Below are positions 1 through 24,000 of a DNA stretch of 24,000 bases, piece after piece. How positions within the stretch are numbered: position 1 is the first letter of the stretch; each line of letters starts with the position of its first letter. The notes under the pieces were generated by a model. The model was not told the DNA's origin and searched no databases. It worked only from the letters and a program-made list of their open reading frames with translations. This stretch comes from Roseobacter sp. MED193 (lineage in GTDB: Bacteria > Pseudomonadota > Alphaproteobacteria > Rhodobacterales > Rhodobacteraceae), in NCBI RefSeq assembly GCF_000152965.1, contig NZ_CH902583.1, positions 717,343 to 741,342 of the forward strand, written 5' to 3'. Position numbers and translations under genes: made by a program.

Positions 1-76
1 CGCACCAGAGTTTCGGGCCCGAGCTTTAGACCAGGGATTAGGCCTGTGGGTTTATCCTGAGGGTTTGTCCTGTGGT

Positions 77-685
77 TTAGCTATGCCCCCAATCATCGGG
101 ATTTTCTGAATTGTTCGGGCTGAGCCCCAGATCATCGCCCTTGGTTGAGCAACCAAGCCCTAGAACCGTGCGGTTGGCATAGGAGAAATAGGCACTCACC
201 TGGTTGATCTCTAGAATTTCTCCATCGTCATAGCCCAGTTGACGCAGGGCCTCTATGTCTGCCTCCACCAGATCCGCGGGGGCCTCGGTCAATCTACGGG
301 CATAGGCCATAGCACCCTGCTGCGCCGCGTCCAAAGGGGCCGAAGCCGGGTCACGGGCCTCAATCGCGGAGCGAATAGCCAATCCGCGCGCCTCATCCCC
401 CAGCAGACGTTGCAGCCCGGCAAAATGGTGCTCAACACAGTACTCACAGTTGTTCAAGGATGAGACCCAGACCCCAAGCACTTCCAGGAACCACTTGGGG
501 ATCTTGTTGCCCGTGTGGTGCAGGACATTCTTGTAAAGCGCCATATGCCCCTCCATCGAATGGGGTCGCAGGCTGTGGGCCATCATGATGTTGTCGACAT
601 TGTTGTTTGGCCCAGTAACCCGCTCATAGAGCTTTTTCAGTTTGCCGGTTGCCGCATCGAACGGAACTGTCTTGATCCAGGCCAT
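77..685 (-). CDS. CMD/AhpD-like peroxidase-related protein
   Basis: Complete 202-aa ORF. The CxxC-containing motif 'SLNNCEYCVEHH' is typical of carboxymuconolactone-decarboxylase/AhpD-fold proteins. GC is backbone-like. Family call is from memory, not a search. Confidence 0.75.
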   Translation of the reverse strand: MAWIKTVPFDAATGKLKKLYERVTGPNNNVDNIMMAHSLRPHSMEGHMALYKNVLHHTGNKIPKWFLEVLGVWVSSLNNCEYCVEHHFAGLQRLLGDEARGLAIRSAIEARDPASAPLDAAQQGAMAYARRLTEAPADLVEADIEALRQLGYDDGEILEINQVSAYFSYANRTVLGLGCSTKGDDLGLSPNNSENPDDWGHS

Positions 686-790
686 CGTATCTTTCCCTCT
701 TTCATTCTCGCCTCACGTTAGCCAAGCAAACCCAAAGTGAAAGCAAAAACACACCTCCCTGCCTCCAGGATGGCCTCCCCATGGATCAGG

Positions 791-799
791 TTATCCACA
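791..799 (+). promoter_or_regulatory. perfect DnaA-box 9-mer (TTATCCACA) upstream of parE
   Basis: 'ttatccaca' read directly at 791-799, in the divergent intergenic region 84 nt before the parE start. It is a single copy only. Confidence 0.3.
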
Positions 800-882
800 G
801 CGCCTAGCGGACCTCTTTCGCAAGACCACAACACCTGCCATAATGGCTGCAACCATAACAAACCAAAGAGCAGCTCCCGCCA

Positions 883-2833
<1,951 letters not shown>

Positions 2834-2841
<8 letters not shown>

Positions 2842-3190
2842 TAACAACGGAGGGTTTTCCATCCTTGAACATCATTACCGACGCGTCACTGATTTGGGCG
2901 AAAAGATTTGCGCAGGTGATATCGTTCGATTTGTGCCACCATTAGATCGTGACGCTGAATGGTACATGTTTGAGATGCGCCACGATTCCAAAGGCCGCAA
3001 GGTAATGGCTTGCATCAACTGGATCGGTTACAAAGCCGGGCTTCAAGGCAATGCATGCGTCCAGGAAGACGGGTTCATTGTCGGCACAAACATGGTTCAG
3101 CTTGCTTGGTTCAAGGAAAACTGGAGCTCCCGCTTTGTAGGCGAAGGGTCATTTGAAAGCTCCCAATTCTTCAAGTTTCAGAGACAATAG
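2834..3190 (+). CDS. hypothetical protein (118 aa)
   Basis: ATG at 2834 is preceded by GAGGAG (2824-2829), which lies inside the parE 3' end. The ORF-track start at 2822 is a TTG. GC is lower than the flanks (about 50% in line 2881-2940). No recognisable motif. Confidence 0.5.
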
Positions 3191-3212
3191 TCCGCTATAA
3201 TTAACGAGCCCC

Positions 3213-3277
3213 CGCCTGACCTTGGGAGGGCGCGAATGCGCCTTACCGGGGGGAAGGTCAGGCGCCGGCCTGACGGC
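3213..3277. repeat. palindromic intergenic repeat, copy 1 (extended hairpin plus tail)
   Basis: 'cgcctgacctt' at 3213-3223 is the exact reverse complement of 'aaggtcaggcg' at 3254-3264. An inner stem ggcgc/gcgcc sits at 3229-3233 and 3238-3242. The 30-nt right half (3248-3277) recurs at 3401-3430. Confidence 0.7.
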
Positions 3278-3386
3278 CCAGGGGATCACCTGCAACTGTT
3301 GCCTTCCAAAGCTGTCGGCATCAGCGAGGGGCTTCGCCCGTCCTCGCCTCAAACAGTCCCCCGCACTGTTTGTCCCTACGGGAACC

Positions 3387-3430
3387 GGCTTGAACTCCAC
3401 GGGGGGAAGGTCAGGCGCGGGCCTGGCGGC
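3387..3430. repeat. palindromic intergenic repeat, copy 2 (degenerate left arm)
   Basis: 3401-3430 'ggggggaaggtcaggcgcgggcctggcggc' matches 3248-3277 at 28 of 30 positions. The left arm around 3387-3397 is only partly complementary. Confidence 0.65.
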
Positions 3431-3570
3431 TGCGCCCCCACAAGCCAGCATTGACTCCCAAAATCACACGCCTAAAGTGCGGAGAAATCACAAAGGCCGG
3501 AAGAAACTGAGACACAGTCGCGGATCCTTTTGCCTAAAAAAAACGTTTCTCTGCTTTGAGGATACCGTCG

Positions 3571-4329
3571 ATGCAACTTTTGAAAAAAGCTGGGCCAATC
3601 GTCGTTGCTCTAGCATCCTACTTTGCTGTAAAGGCATTTTTCTTTGACACTGCTGCGGCTAAAGATGTTGAATCAGAACAGCTTGAGCATGCCCTGATGC
3701 AGGCCGATCATGGTGAGTTCTTCCAAGTCTTAAAAGCCGGGTTTCCCCAAGAATTTCACACCTTCATCGAAGAGCTGACCGAGGTCGTGAATCAAGAACA
3801 TGCCGACAAACAACAAAAATCCATCGCAGTCCGCACCAGTAGTGCTGCGTTCACAGCAGAGCTAAGACGCGAGAACGCTCATTATTTGCGACAAACCCCT
3901 GCAGATCTTCTACGCGCCTTGCACAGGAGCAAACTTGACCTCTTGCTCGCGGTCCAAGACGACCCGGCGCTTTGCAACAAAGTTGCACAACTTAGTGCAG
4001 CCGCTCTTTCAGCAAACGAAATGAACGACCAACGACAAGCGATCCTCTTTGAGGGGTCGATCGTGGTTCTCAACTCTATTGTCGCGGGTCGGGATCACCC
4101 AGTGGAGCGCAAACAGGCCACAGAGGAGGACTATGCCGATTTCCTAGCCGAGTGGCGGAAACAGTCAGACGTAACGCCCAGCATGTTCGAAACACTGATG
4201 AAAGACGACGCATCAAGCGGTGATTACTGTGCCAGCATGACAAGCTTCCAGCGTTACTCAGTCGCTGCAACGGGCCGCTCGGCCGAACGTGTTCTGGCCG
4301 AATTATCCGTGTTGACGGAAGCTCGTTGA
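3571..4329 (+). CDS. hypothetical protein with N-terminal hydrophobic anchor/signal (252 aa)
   Basis: ATG at 3571 with GAGGA at 3558-3562. The ORF-track start at 3556 is a TTG. N-terminus is 'MQLLKKAGPIVVALASYFAVKAFFF'. GC is lower than the backbone (about 47% in line 3601-3660). No known motif. Confidence 0.55.
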   Translation: MQLLKKAGPIVVALASYFAVKAFFFDTAAAKDVESEQLEHALMQADHGEFFQVLKAGFPQEFHTFIEELTEVVNQEHADKQQKSIAVRTSSAAFTAELRRENAHYLRQTPADLLRALHRSKLDLLLAVQDDPALCNKVAQLSAAALSANEMNDQRQAILFEGSIVVLNSIVAGRDHPVERKQATEEDYADFLAEWRKQSDVTPSMFETLMKDDASSGDYCASMTSFQRYSVAATGRSAERVLAELSVLTEAR

Positions 4330-4373
4330 GGAATGGAGCGCATTTCATTTGCACAGTTTTCCTGTGCCATTCC
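4330..4373 (+). terminator. possible stem-loop between convergent genes
   Basis: A gcacag (4351-4356) / ctgtgc (4362-4367) stem with a ttttc loop is nested inside ggaatg (4330-4335) / cattcc (4368-4373). There is no clear T-tract. Confidence 0.3.
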
Positions 4374-4409
4374 GCCCTAACACGCGGCCCGCCCTCCCTA
4401 TGGCTCGGG

Positions 4410-5198
4410 CTATTGATAGCTGCCGCTGCCGGGATCATAGCGCAGTACGGTTTCGCGGCCGCAGACCAATTCGGGCAGACCGGCGGAGCGGCTTGGCAAC
4501 ACGCCCAGACGCACACAGCCGGTATTGATGGCGATCCGGTGCCCTGTGGACATCTGCAACTCGCAGGACAGCATGCCCCAGCGCTCCCACCAGCTGCATT
4601 GAAACAAATCCATCCGGCCCGTGCCATCCAGATCGTACTGCATCTTCAGTGGCAGACCCTTATCAAATCCGGGCCGATCATAGTCCGCCACTGAAAGCTG
4701 CGCCAAGGCGGGCAACATCTGGTCCAGCACCCGGCTCTCGACCTGCTGCAACACCCCGCCCGCAAAAACGAAGGCCCCGAAGCGGCCATTCAGATCGGTA
4801 TGCCCGGCTCCGGCCTCGGTGGTTTCGATCACGAACCGGTAGCCCTGGGGGCTGCGCTGCACCTCGGGATCTCCCCAGGCGTAGAACTCGGGATGGGTTG
4901 CGTTGACAAATCGCCCGCCCTGCAGCGACAGAACCGCATAGCTGGGCGCACAGCAATTGCCGCCACCGCTCCAGCTGTGCAAGAGATCGATCTGACCGTC
5001 ACCGTCAAAATCTGCCTCCAGAATTTTGCTGGAAATTCCCGTCTCTGGCACCATGGCCTGAACTGGCACGCCATTGACATAGGCGATGATCACCTGCTCA
5101 TACATCTCGCCGCGCACCTCATAGGTGATGGGCTGCGCCACAGCGGCTCCTGCCGCACCCAGCACAACGCACCATAGACCGACTACAAAACGCAGCAT
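4410..5198 (-). CDS. secreted hypothetical protein with two DxDGxG calcium-type motifs (262 aa)
   Basis: An internal ATG at 5198 is preceded on the minus strand by GGGAGAAAAG. It gives the signal-like N-terminus 'MLRFVVGLWCVVLGAAGAAVAQP'. The motifs 'FDGDGQIDLL' and 'DLDGTGRMDLF' resemble FG-GAP/VCBS-type loops. Confidence 0.6.
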   Translation of the reverse strand: MLRFVVGLWCVVLGAAGAAVAQPITYEVRGEMYEQVIIAYVNGVPVQAMVPETGISSKILEADFDGDGQIDLLHSWSGGGNCCAPSYAVLSLQGGRFVNATHPEFYAWGDPEVQRSPQGYRFVIETTEAGAGHTDLNGRFGAFVFAGGVLQQVESRVLDQMLPALAQLSVADYDRPGFDKGLPLKMQYDLDGTGRMDLFQCSWWERWGMLSCELQMSTGHRIAINTGCVRLGVLPSRSAGLPELVCGRETVLRYDPGSGSYQ

Positions 5199-5364
5199 TT
5201 CTTTTCTCCCACCGAATTTCCCAAGCTGTCTGTCCCAGACTGCCGTGACAGGCTGAAAAATCAAACAGAGCCTGCCTGCCTGATCACGTTTCCATCAGCC
5301 CTGTTGCATGAAACCCTGCCAGCTTTTTACTGTACAGCCAGTCGCTCTACCCCAAGGACATGCT

Positions 5365-6129
5365 ATGATCTTTATCGCCGACAACCAGCTTTTCCTCATC
5401 CTGATCTGCTTTTTCCTCGGCCTGATCGGGACGGCATTTTTGCTGCGCAAACCCGCAGAGCACAGGGCCTGGAAATACGCGGATCTGGTTTGGATCCTCC
5501 TAGGGGGCATCGGCGCCTTGGCTGCGGTTATTGCCGGGATTTACAAATCCGACAGCAGTCACCTGGAACGCCAGATTGATGTCGCCTATGCCGCAACCGC
5601 TGCCTTTGACCATGATGCTGCGCGGTTTCGTCTAAGGTTTTGCGATCCCGCCTCCGACGCCTCTGTCGTTGTGCTCTGCGAAAAGATCGAATTCCTGTCG
5701 GCCTCAACCGCTGGCAATGCGGAGCTCCCGCTGTTCATTGCGGTGACGGATGAGGTCGCCCCCTTGCAGGGCATCACCTTTCTGGCCGGATCTGGCCCCG
5801 CAGCACAAGAAATGACAGCAAAGACCGCCAGCGCCGATGCCTTTGATCCGGAAGCGTTTTTGATCTTTTCTGCTTTGGATGAAGCGACACAGACATCTGT
5901 GGAAGATCTGCGCAGCCGGGTTCCTGCCATCGCCGGAGACTTTGTGATTTTGGCACAGGCCTATGAAGATCTGATCGCTCAGGTTCAGCGGCTCAAACAG
6001 GAATGGGACTATTTGCAAGACAACGCCTATATCCTGGTCCTGCAACTCTTTGCACTTTGCCTGGTTGGATTCGCTGCTCCGTTCCGGCTGGGAAAATCTG
6101 TGGTGGAGTTGCGGCAATCAGGCCGTTAG
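5365..6129 (+). CDS. hypothetical membrane protein (254 aa)
   Basis: ATG at 5365 follows AAGGA. There are two N-terminal hydrophobic helices ('LFLILICFFLGLIGTAFLL', 'LVWILLGGIGALAAVIAGI') and one C-terminal helix ('ILVLQLFALCLVGFAAPF'). Confidence 0.55.
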   Translation: MIFIADNQLFLILICFFLGLIGTAFLLRKPAEHRAWKYADLVWILLGGIGALAAVIAGIYKSDSSHLERQIDVAYAATAAFDHDAARFRLRFCDPASDASVVVLCEKIEFLSASTAGNAELPLFIAVTDEVAPLQGITFLAGSGPAAQEMTAKTASADAFDPEAFLIFSALDEATQTSVEDLRSRVPAIAGDFVILAQAYEDLIAQVQRLKQEWDYLQDNAYILVLQLFALCLVGFAAPFRLGKSVVELRQSGR

Positions 6130-6163
6130 TCTGCTTTTGGACAGATGCAAGGATGAGGCCAAG

Positions 6164-6586
6164 ATGAGTTCAACCGCAGCAATGAGCGTGACAGACGCCC
6201 AGGCCCTATTGGACGAAAACTTTGCTGAATGGGTCCGGGCGCTGGATCTGACAGTGACCGACTTCTGCCCCCAATTTACCGTGTTACATATGCCCTTGGC
6301 GCCCCATCTGGCGCGGGTGGGCGGTATTGTATCAGGGCAGGCCTTGGCTGCGCTGGCCGATACTGCGATGGTTCTGGCGGCGGTCGCCCATGCCGGCGAG
6401 ATGCGGATGTTTGCCACCACGGATCTGCACACGCAATTTCTACGCCCCGGTGTTGGTTCTGCCATCCAGTGCCGCGCAGAGGTGGTGCGTGCAGGCAAGG
6501 CGCTGGTCTTCACCCGCGCCGAGATGCGCGAAGAAAGCAGCGACAAACTGGTCGCAACCGCGACTGCGACCTTTTACGCCCCCTAA
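6164..6586 (+). CDS. PaaI-family (hotdog-fold) thioesterase
   Basis: ATG at 6164 follows AGGATGAGG. The 140-aa length and the region 'HLARVGGIVSGQALAALADTAMVLAA...TTDLHTQFLRPG...RAGKALVFTRAEM' are typical of PaaI/YdiI-type 4HBT thioesterases. Confidence 0.75.
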   Translation: MSSTAAMSVTDAQALLDENFAEWVRALDLTVTDFCPQFTVLHMPLAPHLARVGGIVSGQALAALADTAMVLAAVAHAGEMRMFATTDLHTQFLRPGVGSAIQCRAEVVRAGKALVFTRAEMREESSDKLVATATATFYAP

Positions 6587-6606
6587 CCTAACCGGACCAA
6601 AGTGCC

Positions 6607-7266
6607 ATGCGCAGTTTTGAAGAGATCTTTGACATATCTGCTGCCCGTCACGGTGGTGCTGCGGCTGTGGAGGCCTTGCTTGTGCACCCCGCCCCTGCGG
6701 CCTCGACCCTGGCGGAGGATCGCTGGCTTTCACTGATGACCAAATCTATCTTTCAGGCCGGATTTAGCTGGAAAGTCATAGAGGGTAAGTGGCCTGGCTT
6801 TGAAGCCGCCTTTGATCAGTTTGATGTGGGTCGCAACGCCTTTATGGATGAAGAAAAACTCGACGCCCTGCTGAAAGACACCAATATCGTGCGCAACGGG
6901 GCCAAGATCCAGACCGTGCGTGACAATGCGGTCTTCCTGATGGAGCTGCGCCAAGAGGGCGGCGCGGCGAAGGTGTTTACCGATTGGCCATCGACGGATT
7001 TTATCGGGCTGTTGGACATGTTGAAAAAACGCGGTAGCCGCCTGGGAGGGGGCACCGGTCAAATGGTGATGCGTTTTGCTGGGCGCGATGGGTTTGTCCT
7101 GTCCAAAGATGTCACCGGGCGGTTGATAGCCGAAGGGGTGATCGACAAACCGGCCACATCACAAAAAGCGCTGCGCCAAGTTCAAGCCGCCTTCAATCAC
7201 TGGCAGGCACAGTCTGGCCGTTCGTTGATGGAAATCAGCCGGGTTCTGGCCTTGAGCTGCGGATAG
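6607..7266 (+). CDS. tag: DNA-3-methyladenine glycosylase I-like protein
   Basis: 'QAGFSWKVIEGKWPGFEAAFDQFD...NIVRNGAKIQTVRDNAVFL' parallels the E. coli Tag core 'QAGLSWITVLKKRENYRACFHQFD...GIIRHRGKIQAIIGNARAYL', recalled from memory. Confidence 0.78.
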   Translation: MRSFEEIFDISAARHGGAAAVEALLVHPAPAASTLAEDRWLSLMTKSIFQAGFSWKVIEGKWPGFEAAFDQFDVGRNAFMDEEKLDALLKDTNIVRNGAKIQTVRDNAVFLMELRQEGGAAKVFTDWPSTDFIGLLDMLKKRGSRLGGGTGQMVMRFAGRDGFVLSKDVTGRLIAEGVIDKPATSQKALRQVQAAFNHWQAQSGRSLMEISRVLALSCG

Positions 7267-7337
7267 GTTTTCGAGGAAAAGATGTTGAATCTCAGAGGTT
7301 TTTTCCATGATCTACGACGATCGCACCGGGGCATCAC

Positions 7338-8021
7338 ATGATCCTGCGCCTTGTTGTGATATTCTCTTTGCTTGCAGCCTGTGGACGCCCGCTCAGCGAG
7401 GCGGAACTCAGCTTCCTCTCCGACATACACGGCGAGAGTATCAACACGGATAGGGTAAGGCTGGTGCGCGGTGCGCCGGTTGCCGCTGTCACCTTTCGGC
7501 GCAAACCTCGCCCACGTATCACCTGCCGCGAGCGCATACTCCCCCCCGTGAAGGAGGAAAAGATCGTCACCTCTTCCCCTGCGGCTATCGCCCTGTTTAA
7601 CCGGATCTTTTTTGTCAAAGACTGGTACACAGAGGACTACATGCCTGCCTATCCAGACCGTCTGTACTTGGTGGAGGCCATGTTGCTGGCCCACGAGATG
7701 ACCCATGTTTGGCAATGGCAGAACCGCCGGATCACCGGCTATCACCCGCTGCGGGCAGCAGCCGAGCACAGCGCCAGCCCTGATCCCTACTTGTTTGAGC
7801 TAGACAACAGCCCCGACTTCCTCAGCTATGGGTATGAACAACAGGGCGCCATCGTCGAAGAATATGTTTGTTGCCGTGCCCTGGCGCCGCAAGCGGCGCG
7901 CAGCAAACGGTTACACAAAATGCTCAAGGCGGTCATGCCTGTCTCGGATCTACCCAAGGCCCGGCAAAGCGATGTCTACCTGCCGTGGAAAGACGCCGAA
8001 TTGCAAGGGATTTGCGCCTGA
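7338..8021 (+). CDS. putative lipoprotein with HExxH metallopeptidase-like motif
   Basis: Lipobox-type N-terminus 'MILRLVVIFSLLAACG' and the motif 'LLAHEMTHVWQWQ'. I cannot name a family. Confidence 0.6.
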   Translation: MILRLVVIFSLLAACGRPLSEAELSFLSDIHGESINTDRVRLVRGAPVAAVTFRRKPRPRITCRERILPPVKEEKIVTSSPAAIALFNRIFFVKDWYTEDYMPAYPDRLYLVEAMLLAHEMTHVWQWQNRRITGYHPLRAAAEHSASPDPYLFELDNSPDFLSYGYEQQGAIVEEYVCCRALAPQAARSKRLHKMLKAVMPVSDLPKARQSDVYLPWKDAELQGICA

Positions 8022-8057
8022 AAAGGCTGAGCCGTGGAACTCCTGCCTGTGGTGCGT

Positions 8058-8465
8058 TCAGCGCTGTATGTCTTCCAGATAGGCCAACAGCGCAGCCAAA
8101 GGGCGCGGCGTTGGAGTAAAGATCCCATCCACTTCAACGGGAACAAGATCGCCTTCAAGCAGGGCACCGAATTCTGGCATTTGCTCCGCCCCGACCCGGC
8201 CGCGGCCGTACCCGTCGATCTGTGACAGCACCGCAGCGCGTGGGAACGCCCCCCGGTTGCGGGTCGTAATTTGCCGTAGATCCGGCGCGCCAACAGAGAG
8301 CTCGCCTGCAGAGGGATCTGCATTCGCACCATGGCAAACAGAGCAGTTTTGGTTGAACAGCGCGGCTCCCTCGGAGGGCTCAGGCATATCAACATCCGCA
8401 GGAGTGCAGTTTGACTGGACAAGCAAGAGCGCCGTCAGGCCCATGGTCACAACTGTGCGTTTCAT
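8058..8465 (-). CDS. c-type cytochrome (135 aa)
   Basis: An internal ATG at 8465 is preceded by AGGAAG on the minus strand. There is a signal-like 'MKRTVVTMGLTALLLVQS', a haem motif 'CSVCHG', and a distal Met candidate in 'EQMPEFG'. The ORF-track N-terminal extension to 8603 looks non-coding. Confidence 0.7.
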   Translation of the reverse strand: MKRTVVTMGLTALLLVQSNCTPADVDMPEPSEGAALFNQNCSVCHGANADPSAGELSVGAPDLRQITTRNRGAFPRAAVLSQIDGYGRGRVGAEQMPEFGALLEGDLVPVEVDGIFTPTPRPLAALLAYLEDIQR

Positions 8466-8716
8466 CAATCTGCTTCCTGTTCTTGGTGGCGACAATTGGT
8501 CTGCGCTCCTCTCGACCTTCATCAAAAGGTGCCTGCCAAACGAAAGTTCCGGGCAGGGTTGCATATAAGCATCAATTTGAATTGGGTACGACAAGAAATT
8601 CAAAAAATAGCTTATCAGTTCCGAGGATTAGCTCTTGTGGCAGTCGCCACTTCCGGCCCAAAGTCGCACGAAACCTCTTGTCCCTAACTGGGGCACATCA
8701 TAATGGCGGAGATCTC

Positions 8717-9151
8717 ATGCTGCACTACGCACTTATTATGCTGGCCGCGGGGCTTGGCATTCCAGTTCTGGCGGCTTTGAATGCCGCATTGGGTCAGCAT
8801 ATCGGCTCTCCCGCAGCCGCCGGCGTCGTGCTTTTTGCCGTCGCCTTTGTCGCCGCCCTCGCCTACTGCCTGATCAAAGGGCCAAGTGCGCTGTTGCTGT
8901 TGCCGCAAGCGCCAAAGCATCTGTTCCTGGCAGGCCTCTTGGTGGCCTTTTATGTGTTGTCGATCACCCATGTTGCACCACATTTCGGCGTCGGCAACGC
9001 AGTCTTTTTTGTGCTGCTGGGGCAGTTGGTCAGCGCCGCCGCCATCGACCATTTTGGCCTCTTTGGTGCCCAGGCCTCGCCACTGACATTGATGCGCGCC
9101 ACCGGAATTTCGGTGATGGCGCTGGGCGTCTGGATCACCCAGCTAGCATAA
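8717..9151 (+). CDS. DMT-superfamily YdcZ/DUF606-like inner-membrane transporter (144 aa)
   Basis: ATG at 8717 follows GGCGGAG. The protein has four hydrophobic segments, and 'LLGQLVSAAAIDHFGLFG' is typical of YdcZ-type proteins. The ORF-track start at 8411 gives an implausible extension. Confidence 0.7.
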   Translation: MLHYALIMLAAGLGIPVLAALNAALGQHIGSPAAAGVVLFAVAFVAALAYCLIKGPSALLLLPQAPKHLFLAGLLVAFYVLSITHVAPHFGVGNAVFFVLLGQLVSAAAIDHFGLFGAQASPLTLMRATGISVMALGVWITQLA

Positions 9152-9192
9152 TTTCACCCCAGCTGGGTATTGCCCCCGGTTCATGCCGACAG

Positions 9193-9813
9193 CTAGGTGC
9201 GCTTTGCCCGCTGCCACTCACCGGCCTCATCGCGAGAAAAGAACCCCTTCTTGTCTGCATTCTGGCGATCATCTTCGCTCAGTCGCTCTGCCCCGTATTC
9301 CACACCAAGCTCGAGCGGAATCATATTGGGAAGTGGATCAGGCTCCTGAGCCTGGATTTCTCTCAACTGGACCCAAACTTCATCGCTCATACGATGTCGC
9401 CAAACGCCGGTCAGCATGCGCCGAAACCGCAGGTCCAACCGGGCCTGTGCCTGATAATGGGGGATCATTGAACCGTGATGCGCCAATTGGTGCTCGGCGA
9501 GCTCACAGGCAATCATATGAAGGTGATCATCAGAGCAGGCCTCTGTCATCGCATCAAGCATGAAGTTCCAAAGTCCATGGGGGTGGGCCCAGAAACAGAT
9601 GGTGACCACCCACTGCCCAATACCCCCTTTGGCAGCCCACCCGCTTAGATGCTGGCAGGCCTCCTGCAACACCTCTTGGGACACAGGCATTTCATGGACA
9701 TATGCAAATGCCCTAAGACGTTCTTCGATGTTCTTATTGTCAGCAGGACGGGTTTCTGCTTCCAGCCAGTATTTCGCTAGGAGCCGTTGAAACGAAACTG
9801 ATGTTTGAGTCAA
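9193..9813 (-). CDS. hypothetical protein (206 aa)
   Basis: Clean ORF with protein-like composition. It is His/Trp-rich ('FWAHPHGLWNF', 'LAEHQLAHHG'). No family recognised. Confidence 0.5.
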   Translation of the reverse strand: MTQTSVSFQRLLAKYWLEAETRPADNKNIEERLRAFAYVHEMPVSQEVLQEACQHLSGWAAKGGIGQWVVTICFWAHPHGLWNFMLDAMTEACSDDHLHMIACELAEHQLAHHGSMIPHYQAQARLDLRFRRMLTGVWRHRMSDEVWVQLREIQAQEPDPLPNMIPLELGVEYGAERLSEDDRQNADKKGFFSRDEAGEWQRAKRT

Positions 9814-9926
9814 AAATTTCCGTGGCTATCACCACGTTGTCTGAAGGGCGTTTCAATCTACGCCGGGGCTGTAAGTACCCTCACACAAAGCCAATCATCA
9901 ACCTATGTCAAGATTGATAACTACTT

Positions 9927-10610
9927 TCACAACTTGACCAGCCTGCCCTGCTCCAGCTTGACCCGGCGGTCCATCCGGGCGGCCAGCTCGTGGTTATGGG
10001 TGGCCACCAGCGCCGACAGGCCGGTACCGGCCACCAAATCCATCAACGCGGCAAAGACCTGATCCGAGGTTCCCGGGTCCAGATTTCCGGTGGGTTCATC
10101 TGCCAACAACACGCGGGGGCTATTCGCCAGCGCCCGGCAAAAGGCGACCCGCTGCTGTTCACCACCTGACAAAGCCGCAGGGCGATGCCCGGCGCGGTCA
10201 GCCAAGCCAACCAGGGTCAAAAGCTCCTCGGCGCGGGCCTCCGCCCCCGACTGCAATACGCCATTGGCAAGTTGAGGCAGGACAATGTTTTCCAACGCAG
10301 TGAACTCAGGCAAAAGGTGGTGGAACTGGTAAACAAACCCAACATCCTGACGCCGCAGACTGGTGCGCATCCCGTCGCCCTTACCACTGACGTCTTGCCC
10401 CGCCACCAGAACAGAGCCGTTATCCGGCACATCCAGCAACCCAGCGATATGCAATAGGGTGGATTTTCCTGCCCCCGAAGGCGCCACCAGCGCCACCATC
10501 TCCCCGGCATTCAAGGTCAGATCTATGCCGCGCAGCACATCTATCTGGTTCGCGCGCCCCTGATTGTAGGATTTGGTCACGGACTTCAGTTCTAATACAG
10601 CCTCACTCAT
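9927..10610 (-). CDS. lolD: lipoprotein-releasing ABC transporter ATP-binding protein
   Basis: Walker A 'APSGAGKST', signature '[15 protein letters not shown]' and Walker B '[11 protein letters not shown]'. It overlaps the upstream FtsX-type permease gene by 8 nt. Confidence 0.85.
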
Positions 10611-11889
10611 AACGCAGCGCCTCCACCGGGTTCAGCCGCGCGGCACGCCGGGCGGGGAAAATTGTCACCACAAAGGAAAGCCCCAGCGACAGCCCAACGG
10701 CTGACAGAACATCCGGCAGGTTCAACTCAGCCGGCAGCGCATAGATCCCCCGGATCGAGGGGTCCCAGACGCCGCCGCCCATCACAAAGTTCACAAAGGA
10801 AAAGATCGGATCAATATAGGTGGCAAAGAGACAGCCCAGAACCACGCCAAACAGCGTGCCCAAGACGCCAGTAAAGGCACCGCAGATGAAAAAGACCCGC
10901 ATCACCGATCCCTCGCTCAGCCCGATTGTGCGTAAGATACCAATATCGCGACCTTTGTTTTTCACCAGCATGATCAGGCCGGAAACGATATTCATCGTCG
11001 CAATCAGCACCAGGATCGACAGGATGATGAACATCACATTGTCCTCGACCTCCAGCGCGCGCAAAAAACCACCCGAGGCATCGCGCCAGGTCCAGACACC
11101 GACGGCGCCCCCGGCCGCGCGCAAAAGCGGCAGAACCTTCAGGTCCACCCCTTCTGGGTCTTCGATCATCACCTCGATCTCATCCGCAACGCCTTCGCGG
11201 TTAAAAAAGCTCTGAGCCTCACCAAAGGGCATGTAAAGGCGGGTCCGGTCGATGTCATAGCGCCCGGCAGTAAAGATGTAGACCACCTCATAGGCTTTGA
11301 CTCTGGGGCTGGTGCCAAAGGGGGTTTTGACGCCATTGGGCGAAATCAGCTTGATGCGATCGCCAACGCTGACCCCCAGCTCTCGCGCCACGCCGGAGCC
11401 AATGGCAACGCCCTCTTGGAAAAGGTCCAGATCGCCGATGGCACCATCACTTTGTGCCACGCCTGGGATCGTCATGATGCCAGCCTTGGCAATGCCAAAG
11501 ACCTCAACACCGGCGTTTCGCTGGCGTGCATTGGCCATGACCTGCCCCTTGACCAGCGGCGCCGCGCGGATCACGCCGGGCACCTGGGCCACGCGGGCCG
11601 CCATCTCGTCAAAATCTTTGATGTAGCGCTCAAAATGACCAGCCTCGTTCAGCTCCCCATGGGCGTAGAGCGTCACATGGGCGTTAGCGCCCAGAATGGT
11701 GCCGACGAACTCTGAACGAAACCCCGAGCGCACCGCCAGCGTGGCAATGAGCGCAAATACCGCCAGCGTAATGCCGATGAGGCTGATCCAGGTCATAACA
11801 GACACGCCGCCCTCGGCCCGTCGCGCCCGCAGGTATCGCCAGGCAATCATCCATTCAAATCGCGCAAACGGCGGGGGGGTGCTGGCCAT
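10603..11889 (-). CDS. lolC: lipoprotein-releasing ABC transporter permease (LolC/E family)
   Basis: 428-aa MacB/FtsX-type topology: N-terminal TM, large periplasmic domain and three C-terminal TMs, ending '[16 protein letters not shown]'. It is coupled to lolD. Confidence 0.82.
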
Positions 11890-12076
11890 GATGGCTCCTG
11901 CTCACAGTTTTTTCGCCAAACTGGGCTTTCCAGCGCGCAGGGTCAAGCCACCGGACGCTTTGGCAGCTCTGTGACGCGCCCTACCCGCACCGGATCAGCA
12001 AAAGACCGCTGCCCAGCCTTGGCCCGGCTCACCTGCGCTGCCACGCCCGACATATTTTGGGGAACCCCGCCACAAG

Positions 12077-12109
12077 TGACCCAGCAGGTTTGCACAAAAC
12101 GCTGGGTCA
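12077..12109. promoter_or_regulatory. 9-bp perfect inverted repeat in the lolC/OYE divergent intergenic region
   Basis: 'tgacccagc' at 12077-12085 is the reverse complement of 'gctgggtca' at 12101-12109, with a 15-nt spacer. Confidence 0.3.
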
Positions 12110-12159
12110 TTCGCGGTTTGACCTCAAGTAAAACCTTTCTCGATCCCGGGGACTGCTAT

Positions 12160-12174
12160 TTGATGCAGCATCAA
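12160..12174. promoter_or_regulatory. 15-nt perfect palindrome TTGATGCaGCATCAA, candidate operator upstream of the OYE gene
   Basis: Read directly. It ends 55 nt before the ATG at 12230. The half-sites TTGAT/ATCAA resemble CRP/FNR-family boxes, but the spacing is N5 rather than the canonical N4. Confidence 0.35.
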
Positions 12175-12229
12175 GACTGTGGCGCTCAACGCCAGCCCAC
12201 CCCGATATTGAACAAAAAAGGATGCCCCA

Positions 12230-13339
12230 ATGGACCGTGCCGAGACCCTGTTTACCCCTGTCGACCTAGGCAAACTCAGCGTCAAGAACCGAATTGCAAT
12301 GGCGCCGATGACCCGGACTTATTCGCCAGGAAACATCCCTAACGAGGCTGTGGTATCCTACTATCAGCGCCGTGCAGAAGGAGGCGTTGGGCTGATCATC
12401 ACCGAAGGTACCTTTGTCAACCACGAGGCCGCCAGCGGCTATCCGAATGTCCCCGCATTTTATGGCAAGGAGGCGCTTGCAGGATGGAAAAAGGTCGTCG
12501 ATGCGGTTCATGCCGCTGGGGGTAAGATTGCACCACAACTGTGGCATGTCGGGGCTATTCGTCGCCCCGGTATCATGCCAGGCGGCGACACACCCGGTCA
12601 CAGCCCAAGCGGTATGGCCAAGCCGGGCAAGGTGACGGGTCATGCCATGACGCAGGACGACATCGACAATGTCGTGGCTGCCTTTGCCCAGGCCGCTGCC
12701 GACGCCAAGGAAATCGGCTTTGACGCGATAGAGCTGCATGGCGCCCATGGTTATCTGATCGACCAGTTTTTCTGGGAAGGCACCAACCAGCGCACCGACG
12801 GTTATGGCGGAGATCTGGCACAACGCTCTCGCTTTGCACTGGAAATCGTCCGCGCCGTCCGCGCCGCCGTCGGCGACGACTTCCCGATTATCTTCCGTTT
12901 CTCCCAATGGAAGCAGCAGGACTATTCTGTGCGGCTTTGTGAGACACCCGAGGCCCTGCAGGCTTTCCTCACGCCATTGGCAGAGGCTGGGGTTGATATC
13001 TTCCACTGTTCCACCCGCCGCTTTTGGGAACCGGAGTTTGAAGGGAGCGATTTGAACCTGGCAGGCTGGGCGCGCAAACTGACTGGCAAGCCCACAATCA
13101 CCGTCGGCAGCGTCGGACTGAATGCCGATTTCCTGCCCGAAGATGGCACCGCAGATTTCAAAGCAGCTGAACCCGCCAGCCTGGACCGTCTGATTGAGCG
13201 GGCTGAGCGCAATGAGTTCGACCTTGTGGCCGTGGGCCGTGCCCTGATTGCCAATCCCGACTGGGCCAACCAGGTGGCGGAGGGCCAAACTGAAGGGCTG
13301 GTCGCCTTTGAGAAAAAAATGCTGCACGAGCTGCGCTGA
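12230..13339 (+). CDS. NADH:flavin oxidoreductase, Old Yellow Enzyme family
   Basis: 369-aa ORF. 'LKNRIAMAPMTR', 'GVGLIITEGT', 'QLWHVG' and 'GFDAIELHGAHGYLIDQF' are hallmark OYE/NemA-like motifs. Confidence 0.85.
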   Translation: MDRAETLFTPVDLGKLSVKNRIAMAPMTRTYSPGNIPNEAVVSYYQRRAEGGVGLIITEGTFVNHEAASGYPNVPAFYGKEALAGWKKVVDAVHAAGGKIAPQLWHVGAIRRPGIMPGGDTPGHSPSGMAKPGKVTGHAMTQDDIDNVVAAFAQAAADAKEIGFDAIELHGAHGYLIDQFFWEGTNQRTDGYGGDLAQRSRFALEIVRAVRAAVGDDFPIIFRFSQWKQQDYSVRLCETPEALQAFLTPLAEAGVDIFHCSTRRFWEPEFEGSDLNLAGWARKLTGKPTITVGSVGLNADFLPEDGTADFKAAEPASLDRLIERAERNEFDLVAVGRALIANPDWANQVAEGQTEGLVAFEKKMLHELR

Positions 13340-13371
13340 GGTAAACTCAGCCTCCAGGCACCCTCATTGGG

Positions 13372-13401
13372 TTACCAACCAGCGCATCCTTTGGTTGGTA
13401 A
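13372..13401. other. 10-bp perfect hairpin between the OYE stop and the IS end
   Basis: 'ttaccaacca' at 13372-13381 pairs with 'tggttggtaa' at 13392-13401, with a 10-nt loop. It is AT-rich with no T-tract, so a terminator function is uncertain. Confidence 0.3.
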
Positions 13402-13410
13402 TGCCAGAAC

Positions 13411-13900
13411 TGAGCCTCCCCAACTGGACTGGTCCACCGCTATGTTTAGAAGACGGAGGACCAAGAATGGCAATCAAGCGACCGAAGCCCGAAGCCCGAA
13501 GCCCGAAGAGATTGTCTCGAAGTTACGACAGGTTGAAGTTTTGATGGGGCAAGGCATGCCCCGCCTGGATGCGATCAGACAGATCGGTGTCGTTGAGTAA
13601 ACCTATTATCGCTGGCGCAAGCAATATGGGGCAATGGGCGTGGATCAATTGAAGGAACTGAAGCGGCTCCAGAGGGAGAATGACCGTCTGAGGCGAGCTG
13701 TGTCGGATCTGACCTTGGACAAGCTGATCCTGACTGAGGCCGCAAAGGGAAACTACTAAGCCCCGCTCGTCGTCGCGCCTGCATCGATCATGTGCGCAGC
13801 CAGTTCAAAGTGTCTGAGCGCAGGGCCTGCCGCGTGCTGGGACAACACCGTTCCACACAAAGGCACATCCCGAGAGGCCGTGTCGATGAAGATCGTTTGT
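13411..13900 (+). mobile_element. IS3-family insertion sequence remnant (left end, orfA, first ~50 codons of orfB)
   Basis: The IRL-like terminus 'TGAGCCTCCCCAACTGG' starts at 13411. orfA encodes '...EEIVSKLRQVEVLMGQGMPRLDAIRQIGVVE*TYYRWRKQYGAMGVDQLKELKRLQRENDRLRRAVSDLTLDKLILTEAAKGNY'. The -1 frame continues 'LLSPARRRACIDHVRSQFKVSERRACRVLGQHRSTQRHIPRGRVDEDRL', and the similarity then stops near 13900. No right end is present. Confidence 0.8.
13467..13759 (+). pseudogene. IS3-family orfA (HTH transposase subunit), disrupted
   Basis: ATG at 13467 follows GGAGGA. A 14-nt expansion of the 7-nt unit 'gaagccc' (13484-13508) shifts the frame. There is an in-frame TAA at 13598-13600 where homologues, from memory, have Gln ('GVSEQTYYRWR'). 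Confidence 0.75.
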
Positions 13901-13930
13901 ACCCCGATGGCCAACGGCCATGCACGGCAA

Positions 13931-13964
13931 CGCCGTCACTCCAAGCAACGCGGGAGTGACGGCG
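13931..13964. other. 12-bp perfect GC-rich hairpin
   Basis: 'cgccgtcactcc' at 13931-13942 pairs with 'ggagtgacggcg' at 13953-13964, with a 10-nt loop. It lies just beyond the IS truncation point. Confidence 0.4.
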
Positions 13965-14108
13965 CTTGGTTTGCCATGCTCACCAGCGTTCTTGAGAGAA
14001 AATGACGAGTGACGGGCAAATGACAGCCCAAACTGAGAAGATCCCCCCATCATTTTTGATCATTTCATCGAAAGAGTTGAGCGCGTCCATTATGATCGCG
14101 ACCGAACC

Positions 14109-14135
14109 AGAAAAAAGGGCAAAGCCCTCTTTTCT
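14109..14135. terminator. bidirectional-looking intrinsic terminator hairpin
   Basis: 'agaaaaaagggc' at 14109-14120 pairs with 'gccctcttttct' at 14124-14135 (one mismatch) around an aaa loop. An A-run on one side and a T-run on the other flank it. Confidence 0.4.
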
Positions 14136-14429
14136 CGAACCATCATACGCATTTCAAAAGGAGACACTGCATGATCACTGATCATCTTAAACCGCCGTGA
14201 GCGGTCTATTCACGAATATTCGGAAGACACACCGAAACCGCTGCACATCGCAGCACACAACCTGAAATCCCGCCTAAGGGCGTATTTCCGCCCATTGGGG
14301 CAACAGACATGAACGCCAAGGGCGCATATCTGTCTGGGCCAATTCCCGCTGTTGCGGACCGTCCAGCCTGAGGGCTGCCGGTTGGCCATCAACACTAAAC
14401 AATAATTGAAACAACAGAAAGAAAAGGAG

Positions 14430-15323
14430 ATGGATAATCTCACTATGGACTTGGTGCATCTCACCAAGCGTAACCGTGATGGTAGTTCTGGGACGCAGAA
14501 GAACCGCCAACGGGGGCTGACCGCGATGGCGGCAGAACTGAAGCACCTGGGCTACACGCTGAAAACAGCCCGCTCGATCAAGCCAAAGCATATCAACGCC
14601 CTGGTTGAACACTGGCGGGATACGGGGCTTACCAAAGCCACTATTCGCAACCGCATGAGCTGGCTTAGATGGTGGGCACAAAAGGTGGACAAGATCTCGA
14701 TCCTGGACAAGGACAACGCCACATATGAGTTGAACGACGACCGAACAGAGCGCACCAATATCGCGTTTAGTCTGCATCCAGATCAATTGAATGCGCTGAC
14801 AGATCGGCATGTTCAAGCGGCTGTTATGCTACAAGCTGCTTTTGGTCTTCGCCGGCAAGAGGCCATGAAGATCATCCCGAAAGACGCGATCAAGGCTGAC
14901 AGCCTGAAACTCAAAGGAAGTTGGACCAAAGGCGGGCGTCCGCGCACTATTCCGATCACGTCACAGCATCAACGTGTGGTGTTGTTGGCTATTCGTCAGA
15001 TCGTTGAGGATGGCAGTCTGGTCCCAACAGAACGCAGCTATGCCCAGCACATGCGAATTTATGAACGCCAAGTGCACAAGGCGGGCATCGCCCGCGCTCA
15101 CGGCCTGCGTCACAAATACGCGCAAGCTCGTTGTGAAAAGCTTACAGGCATGAAGTGCCCCATCAACGGCGGTCCTGATCGCTCTTTAATGTCAGAGGAT
15201 CAATACGAACTGGATCGCCAAGCTCGCCAAAGGATCTCCAAAGAGCTGGGTCACAACCGAATTGAAATCACAGATGTCTATCTGGGGCGTCTGCAACAGG
15301 GAGGTGCCGTGTCATGTTCGTGA
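14430..15323 (+). CDS. tyrosine site-specific recombinase (plasmid/phage 'integrase' family without classical SAM-like N-domain)
   Basis: The catalytic signature is read directly: 'AFGLRRQEA' (Arg), 'AHGLRHKYA' (HxxR) and 'LGHNRIEITDVYLGR' (His...Tyr). The start is ambiguous between TTG 14406, ATG 14430 and ATG 14445. AAGGAG lies at 14424-14429. Confidence 0.8.
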   Translation: MDNLTMDLVHLTKRNRDGSSGTQKNRQRGLTAMAAELKHLGYTLKTARSIKPKHINALVEHWRDTGLTKATIRNRMSWLRWWAQKVDKISILDKDNATYELNDDRTERTNIAFSLHPDQLNALTDRHVQAAVMLQAAFGLRRQEAMKIIPKDAIKADSLKLKGSWTKGGRPRTIPITSQHQRVVLLAIRQIVEDGSLVPTERSYAQHMRIYERQVHKAGIARAHGLRHKYAQARCEKLTGMKCPINGGPDRSLMSEDQYELDRQARQRISKELGHNRIEITDVYLGRLQQGGAVSCS

Positions 15324-15424
15324 GCTTGTTCATCATTCTAGGAGAAGTGATCTGGCTGATTGCGATTGGGCTTCAATCCGTCCTGCATGGGCTGGCCGTG
15401 CTGATCAATAAGCTGATCCGATGA
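15314..15424 (+). CDS. possible 36-aa hydrophobic peptide (not in ORF track)
   Basis: ATG at 15314 lies about 10 nt after GGGAGG (15298-15303) and overlaps the recombinase stop. Translation by hand gives 'MFVSLFIILGEVIWLIAIGLQSVLHGLAVLINKLIR*', a single TM-like helix with a basic tail. Confidence 0.3.
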   Translation: MFVSLFIILGEVIWLIAIGLQSVLHGLAVLINKLIR

Positions 15425-15520
15425 AGGGGCTATCATCTATAGGTTGCATTTTGTATGAAGGAACTACCCTGGGGCTTTCCTTGGGGCATCGCGATGCTCC
15501 TCACCATGAGGAGTATTGTG

Positions 15521-15709
15521 ATGAAAATGTTGAGCAGACGGCAGGTGACTGAACTGGTTCTGCACTCACCGCAACACGTTGCACGTTTGGAAGCGGCAGG
15601 CCGTCTCCCTGTAAGGGTAAAGCTGGGCCACAACCGCGTGGGGTGGGTTGAGGATGAAGTCTTGGACTGGCTTCAACAGCGCATCAATGTCCGCAATCAA
15701 CAACACTAA
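15521..15709 (+). CDS. AlpA-family HTH regulator/excisionase-like protein (62 aa)
   Basis: ATG at 15521 follows GAGGAG (15508-15513). 'LSRRQVTELVLHSPQHVARLEAAGRLPVRVKLGHNRVGWVEDEVLDWL' fits the AlpA/Phage_AlpA pattern (HTH, then 'FP.p.klg.r.v.W...ev..W'). Confidence 0.75.
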   Translation: MKMLSRRQVTELVLHSPQHVARLEAAGRLPVRVKLGHNRVGWVEDEVLDWLQQRINVRNQQH

Positions 15710-15726
15710 CTCTCCTTGGCGAGAGC

Positions 15727-15758
15727 GAGGGCTGGCCGAGAGGCCAGTCCTCTTTTTT
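15727..15758 (+). terminator. rho-independent terminator after the AlpA-like gene
   Basis: An 11-bp stem pairs 15727-15737 with 15742-15752 (one G-U) around a GAGA tetraloop. It is followed by TTTTTT at 15753-15758. Confidence 0.65.
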
Positions 15759-16122
15759 AACTGATGCGCGGGACGGACGAGGCGATAAACTATTACCAAC
15801 CCCAGGCTGGCCTGGGGCTAATATGACGCGAACAGCCCGTAGCGAACCTTCAGCACTAGACCAGCATATGGCGGCGCGGCCCGCCATTATGGCCATTCGT
15901 ACAGGTCGCGGCATTTTTTCCTGCTGAAATGTTAGATTTTCGGACTTTGTTAACGTTCGAAATACTCCGCCGCTTGTAGTCCCGTGAGACGACAGAACCC
16001 TTTCTTCCATTTTGAACTGAGATTAGTGTTACTATCTTACGGTACATAATTACAAATTAGATTGGATATTTCGCTAAATTGATTTATGGAACCCACAGAC
16101 TTTCGACACGGAACTTAAAGAT

Positions 16123-16872
16123 ATGCTAACAAAGAATTCCACGTTGATTTTTAACTATTTTGATGAGGGTCGGCGCTTGATGAGGGAACACCTAGAAAGC
16201 GATCCGTATGAGAGCCTCAAGCAGAACGTTTATTCGGCGTCTTTTTTATCGCTACTCGAACACACATTGACGCCGATGATGAGTGAGCGGCGTATTAGAG
16301 TGTGGCATTATACCCATCTCTTAAATGACGAGATTGCATCGATGCAAAGAAGGCTGGTTCCCTCTTCACTAATCGGACTCGAGCAGCGGCTTGAATCACT
16401 AATAAATAGAAGGGTAATTTCAAAACAAGAAGCACAGATCATATACGATCAGAGTCCATTTCACCAACAAGGGGGCTTACGGTCCAATCGGGTCTACACA
16501 ACTACGGTTCCTTTTTCACCGGAGTATCCGGGCGTTGTACCTCTTCTGCAGAGCTGGGGCGGAGAGTCGGCCTATTTTTGGCTGTCCGACGAAGTTATTG
16601 CAGCGAAATTGAAAACTATCGGGACGCCACGTATTGTGGAAATCGAAACGGCACTAGAGGATGAGATGAACGCGTATTCTTCCGCGAGGACGGCCACCGA
16701 AGCATGGGCTAGAACTCTCGACGTAGCCGTGGAAGTTTTGAGTAGTGATCTTGCAATCATTGATTGCTTGGATACAGCCAAAGTTCTGCGTGTACATACA
16801 GCGGGCGATGGTGTTTTCGAAAAATTAGCTGCAAGTTACCCATCTGAATATAAGTCACAATTCACCAATTGA
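16123..16872 (+). CDS. orphan hypothetical protein (249 aa), low GC
   Basis: Clean ORF at about 45% GC in a roughly 60% GC genome, with an AT-rich upstream region. No family recognised. The spaced motifs 'RVWHYTHLLN' (H62/T64), 'RVYTTTVPF' (Y125) and 'IVEIET' (E173/E175) are noted under findings. Confidence 0.6.
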   Translation: MLTKNSTLIFNYFDEGRRLMREHLESDPYESLKQNVYSASFLSLLEHTLTPMMSERRIRVWHYTHLLNDEIASMQRRLVPSSLIGLEQRLESLINRRVISKQEAQIIYDQSPFHQQGGLRSNRVYTTTVPFSPEYPGVVPLLQSWGGESAYFWLSDEVIAAKLKTIGTPRIVEIETALEDEMNAYSSARTATEAWARTLDVAVEVLSSDLAIIDCLDTAKVLRVHTAGDGVFEKLAASYPSEYKSQFTN

Positions 16873-17139
16873 TGCCCAGACATTGATATTCATGTTGGGC
16901 TCTGATCTGCCTTGAGGTGGTGCAGCGAGTGTTTCCCCTTCTTTTAAGTCTTTTGGTTTGGCCTTTGTACCATTTTGTAGAAAATTAGCTATGCGAACTT
17001 AGATATACTCACGTTAGAGCGGAAAAACTCGGGTGTTGAGCAAAGCCCTGCGGCAAGGTCTTTTTGTGATAGAGGCAGGCCGCAGTCTGGTAGGCTTGTA
17101 TGAAGGGAGGGCTGACTTGACCTGGATTATACATCAATT

Positions 17140-17178
17140 TCAGAAAGAAAAACGCGAAATCAACCTGGACTGAGGTTG
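17140..17178 (-). terminator. possible terminator of the HNH gene
   Basis: A 'caacct'/'aggttg' hairpin at 17161-17178 lies 3 nt after the stop on the minus strand. A T-rich tract ('cgtttttctttc') follows after an 8-nt gap. Confidence 0.3.
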
Positions 17179-17181
17179 TCC

Positions 17182-18267
17182 TCAAAATACCAAGAAGGCA
17201 AGTATAAGCGCAAGAACTATAAAGCTAATAATTGTGGAGAAAGGTCCACCACCTTCAGGTTGAGGGGGTTTTCCTTGCTCTAGTCTCTTAAAAATATGTC
17301 TTACTCTCGACTGCCAATTTTCAGGAAGTTCAAAATTTATTGTTCTGCTAATGGTCAGTGGTTCTTTGGAGCCAGATTCTTCATGCCTTATTGCTTCTTC
17401 CAGGGCGTCATTCAGAGTTTTTGGGATGCTGGCCAACTTTAATGCTTGCGAACCAAGCTGACCAGCAGCAACCGATTTGCATTCTTCGTACTCATCTGAG
17501 ACAATCGTAGATCTCACGCGCTCTTCGTGCGCAACAATCTGATCTAGCCAGTGAGACAATAGTTGGCAGGTGTGATGGATTTCCTCAATGTTACCTTCTT
17601 CTCCGCGATCACCCCAGCTTGAACTTAACCGGTCAAGCAGCTTTGAAGCTGGTTCTACCATCGCTAACATTTCTCGAATTCGTTGATCTAACCATGCTAG
17701 TAAGTCGTCGTCAGAAATGTGCTCGCCAACCGTATTGTACATTCCATCTTCAAGGTCTCTTAGTTTTCGAAAACTTGATTTGGTAAGGTATTGAAACAGT
17801 TCAGCCGTCAAGCGATATTCCCATCCTTGAGGCTTGTCGCGAACAATGCGTTTTATGATGGCTGGGTATTCTGCAAATTCATCAATAGCATTATCATCAA
17901 TCTCTGCTTGAATGCGATCACTTTCGCTGCCGAGTTCCTTTAAAGTGATTTCCTCCCGCTTCTCTCTCCACGCATATAAAAGTTCAGTGGAGTATAGGCT
18001 TTCATCGGCGTCAACTTTACGATGGCAATTTCGGCACAGCCAAATACCATTAGTAATCGCAGACCGCGCAAGGTTTGTTTGCGTGCCATCGTATCGAGGA
18101 GCGCTAGGGCGAGCCCCTGAAATATGAGCGGCCTCTCCAATGATGGTAGCTTTTTCGGAAGAGGAGTTTGGTCCAACCGTGCTCACACCGCAATCAATAT
18201 TTGAACATCGATAGCCAGCTCTTTTTGCTAACGTGTCTACAGTTTTCTTTGGAAAATCTGGGCTCAT
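17182..18267 (-). CDS. HNH endonuclease-domain protein with unknown helical domain and C-terminal membrane anchor (361 aa)
   Basis: The N-terminus has the HNH zinc-finger pattern C21-x4-C26 ... 'GEAAHI' (H48) ... 'NGIWLCRNCHRKVD' (N73, C78, C81, H82). An uncharacterised helical region of roughly 200 aa follows. The last 20 residues, 'PFSTIISFIVLALILAFLVF', are hydrophobic. The start is placed at ATG 18267, because the ORF-track extension to 18426 overlaps the neighbouring remnant and looks non-coding. The SD is weak. Confidence 0.7.
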   Translation of the reverse strand: MSPDFPKKTVDTLAKRAGYRCSNIDCGVSTVGPNSSSEKATIIGEAAHISGARPSAPRYDGTQTNLARSAITNGIWLCRNCHRKVDADESLYSTELLYAWREKREEITLKELGSESDRIQAEIDDNAIDEFAEYPAIIKRIVRDKPQGWEYRLTAELFQYLTKSSFRKLRDLEDGMYNTVGEHISDDDLLAWLDQRIREMLAMVEPASKLLDRLSSSWGDRGEEGNIEEIHHTCQLLSHWLDQIVAHEERVRSTIVSDEYEECKSVAAGQLGSQALKLASIPKTLNDALEEAIRHEESGSKEPLTISRTINFELPENWQSRVRHIFKRLEQGKPPQPEGGGPFSTIISFIVLALILAFLVF

Positions 18268-18319
18268 AGATGACGTCTTTTTGAACTTTTTCTTTACAGC
18301 TATTGACAAGTTTCCTTCT

Positions 18320-18751
18320 TCATTGATCAGGAAACAAACCCGGCATCCAGCGTCCAGCAAGAGATGCAGAAAAAACGAGCCTGAGTGGCGCACGTGTGCT
18401 GTCAGATGCAATGGCTCCTGTTTCAATCAGAGCGCCGGTCACTCTTCGGGCCGCACGGTCGCTGACACCTAGTATGCCGGGAATGTTGGATCTAGGAACA
18501 GTACCATTGTAGAGCAGTTCCCGTAGGACTAGGTCAGATTTTGACGGAAGTCTGCCCAAGCGCATTTCTTCTTCAGCCCACATTAATATGCGTTCTCGTA
18601 GAGCATCTGGTTTCATGAGTGTCGCCATGAAATCCACTTGGTCGATGCACACCCCAAGGAAAAACTCTACAAATGAGGCGAGAGCGCTTTCGCTAAGTGT
18701 ACCCCTATTGCTCTTTTCTGAACATAGGTACTCGCTTCGAAACTCAGCGAT
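18320..18751 (-). pseudogene. 5'-truncated remnant resembling the C-terminal wHTH region of Fic/DOC-family proteins
   Basis: The open frame extends upstream of the called GTG to a stop at 18752-18754. It reads 'IAEFRSEYLCSEKSNRGTLSESALASFVEFFLGVCIDQVDFMATLMKPDALRERILMWAEEEMRLGRLP...RAARRVTGALIETGAI...PLRLVFSASLAGRWMPGLFP'. This matches my memory of Fic-protein C-termini ('...FFL.VC.DQV.FM...P.L..RI...R.ARR.L..L...G.L...P..L.FP......W.PGLFP'). No Fic core 'HPFxxGNGR' is present. Confidence 0.45.
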
Positions 18752-18822
18752 TTACGAGACTAAAAAGAGACTAAATCCGCTGTTGGGCTTGCTCATTTCC
18801 TCATAAGTGCTTGATTTTGTTT

Positions 18823-18867
18823 GGAGGCGAGTACCGGAATCGAACCGGTGTACACGGATTTGCAATT
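18823..18867 (-). other. 3' half of tRNA-Cys(GCA) with no 5' half; putative attachment-site scar
   Basis: The minus strand reads 'aTTGCAAATCCGTGTACACCGGTTCGATTCCGGTACTCGCCTCCA'. That gives an anticodon loop uuGCAaa, an anticodon 3' stem, a T-arm ACCGG-TTCGATT-CCGGT, an acceptor 3' strand, discriminator U and an encoded CCA. It is close to E. coli tRNA-Cys as I recall it ('GGAUUGCAAAUCCGU...CCGGUUCGA.UCCGG'). Upstream sequence ('ttttaaga') cannot form the anticodon stem, D-arm or the acceptor 5' strand 'GGCGAGT'. Confidence 0.8.
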
Positions 18868-18993
18868 CTTAAAATCTTGTTTCCTGTGGGTTCCTGCGCT
18901 TTCAAAATCGTTTGAAACCATTGACTTATGAATTTTCAGGAATCAGGGTGAAGTCGTGTCTACAACTAAAAACGCCACCAAACCGCCACCAAA

Positions 18994-20097
18994 ATGCAAG
19001 CAAAACTCACAGAAACATATATCACCAAACTGAAGCACAAATCAGAACGGTATGATGTTCGCGACACGGTCGAGCGGGGCTTAGTGCTACGCGTCGGCAA
19101 GAAATTCGGCGCGAAACATTGGCATACGTTTGTTTATCGCGGATCAAAACGCCGAATGGTTCGCTTGGGATTATTCCCGCATATGTCGGTGCGTGATGCA
19201 CGCATGGCAGCCATCCAAGCCAAAGCGAATGCGAACGCTCCTTGGACACCTGAGCACATCAAAACGGTGGCTGATCTGTTCGAAGAGTATCGAAAAGCAC
19301 GAGAGCCAAAAATGCGCGCATGGCGTGACGTTCAATCCGCTTGGGATGTCTGGGGGGAGGAGTTCTTAGGTTATCTGAAATTGACCGATGTTTCGATCCA
19401 TCATGGGCGTGAACTACGCAATCATGTTTCAAAGAAATCGACTGAGCTGCGCGGGAGTGCCGTAATTAGATACATTCGACCTATGTTTTCATGGGCGGTT
19501 GATGAAAGTCTGATCGATGAAAATCCTTGGGCAGGATTGAAGGCTACGGCGATTGCCACACCGCGTGATCGAGTGTTGACGAATGAAGAATGGCAAAAGG
19601 TATGGGGTGCCACGTTTAAGGATAACCTCGGGGCGTATTTCAGGTTTCTGATGTTATCGGCGCAGCGCAAAGACAATGTTGCCAGCATGAAATGGGATGA
19701 GATTCAGGGCAATCTTTGGACGATCCCCGCTGAAAAATTCAAAGCGACAAAGAAGGAGAGCGCAAAAGCCCACGAGGTGCCGCTGACACCTGCGTTAATG
19801 GAGATTTTGGAAAATCAGCCCAAACGAGGGCCGTTTGTGTTTGGGCCAACCGGTTTAAAGCAGCTGCGACTCGGTTCACGTGAAAAGGACCGCTTGGCAA
19901 AGAAGGCAGGTGTAGATGACTGGCGGCTTCATGATTTGCGCCGAACCGCTGCAACGAGGATGACGGAGAACAAAATCCCAAGATTCATCGTTGAGCGCGT
20001 TCTTGGCCACGCGGACCGAAGCGTTACTGCGGTCTATGATCGGGCAAATTACAGAGAAGAAAAGAGGCAGGCATTAAACGAATTATCGAAAAACTGA
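18994..20097 (+). CDS. int: tyrosine integrase, P4-like (DUF4102-type N-terminus)
   Basis: 367-aa ORF. The N-terminus 'KLTETYITKLKHKSERYDVRDTVERGLVLRVGKKFGAKHW' fits the P4-integrase arm-binding domain pattern. The catalytic residues are 'SAQRKDNV' (Arg), 'LHDLRRTAATRM' (HxxR) and 'VLGHADRSVTAVYDRANY' (His...Tyr). It lies 126 nt from the tRNA-Cys fragment. Confidence 0.9.
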   Translation: MQAKLTETYITKLKHKSERYDVRDTVERGLVLRVGKKFGAKHWHTFVYRGSKRRMVRLGLFPHMSVRDARMAAIQAKANANAPWTPEHIKTVADLFEEYRKAREPKMRAWRDVQSAWDVWGEEFLGYLKLTDVSIHHGRELRNHVSKKSTELRGSAVIRYIRPMFSWAVDESLIDENPWAGLKATAIATPRDRVLTNEEWQKVWGATFKDNLGAYFRFLMLSAQRKDNVASMKWDEIQGNLWTIPAEKFKATKKESAKAHEVPLTPALMEILENQPKRGPFVFGPTGLKQLRLGSREKDRLAKKAGVDDWRLHDLRRTAATRMTENKIPRFIVERVLGHADRSVTAVYDRANYREEKRQALNELSKN

Positions 20098-20132
20098 ACG
20101 CAAGAGTTGCACCCGTTCATTGGCTGAATGCT

Positions 20133-20909
20133 GTGAACTATTTTATTGATCAGAATCTTGGGAGTGATGTGTATTCAAACAGGGGCGACTTTTCTTTTGA
20201 TGGGCCAGTCGTTGAACCTGAGATGGATGCTTTCGATGCGCAAAATCGAGTTGTGGCCATCGCGGATCACTACACGGCGATCATAAATTCGAGCGAAACT
20301 GTTCTTTTCTATCTTTGCTTTGACCTGTCTATCGGAATCGTTAAGCGAAAGACTGGGTATGCGATGGATCCGATTTGGGCCAACGGCGTCTATGAAGCAG
20401 CGAAAGTCGATTTCAAAGTGTACACGCGTTTGGCTGAAGTGGTCAGTGAAAACCTCACCTTGAATGTTGCAGTTCCAGCAAAATTGAGAGTTTTCGCTGG
20501 CGAGGTAATGTCAGGGATGTTTCCGGTTCCTAACAAACAGGGGCCAGCGATTACACGAGACAAATTGCGCAACTTGGCAATCTTTGAGAGCGTAGATTTC
20601 CTATGTGAGAAGTTGGGGATGCAATTTGAATCGGACGCGAAGGAAACGTGCCCGAATGCGACCGCTTTGGTGTCTGACGGTTTTTCCCATGTCGAATATG
20701 TGAATAGCAGCTTGGGCAAGCCGACGCCCAGCGTCATCAAGCGCATCTGGAAAAGAGAACACCGCGCGCAAATGCGCTATGAGGTGTCAATGCTGCGATG
20801 GCTTGAAAATAAAGAGAAATCAAACAGGTGGTATAAAAAATTCGGATTTATGTTCTGGATGAACAGAAATCTCCAAAATCTAAACACATGCGTTTCCCGG
20901 CAACGCTAA
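20133..20909 (+). CDS. orphan hypothetical protein (up to 258 aa)
   Basis: Clean low-GC ORF directly downstream of int. The called start at 20133 is a GTG without an SD. Alternatives are GTG 20169 (after GGGAG) and ATG 20223. No motif recognised. Confidence 0.5.
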   Translation: MNYFIDQNLGSDVYSNRGDFSFDGPVVEPEMDAFDAQNRVVAIADHYTAIINSSETVLFYLCFDLSIGIVKRKTGYAMDPIWANGVYEAAKVDFKVYTRLAEVVSENLTLNVAVPAKLRVFAGEVMSGMFPVPNKQGPAITRDKLRNLAIFESVDFLCEKLGMQFESDAKETCPNATALVSDGFSHVEYVNSSLGKPTPSVIKRIWKREHRAQMRYEVSMLRWLENKEKSNRWYKKFGFMFWMNRNLQNLNTCVSRQR

Positions 20910-20948
20910 TCATTCTGAGTGCATGCAGATGAATCACAGGAGTCAGCG

Positions 20949-21164
20949 ATGCATGCAGAAGAAACACAGAATGACGAGTTGCAGGAGTACTACCGCGCCG
21001 CAGAGGCCGCCGCCTATCTGAAGATATCCGAAAGCCAACTTTCCAAGTTGCGGATGCAGAAAAACCGCGCACGTGGTCCTAAGTTTGCCAATATCGCAGG
21101 TTGCATCCTGTATCGGCGCGTAGATTTGGATGCTTGGATCCTGTCGAAGATCGTTTCTGCATAG
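20949..21164 (+). CDS. excisionase-family/MerR-like HTH DNA-binding protein (71 aa)
   Basis: ATG at 20949 lies 7 nt after AGGAG (20937-20941). 'YYRAAEAAAYLKISESQLSKLRMQKNRARGPKFANIAGCILYRRVDLDAWI' fits the HTH_17/excisionase pattern. Confidence 0.7.
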   Translation: MHAEETQNDELQEYYRAAEAAAYLKISESQLSKLRMQKNRARGPKFANIAGCILYRRVDLDAWILSKIVSA

Positions 21165-21175
21165 CGGGGGCGATC

Positions 21176-21964
21176 ATGGCAGTGAAATACTACGCACAGA
21201 TCGACTTTGATCTGTTTTCAAACCCAAAATATCGAGCGCTTTCGTCCAATGATATCCGTTACATTTATCTGGCGGCGCATTGTTCGAAACTGAGTAACTA
21301 CATTGGTCTGTTTCGCTATCCAGTAGATATTTGGAGCTACGATGCGAGTGCCAAGCCGCTAGAGATAGAGGCCGCAATTTCTGAACTTCAGCGTTGCGAC
21401 CTCATAGAATACGACTTTGAATATCAAACGCTGCGTCTGGTTGGCTGGTTCAGTTCCCTGAATGCCCCGAACAATGGCAACCAAATGAAAGGCCACATCA
21501 AGAGCTTTTCGGGTTTGCCAACATGTCCGCCAGAAATGTTTTGTCGTGCCGTGTCCGAGTTCACGGTCTCAAGTTTCAAGCAGGCGTTGTCATGGGAAGA
21601 CCTAAGCCCGGAACACAAGAAAGTTCACGATGCCTTCAGGACGTTTTTGAAGGCGCAGTTTTTCAAATACGGCGATGACTTCAATCTGATCCTGATGGAC
21701 GAGATCAACAAACGCGGCAGGGTGACATTTGGCGCGATCCAGTCCTGCTATCAGATGTTGCCGAGCGAAGGGCTGCATAGCGTGCAACCCTTTCGCAAGG
21801 GTATCGAAACCCTTTCGAAACAAGAGAAGAAAAAAGAGGAAAAAACAATAAATCAAAAAACCTTAAACGTTTCGCCGCCTCGTAATTCCAGCGTCACAGA
21901 CAAGCCAAGTTCTTCAGCCCTCAATAGCGAGATCGCCAAACAGGCGCGCAAGGAGCTGATTTGA
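21176..21964 (+). CDS. hypothetical protein, possibly replisome-organizer/replication-initiator-like (262 aa)
   Basis: ATG at 21176 follows GCGGGGG. The N-terminus 'KYYAQIDFDLFSNPKYRALSSNDIRYIYLAAHC' resembles the phage replisome-organizer N-terminal pattern ('W.kl..d.fd..K...L......iYi.Ll'). The C-terminus is Lys/Glu/Ser-rich. The functional call is weak. Confidence 0.45.
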   Translation: MAVKYYAQIDFDLFSNPKYRALSSNDIRYIYLAAHCSKLSNYIGLFRYPVDIWSYDASAKPLEIEAAISELQRCDLIEYDFEYQTLRLVGWFSSLNAPNNGNQMKGHIKSFSGLPTCPPEMFCRAVSEFTVSSFKQALSWEDLSPEHKKVHDAFRTFLKAQFFKYGDDFNLILMDEINKRGRVTFGAIQSCYQMLPSEGLHSVQPFRKGIETLSKQEKKKEEKTINQKTLNVSPPRNSSVTDKPSSSALNSEIAKQARKELI

Positions 21965-22425
21965 TGTCCGGTTCCCCGCAAAGAGCAAGGTTACCCTCCG
22001 ATTACATCGGCGGGACTTGTGAGGGGCGGCAAGCCTCCCCTTCAAACCCCAACCCGACGCGCGCAAGCGGCGTCAAAGAGGGCCTTTCCGAGAGCGTGAT
22101 CTTTCGATGCACACCGTCGGAGAAGGCAGCGCTTGTGGCCAAAGCGCGCGCCGCTGGCCTGCCCAACGCCACGCTGATGCGTGAGGCCTTGGGGCTGGCT
22201 GAGGCACGTCGGCGCAAGCCCGTCCCCCGTGTTGACCCGAAGCTGACCTTTGCGATTGCCCGCGTCGGCGGCAACCTCAATCAGCTCTCCCGCTGGATCA
22301 ACGGAGCGGTCAAATCCGGCCGCGCGAGCCAGATCGATGCGCTCAAGGTCGCGACACAACTGGTGGTCATCGAGCGGCAGATGGCGCAGATCGTGGCGGC
22401 ACACACAGGCGATAACTGCGAATGA
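21964..22425 (+). CDS. mobC: MobC/MbeC-family relaxosome accessory protein (RHH)
   Basis: 'IFRCTPSEKAALVAKARAAGLPNATLMREALGL' (RHH) and 'ARVGGNLNQLSRWIN' (MobC signature). ATG 21964 overlaps the preceding stop (TGATG). An alternative in-frame GTG at 22096 would remove a low-complexity 44-aa N-terminus. The stop overlaps the relaxase start (ATGA). Confidence 0.8.
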   Translation: MSGSPQRARLPSDYIGGTCEGRQASPSNPNPTRASGVKEGLSESVIFRCTPSEKAALVAKARAAGLPNATLMREALGLAEARRRKPVPRVDPKLTFAIARVGGNLNQLSRWINGAVKSGRASQIDALKVATQLVVIERQMAQIVAAHTGDNCE

Positions 22426-23972
22426 TAATCTCGTTCTTCTCCACCGGCACAGGCGGCGGAGCTGCACCCGTCGACTACCTGATCGCACGCGAAGTTCTTG
22501 CCTATGACGAGAACCGCAATTTGATCCGCGACGACACCAGCAAACCGCAAACCAAGATCCGCGACCCGTTGCCTGAGGTGCTGCATGGTAACCCCGACCA
22601 AACCCGCGACCTGATCGACGCGAGCACCAACAAGTGGAGCTACACGGCGGGCGTCATCAGCTTTGCCGACAGCGATGATCCCAGTCCCGACGCCCAGCAA
22701 GAGGCCATTGAGCTATTTGAGGCTCTGGCCTTTGCTGGGCTGGACAGGGACCAATACGATTGTCTCTGGGTGCGCCACTCGCATGAAGGCAACGTCGAGC
22801 TGCACTTCTGCACGCCACGCCTTGAGCTCAGCACCGGCAAGGCGTTGAACATCGCACCGCCAGGCCATGAGAGCGCCTTTTCCAGCCTCCGCGATTTGAT
22901 GAACAAGACGCACGGTTGGGCAGACCCTTTGGACCCAGAACGCGCACGGGAGGTAAGGGCGACGATTGAGGCTCCAACCCGCGCACAGGGGCGCGAGGCG
23001 CTGCACGATTGGCTCCTCGATCAGATCAGCGTCGGCACCGTTACTGACCGTGCCAGCATGATCGACGCACTCACTGACGCGGGATTCGACATCCCCCGTG
23101 CCAGTAAGAATTACATCACCGCCCAAGACCCCGACACCGGCGAGCGCTGGCGTTTGAAAGGAGAGATTTTCCATGACGACTGGCAAGCCGAACCGCCTCG
23201 CCGAGAAATTGAACGCGGACCTGGAGATAGTACGCAGCGACCACGCCGCCTTGATGGCATCTCAGCTGGAGAGCTTCAGGAGCGATTTCAGCAGCATTGC
23301 GACCAGCGCGCTGCATACAATCGAGACCGATATCAGGTTCTTTCTCAGCGACAGCAAGAGCGAATTGCAGAGGCGGAGCGAGACGCTCCGGCGCTGGCTG
23401 ACGATATCGCCTTGGGTGATCGTGGGGCTGATCTTGGCGTGGATCGCCTCGACCGTGGCGGTGAGCTGGCTCTGGATGACCTTTTTGACGCATTCGGAAC
23501 TGACGGAACTGGGTCTGACACGGATCGAACACGCGGGGCAGATTTGGCTGACGCTGGATCCCGATCAGACCGAAATGAAAACCTGCACGATGGCGGGAAC
23601 ACCGATCATCTGCATCGAAGTCAGGGGGCAGTAAATGACGACGCCACTGACAGCCTTGGAGCGCGATTTGCTCGCCTGCGTCGAGCGATTGGTGACGGCC
23701 TGCGAAACCTCAGCGCAGGAATTGCGCGCTTTGGAAGCGCGCTCGACGAACGGGATCGAGAGCAAAGTGAATGGGTTGGCGCATTGCGTGGCGCTGCTGA
23801 TGAAATCGCATCTCTTGTCGGTCGCCACATTGGCCGACTTGCTGAGAGAGGAGCAGACCTACGAGACGCTTCAAGAGGGCTTAGAGGCCAGTTTGAAATT
23901 AGCGAAACACGCCGAGCAACGGCTGAACGAGGCCTGAGTGAACAAGAACGCGGCCATAGCCTCGGCCTTTAA
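22422..23972 (+). CDS. relaxase, ColE1 MbeA-like (MOB-HEN type)
   Basis: 516 aa, against my recollection of about 517 aa for ColE1 MbeA. The N-terminus 'MIISFFSTGTGGGAAPVDYLIA' parallels MbeA 'MIVKFHARGKGGGSGPVDYLLG', with the Tyr at position 19. 'LWVRHSHEGNVELHFCTP' aligns with the MbeA H-E-N motif region. The C-terminal half is low-complexity and overlapped by two nested genes, as in ColE1. Confidence 0.88.
   Translation: MIISFFSTGTGGGAAPVDYLIAREVLAYDENRNLIRDDTSKPQTKIRDPLPEVLHGNPDQTRDLIDASTNKWSYTAGVISFADSDDPSPDAQQEAIELFEALAFAGLDRDQYDCLWVRHSHEGNVELHFCTPRLELSTGKALNIAPPGHESAFSSLRDLMNKTHGWADPLDPERAREVRATIEAPTRAQGREALHDWLLDQISVGTVTDRASMIDALTDAGFDIPRASKNYITAQDPDTGERWRLKGEIFHDDWQAEPPRREIERGPGDSTQRPRRLDGISAGELQERFQQHCDQRAAYNRDRYQVLSQRQQERIAEAERDAPALADDIALGDRGADLGVDRLDRGGELALDDLFDAFGTDGTGSDTDRTRGADLADAGSRSDRNENLHDGGNTDHLHRSQGAVNDDATDSLGARFARLRRAIGDGLRNLSAGIARFGSALDERDREQSEWVGALRGAADEIASLVGRHIGRLAERGADLRDASRGLRGQFEISETRRATAERGLSEQERGHSLGL
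23173..23634 (+). CDS. MbeB/MobB-like mobilization protein nested in the relaxase gene (+1 frame)
   Basis: 153-aa ORF in an alternate frame. AGGAG at 23159-23163 lies 9 nt before the ATG. It has a central TM helix 'ISPWVIVGLILAWIASTVAVSWLWM' and a tail 'GLTRIEHAGQIWLTLDP', consistent with the MbeB architecture as I recall it. Confidence 0.65.
   Translation: MTTGKPNRLAEKLNADLEIVRSDHAALMASQLESFRSDFSSIATSALHTIETDIRFFLSDSKSELQRRSETLRRWLTISPWVIVGLILAWIASTVAVSWLWMTFLTHSELTELGLTRIEHAGQIWLTLDPDQTEMKTCTMAGTPIICIEVRGQ
23635..23937 (+). CDS. MbeD/MobD-like protein nested in the relaxase gene (+1 frame)
   Basis: The 100-aa ORF starts at the ATG immediately after the MbeB-like TAA (TAAATG). AGGGGG at 23623-23628 lies 6 nt upstream. 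The sequence is helical and coiled-coil-like ('LERDLLACVERLVTACETSAQELRALE'). Confidence 0.55.
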   Translation: MTTPLTALERDLLACVERLVTACETSAQELRALEARSTNGIESKVNGLAHCVALLMKSHLLSVATLADLLREEQTYETLQEGLEASLKLAKHAEQRLNEA

Positions 23973-24000
23973 ATTGAAAGGAAAATATATGAACTTCCCA

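Follow-up and report, generated by a model that had tools for sequence, protein, structure and literature searches.

A decayed island adjoining tRNA-Cys in Roseobacter sp. MED193 carries a predicted membrane-anchored HNH nuclease and a member of an unrelated, portable gene family

Introduction

HNH nuclease domains of the Cap5/SPARHA clade are fused to many different sensor modules and are activated through the formation of tetramers or filaments, with oligomerization having been argued for the entire clade (PMC12738770). In Cap5, the HNH-SAVED effector of CBASS, an N-terminal HNH domain precedes a regulatory SAVED domain in a protein of ~360-390 aa, and the gene is operonic with that of a CD-NTase. 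The SPARHA HNH-APAZ effector (PDB 9OM4; PMC12738770) combines the nuclease with APAZ, a short Argonaute partner, and guide-RNA logic, and its residues H53 and N71/H80 are required by experiment (PMC12738770). An HNH-type part is also found at the N-terminus of Shedu SduA, where it is accessory to a DUF4263 PD-(D/E)xK nuclease. Integron cassettes are known carriers of phage-defense genes, as one preprint, for example, indicates (bioRxiv 10.1101/2024.07.02.601719).

Here, we compare these systems with a locus in a 24,000-nt stretch of the genome of Roseobacter sp. MED193 (the window), in which a low-GC block at 15900-18822 had been predicted to be an undescribed defense or toxin locus. We consider it fairly probable that the locus comprises the remnant of a genomic island, a second integrative element, and two unrelated, independently moving cargo genes, one for a 361-aa HNH protein and one belonging to a ~264-aa family, with the roles proposed below.

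Results

The GC content of 15900-18822 was 0.453 compared to 0.571 for 1-15899. Because no 2923-nt segment across 1-15899 fell below 0.547 (mean 0.573, sd 0.010), this drop is far beyond local variation, which confirms the sharp fall near 15.9 kb that had been predicted and supports a foreign composition of the block. Earlier counts on single 60-nt lines agree with ours at 16021-16080 (26.7%, given as 27%), 16201-16260 (45%), and 17701-17760 (45%), but not at 10021-10080 (63.3%, given as 65%). The GC content was still low at 18823-22000 (0.486), and the anomaly is therefore broader than the block first delimited, reaching 22 kb. The drop starts in an AT-rich non-coding region (15753-16077; GC 0.474 overall) 5' of the 264-aa family gene, in which no consensus sigma-70 promoter was found. 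All three features that the original prediction placed in the block were recovered (an ORF at 16123-16872 on the plus strand, an ORF at 17182-18267 on the minus strand, and the C-terminal remnant of a Fic gene), as was the neighborhood of integrase, AlpA, IS3 remnant, and tRNA-Cys fragment that it described.

The probable left margin of the older island is decayed and comprises remnants of an IS3-family transposase (13367-13959, plus strand) that encode short, broken ORFs only, with 81% identity to an annotated IS3 family transposase gene over 13411-13880. These are followed on the same strand by a 305-aa tyrosine recombinase (14406-15323; Pfam Phage_int_SAM_2, 2e-17, and Integrase_1, 6e-13) and an AlpA-family regulator (15455-15709; Phage_AlpA, 6e-06), 3' of which lies an intrinsic terminator (15727-15752, plus strand), a terminator-like hairpin of 11 pairs with a T-run. 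A match to Rfam RF02649 (Trans44 sRNA; 116.8 bits versus a gathering score of 108) at 15487-15752 overlaps the AlpA ORF and terminator. At the other end of the block, the 5'-truncated Fic-family remnant (18323-18718, minus strand) aligns with residues 265-396 of an annotated Fic family protein of 398 aa (65% identity, 132 aa), as had been anticipated. The remnant comprises the C-terminal third only and lacks the Fic catalytic core; it has no Pfam match and does not encode the core motif HxFx(D/E)GNGRxxR.

Neither ARAGORN nor Rfam detected a tRNA in the window, and the tRNA-Cys fragment was recognized through its identity to full tRNA-Cys genes elsewhere. About 45-46 nt at 18822-18866 (minus strand) are the exact 3' part of tRNA-Cys(GCA). 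Several Rhodobacteraceae plasmids match the 46 bp at 18821-18866 with 100% identity, and in these plasmids ARAGORN calls a full tRNA-Cys over the match. A metagenome contig (L182) with 99.97% identity to window positions 11182-18866 encodes an intact tRNA-Cys at its positions 37-110, the 3' part of which equals window positions 18866-18822. On this contig, the same block lies immediately 3' of the intact tRNA gene and ends with the AlpA and integrase genes, the latter being the tyrosine recombinase of 14406-15323, while the Fic remnant is already truncated. L182 thus combines two features of tRNA-associated islands, a position directly 3' of a tRNA gene and an integrase. A second copy of the tRNA 3' end, which would form a distal direct repeat, was not found in the window with up to three mismatches allowed; the distal end of the island carries the IS3 remnants.

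To the right of 18866, L182 diverges from the window and, at this junction, does not contain the second integrative mobilizable element (18994-23972, plus strand), which is inserted in the tRNA-Cys gene and lies outside the cargo block. All genes of this element are on the plus strand and include an integrase (18994-20097; Pfam Phage_integrase and Arm-DNA-bind_3), an HTH_17 gene (20919-21164; Pfam HTH_17), a MobA-like gene (21961-22425; weak NCBIfam MobA/MbpA matches), and an MbeA-like relaxase (22422-23972; NCBIfam relax_MbeA_E1, 3e-43), together with 258-aa (20133-20909) and 287-aa (21101-21964) ORFs to which no function was assigned. The second element accounts for both the tRNA-Cys "scar" and the extended low GC. 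The tRNA-Cys fragment, which had been read as a scar of the block's own integration, is instead the att junction of the second element, given that the tRNA-Cys of L182 is intact. In this history, the block would be the leftover of an older genomic island directly 3' of the tRNA-Cys gene, ordered integrase, AlpA, cargo, and truncated Fic, and the second element would later have entered the same tRNA-Cys gene to give the 45-nt fragment at the junction. Collectively, these observations identify the low-GC block as the cargo of a genomic island, now decayed, that adjoins a tRNA-Cys gene.

The gene for the 361-aa protein (17182-18267, minus strand; stop codon at 17182-17184) is convergent to the 264-aa family gene, and its start at the ATG at 18267 is backed by homologs beginning MxPDF. 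The original prediction of an N-terminal HNH domain, a helical domain, and a C-terminal anchor was right. The HNH nuclease domain (aa 1-112; 17932-18267) contains catalytic H48, N73, and H82 as well as Cys21, Cys26, Cys78, and Cys81. It is followed by a helical-bundle domain (aa 113-341; 17245-17931), modeled by AF2 as long helices with pLDDT mostly >90, and by a hydrophobic tail (aa 342-361, FSTIISFIVLALILAFLVF; 17185-17244) that is a predicted tail-anchor membrane helix, with AF2 also predicting a helix at 342-360. This architecture is kept in more than 200 proteins across phyla, and 40 of 45 aligned family members from several phyla keep it including the uncharged hydrophobic C-terminus. 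All family members share H48, N73, H82, and three of the four Cys, the exception being Cys26, which is at least 90% conserved; in the helical domain, R140, D144, W149, E156, D171, W192, H232, E248, and E249 are invariant.

Comparisons to named systems consistently point to the HNH domain. Foldseek matched the 361-aa model to Cap5 (8fmf, prob 1.0), and in a PDB profile search the solved structure nearest in sequence to the HNH domain was the SPARHA effector (9om4; 4e-11 over residues 9-117), followed by Cap5, with H48, N73, and H82 aligning with SPARHA H53 and N71/H80. The similarity to Cap5 comprises the same HNH fold and clade (~108 aligned residues at 21-24% identity; profile matches 7rwm, 8fm1, and 9dif), a similar overall size, and the N-terminal position of the HNH domain. 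Unlike Cap5, the 361-aa protein has no SAVED domain, its C-terminal 250 aa being an all-helical bundle and membrane tail; matches to SAVED_HNH models end at approximately profile position 105-118, and AF2 predicts only helices after residue 94. It also has neither the APAZ domain nor the Argonaute partner and guide-RNA logic of SPARHA, which in turn lacks a membrane anchor, and no Argonaute-like ORF was found in the block (ORF list and Pfam). The best PADLOC match was PDC-M68A (3e-23), of which only profile positions 1-115 of 253 were matched, in the HNH region only. No other PDC-M68 component was matched by PADLOC among neighboring ORFs, and no mention of PDC-M68 was found in the literature searched. 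CBASS HNH effector and SAVED_HNH models (1e-9 to 3e-15) likewise matched the HNH region only, and SduA (2.5e-9) matched at its N-terminal part (profile positions 26-126 of 326), while the DUF4263 nuclease of Shedu is absent from the 361-aa protein (no Pfam match). These results suggest that the protein is a membrane-anchored, Cap5/SPARHA-type HNH DNase with intact catalytic residues. The helical domain gave no informative sequence or structural match (Foldseek returned generic bundles, e.g., talin rod), and a sensor role for it is consequently a conjecture; we propose that it is a sensor or oligomerization module.

Across the eight cellular contexts compared for the HNH family (the window, L006, L166, L168, L169, L172, L186, and L187/188), no neighbor was shared. 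Five are mobile-element, defense, or toxin-antitoxin spots: the island in the window, an ICE with ArdA and AIPR, an nSTAND/kinase-PP2C-VWA cluster, a T7-like integrative element, and a variable spot with SocA/Panacea and MNT/HepT. The other three are ordinary chromosomal neighborhoods. In the window, the gene is flanked by the Fic remnant and the convergent 264-aa family gene, and there was no nucleotidyltransferase match in Pfam or NCBIfam there and no CD-NTase gene in the other contexts. Whereas Cap5 is operonic with its CD-NTase, the HNH protein stands alone in all contexts examined.

The ORF at 16123-16872, previously described as encoding a 249-aa protein from its first canonical ATG (16123), is real but is a start-codon variant of a ~264-codon family gene (16078-16872, plus strand). 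Preceding this ATG in the same frame are 15 conserved N-terminal codons (16078-16122), with ATT occupying the position at which relatives start; they read IDLWNPQTFDTELKD and fit the family N-terminus MDxWNPxTFDxEL. The closest homolog reads ...TTTCGCTCAATG at the start versus ...TTTCGCTAAATT in the window, such that ATG has become ATT at 16078 and a TAA stop has been created immediately upstream. The start-region sequence is identical in independent assemblies. ATT can be used as a weak start codon, as in E. coli infC. With ATT at its start, the window copy is therefore likely to be either poorly expressed or truncated by 15 residues and, in the latter case, probably impaired; it may be crippled. 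It keeps every family-invariant residue, including D2 and W4 after the ATT; the family invariants include R74, H77, Y78, E85, R104, S126, W-G-G-E at 160-163, E188, and H240.

The 264-aa protein has no match in Pfam, NCBIfam, PHROGs, or PADLOC, and the HNH protein is not a full member of any family or system in them; PADLOC gave no full-length match to any system for either. This agrees with the earlier view that the 249-aa protein could not be assigned to a family and that the pair matched no named system. At E<=1e-3, the 264-aa family spans 1146 clusters, almost all of them of single-domain proteins of ~265 aa, and the AF2 model of the window copy has a pLDDT of 89.8. In Gammaproteobacteria, members occur as promoterless single-ORF integron cassettes, defined here as a single ORF preceded by a GTTRRRY core site and followed by an attC hairpin of its own. 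Among 41 close relatives, 15 have GTTRRRY no more than 60 nt upstream, compared with 3.3% of control windows, and a conserved element occurs once per locus after the stop codon in 17 loci, with canonical attC ends (TAAC...GTTRRRY) and hairpins (z -3.4 to -5.2). The genes of close relatives also have a conserved leader and lie in co-oriented arrays of unrelated small genes. Core sites and attC hairpins thus identify these relatives, at the sequence level, as integron gene cassettes. They share the single-ORF format with phage-defense cassettes but differ in that the family is absent from PADLOC. Membership of the window copy in a cassette array was ruled out, as there is no GTTRRRY upstream or downstream and no attC, the neighbors are island genes, and the sequence after the stop codon is no more stably folded than its shuffled versions (z -1.2). 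The spacer between the convergent genes (16873-17181, 309 bp) likewise has no attC-like element and no Rfam match.

More distant relatives adjoin AbiEi/AbiEii, TIR, PD-T7-1/5-like, and SIR2 genes, and neighbors in Alphaproteobacteria include AbiE, TIR, and PD-T7-like genes. Most 264-like genes of this distant branch show translational coupling to an upstream gene, which varies, and the term stand-alone consequently holds only for the branch with the window copy. The 264-aa protein would accordingly be described in that branch as a stand-alone, enzyme-like alpha/beta protein.

Discussion

The HNH protein would be tail-anchored in the inner membrane with its HNH N-terminus in the cytoplasm, and its helical bundle stands where the SAVED or APAZ/Argonaute sensor sits in Cap5 and SPARHA. 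It may be kept inactive at the membrane until the helical or membrane part senses a trigger and the protein oligomerizes, upon which HNH domains would pair into composite active sites as in Cap5/SPARHA tetramers. The active enzyme would then degrade DNA indiscriminately, resulting in abortive infection or destruction of invader DNA. It is plausible that both cargo genes are anti-phage. The grounds for a defense or toxin role are domain ancestry and neighborhood: the ancestry of the HNH domain and its surroundings favor the role originally predicted, whereas PADLOC matches confined to the HNH domain and the three ordinary contexts count against it.

That the two genes form one system, either a nuclease with its regulator or immunity protein or a sensor with its effector, is highly improbable. 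The genes are adjacent and both low in GC, and of the three nearest relatives of the 264-aa gene in Alphaproteobacteria, two (L001 and L002/L003) are likewise followed by a convergent HNH gene. Yet those HNH proteins are unrelated to it in architecture (HNH_5 in a 391-aa protein and a C-terminal HNH_2 in a 299-aa protein), have no membrane tail, and show no similarity to the 361-aa protein by tblastn. A full-length relative of the HNH protein was present in only one of 128 non-redundant 264-family loci, namely the window, and a 264-family gene in none of 16 HNH-family loci. Co-occurrence limited to the window suggests independent single-gene modules, convergent genes cannot share a transcript, and the 264-aa gene moves as a single-ORF integron cassette; its occurrence alone as a cassette or in alphaproteobacterial defense and toxin-antitoxin islands implies that it works without the HNH gene. 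The missing co-occurrence in these loci largely refutes a two-gene unit. The "intact gene pair" of the original prediction, one member of which has no canonical start codon, is thereby abandoned in favor of its fallback of two single-gene systems. A different role for the HNH protein alone, as a constitutive nuclease or superinfection-exclusion factor at the site of DNA entry rather than a triggered suicide effector, also seems quite unlikely. The tail anchor would hold the HNH domain at the inner membrane, the entry point for phage or conjugative DNA, and relatives occur on an ICE and prophage-like elements; but both characterized systems of the clade are indiscriminate DNases that are off until oligomerization, an unregulated non-specific DNase at the membrane would threaten the nearby chromosome, and the conserved 230-aa helical domain implies regulation.

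We regard it as unlikely, if less so, that the block is decaying, inert cargo composed of a 264-aa pseudogene, a Fic fragment, and a selfish or toxin-like HNH nuclease without benefit to the host. Decay is evident in the change of ATG to ATT with TAA directly upstream, the loss of all but the last third of Fic, the IS3 remnants, the lack of a distal att repeat in the window, and the second element that has overrun the island. Both ORFs are otherwise intact, however, with all family-invariant residues kept, including the HNH catalytic and zinc-binding residues, and ATT may still initiate weakly; independent samples contain the block at 99.97-100% identity, and it therefore persists in the population. 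As to the chemistry of the 264-aa protein, a highly divergent, NAD+-using ADP-ribosyltransferase (ART) fold is a weak lead, and the sole one, drawn from structure models; we consider it doubtful, though rather less so than inert cargo. Its target would be a nucleic acid, protein, or small molecule, as for DarT, Tpt1/KptA, and the cassette-borne Arr. The ART superfamily is marked by a split-sheet fold with an H-Y-E or R-S-E NAD-binding triad. Among 32 weak PDB Foldseek matches, 10 were from five ART-fold families (Tpt1/KptA, cholera toxin A1, DarT1, cholix toxin, and PARP1), and a viral library again gave PARP-catalytic, ART-domain, and Tpt1/KptA entries. The protein has a first strand that contains His-Tyr as well as invariant Glu residues, and its invariant strand motif V-W-H-Y-T and invariant Glu and Arg suit what we take to be an H-Y-E-like site. 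Against this, all fold matches were non-significant (best PDB E = 0.73, TM 0.19-0.25; best viral-library match E = 0.028, to an uncharacterized protein), and neither Pfam at E<=10 nor a PDB profile search returned anything related to ADP-ribosyltransferases. The protein further differs from ART enzymes in a 70-aa N-terminal helical extension and long helical inserts, and no DarG-type partner antitoxin is present.

Within the favored view of an island remnant with two independent cargo genes, it is a tentative possibility, well short of an even chance, that these represent two undescribed single-protein immune modules: a membrane-tethered HNH nuclease with its own helical sensor and a new portable enzyme family. 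If so, the HNH protein would be a self-contained abortive-infection nuclease that requires neither second-messenger nor Argonaute input. The 264-aa family would be a portable conflict module, possibly with a very divergent NAD-using ART-like fold, that travels alone as a cassette in Gammaproteobacteria and is coupled in Alphaproteobacteria to a swappable upstream partner (AbiEii, DUF4238, PD-T7-like, and others).

Composition and History of the Island

The cargo block at 15900-18822 had been described, in the original prediction, as a low-GC region holding two intact ORFs and a 5′-truncated Fic-like remnant, and this description proved accurate: inspection of ORFs in the window recovered all three features. 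The sharp drop in composition was borne out by a GC content of 0.453 across 15900-18822 versus 0.571 across 1-15899, with a minimum of 0.547 for any 2923-nt window within the first 15.9 kb. Counts for single lines within the block were reproduced (26.7%, 45%, and 45%), whereas the control line yielded 63.3% and not the 65% reported. GC content is still low (0.486) up to about 22.0 kb, spanning a second integrase and three more ORFs, and the anomaly is thus broader than stated.

The Fic-like remnant (18323-18718, minus strand) is indeed truncated, corresponding to residues 265-396 of a 398-aa Fic protein (65% identity), which indicates that the catalytic part is gone. Positions 18822-18866 (45-46 nt) comprise the 3′ end of a tRNA-Cys(GCA). 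A metagenome contig (L182) that is 99.97% identical to positions 11182-18866 encodes an intact tRNA-Cys exactly at this fragment, and its sequence departs from that of the window beyond 18866. The ancestral order was therefore tRNA-Cys, Fic remnant, HNH gene, 264-aa gene, AlpA, integrase, and IS3 remnants. Comparison of the two sequences indicates that a second integrative mobilisable element inserted into the tRNA-Cys gene in the window. This element (18994-23972, plus strand) encodes an integrase (18994-20097), HTH_17, MobA-like, and MbeA-like relaxase proteins, and two unassigned low-GC cargo ORFs of 258 aa (20133-20909, plus strand) and 287 aa (21101-21964, plus strand), the latter with weak fulvocin-related and phrog_25711 matches. 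A search for a distal att repeat of the older island found none. As a locus, the block is ordinary: a tRNA island in decay that a second element has overrun.

Within the older island, a match to the Rfam family RF02649 (‘Ruegeria trans44 sRNA’; 15487-15752, plus strand; 116.8 bits against a gathering score of 108) covers nearly the same stretch as the AlpA-family ORF (15455-15709) plus its terminator. This family may represent an mRNA encoding an AlpA-like island regulator, not a non-coding RNA.

Extent of the 264-aa Gene

The protein originally predicted to comprise 249 aa is 100% identical to MED193_06289 of Roseobacter sp. MED193. The ORF exists, but the true gene is longer. Members of the family begin with the pattern MDxWNPxTFDxEL, and the corresponding residues (IDLWNPQTFDTELKD) are encoded in frame immediately upstream of the predicted ATG, such that the gene spans 16078-16872 and encodes 264 aa. 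Position 16078 is the start of an ATT codon that occupies the place of the start codon and is directly preceded by TAA; the closest homologue has ...TTTCGCTCAATG here, compared with ...TTTCGCTAAATT in the window. The same ATT is present in independent assemblies and metagenomes and is therefore not a sequencing error. All 19 of 19 invariant residues are kept (D2, W4, R74, H77, Y78, E85, R104, S126, P127, V153, W160, G161, G162, E163, G182, E188, H240, Y254, and P255). Either translation initiates weakly at ATT or the product begins 15 residues late, without the invariant D2 and W4, and the window copy is probably impaired.

Two Genes or One System

The two intact ORFs had been put forward as a possible gene pair whose homologues might co-occur across genomes, with two single-gene systems as the fallback. 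A full-length relative of the 361-aa protein (hereafter HNH361) was identified in one of the 128 loci of the 264-aa family, namely the window itself, and a 264-family gene was identified in none of the 16 HNH-family loci. The families are thus found together in the window alone, and it is the fallback that is correct. In the loci of the two nearest relatives of the 264-aa gene (L001 and L002), HNH genes are also convergent and downstream of it, which might be taken to favor pairing. However, these encode an HNH_5 protein (391 aa) and a protein with a C-terminal HNH_2 domain (299 aa), and both lack a membrane tail and show no detectable similarity to HNH361. Their presence is what would be expected if nucleases are generally frequent in such islands.

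HNH361 Architecture and Relatives

All homologs of HNH361 (17182-18267, minus strand) start with MxPDF; the gene therefore begins at the ATG at 18267 and not at the TTG of an alternative 414-aa ORF. More than 220 homologs of about 360 aa, sharing the whole architecture, were identified among Proteobacteria, Bacteroidota, Nitrospirales, and Leptospirales. Residues 1-112 comprise the HNH domain, with invariant H48, N73, H82, and Cys21/78/81, and with Cys26 conserved in at least 90%. PADLOC matches (PDC-M68A, CBASS HNH effectors, SAVED_HNH, and the SduA N-terminus) cover this domain only. The top Foldseek matches were Cap5 tetramer structures (prob 1.0, 21-24% identity), and a sequence search of the PDB ranked 9OM4, the SPARHA HNH-APAZ effector, first (E = 4e-11) and Cap5 next. 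The HNH domains of SPARHA and Cap5 are collateral DNases that are switched on by tetramer or filament formation and require H53 (Mlla) and N71/H80 (Aca) for catalysis, and members of the clade are fused to many alternative sensors (PMC12738770). H48, N73, and H82 of HNH361 align with these residues.

Residues 113-341 are modeled as a confident helical bundle (pLDDT above 90) that has its own invariant residues and only generic structural neighbors. A HEPN assignment was dropped because the Rx4-6H motif is absent, and an index-limited word search with the helical and transmembrane part returned only the three closest relatives. The last 19-20 residues form a hydrophobic helix that is conserved in 40 of 45 members, and this probable tail anchor would hold the nuclease at the cytoplasmic face of the membrane. 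HNH361 shares its HNH domain with Cap5 and SPARHA but is stand-alone, with its own helical domain and membrane anchor, and is best described as a new architecture within this kind of effector nuclease. A literature search for PDC-M68 and for membrane-anchored, stand-alone HNH defense proteins recovered no description.

The eight independent cellular contexts of the HNH361 family have no neighbor in common. They comprise the island in the window; an ICE with ArdA, AIPR, and resolvases (L006); an nSTAND/kinase-PP2C-VWA/ParB cluster (L166); a T7-like integrative element (L186); a strain-variable spot with SocA/Panacea and MNT/HepT modules (L187/L188); and three unremarkable chromosomal regions (L168, L169, and L172). 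Both HNH361 and the 264-aa family are rare in viral contigs. At L186:4289-8080, the HNH361-family gene lies directly downstream of a gene for a single-subunit T7-like RNA polymerase (878 aa); the element is bounded by an integrase, also encodes Bro-N and T7_gp14-like proteins, and looks like an integrated T7-like element with the nuclease as cargo.

Size and Structure of the 264-aa Family

A word-index search identified 49 homologs of the 264-aa protein, nearly all about 264 aa, and an exhaustive profile search identified 1146 clusters at E ≤ 1e-3, of which 562 pass ≤ 1e-10; with few exceptions these have a single domain and a length of about 265 aa. Neither this protein nor the Fic remnant ORF has a match in Pfam, NCBIfam, PHROGs, or PADLOC. 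Screening all 40 family members against Pfam at E ≤ 10 returned scattered noise only (e.g., IQUB, CARD), and a profile search of the PDB returned one chance match. The AF2 model (pLDDT 89.8, pTM 0.85) shows an alpha/beta protein whose N-terminal 70 aa or so are helical, and Foldseek yielded no significant match: the best E values were 0.73 against the PDB and 0.028, to an uncharacterised siphovirus protein, against BFVD.

Among the weak Foldseek matches are five families with the ADP-ribosyltransferase fold (Tpt1/KptA, cholera toxin A1, DarT1, cholix toxin, and PARP1), and PARP, ART, and Tpt1 entries recur among weak matches in the viral library. These make an ART-like fold a lead of rather low probability, not a finding. 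Two conserved His motifs recall 2H-phosphoesterases, but the second motif reads H-[TS]-x-G in the alignment and not HxTx, and this candidate was rejected. The family is assignable to no kind so far.

Genomic Behavior of the 264-aa Family

We gathered 165 loci of the 264-aa family, 128 of them non-redundant. There is no conserved neighbor; the commonest neighbor cluster is present in 11 of the 128. The branch that includes the window copy (at least 44% identity, 44 loci) is mostly from Marinobacter, Halomonas-type bacteria, Vibrio, Methylophaga, Hahella, and Oceanisphaera, and its neighbors are short, unrelated, and co-oriented. The stop codon is followed by an attC site with TAAC...GTTAGGC/GTTAT ends and an imperfect hairpin. 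Strict RYYYAAC/GTTRRRY pairing and then a constrained single-hairpin detector were too brittle and missed obvious attC sites; the evidence comprises a profile of the post-stop element, counts of boundary motifs with controls, and direct folding. The profile matched once per locus, always directly after the gene (17 loci), and DNA folds of three example sites gave z = -3.4 to -5.2. Of 41 loci, 15 have GTTRRRY within the 60 nt preceding the start, versus 3.3% of random windows, and the motif is followed by a conserved leader, GGTGGTAAGGATAAGAAGCAAC.

By these sequence features, relatives in this branch are organised as promoterless, single-ORF integron cassettes, so that the 264-aa protein works without a fixed partner. 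Phage-defense genes are documented as integron-cassette cargo. No attC was detected at the window copy or its two nearest relatives (L001 and L002), which lie outside integrons.

In a distant branch (26-40% identity, mainly Alphaproteobacteria), genes upstream of the 264-like gene usually share its orientation, and a 4-nt overlap with its start is very common. Upstream partners include AbiEii (preceded by AbiEi), PD-T7-1/5-like, DUF4238, and SEC-C-motif proteins and several unknowns, and TIR-domain genes and two Rx4H-motif proteins recur nearby. This pattern, a conserved module joined to a swappable partner, resembles that of hyper-promiscuous toxin-antitoxin components. In L030, L040, L047, L061, L114, and L119, for example, the 264-like gene is translationally coupled to a partner (upstream of 8001) that varies from locus to locus. 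In L146, L048, L052, L157, L073, and L066 (around 6400-10700 in each), a five-gene order was observed of AbiEi, AbiEii, the 264-like gene, a 393-aa protein (C-terminal Rx4H), and a 200-aa protein, the central genes overlapping by 4 nt or shortly; here the 264-like gene appears to be embedded in an extended AbiE-type operon.

Other observations were made in the vicinity of 264-family genes. Divergently oriented genes for an 876-aa SIR2_2 protein and a 399-aa partner, at L002:4977-7607 and L003:1956-4586, are situated upstream of the closest homologue of the 264-aa gene (66% identity) and probably form a defense pair in the same islet. Cap5/SPARHA-type HNH domains with different C-terminal regions (a Gly-rich repeat, a helical domain, an AAA-type ATPase-like region judged by eye, and a 1511-aa giant protein) are encoded at L103:3012-3926, L051:2302-3186, L054:5558-6826, L094:1192-2007, and L148:2318-6853, that in L094 being the next integron cassette to the 264-family gene. 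Unrelated to these findings, a Methylophaga locus (L021:2299-2562) contains tandem 24-nt units (at least eight overlapping 96-nt copies) and is probably a repeat-containing coding region.

Implications

The two intact ORFs represent widespread, uncharacterised families for which a role in conflict with phages or mobile elements is credible but unproven. Since the locus is ordinary and one gene is probably impaired, the value lies in the families and not in this copy. The 264-aa family is large, is without a library match, and moves as a cassette, making it a concrete candidate among integron cassettes of unknown function, and its mix-and-match coupling in the distant branch is reminiscent of hyper-promiscuous toxin-antitoxin partners. 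The HNH clade of Cap5 and SPARHA is increasingly recognised as a general ‘kill switch’ for many sensors. The widespread, stand-alone HNH361 version (>200 proteins in several phyla), with its built-in helical domain and membrane anchor, would be its simplest form yet found and would offer a tractable system in which to study how these nucleases are restrained and activated.

Follow-up and report, generated by a model that had tools for sequence, protein, structure and literature searches.

A single gene of Roseobacter sp. MED193 encodes a protein of three parts: an HNH nuclease, an acidic helical domain and a C-terminal hydrophobic segment. It probably represents an as yet uncatalogued type of anti-phage defence, compact and made up of one protein. 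The reading that we favour, with moderate confidence, is of a stand-alone conflict or defence nuclease in which a helical switch controls the HNH domain, activation is by oligomerisation and a tail anchor tethers the protein to the inner membrane. The gene lies on the minus strand (17182..18267, running from 18267 to 17182) of the 24,000 nucleotide stretch of DNA analysed here, hereafter the window, and comprises 361 codons and a TGA stop. The mechanical ORF extends upstream as far as a TTG (18426); the start that corresponds to that of the homologues is the ATG at 18267, their consensus opening with MxPDFxKK, in which P3 and F5 are at least 90% conserved. A previous sequence-only reading of the window had reported this ORF without stating its strand; the ORF is real and every peptide quoted from it was found. 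No consensus promoter or terminator was found for the gene on the minus strand.

Homologues of the whole protein are numerous, with 220 at E<=1e-3 across many phyla. At least 120 of those among the matches listed have E<=1e-89, are ~330-378 aa long and are 41-62% identical, so that the homology is far beyond chance. No full-length relatives were found in 72,556 plasmid or 50,697 phage records, and no member of the family is represented in PADLOC 2.0, NCBIfam or Pfam.

The HNH (His-Me finger) nuclease domain occupies residues 1-108 (17944..18267, minus strand). C21, C26, C78 and C81 are its putative zinc ligands, H48, N73 and H82 serve catalysis and metal binding, and the AlphaFold2 model has an N-terminal helix at residues 7-16. 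In 110 aligned homologues no variation occurs at H48, N73, C78 or C81, conservation is at least 90% at C21, C26 and H82, and E45 is nearly invariant; the mean pairwise identity of the domain is 66%. The sequence-only reading had described a complete HNH signature. This is borne out by GEAAHI (H48) and NGIWLCRNCH (N73, C78-x2-C81-H82), but the CxxC that it placed at YRCSNIDCG is actually C21-x4-C26.

Comparison with known nucleases points to immune effectors. HNH effector models in PADLOC matched at 1e-9 to 1e-23 overall, those matching residues 1-115 being PDC-M68A (2.6e-23), the CBASS 'Effector Endonuclease' (2.5e-15) and SAVED_HNH (1.4e-14). Foldseek searches with the AlphaFold2 model returned Cap5 tetramers as the top matches (8fmf/9dif, probability 1.0 over ~107 residues), and the best sequence match in the PDB was the HNH-APAZ protein of SPARHA (9om4, E=4e-6, residues 9-115). 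These matches support the assignment of the N-terminus to a complete HNH/His-Me finger of the Cap5/SPARHA clade, which is used by immune effectors. HNH domains of this clade are inert as monomers or dimers and cut dsDNA once their N-terminal helices and dimer interfaces form a tetramer (PMC12738770). Helix 7-16 is, in the model, the equivalent of the N-terminal tetramerisation helix of the clade.

The protein nevertheless differs from each of these systems beyond the nuclease. Cap5 (CBASS HNH-SAVED; 8fmf, 9dif, 7rwk) is the best structural and profile match to residues 1-107, also has an N-terminal HNH followed by a regulatory domain and, through its ligand-driven tetramerisation, offers the mechanistic template. 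However, there is no SAVED domain here (no Pfam match, PADLOC and Foldseek alignments ending at ~107-115 and an all-helical remainder) and no CD-NTase operon, with no CD-NTase within the window and no conserved neighbour in 77 loci. SPARHA HNH-APAZ (9om4; PMC12738770) has the GE.AHI and Zn-finger HNH motifs in common with the present protein, as well as an N-terminal dimerisation helix, whereas the present protein has neither an APAZ domain nor a pAgo neighbour and is matched by 9om4 only in the HNH region. PDC-M68A and other 'HNH + X' proteins have the same N-terminal HNH cassette, which is present on 250 plasmid records and in hotspots of P2-like prophages, but only positions 1-115 of the 253 in the PDC-M68A profile align; no paper on PDC-M68 was found in the literature. 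The PADLOC model for Shedu SduA matches only the N-terminal HNH-like part (profile 26-126) and Pfam DUF4263 is absent, so the protein was not assigned to Shedu. ORF2 of the P2-EC46 Z-region (368 aa, HNH 46.6% identical) was likewise rejected as a member of the family, its C-terminal part being unrelated (hhalign probability 3.5%).

The HNH domain is followed by an uncharacterised, acidic, all-helical domain, the proposed sensor or switch, at residues 112-330 (17278..17934, minus strand). AlphaFold2 predicts helices spanning residues 94-330 at pLDDT>90 (mean pLDDT 93.4, pTM 0.87), which agrees with the helical middle region of the sequence-only reading. The domain is strongly acidic (net charge -16, median -8.5) and has 46% mean identity with many invariant residues. 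Its motifs are DKPxGWEYxLTAEL, SWGxxGExG(D/N)xxEI and (H/F)EE(R), with a C-terminal strand TI(N/T)FELPxxW. The sequence-only reading had recognised no motif in this region, and no library searched assigned it to a family: scans of the full protein against Pfam (2025), NCBIfam (2026) and PADLOC 2.0 gave no match past the HNH module, and Pfam at E<=0.01 returned no family for the whole protein. Foldseek of the confident model against the PDB (2026) and BFVD gave only generic helical-bundle noise for the middle domain (talin, E=0.07), and a profile of the domain found no significant match among PDB sequences (best 4nqf, E=0.15).

The domain is nonetheless widespread. A profile of residues 112-335 retrieved 803 representatives of 50%-identity clusters at E<=1e-3, 271 of them at E<=1e-10. 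Among the best 150 representatives, 67 are of the HNH type and 14 carry other N-terminal domains, identified with Pfam as TIR_2 (P0151, P0160), DUF4062 (P0233, P0248, P0261), SLFN_AlbA_2 (P0255), NNH5 (P0229) and DUF4236 (P0223). The motifs of the helical domain are kept across all of these swapped-effector variants. A word-indexed search with the non-HNH helical domains gave only 24 matches, including further TIR and DUF4062 fusions, and added little else. Immune effectors have thus been swapped on a constant helical domain, a pattern that singles the domain out as a candidate sensor or switch. The sequence-only reading had suggested a sensor or regulatory module, and the recurrence of the same domain behind TIR, DUF4062, Schlafen and NNH5 effectors lends this real support. 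A conserved 'EIHH' in the domain was considered as a catalytic motif and rejected, because its histidines are absent from the non-HNH variants.

The constant module with interchangeable N-terminal effectors (TIR, HNH, Schlafen, DUF4062, NNH-type) recalls the prokaryotic Schlafens (PMC13056530) and bacterial NLR/Avs proteins, and single-gene fusions of effector and sensor are an established defence architecture (PMC13056530). Here, however, the part that stays constant is helical, comprises ~220 residues and has no NTPase; it is far smaller than STAND proteins and lies outside current domain libraries. The helical domain is also not hypervariable, unlike many domains that sense phage proteins, and this counts against a sensor or defence reading.

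Effector swapping also bears on whether the protein might be a restriction nuclease, either modification-dependent (type IV-like) or DNA-specific, with a helical domain that reads a feature of the DNA and a tail that is incidental. In its favour, McrA-type enzymes are among the stand-alone Zn-finger HNH proteins carried on islands, and the gene is a single one that has no methyltransferase partner. We give this explanation little credence. No DNA-reader fold matches the helical domain, which is strongly acidic, the same domain is joined to effectors that do not act on DNA (TIR, Schlafen), and the nuclease itself is of the Cap5/SPARHA effector clade.

The gene is stand-alone. ORFs within 6 kb were clustered for 77 genomes together, as well as separately for TM-bearing and TM-less loci, and no conserved partner gene was found; the most widespread neighbour families are common to at most 8 of the 77 genomes and are generic. 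Homologues of the neighbours in the window (a 249-aa ORF, a 110-aa ORF upstream and two others) do not occur near any relative. An inspection of 150 immediate neighbours across genomes revealed mostly housekeeping or unannotated genes, with each PADLOC defence family listed matching at most 3. In other genomes the gene next door is in some cases Gabija, MADS, SoFic or Septu-like, and the association of the family with defence islands is anecdotal only. The TIR and DUF4062 variants examined stand alone among housekeeping genes. The copies in Flavobacterium are syntenic, suggesting vertical inheritance.

In the window, the HNH gene is carried on a mobile island beside a mobilisable element. The island (14406..18652) is small, integrase-bearing and partly low in GC, as seen from Pfam matches, base composition and gene order. 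On the plus strand it contains an integrase (14406-15323), AlpA (15455-15709) and the 249-aa ORF (16123-16872), and on the minus strand, besides the HNH gene, the 110-aa ORF, which has no family match (18320-18652). Its GC content is 44-48% from ~15.5 kb onward, as against 57-60% in the flanks. The same gene order was found on two independent metagenome contigs (L001 and L002). The adjacent second element (18994..23972, plus strand) was recognised from Pfam matches and encodes a P4-type integrase (18994-20097), an HTH_17 protein (20919-21164), MobC/NikA (21961-22425) and a relaxase-like ORF (22422-23972). A search for att-site direct repeats around the island gave only short, chance-level matches, and no tRNA integration target was found within the window.

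Mobile carriage extends to the closest relatives and raises the possibility that the protein serves its element as a weapon or addiction module, in which the nuclease excludes competing elements or kills post-segregationally and the helical domain binds an inhibitor from the element or the host. The copy in Phaeobacter adjoins AIPR, ArdA and recombinases, and that encoding the homologue P0002 adjoins AAA_13, Peptidase_U49 (Lit) and TraG; the window copy and these two, the three closest members, are thus on mobile or defence islands, and the recombinases, ArdA and TraG are those of integrative or conjugative elements. Moreover, related HNH modules are found in the 'lysogenic conversion' hotspots of P2 prophages. 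Against this, none of the 77 loci has a conserved small neighbour of antitoxin or immunity type, many copies are chromosomal and lie between housekeeping genes, and the set of TIR, DUF4062, Schlafen and NNH5 effectors is typical of anti-phage STAND/NLR sensors. We therefore regard a selfish-element role as improbable.

A Pro/Gly-rich linker separates the helical domain from the third part of the protein; it lies at residues 331-341 (LEQGKPPQPEG...; 17245..17277, minus strand), where pLDDT dips to 75-84 and conservation is lowest (16% mean pairwise identity). The third part, the predicted C-terminal hydrophobic tail anchor, follows at residues 342-361 (GGPFSTIISFIVLALILAFLVF; 17185..17244, minus strand). 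The segment PFSTIISFIVLALILAFLVF comes directly after KPPQPEGGGP and ends the protein. It consists of 19-20 apolar residues in a row, with a Kyte-Doolittle 19-mer mean of 2.85, and AlphaFold2 predicts a helix at residues 342-360. On the Hessa scale the summed dG of the tail is -4.1 kcal/mol, whereas no other segment of the protein scores below +11.9. The tail is thus the sole hydrophobic stretch, and a signal peptide is absent. In homologues the tail is always at the extreme C-terminus (median 0 residues after it), and basic residues flank it on the N-terminal side only (median 5 K/R in the 25 residues before it). Within the crown clade that bears them, tail sequences share 22% identity, with hydrophobicity kept. 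The C-terminus therefore has all the sequence properties of the tail anchor proposed in the sequence-only reading, including a single predicted TM within ~30 residues of the C-terminus, and we predict a single transmembrane helix with the protein N-in.

These properties also weigh on whether the hydrophobic C-terminus could instead serve for oligomerisation, as a degron or as a sorting signal that is cleaved off, leaving the protein soluble. A [G/S/N]-Cys at the edge of the segment in 76 of the 110 TM-bearing homologues superficially recalls C-terminal sorting signals, and relatives that have no TM evidently function. However, known sorting signals require a signal peptide, which is absent, and no NCBIfam sorting-signal model matched. 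Conservation of hydrophobicity alone is typical of lipid-facing helices. With the length, hydrophobicity, summed dG, extreme position and one-sided basic flank of the segment also considered, a soluble protein appears very unlikely.

The anchor has a restricted distribution. It is present in ~108 of the 120 closest homologues and in 36 of 63 species-level homologues, but in only 10 of 53 complete HNH-type representatives of 50%-identity clusters. The sequence-only reading had named absence of the tail from most homologues as grounds against its proposal, and this is partly the case. The tail marks one crown subclade, within which there have been ~8 independent clean losses; the basal clades and all of the non-HNH variants are without it. 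Being limited to a subclade, it is an add-on rather than part of the core, and is dispensable for the core mechanism. Moreover, it is missing from 27 of the 63 species-level homologues (43%) and from all non-HNH variants, and tethering therefore cannot be the safety device of the nuclease. Recent truncation was rejected as an account of the TM-less members, as 11 of 12 loci checked contain no downstream hydrophobic remnant in other frames. At the remaining locus (L025), the sole hydrophobic stretch downstream apparently belongs to the beginning of the following gene.

The sequence-only reading had regarded membrane-tethered HNH effectors as unusual. Nucleases tethered to the membrane now have a precedent. 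SNIPE (PD-lambda-1; Saxton et al., Nature 2026) is a nuclease that is bound to the membrane and cuts phage DNA in the course of its injection, built from a TM at the N-terminus, a DUF4041 that is basic and binds DNA, and a GIY-YIG nuclease at the C-terminus (PMC13190303). Membrane sequestration of the nuclease is functional in SNIPE, where deletion of the TM is toxic, although 34% of SNIPE homologues have no anchor (PMC13190303). The two resemble each other in being one gene with three modules (an anchor, a formerly uncharacterised middle domain and a nuclease), in a bulk that is cytoplasmic (here by prediction) and in an anchor of variable sequence that a sizeable minority of homologues lack. 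They differ in that the protein described here places an HNH at the N-terminus, an acidic helical domain in the middle and a predicted tail anchor at the C-terminus, with no DUF4041 and no GIY-YIG/T5orf172. By analogy it would be a functional counterpart of SNIPE, not a homologue or member.

The analogy could be taken further, to a gatekeeper whose helical domain recognises a component of the phage injection apparatus, or of some other DNA-entry machine, at the membrane and whose HNH cuts only the entering DNA, so that the cell survives. SNIPE is an existing case of the strategy and shows that self and non-self can be discriminated through membrane localisation, and the order of nuclease, middle domain and TM mirrors its architecture. 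The anchor has been maintained by selection over a large crown clade, and the 11-residue linker holds the cytoplasmic part near the bilayer. Several observations nevertheless make a gatekeeper of this kind rather unlikely. The middle domain is acidic here but basic and DNA-binding in SNIPE, Pfam reveals no homology to DUF4041 or GIY-YIG, and the middle domain is undiversified, unlike the specificity regions of SNIPE. The anchor has been lost repeatedly within the crown clade and entire clades are TM-less. Versions with TIR and Schlafen also exist, and these effectors do not act on incoming DNA.

Returning to the oligomerisation-activated defence nuclease, what the computational analysis shows is the arrangement of domains, the clade of the HNH, the exchange of effectors, the one-gene organisation, the mobile carriage and the confinement of the anchor to a subclade, whereas the role in defence, the sensing, the activation by oligomerisation and the insertion into the membrane with N-in topology are inferred. 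We suggest the following mechanism. At rest, the helical domain would hold the HNH nuclease off. An infection-linked cue would cause the helical domain to self-associate, and this would assemble the HNH active sites. In relatives the same helical switch would be wired to TIR, DUF4062, Schlafen/AlbA_2 or NNH5 effectors. In the crown subclade, the tail anchor would keep the whole assembly, itself cytoplasmic, at the inner side of the cell membrane, close to incoming DNA or envelope-linked events and far from the bulk nucleoid, and confinement in two dimensions may favour oligomerisation. A membrane-tethered nuclease would reach the chromosome poorly, which sits uneasily with abortive infection in the style of Cap5. 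A bolder proposal, which we put forward only tentatively, is that the helical domain is a new, widespread, NTPase-free and self-assembling immune switch and, at the same time, that the tail-anchored HNH subclade is a second, independent invention of the SNIPE strategy, destroying invading DNA at entry.

Sequestration of a nuclease at the membrane is a newly recognised way to discriminate self from non-self DNA, of which SNIPE, Zorya and Kiwa are known examples. If the bolder proposal is true, a non-homologous, mirror-image family would show this strategy to be convergent and general. The anchor aside, the helical domain offers a candidate sensor or switch that is compact, abundant and missing from current libraries. 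Its natural effector swaps form a comparative system for what a domain of ~220 residues senses and how four or five toxic activities may be gated by it, and the natural TM-bearing and TM-less sister proteins would permit a clean test of what tethering contributes.

The HNH gene runs on the minus strand from an ATG at 18267 to a TGA at 17182 (361 codons), the interval identified by the sequence-only reading, which had left the strand unstated. Mechanical calling extends the ORF back to a TTG at 18426. The ATG at 18267 is the true start, because 110 aligned homologues share the same start position; their N-terminal consensus is MxPDFxKK, with P3 and F5 at least 90% conserved. In a confident AlphaFold2 model based on this 110-sequence alignment (mean pLDDT 93.4, pTM 0.87), a small beta-beta-alpha domain precedes long helices at residues 94–330; a linker modelled with lower confidence then leads to a terminal helix at 342–360. 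The helical middle region described from the sequence is therefore recovered. All of the peptides quoted for the HNH signature were also found, but the first Cys pair is C21-x4-C26 and not CxxC.

H48, N73, C78 and C81 are invariant across the 110 aligned homologues, and C21, C26 and H82 are nearly so. The window protein has no match in Pfam or NCBIfam. In PADLOC, residues 1–115 matched PDC-M68A (2.6e-23), the Cap5-type 'Effector Endonuclease' and SAVED_HNH models of CBASS, and one SduA model through its HNH-like N-terminus; every match was restricted to the N-terminal part of the model. The best Foldseek matches in the PDB were Cap5 tetramers (probability 1.0, ~107 columns), and the best PDB sequence match was 9om4 (E = 4e-6), which a literature search traced to SPARHA Argonaute systems, where it is the HNH-APAZ effector. 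The HNH domains of SPARHA and Cap5 superimpose, dimerise via an N-terminal helix and gain activity only when dimers join to form a tetramer, whose double active site is composite (PMC12738770). The window protein has an equivalent N-terminal helix (residues 7–16) and shares the GE.AHI motif.

The Cap5-type HNH cassette also heads proteins with unrelated C-terminal parts, in 250 plasmid records and in the 'lysogenic conversion' hotspots of P2-like prophages. Cassettes in P2-EC46 Z-region ORF2 (locus L091, 488–1594) and in plasmid matches H1–H15 show 37–47% identity over ~105–135 residues. The P2-EC46 protein was rejected as a relative beyond the HNH domain, its C-terminal part being unrelated to the helical domain of the window protein. 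Such cassettes point to an entire group of 'HNH + X' single-gene systems yet to be characterised.

No match to the helical domain was found in Pfam, NCBIfam, PADLOC, the PDB (by sequence profile or Foldseek) or BFVD. Searching 1.84 billion cluster representatives, without a word index, with a profile of residues 112–335 retrieved 803 proteins at E ≤ 1e-3, of which 271 reached E ≤ 1e-10. Among the best 150 of the 803, 67 proteins have an HNH domain, 69 are short or fragmentary and 14 have another N-terminal domain of 100–380 residues. Pfam assigned these non-HNH heads to TIR_2 (homologues P0151, P0160), DUF4062 (P0233, P0248, P0261), Schlafen AlbA_2 (P0255), the NACHT-associated N-terminal helical domain NNH5 (P0229), DUF4236 with TM segments (P0223) and, weakly, a CAP12-type TIR (P0264). 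PADLOC matched only the N-terminal parts of the non-HNH variants (ThsB-like TIR, PDC-S50) and never recognised the helical domain. A second search for helical-domain proteins returned further TIR and DUF4062 fusions. Aligned variants retain the motifs [DE][KR]Px.WE[YF].LT.ELL, SWG.PG.PGD..EI and W-E-E as well as the terminal strand. A fixed domain behind swappable heads is known from STAND/NLR proteins and prokaryotic Schlafens (PMC13056530). A constant domain with exchangeable TIR, HNH, Schlafen and DUF4062 heads is the signature of bacterial immune sensors. The earlier guess of a 'sensor or regulatory module' gains support, because the domain stays constant behind interchangeable effectors.

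Mean pairwise identity is moderate in the helical domain (46%) compared with the HNH domain (66%). The helical domain is strongly acidic (net charge −16 in the window protein, family median −8.5), and DNA binding by it is therefore unlikely. It could instead cover the basic surface with which the HNH domain binds DNA, or bind a protein or small ligand. A restriction enzyme that reads DNA features is considered less likely than the model proposed below.

The window protein ends in KPPQPEGGGPFSTIISFIVLALILAFLVF, followed directly by the stop codon. This tail is its sole hydrophobic segment (Kyte-Doolittle 19-mer mean 2.85), with a Hessa-scale sum of −4.1 kcal/mol; the next best segment of the protein scores +11.9. 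Together with the modelled terminal helix, these values uphold the C-terminal hydrophobic segment of the sequence-only reading. As to its conservation, the segment is common among the closest homologues (~108/120), but its frequency drops to 36 of 63 among full-length species-level homologues and to just 10 of 53 among complete HNH-type cluster representatives. In a neighbour-joining tree of residues 1–330, basal clades (31–37% identity) and one alphaproteobacterial clade lack the tail; a large crown clade including the window protein has it, apart from ~8 scattered losses. Downstream of those TM-less genes that were examined, no remnant of TM-coding sequence was detected, and a C-terminal TM is absent from all of the non-HNH variants. 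In crown-clade members, the tail is always at the extreme C-terminus (median of 0 residues after it), the 25 residues before it contain a median of 5 Lys/Arg, and hydrophobicity is kept amid low identity (TM 22%, linker 16%). These are the properties predicted of a lipid-embedded tail anchor on a cytoplasmic protein; a role for the tail other than membrane anchor is less likely. Tethering would then be a derived add-on under selective maintenance and not a core part of the mechanism. Because soluble versions are common, the core must have its own auto-inhibition.

Two further features of the C-termini were observed. Among homologues P0002–P0120, a [G/S/N]-Cys dipeptide lies precisely on the cytoplasmic boundary of the TM helix in 76 of 110 TM-bearing proteins (e.g. 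...SGCLT..., ...NGCF...), where the window protein instead has GGGPFST. This is reminiscent of C-terminal sorting signals, but the homologues have neither a signal peptide nor a basic cluster after the helix. Some TM-less relatives, TIR fusions included, end in a Trp-rich tail (...STWW, ...GSWW, ...RSWW, ...RRWWL; examples from P0151, P0160, P0167 and P0161). Trp occurs within the last six residues of 17/90 TM-less relatives, against roughly 7% expected, and could form an interfacial or docking motif in place of the anchor.

Among 5.8 billion proteins searched, 220 homologues were identified; the top 120 (330–378 aa, 41–62% identical) span Alpha- and Gammaproteobacteria, Bacteroidota, Nitrospirota and other groups. 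A one-genome-per-species scan added many further phyla (80 loci). When ORFs within 6 kb of the family gene were clustered for 77 of these loci, no family was common to more than 8, and those shared were generic (SDR, transposase, ABC-F); the outcome was the same when TM-bearing and TM-less loci were treated separately. The 150 immediate neighbours, searched with Pfam and PADLOC, are a heterogeneous mix in which defence genes (Gabija GajA/GajB, MADS, SoFic, Septu-like ATPases) occur at 2–3 loci each. The family gene is therefore a stand-alone unit. At a few sphingomonad loci, such as L039 and L040 of Sphingopyxis, a 650-aa UvrD/GajB-like helicase gene (7973–9922) on the same strand as the family gene ends 67 nt upstream of it. 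Gabija-type GajA and GajB matches were among the immediate neighbours at 3 loci. This proximity may reflect a local defence island and not a functional partnership.

The two closest relatives are also on mobile elements, with classical defence or anti-defence genes alongside: one is in Phaeobacter inhibens beside AIPR, ArdA and recombinases, the other on a metagenome contig beside AAA_13, Peptidase_U49 (Lit-type) and TraG. A Roseobacter MAG contains a protein from the same 90% cluster as the window protein, in keeping with a host probably of the roseobacter group. Four Flavobacterium species (L020, L027, L033, L075) have the gene in the same chromosomal slot, between pyrR-/pyrB-like genes and ABC-F, which points to vertical inheritance there and not to an obvious mobile element.

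In the window, GC content is 44–48% from ~15.5 kb onward (about 44–50% over ~15.5–22 kb) against 57–60% in the flanks. The HNH gene's small island, which recurs on independent metagenome contigs, carries an integrase (Phage_int_SAM_2/Integrase_1, 14406–15323, plus strand) and AlpA. Adjoining it is a second element with a P4-like integrase (Arm-DNA-bind_3, 18994–20097, plus), 3.7 kb from the first, and, after HTH_17, MobC/NikA and a relaxase-like ORF (21961–23972, plus). The arrangement looks like two tandem integrative elements, one mobilisable; no tRNA or convincing att repeats were found around them in the window. A toxin or exclusion function serving the element, as this setting might suggest, is less likely than the model proposed below. 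A 249-aa ORF convergent with the HNH gene (16123–16872, plus) accompanies it on independent contigs L001 and L002, with no homologue near any other family member. Its single, sub-threshold match is a YgxA-like nucleotidyltransferase substrate-binding domain (E = 0.005), and the ORF may represent a further cargo or defence gene. A 110-aa ORF (18320–18652, minus), called as a 102-aa gene on L001, lies directly upstream of the HNH gene; it has no family match and is not conserved with the HNH family. Its frame is open 5′ of the GTG start up to a stop codon with no ATG between, so it may be what is left of a longer gene. A DUF6869-family gene (9193–9813, minus, E = 1.5e-14) in the window's chromosomal part adjoins a MacB-type ABC transporter pair (9927–11889), unconnected with the HNH gene.

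The window protein resembles Cap5 and SPARHA at its nuclease end and SNIPE, a membrane-bound anti-phage nuclease, in predicted localisation. It belongs to none of these systems, lacking the SAVED domain of Cap5, the APAZ domain of SPARHA, the partner genes of both, and the DUF4041 and GIY-YIG domains of SNIPE. Under membrane localisation, a 2026 review names Zorya, Kiwa and SNIPE and no other system. We infer defence activity, oligomerisation and membrane insertion of the window protein from in silico analysis. In our model, to which we give an even chance, a single gene encodes a nuclease for defence or conflict, whose helical domain would keep the Cap5/SPARHA-type HNH inactive until an infection cue led it to promote self-assembly, building the composite active site. 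The tail anchor would restrict the protein to the inner membrane, siting it where foreign DNA enters, making the nucleoid harder for it to reach and raising local concentration, as assembly needs. In SNIPE, spatial control alone can yield self/non-self discrimination (PMC13190303). A strictly SNIPE-like entry gate is nevertheless improbable here and rated below the assembly model, because the middle domain is acidic and unlikely to bind DNA, the anchor is often lost and the same switch is also coupled to effectors that have no action on entering DNA. Taken together, the window protein is best described as a putative single-polypeptide effector-sensor protein with an undescribed sensor domain, tail-anchored in one subclade. 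The helical domain with its effector swaps is the principal result of the analysis.

Follow-up and report, generated by a model that had tools for sequence, protein, structure and literature searches.

Successive occupation of a single tRNA-Cys gene by two mobile elements in Roseobacter sp. MED193

Introduction

How half of a tRNA gene comes to stand alone in a bacterial genome, and which of the DNA on its two sides is inserted, are the questions raised by a short segment of Roseobacter sp. MED193. The segment lies within a stretch of 24,000 nucleotides (C1:717343-741342, where C1 is contig NZ_CH902583.1), hereafter the window, whose numbering is used unless C1 is named, and corresponds to the 3' part of tRNA-Cys(GCA). 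The original prediction, made from the letters of the window, read it as an att scar implying tandem accretion of islands at one tRNA gene, with an inserted element to its right and, to its left, the former downstream flank of the tRNA. Comparison of the locus with relatives that carry its separate parts, and with a contig that preserves the empty site, leads us to conclude that the fragment is very probably the attR of a 14.4-kb integrative mobilizable element (IME) seated in the only tRNA-Cys gene of the genome, beside the stump of an older tRNA-Cys island. The features on which this reading is built are collected in Table 1.

Table 1. Features of the window from left to right, with att and island assignments as read from sequence comparison
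Feature	Position	Strand	Remarks
Core chromosomal block, not island	1-13401		Part of 30.5-kb block C1:700125-730743
IS3-family remnant	13405-13900	+	orfA with in-frame stop; orfB cut after ~50 codons
Backbone piece of putative older island	13902-15755	+	Recombinase, small ORF, AlpA
Tyrosine recombinase, 297 aa (PF12834/PF12835)	14430-15323	+	Pfam Phage_int_SAM_2, Integrase_1
AlpA-type HTH	15455-15709	+	Pfam Phage_AlpA
249-aa ORF, function unknown, cargo	16123-16872	+	Called as gene in near-identical contigs L060, L061
HNH-domain protein, 361 aa, intact, cargo	17182-18267	-	Widespread ~360-aa family
5'-truncated Fic gene, C-terminal part only, cargo	18320-18751	-	Matches Fic of island L068
tRNA-proximal arm of putative older island	18706-18821		89% identical to DNA directly 3' of intact tRNA-Cys in L067
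Displaced 3' part of tRNA-Cys(GCA)	18822-18866	-	tRNA positions 30-74; very probable core of the IME's tRNA-distal att site (attR)
Integrase-proximal arm of IME	18867-18993	+	Between fragment and integrase start codon; kept in three other genera
P4-type tyrosine integrase, 367 aa, intact	18994-20097	+	Pfam Arm-DNA-bind_3 and Phage_integrase
IME ORFs without known function, 258 aa and 287 aa	within 20133-21964	+	Collinear in related elements
Small HTH_17-like ORF of IME	~20919-21164	+	Weak HTH_17 match
Relaxosome accessory protein (NikA-like/MobC)	21961-22425	+	Pfam NikA-like 2.4e-10, MobC 6.2e-05
MbeA-like relaxase	22422-23972	+	Pfam Relaxase; NCBIfam relax_MbeA_E1 3.3e-43, under model cut-off

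A partial tRNA-Cys gene and its intact counterpart

The fragment (C1:736164-736208) reads ATTGCAAATCCGTGTACACCGGTTCGATTCCGGTACTCGCCTCCA on the minus strand. It opens with the final base of the anticodon stem and the anticodon loop TTGCAAA (anticodon GCA), continues through the 3' strand of the anticodon stem, a 4-nt variable loop and a T arm with the T-loop TTCGATT, and closes with the 3' strand of the acceptor stem, discriminator U and the encoded CCA. The original prediction had recognized this isolated 3' half, with its loops, discriminator and CCA, but placed it one nucleotide off, since the range 18823-18867 leaves out the terminal A of CCA and takes in a base that does not match. It had also held that no full-length tRNA exists at this position, and none does: ARAGORN called zero tRNA genes in the whole window, and Rfam gave no tRNA match at the gathering threshold in the window, nor at E<=1 on 18600-19100, where the sole match was a weak one of the T arm to tmRNA (E=0.15). 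The AAGA that lies 5' of the fragment is unable to pair with TCCGT, the 3' strand of the anticodon stem. Given the absence of any tRNA model call and 5' bases that cannot pair, the fragment is a true partial gene.

The intact gene, expected on the minus strand beyond position 24000 and downstream of the mobilization genes, was found there by ARAGORN at C1 c[750648,750721], equivalent to window positions 33306-33379, and is the single tRNA-Cys gene among the 53 tRNA genes of the genome. A pattern search of the whole genome located the second copy of the fragment 14,484 bp rightward, inside this gene. The exact repeat extends over 46 nt (46/46; window 18821-18866) and comprises tRNA positions 30-74 plus one base; the two copies remain similar for ~17 nt past this identity, and no other long direct repeat occurs within 18 kb around the locus. 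Chance resemblance is excluded by the perfect identity to the sole tRNA-Cys, by the repeat being the only long one locally, and by the identical placement of the fragment in the three other genera described below.

Sequence conservation continues past the gene. The ~20 nt that follow the CCA of tRNA-Cys (window 18800-18821) are AAAATCAAnnACTTA-like and common to congeners and to other roseobacter genera, in intact genes and fragments alike, indicating that att similarity reaches beyond the gene itself; these ~20 nt may serve as a tRNA trailer signal or as a core-type binding site. The 3' half of tRNA-Cys occurs a third time, in degenerate form, 2.4 Mb away (C1:3195384-3195428, plus strand); this copy differs by two mismatches and, ahead of the trailer, a deletion of 2 nt. 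Its neighbors are two unknown ORFs on one side and a CMD/aldehyde dehydrogenase cluster on the other; no integrase lies near it, and it may be the relic of an old integration or of a rearrangement.

An integrative mobilizable element to the right of the fragment

The segment between the two tRNA-Cys copies is, by its gene content, a 14.4-kb IME: it carries an integrase, HTH_17 proteins, a NikA/MobC-type accessory protein and a relaxase, has no mating-pore genes, and agrees in content with the IME gene set reviewed in PMC5704250. Among the ORFs scanned in the 14.4 kb, none matched a family of type IV secretion system, mating-pore or coupling proteins. The integrase has both the arm-binding and the catalytic domains of the P4 type, and the motifs HDLRRT, LGH and the Y of VYDRANY can be read in its translation. 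The fragment lies 127 nt upstream of the integrase gene and antisense to it. The 258-aa and 287-aa ORFs belong to no Pfam, NCBIfam or PADLOC family. Past the window and up to the intact tRNA-Cys, the element continues with a second HTH_17 gene and then, as its type I R-M system, hsdM, hsdS, an IS3-split prrC and hsdR.

The prrC gene, a PrrC-family anticodon-nuclease gene between hsdS and hsdR (window-equivalent 27383-30028), matches the PADLOC PrrC model in both its N-terminal (1.5e-44) and its C-terminal (3.7e-86) pieces. The gene is presumably inactive, being interrupted by an IS3-family element of 1257 bp whose inverted ends measure 26 nt; near-identical copies of this element occur elsewhere in the genome. 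A second NikA/MobC and relaxase pair, 96% and 80% identical in amino acids to those of the IME, stands beside tRNA-Arg(CCT) at C1:2524870-2527979, which hints at a sibling of the IME, likewise mobilizable, at a different tRNA gene.

The left border of the IME was defined by its relatives. A scan of species genomes with the integrase identified proteins 88-93% identical in Amylibacter, Ascidiaceihabitans and Litoreibacter, and the DNA of these three elements is 76-81% identical to the window over 4.1-4.5 kb, beginning exactly at 18821/18822. In all three genera a tRNA-Cys fragment stands antisense immediately upstream of the integrase gene; similarity among the elements begins at the tRNA 3' end and extends rightward only, the left flanks being unrelated. 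In Litoreibacter (L055), the intact tRNA-Cys lies 9.7 kb rightward of the fragment. Since the similarity starts at the fragment and the left flanks differ, the fragment is the edge of an element, and the DNA to its right is inserted, as had been predicted. The same layout in three other genera also makes the location of the integrase at the tRNA-distal end a trait of the family.

A GC content of 44-50% runs unbroken across the fragment, from 15.5 to 21.5 kb, as it would if the fragment were an intact attP inside one larger element spanning both sides. We consider this extremely improbable: in three genera with unrelated left flanks, similarity to the relatives of the IME ends precisely at the fragment; the left side matches a different island family; and the empty-site contig carries the left side but lacks the right. 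In no genome seen did 15.5-18.8 kb and 18.9-21.5 kb occur as a unit at another site.

An empty site in a near-identical strain

Through the HNH protein of the left segment, a metagenome contig of 9,999 bp was found (L060; ENA ERZ925111) that is 99.7% identical to the window from 18866 down to 8934. At its end, a complete tRNA-Cys is fused directly to the left segment and the IME is absent, which makes this an empty site. Its assembly at k=127, a length above that of the 46-nt repeat, rules out a chimera induced by the repeat; in two Logan contigs from other runs the sequence breaks off within the repeat, as expected of a sequence present in two contexts. The original prediction had made the left DNA the former downstream flank of the tRNA, and L060 establishes that it was the immediate 3' flank of tRNA-Cys before the IME arrived. 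The presence of the IME is therefore polymorphic within the species.

L060 also fixes the order of events at the locus. It possesses the stump, the IS3 remnant and the junction with core DNA without the IME, and tRNA-Cys has therefore had two successive occupants, of which the IME is the later. The same contig bears on the proposal that the IME and the old stump arrived as one pre-formed composite, instead of through two successive integrations here. Although transfer of CIME-IME composites is known (PMC5704250), a 99.7%-identical strain with everything in place except the IME, together with a stump that has no distal att site through which a composite could excise, makes this highly improbable, and we retain successive integration.

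The 35 nt that lie 5' of tRNA-Cys in the contig (L060:1-35) are unlike those of MED193 and correspond to sequence in congener G010 and to an incomplete copy of the tRNA 5' part in G003. Polymorphism within the species thus extends to the 5' side of tRNA-Cys, and for the same reason the L060 strain does not equal MED193 minus the IME.

The stump of an older tRNA-Cys island

By comparison of sequences, the 4.9 kb to the left of the fragment (13902-18821) is identified as the stump left by an earlier tRNA-Cys island, one of a different family from the IME; because the window contains no remaining att copy that belongs to it, this origin rests on homology with complete relatives. In the island L067 (GCA_001681365.1), the recombinase, AlpA, cargo, TrwB-like and 238-aa genes are followed by an intact tRNA-Cys, in the orientation seen here. 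Window 13902-15755 is 80% identical in nucleotides to L067 9459-11313 and to L071/L072, with the same order and orientation relative to tRNA-Cys, and the match to L067 begins exactly at the end of the IS3 remnant. A further match to L067, at 89% nucleotide identity, covers window 18706-18866. At the other end, the arm at 18706-18821 is 94-95% identical to its counterpart 3' of tRNA-Cys in congener G006, whose island beside tRNA-Cys resembles L067 in its TrwB-like (90%), 238-aa (88%) and 59-aa (90% amino acid identity) proteins. A collinear backbone (80%, 1.86 kb) and a common arm (89-95%, ~115 nt) thus place the stump in the recombinase-AlpA family of tRNA-Cys islands that includes L067, G006 and L071, in keeping with the original proposal of an older island at the same tRNA.

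The general organization of this family was deduced from the contexts of recombinase homologues, which are common in Alphaproteobacteria in a large protein database; no close homologues at E<=1e-40 occur in 300 genomes of the family to which MED193 belongs. The backbone consists of a small integrase, H-NS or ArdA, the recombinase, an ORF of 36-42 aa and AlpA. It is followed by a variable defence cargo slot, occupied by Hachiman and R-M, by type I R-M or by Fic, and then by a TrwB-like coupling protein and a Replic_Relax gene. The distal end of the family is known from L071 only, a contig whose first bases belong to a 3' fragment of tRNA-Cys; this fragment lies ~140 nt upstream of, and antisense to, a P4-type integrase gene (product 29% identical to that of the IME), after which the backbone follows. 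Farther along, L071:2526-4110 contains another P4-like gene, of 422 aa on the minus strand, back to back with the 3' terminus of a tRNA other than tRNA-Cys (…GGTTCGAATCCTATCTCCCCGACCA), an arrangement like that of an integrase-att module; L072 starts at this GGTTCGAATCCTATCTCCCCGACCA fragment.

A 17-nt motif, GAGACTAAAAAGAGACT, is found on the arm at window 18759-18775 and again on the tRNA-proximal arms at L067:20383-20399 and L047:2566-2582, so that the arms of MED193, G006 and L067 all bear it. It recurs at L071:149-165, on the opposite arm and next to the P4-type integrase. We regard these copies as candidate arm-type integrase binding sites.

Set against its complete relatives, the stump retains the tRNA-proximal arm, three cargo genes (the 249-aa ORF, HNH and truncated Fic) and the AlpA-recombinase backbone. 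The Fic remnant is 70% identical in amino acids to residues 270-394 of the 395-aa Fic in the equivalent slot of island L068, with no Fic-domain match in Pfam; residues 1-115 of the HNH protein give PADLOC matches of the HNH effector type, and the 249-aa ORF has no family match in Pfam, NCBIfam or PADLOC. The TrwB-like and Replic_Relax genes are deleted from the MED193 copy of the island. A P4-type integrase such as stands at the distal end of L071 is absent from the stump, where the backbone recombinase alone remains, and tblastn did not find the distal half of the island elsewhere in the genome. A third att copy near the left boundary, for which the original prediction advised a search, does not exist: blastn-short over the genome, and Smith-Waterman comparison with shuffled sequences over the window, gave chance-level matches only, apart from the degenerate copy at C1:3195384-3195428.

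That absence, the core nature of 1-13401 and a trailer motif in the first ~20 nt after the tRNA that many congeners have are all as they should be if the left DNA were the ordinary native flank of tRNA-Cys and only one island had ever been inserted. The segment 13902-18821, however, was not found in 20 relatives apart from its final 113 nt in G006, has a GC content of 44-54% against 57-60% around it, and ends at the IS3 remnant; its recombinase-AlpA backbone and arm are 80-89% identical to islands that abut intact tRNA-Cys genes in L067 and G006. A native flank is accordingly very improbable, and the segment is best described as the remainder of an earlier island. The low GC, the Fic remnant and the HNH gene to which the original prediction had pointed are all real. 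The foreign character that it gave to the left DNA applies to 13902-18821 and not to the DNA left of 13401, which is conserved core sequence juxtaposed through rearrangement.

A plasmid origin of the left segment was considered and rejected, PLSDB yielding only three short matches. The only gathering-level Rfam match in the window is to the Ruegeria trans44 sRNA (116.8 bits, 15487-15752), which overlaps the AlpA-type ORF. This stretch is 77% conserved in L068-L070, and the trans44 'sRNA' family may be a piece of mobile-element backbone.

The IS3 junction and the order of the locus in the genus

The IS3 remnant, part of an element present in multiple copies in this and related genomes, sits between the older island and core DNA. 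Erosion of the distal end of the island had been ascribed to the IS3 and the recombinase module together. The IS3 remnant did truncate the old island; the recombinase and AlpA genes (14.4-15.8 kb) belong, instead, to the conserved backbone of the island itself.

The core DNA to the left forms part of a 30.5-kb block that is collinear and conserved across the genus but occupies another place in other species. Five species have it between homologues of MED193 3.98 Mb and 3.93 Mb, and in the closest relative, G004, its right end adjoins homologues of 3.95 Mb. The 5' flank of tRNA-Cys adjoins, in five congeners, the homologue of C1:699425-700052, and in G005 the 3' side of the gene leads to homologues of 761.4-767.4 kb. 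Relative to these flanking blocks (C1:700050-761400 compared), tRNA-Cys is inverted in MED193 and G004, and in MED193 the 30.5-kb core block has moved in between. The inverted tRNA-Cys/GGDEF-EAL arrangement is shared by G004 only. A single inversion was dropped as an explanation of the locus order, the genus being too rearranged here.

Extra tRNA-Cys 3' fragments in G007, G009, G012 and G010, ~5.5 kb from the gene in G009 and G012 and in three copies in G010, mark tRNA-Cys as an insertion hot spot in the genus. In congeners G003, G005 and G014, 5' halves of the gene are duplicated with their upstream flank.

A wider reading would make tRNA-Cys a serially rebuilt mosaic, with its 3' half replaced at least twice by mobile elements and its 5' half and promoter exchanged as well, to which these 5' copies and the polymorphic 5' flank in the 99.7%-identical strain would point. 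The att/IS hot spot would then have both inverted the locus and moved the 30-kb core block. We hold this to be unlikely; if true, one tRNA gene would be a recurrent breakpoint reshaping chromosome order in the genus.

Proposed course of events

The older island would have belonged to a family equipped with a P4-type integrase, a small integrase, H-NS, the recombinase-AlpA module, a defence slot, a TrwB-like protein and Replic_Relax, and its integration would have supplied tRNA-Cys with the 3' half that is now displaced. If so, the displaced half is the older island's copy and not original chromosomal sequence. Transfer genes would then have been lost through an internal deletion, and the distal half, with the island's own integrase and att copy, at the IS3-associated rearrangement that fused the stump to the core block.

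In the second integration, the P4-type integrase of the IME would have recombined its attP with the segment of tRNA-Cys from the anticodon loop to the 3' end, the attP carrying a copy of tRNA positions 30-74 and a trailer of ~20 nt. The IME's copy would thereby complete a working tRNA-Cys 14.5 kb rightward, the previous 3' half being pushed to the far end of the element. This displacement is borne out by the geometry of the locus, by the relatives and by the empty site. The crossover probably took place in or beside the anticodon loop, judging from an identity that begins at position 30 and within whose 46 nt the exact point is not locatable. With its integrase, HTH_17 proteins and identical repeats intact, the IME is probably still able to excise. 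Mobilization would proceed through the NikA/MobC-relaxase pair and depend on a type IV secretion system supplied by a helper; plasmids C2 and C3 of this genome, which carry VirB4 and VirD4 genes, are candidates for that role.

Tandem accretion of islands at one tRNA gene, the central claim of the original prediction, is thus supported both by the homology of the older island and by the empty site. The analysis delimits, to the base, a 14.4-kb mobilizable island with defence genes and the stump of its older neighbor, and identifies tRNA-Cys as a landing site shared by at least two element families across genera of the roseobacter group, which is useful for annotation and for the choice of an experimentally tractable IME.

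Comparison with known systems

In P4-like islands such as CP4-57 and KpLE2, the integrase usually lies beside the intact tRNA. The IME differs from these, its integrase being at the tRNA-distal end and antisense to the fragment. In the Escherichia coli prr locus, the gene order is hsdM-hsdS-prrC-hsdR. The cargo of the IME likewise has a PrrC-family gene between hsdS and hsdR, but unlike that of E. coli it is split by the IS3-family insertion. The mobilization module resembles those of the ColE1/MbeA type (MOB-HEN) in that a NikA/MobC accessory gene precedes an MbeA-like relaxase, with no coupling protein or type IV secretion system in the IME; the relaxase, which scores 148 bits against the 500-bit cut-off of the NCBIfam MbeA model, is a distant MbeA relative.

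A three-step model of IME tandem accretion with decayed elements has been described (Guedon et al. 2017, PMC5704250), and the same article cites Pavlovic et al. 2004 on accretion. The stump resembles the decayed element of this model, yet has decayed further than a CIME, since its distal att site is gone. Whereas a CIME retains both attL and attR, the stump keeps the tRNA-proximal att only, which is now a shared site; having lost the distal att site and the integrase, it is not a CIME and cannot be cis-mobilized. At its far end, unlike in the decayed element of the accretion model, an IS3-mediated junction ties it to a core block that has been translocated.

The locus as a whole conforms to the tDNA islands catalogued by Islander (Hudson, Lau and Williams 2015, PMC4383910), in which a segment with a tyrosine integrase is bounded by an intact tRNA gene and, in direct orientation, by the matching 3' fragment. 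Here the intact gene and the fragment lie on one replicon, both tRNA-sense on the minus strand, with the fragment 14.4 kb 3' of tRNA-Cys, and the integrase between them is matched by Xer models only far below their cut-offs. The older member has neither a fragment nor an integrase of its own, so that the pair is not a tandem array in Islander's strict sense. The identity block, running from the boundary of anticodon stem and loop to the 3' end, is like that of the anticodon-centred class, which accounts for 2083 of 3919 Islander islands. Att scars in tRNA genes and the accretion of islands are a well-established principle, of which this locus is a clean example; the two islands themselves, the IME and the older one, add new members to kinds of element already known.

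Follow-up and report, generated by a model that had tools for sequence, protein, structure and literature searches.

A probable integrative mobilizable element at tRNA-Cys of Roseobacter sp. MED193 that pairs a P4-type integrase with a ColE1-like mobilization module

The region described here lies at the right end of the 24,000-nucleotide stretch of chromosome that we analyzed (the "window") and continues beyond it. From left to right it carries genes for a P4-type tyrosine integrase, an orphan protein, a small HTH_17 Xis-like protein and a 262-amino-acid (AA) protein, then a predicted oriT, mobC and an MbeA-like relaxase gene in which two smaller genes are nested; downstream of the relaxase lies a type I restriction-modification (R-M) cargo whose PrrC gene is split by an insertion sequence (IS). 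The whole is bounded by a 45-nt exact direct repeat of the 3' part of tRNA-Cys, at window positions 18822-18866 and 33306-33350 (coordinates above 24000 fall outside the window and extrapolate its numbering), and in the whole-genome sequence it measures 14,484 bp from one att copy to the other. The left copy, attL (18822..18866, minus strand), runs from the anticodon loop to the CCA of tRNA-Cys(GCA) and is the copy of the integration target that insertion displaced, and the right copy lies inside the intact tRNA-Cys gene (33306-33379), the only one in the genome, 9.3 kb past the window end. The window itself contains no complete tRNA according to ARAGORN. An earlier note on this DNA began its feature at 18823, which coincides with the minus-strand tRNA-Cys fragment, and predicted a right end at an intact tRNA-Cys; the second att copy is indeed there, 14,484 bp to the right. 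The integrase, orphan, xis-like, replisome-organizer-like, mobC and relaxase genes that the note listed are likewise all present where it placed them, and the protein domains, the att pair and the MbeA match support its proposal of an integrative mobilizable element (IME) that combines a P4-type integrase with a ColE1-type mobilization module. We consider it about 85% probable that positions 18822-24000 are the left 5.2 kb of such an element, of the "iMOB" type, inserted in the 3' end of tRNA-Cys.

The boundaries are also seen in other genomes. Assembly L050 carries the same element (94-96% nucleotide identity) between different flanks, which implies recent movement; similarity between the two copies sets in precisely at the att core and stops 9 nt past the tRNA. 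The related Litoreibacter element is 9,767 bp long and is likewise inserted at tRNA-Cys with this same 45-nt att, and the same backbone is found at tRNA-Cys in assemblies of Epibacterium, Litoreibacter and Loktanella. Because congeners do not share synteny at this locus, none of them showed an empty tRNA-Cys site with matching flanks. These comparisons bear on whether position 18822 might be an internal junction, with the element and its left neighbor moving or being mobilized together as a tandem array, through accretion or cis-mobilization. Directly abutting attL is a low-GC block (0.41–0.49) that holds a second integrase gene (Phage_int_SAM_2 plus Integrase_1, 14406-15323) and defence-like genes up to 18822; in addition, several congeners have tRNA-Cys insertions of about 5 to 45 kb bounded by partial repeats. 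However, the near-identical L050 element lacks the left block, the Litoreibacter element is likewise self-contained, and the window holds no third att core even when three mismatches are allowed (the genome has two exact copies and one degenerate copy 2.4 Mb away), so we regard such a composite island as very improbable.

Within the element the leftmost gene (18994..20097, plus strand, as are the genes that follow up to the relaxase and its nested pair) encodes a P4-like tyrosine integrase of 367 AAs with matches to Pfam Arm-DNA-bind_3 (2.3e-10) and Phage_integrase (4.3e-16); its catalytic residues R...HxLRR...H...Y are visible in the translation, and the Litoreibacter and Loktanella elements have integrases that share 88% identity with it. 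The next gene (20133..20909, about 258 AAs) has no match in Pfam, NCBIfam, PHROGs or PADLOC; it is a conserved backbone gene that occupies the same position in L046, L047 and L050 (69% identity in L046 and 51% in L047). It is followed by a small HTH_17 DNA-binding protein of the AlpA/Xis type (20919..21164; Pfam 2.8e-7), whose relatives are annotated as 71-AA products and which matches PHROG 66, "excisionase and transcriptional regulator" (8.3e-6), making it a candidate excisionase or regulator.

The last gene of this left group is also part of the conserved backbone, and its reading frame is open from 21101 to 21964. Its homologues, every one of them annotated as hypothetical, are 262 AAs long, so the true start is probably at 21176 (21176..21964). 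The AlphaFold2 model of this protein (pLDDT 79) has an N-terminal winged-helix domain, and only the first 88 or so residues resemble the N-terminal domains of RepA_N initiators (4pta and 4pql, probability 1.0, E about 0.1); superposition on 4pta gives TMt 0.51 and rmsd 2.9 at probability 1.0. Winged helices are ubiquitous. By this structural resemblance the protein could possibly be a replication or maintenance initiator, and if so the excised circle might replicate autonomously, the element alternating between a plasmid and an integrated form rather than passing through a transient transfer intermediate. The position of the gene lends this idea some substance, since in related elements the slot directly upstream of oriT-mobC is filled by clear replication-initiator-like genes: orf332 in an IME at tRNA-Arg (PHROG "replication initiation protein", 3.1e-36), and an HTH_36 protein both in Ruegeria conchae and on a 16.6-kb Neotabrizicola plasmid. 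On the other hand, the 262-AA protein does not resemble in sequence the Rep-like proteins that occupy this position in other elements, it has no sequence match in Pfam, NCBIfam or PDB, and the Foldseek E-values of its model are 0.1–0.4, with much the same scores for MarR and methyltransferase winged-helix domains. We therefore think an integrative plasmid rather unlikely, and take the label "replisome-organizer-like" that the earlier note gave this gene as tentative.

The predicted oriT core (22016..22046, minus strand) is an imperfect GC-rich inverted repeat followed by TCACAAG. It agrees with the predicted oriT of Paracoccus plasmids pMARC2 and pAES4 quoted in PMC3832669, a model that is itself only a prediction in the literature. 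The motif occurs once in the window, against zero occurrences expected by chance. A further 21 relaxase loci, as well as pMARC2 and pAES4, have it ahead of mobC and on the other strand; all relatives examined share it. The hairpin is no stronger than that of shuffled sequence (z = -1.17 for the fold alone). The mobC gene (22096..22425) encodes an RHH/NikA-like relaxosome accessory protein. Its reading frame is open back to a TTG at 21961, and the Pfam matches of the long ORF (21961-22425) to NikA-like (2.4e-10) and MobC (6.2e-5) both begin at residue 44; the oriT motif falls within the putative N-terminal extension, and relatives are annotated at 105–106 AAs. MobC is thus probably a 109-AA protein that starts at the GTG at 22096.

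The relaxase gene (22422..23972) encodes 516 AAs with catalytic Y19 and a motif III of H119...E126-x-H128, residues that align with those of ColE1-type relaxases. Its sole NCBIfam match is relax_MbeA_E1 (3.3e-43, residues 1–339), with a score of 148.5 bits that is far under the 500-bit equivalog cut-off, and its Pfam Relaxase score of 23.7 bits falls just below the 24.6 threshold. Its classification as MbeA/MOB-HEN in the earlier note holds with caveats: MbeA is the only family-level match and the related pMARC2 and pAES4 are published as MOBP5/HEN (Maj et al. 2013, PMC3832669), but motif III is H-E-H rather than H-E-N, a His replacing the eponymous Asn, and our tree places the protein with the two Paracoccus plasmids in a separate clade that is sister to ColE1 MbeA (support 100/99). 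Within that clade its own subclade is distinct from pMARC2/pAES4 and well supported, and seems to be confined to the roseobacter/Paracoccaceae genomes sampled. The suggestion that such modules are rare here was overstated, as MOBP5/HEN modules have already been described in alphaproteobacterial plasmids and of the 300 genera of the family that we sampled, 35 have homologues of this relaxase, several lying on contigs that measure from hundreds of kb to Mb.

In its organization the mobilization region matches those of ColE1-type plasmids, which have mobC/mbeC, mbeA and nested mbeB and mbeD, with the same gene order and overlaps. In E. coli pO26_3 (NC_013363.1), as here, the last few bases of mobC overlap the start of the relaxase gene, whose 3' half contains, from about 230–250 codons in, two small genes that follow one another in a different frame. 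The relaxases are similar in length (516 AAs here; a 533-AA maximal ORF in pO26_3, about 517 AAs from the aligned start) and share the catalytic Tyr at 19 and the motif III His and Glu, although their relaxase domains are only about 33% identical; the ColE1-type module rides on a small ColE1 replicon, whereas the element is chromosomal and lies behind a tyrosine integrase. The closest characterized relatives are pMARC2 and pAES4, whose hosts belong to the same order, Rhodobacterales. Their relaxases are about 38% identical to this one over >80% of the length and share the H-x-H...E-x-H motif, and their mobC-relaxase[two nested genes] layout is identical, as it is in the ColE1-type plasmid. Unlike the element, they are 5.8-kb autonomous plasmids that have no integrase.

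The two nested genes are real and under selection. The first (23173..23634, 153 AAs with one transmembrane helix, in the +1 frame of the relaxase) is preceded 9 nt upstream by AGGAG and is the positional analogue of mbeB/mobB; its ORF is open from the same ATG in 20 of 20 related loci, even where relaxase identity is as low as 54%, with conserved motifs WLTISP and GLT+I. The second (23635..23937, 100 AAs, helical) is coupled to it through TAAATG and is the positional analogue of mbeD/mobD; in 19 of the 20 there is an ORF of 99–104 AAs whose ATG immediately follows the stop of the one before it, and overall the nested ORFs are open in 18–20 of the 20 loci. Where the frames overlap, variability among codon positions is highest at the third position of the nested genes (0.278 and 0.325, against 0.18–0.23), while in the non-overlapped N-domain it is highest at the third position of the relaxase (0.396 against 0.13–0.15). 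Both are homologous to the nested ORFs of pMARC2 by profile comparison (hhalign probability 93.8%, E 1.8e-7 for the first and 80%, 1.4e-5 for the second). The ColE1-like nested architecture that had been noted stands at the level of genes, but in sequence neither protein significantly resembles MbeB or MbeD, and the second does not match MbeD models significantly; by analogy with ColE1 they probably have accessory or exclusion roles.

The block from oriT through the nested genes (21978..23937) is shared with the tRNA-Arg IME of this same genome (cassette at C1:2524873-2526866), whose integrase and cargo are unrelated to those of the tRNA-Cys element. Identity is 96.6% in the oriT region, 96.0% in mobC, 89.7% in the relaxase N-domain and 84.4% and 81.2% in the nested genes, and drops to 43–46% immediately outside the cassette. 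Conversely, the Loktanella element has the 88% identical integrase and yet a relaxase of the pMARC2 subclade. By these sequence comparisons the mob cassette acts as an exchangeable module among the IMEs and plasmids of roseobacter-group bacteria. The mob genes also differ from the left group in base composition: GC content is 0.50 in int, 0.465 in orf258, 0.516 in the HTH gene, 0.477 in orf262, 0.648 in mobC and 0.593 in the relaxase gene (0.571 for the chromosome), with a step from 0.498 to 0.640 at 22000 in 500-nt windows. The mosaic composition reported earlier is therefore real, but the step is kept in relatives from other genera; it is an old, family-wide feature, not the mark of a recent chimera.

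The cargo half begins at 23938 (23938..24000 in the window, plus strand) and runs to attR. In the genome sequence (L001) it contains, in extrapolated coordinates, a small ORF (23938-24276), an HTH_17 gene (24319-24657), hsdM (24654-26198), hsdS (26195-27382), a PrrC homologue interrupted by an IS (about 27802-29058) and hsdR (30021-33122). The order hsdM-hsdS-PrrC homologue-hsdR is that of the prr locus, where PrrC lies between hsdS and hsdR of the type Ic system EcoprrI, which makes this cargo a Prr-type defence locus that joins a type I R-M system to a PrrC anticodon-nuclease homologue. The PADLOC PrrC model matches both fragments (2.8e-44 and 3.3e-86). Unlike in the prr locus, the gene is broken by a 1.26-kb IS3-family IS, which presumably disables the PrrC arm of the defence; in the L050 copy PrrC is intact (461 AAs). 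The IS, which has six identical copies in the genome, indicates that the element has been resident long enough for cargo damage. One could then suppose that it arrived as an IME and is now immobile, kept only for its R-M cargo while its integrase and mob genes head toward decay, and the premature stops in the relaxase frames of L011, L019 and L022 show that decay does occur in this family. Against this, the att copies have remained identical, the genes for integration and transfer (integrase, Xis-like, MobC, relaxase and both nested ORFs) are undamaged here, purifying selection is seen across relatives on the relaxase N-domain and the nested genes, and the L050 copy lies between other flanks. 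We judge a fixed remnant improbable.

No ORF between the att sites has T4SS or T4CP domains, the remainder being type I R-M, PrrC and IS genes, as the earlier note had anticipated from the part it saw. Possession of its own integrase and ColE1-like transfer genes without mating machinery makes it most likely that the element borrows a plasmid's conjugation pore. VirD4-type genes (298 and 288 bits) and VirB4-type genes are present on the co-resident replicons C2 and C3, which by co-occurrence are candidate helpers. The Bacteroides elements NBU1, NBU2 and Tn4555 have the same design, with a site-specific tyrosine integrase, their own MobP relaxase and oriT, and helper dependence (PMC5704250), and like this element encode neither a mating pore nor a coupling protein; their proteins are unrelated and their phylum different, and transfer of the present element is inferred from its genes. 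A 2017 review knew of no IME of the canonical type in Proteobacteria (PMC5704250), and later genome surveys take relaxase-encoding IMEs to be about as abundant as ICEs.

In the cycle that we envisage, the integrase, probably aided by the HTH_17 Xis-like protein, would recombine the two 45-nt att copies and free a circle. MobC (RHH) and the MbeA-like HUH relaxase would then come together at the oriT just before mobC, where Tyr19 would nick one strand, and the relaxase-DNA complex would be passed to the helper's coupling protein and type IV secretion system, with the two small overprinted proteins, one of them membrane-anchored, probably in accessory or exclusion roles. The integrase would finally put the circle back into the tRNA-Cys gene of the recipient. 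An IME of tRNA-Cys is a fairly ordinary kind of mobile element, though a well supported one here, and it most likely spreads its restriction/defence cargo through a plasmid's conjugation pore.

The element that starts at position 18822 of the window (the window corresponds to C1:717343–741342 in our assembly coordinates, C1 being the contig that carries it) is a well-delimited integrative and mobilizable element (IME) of a known kind, and the earlier note read it correctly. On the minus strand, positions 18822–18866 are the part of a tRNA-Cys gene from the anticodon loop to the CCA end. The sole tRNA-Cys gene of the genome lies at 33306–33379, also on the minus strand, in window numbering extrapolated beyond 24000, and, read on the window plus strand, this gene begins with 45 nt that make up its 3' part and match 18822–18866 exactly. 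This exact repeat defines a unit of 14,484 bp, so the second att copy on which the earlier note had made its reading depend is present, inside an intact tRNA gene. The element has both a site-specific recombinase of its own and att repeats at a specific target, and its boundaries agree with comparisons to relatives in assemblies labelled Epibacterium ulvae (locus L050) and Litoreibacter (locus L046), which are described below. In none of the five congeneric genomes checked for an empty site was the left core flank syntenic with tRNA-Cys.

Six genes on the same strand follow one another from 18994 to 23972; they are the full set that had been listed from the sequence (integrase, orphan gene, HTH gene, a further open reading frame, mobC and an MbeA-like relaxase gene), and that listing holds. 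The relaxase gene is followed, up to the tRNA, by a small ORF, a second HTH_17 gene, hsdM, hsdS, a split PrrC homologue and hsdR. A scan of all ORFs between the att sites found no T4SS or T4CP domains, so the lack of such genes, first noticed in the part inside the window, holds through to attR and rules out an ICE. A phage satellite or P4-like prophage is likewise ruled out, by the absence of capsid, packaging and primase genes and the presence of a relaxase module. Genes of VirD4 and VirB4 type are carried by two other replicons of the genome (C2, 123 kb, and C3, 167 kb), and a further VirD4-like sequence, elsewhere on C1, is a short fragment of 173 AAs. In gene content, then, this is an IME that encodes its own relaxase, and the cell also contains candidate helpers.

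The tyrosine integrase has an Arm-DNA-bind_3 domain (PF13356, E = 2.3e-10, residues 5–80) and a Phage_integrase catalytic domain (PF00589, E = 4.3e-16, residues 214–353), with the catalytic residues R, HxLRR, H and Y all present. These domains and the target, the 3' part of tRNA-Cys, are those of a P4-type integrase, as had been proposed. The 258-AA product of the orphan gene has no family match in Pfam, NCBIfam, PHROGs or PADLOC; the 81-AA HTH_17 protein also matches a PHROG annotated as "excisionase and transcriptional regulator". The start of the next gene, orf262, which lies upstream of mobC, was placed at 21176 because its homologues are all 262 AAs long. The earlier label of "replisome-organizer-like" for this protein was not confirmed. 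Searches of Pfam, NCBIfam and PDB sequences gave no matches, and there is no BLASTP similarity to the Rep-like proteins that occupy the equivalent slot in other elements. Its AF2 model (pLDDT 79) is similar to RepA_N initiator domains in the N-terminal winged helix alone, and the E-values are not significant. We therefore do not regard orf262 as a homologue of the related elements' Rep-like genes, the fold search being at most suggestive for the N-terminal winged helix.

Three relatives of the whole element were found. The Epibacterium ulvae-labelled assembly has a copy of the same element with 94–96% nucleotide identity, in which homology starts exactly at the att core and ends 9 nt past the tRNA, both flanks being unrelated. 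A 9,767-bp element in the Litoreibacter assembly has the same 45-nt att at tRNA-Cys and the same six-gene backbone with different cargo, and a Loktanella genome has the same backbone with copper-resistance cargo. The integrase is 88% identical in both of these; identities are lower for mobC (80% in Litoreibacter and 40% in Loktanella) and for the relaxase (56% and 45%, respectively). The rise in GC content at the mobilization module that had been estimated from hand counts was borne out by measurement: the genes from int to orf262 have values of 0.46–0.52, mobC has 0.65 and the relaxase gene 0.59. A recent chimera would explain such a step, but this is ruled out by the same step in the Litoreibacter and Loktanella elements; the step is an old, family-wide trait.

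The tRNA-Cys gene itself seems to attract insertions. Partial 44-nt tRNA-Cys repeats occur in three same-genus genomes, at a distance from the intact gene of about 5.5 kb in G309, 45 kb in G310 and 5.8 kb in G312; tRNA-Cys is therefore a hot spot at which the genus has repeatedly acquired inserts, and these vary widely in length. In the present genome a third, degenerate stretch matching the tRNA-Cys 3' part (C1:3195384–3195428, 96% identity over 45 nt) lies outside any tRNA gene and may have been left behind by an older integration. Immediately left of attL the window holds an integrase gene with Phage_int_SAM_2 and Integrase_1 domains (14406–15323), a match to the Rfam Ruegeria trans44 sRNA (15487–15752) and, in a low-GC block, an HNH-type nuclease gene (17182–18426) that matches PADLOC effector/PDC-M68A models. 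No third tRNA-Cys repeat bounds the 14406–18822 block, which looks like a separate neighbouring island. Farther left, downstream of an FMN-oxidoreductase gene, about 170–180 bp at ~13410–13590 match many dispersed loci in two congeners (G305 and G308) at ~75–89% identity, which suggests a small multicopy repeat of the MITE or REP kind.

The cargo of the element keeps the Prr-type gene order, with the PrrC homologue between hsdS and hsdR. This homologue (extrapolated window 27383–30028; 11383–14028 of L001, a locus of this genome that includes the cargo half of the element) is split by an IS3-family element of 1,257 bp at ~27802–29058, six identical copies of which are present in the genome. 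The PADLOC PrrC model matches both halves, which are in the same frame modulo 3. The intact PrrC gene that Prr-type defence requires is thus absent from this copy of the element; the Epibacterium-labelled copy has no IS, and its PrrC homologue is intact at 461 AAs. The two copies also differ in the hsdS region (L001 10779–11323 versus L050 15590–15625), where the gene caller gives a 715-AA HsdM-Methylase_S product in L050; this suggests a specificity-domain swap or fusion in the restriction-modification cargo.

The mobilization module begins with a predicted oriT. Maj et al. (PMC3832669) gave a predicted oriT sequence for the Paracoccus plasmids pMARC2 and pAES4, whose relaxases are related to the one studied here, and its counterpart lies at 22016–22046 on the minus strand of the window. 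Another 21 relaxase loci, and pMARC2 and pAES4, also have the motif upstream of mobC. Its hairpin is no more stable than shuffled sequence, so the oriT stays a prediction. MobC has NikA-like and MobC domains (Pfam). Since the predicted oriT motif falls within a 44-codon N-terminal extension of the long mobC ORF, MobC probably starts at the GTG at 22096, giving a protein of 109 AAs, comparable to the 105–106-AA MobC proteins of relatives.

The 516-AA relaxase has a single NCBIfam match, to relax_MbeA_E1 (E = 3.3e-43, residues 1–339), scoring 148 bits where the model's cut-off is 500. In MbeA, motif III carries an HEN signature (H97/E104/N106) in place of the three-His motif. In motif I (GxGGGxxPVDYL), Y19 of the window protein lines up with the Tyr found in ColE1-type, Neisseria and Paracoccus relaxases; in motif III, its His and Glu line up with those of the ColE1-type sequences. 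That motif, WVRHSHEGNVELHF, contains H119, E126 and H128, with His where the HEN signature has Asn, so the motif alignment finds no strict His-Glu-Asn signature in this protein. The alignment separates ColE1-type and Neisseria relaxases, which have ...ELNF, from pMARC2, pAES4, Zymomonas, Crocosphaera and all of the roseobacter relatives, which have ...ELHF; the relaxase of a 3.7-kb E. coli RepL plasmid likewise has His at this position. In an unrooted maximum-likelihood tree of 20 sequences, built without MOBP1 or MOBQ outgroups, the H-E-H group is parted from a ColE1/Neisseria/Acinetobacter/Campylobacter clade with support of 100/99, the two being sister clades, and the window relaxase falls in a roseobacter subclade beside a pMARC2/pAES4/Loktanella subclade. 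Because the pMARC2 and pAES4 relaxases were published as MOBP5/HEN (PMC3832669), "ColE1-type" is a fair description. The only NCBIfam match and the grouping with these two plasmids fit the earlier assignment to the MbeA/MOB-HEN class, the missing HEN signature does not, and the H-E-H clade may lie either inside or beside MOBP5.

In pO26_3, a plasmid of ColE1 type, mobC precedes a relaxase gene that encloses the genes for MbeB and MbeD, and pMARC2 and pAES4 are arranged alike. Two ORFs lie in the +1 frame inside the relaxase gene of the window, at 23173–23634 (153 AAs, one TM helix) and 23635–23937 (100 AAs); they are joined as TAAATG and are preceded by AGGAG and GGGGG, respectively. They might be chance frames in GC-rich DNA, but this is ruled out by their conservation in 20 loci and by substitutions that follow their own codon periodicity. 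The first is open from the same ATG in 20 of 20 related loci, with relaxase identity down to 54%, and the second is open in 19 of the 20. Pairwise differences at the three relaxase codon positions are 0.146/0.131/0.396 in the non-overlapped N-domain, and 0.278/0.202/0.215 and 0.325/0.228/0.184 in the two overlaps, so that the most variable position there is the third position of the nested frame. We conclude that the nested genes are real and more constrained than the C-terminal half of the relaxase; the complete nested architecture claimed in the earlier note is an exact match to the ColE1 layout, with its nested genes under selection. The proteins are homologous to those of the pMARC2 nested ORFs (hhalign probabilities 94% and 80%). 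Homology to MbeB and MbeD is unsupported (hhalign probabilities 0.2% and 1.8%, and no Pfam or NCBIfam match), which leaves the analogy of position and the relationship to the pMARC2 ORFs. The relaxase frame is cut short by a stop codon in three of the related loci, at codon 242 in L011, 345 in L019 and 439 in L022, and the first nested ORF is open in all three; the stop in L011 lies just ahead of the nested genes and would leave a protein with the relaxase domain only, followed by non-overlapped small genes.

A second IME in the same genome shares this module. It is 15,089 bp long, is bounded by perfect 47-nt repeats at tRNA-Arg(CCT) (~C1:2512814–2527949; L004 1815–16950), and encodes a tyrosine integrase unrelated to that of the tRNA-Cys IME, a clearly replication-initiator-like protein (orf332), HTH, HNH and MarR proteins, and metabolic cargo (a TRAP transporter, hydantoinase/oxoprolinase and glutamate dehydrogenase). 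Its oriT-mobC-relaxase block is 81–97% identical to window 21978–23937, with an abrupt drop to 43–46% on both sides. In a family sample of one genome per genus, 35 of 300 other genera have a homologue of the relaxase, in several cases on a contig whose length is between hundreds of kb and >1 Mb; close integrase homologues occur in only three of the 300, and none of those three genomes has the relaxase. The cassette is also present on a 16.6-kb plasmid that has no integrase gene. The shared block, these distributions and the plasmid show that the mob cassette is a module moving among different backbones, which supports the mosaic structure proposed from the sequence: a closely related cassette with sharp identity edges sits in an element with an unrelated integrase. 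The PLSDB records of this relaxase lineage from Ruegeria conchae and Neotabrizicola are typed as "non-mobilizable" by MOB-suite, which makes it likely that elements of this kind in marine genomes are more mobile than they are taken to be.

To our knowledge, few relaxase-encoding IMEs have been individually described outside Bacteroidetes and Firmicutes, and our literature search found no publication that joins IME, Rhodobacteraceae and relaxase. In 2017 a review (PMC5704250) stated that no canonical, relaxase-only element was among the IMEs known from Proteobacteria at that time; in a 2026 preprint, IMEs that encode a relaxase are taken to be roughly as common as ICEs. The family to which the present element belongs has apparently not yet been named. 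The broadest reading of these results is that there is an unnamed, genus-crossing family of tRNA-Cys-specific IMEs in marine roseobacters (integrases about 88% identical in Epibacterium, Litoreibacter and Loktanella), whose transfer module is an H-E-H lineage in its own right, sister to the ColE1 MbeA relaxases and with its own overprinted accessory pair, and that this cassette is swapped among IMEs with differing integrases and small plasmids and is missed by plasmid typing. We give this reading as a whole slightly less than an even chance, about 0.45.

None of these results overturns current understanding. They provide a clean, fully delimited relaxase-encoding IME in an alphaproteobacterium, and show that a ColE1-like mob cassette moves between plasmids and chromosomal islands of the roseobacter group, complete with two overprinted genes that are often overlooked by annotation pipelines. 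Such islands carry defence cargo, type I restriction-modification and PrrC genes here, and copper resistance in Loktanella. If the reading of a family with a roving H-E-H cassette is true, a sizeable share of the defence and metal-resistance islands of roseobacters, which are abundant marine bacteria, would be conjugatively mobilisable and would have gone unrecognised as such.
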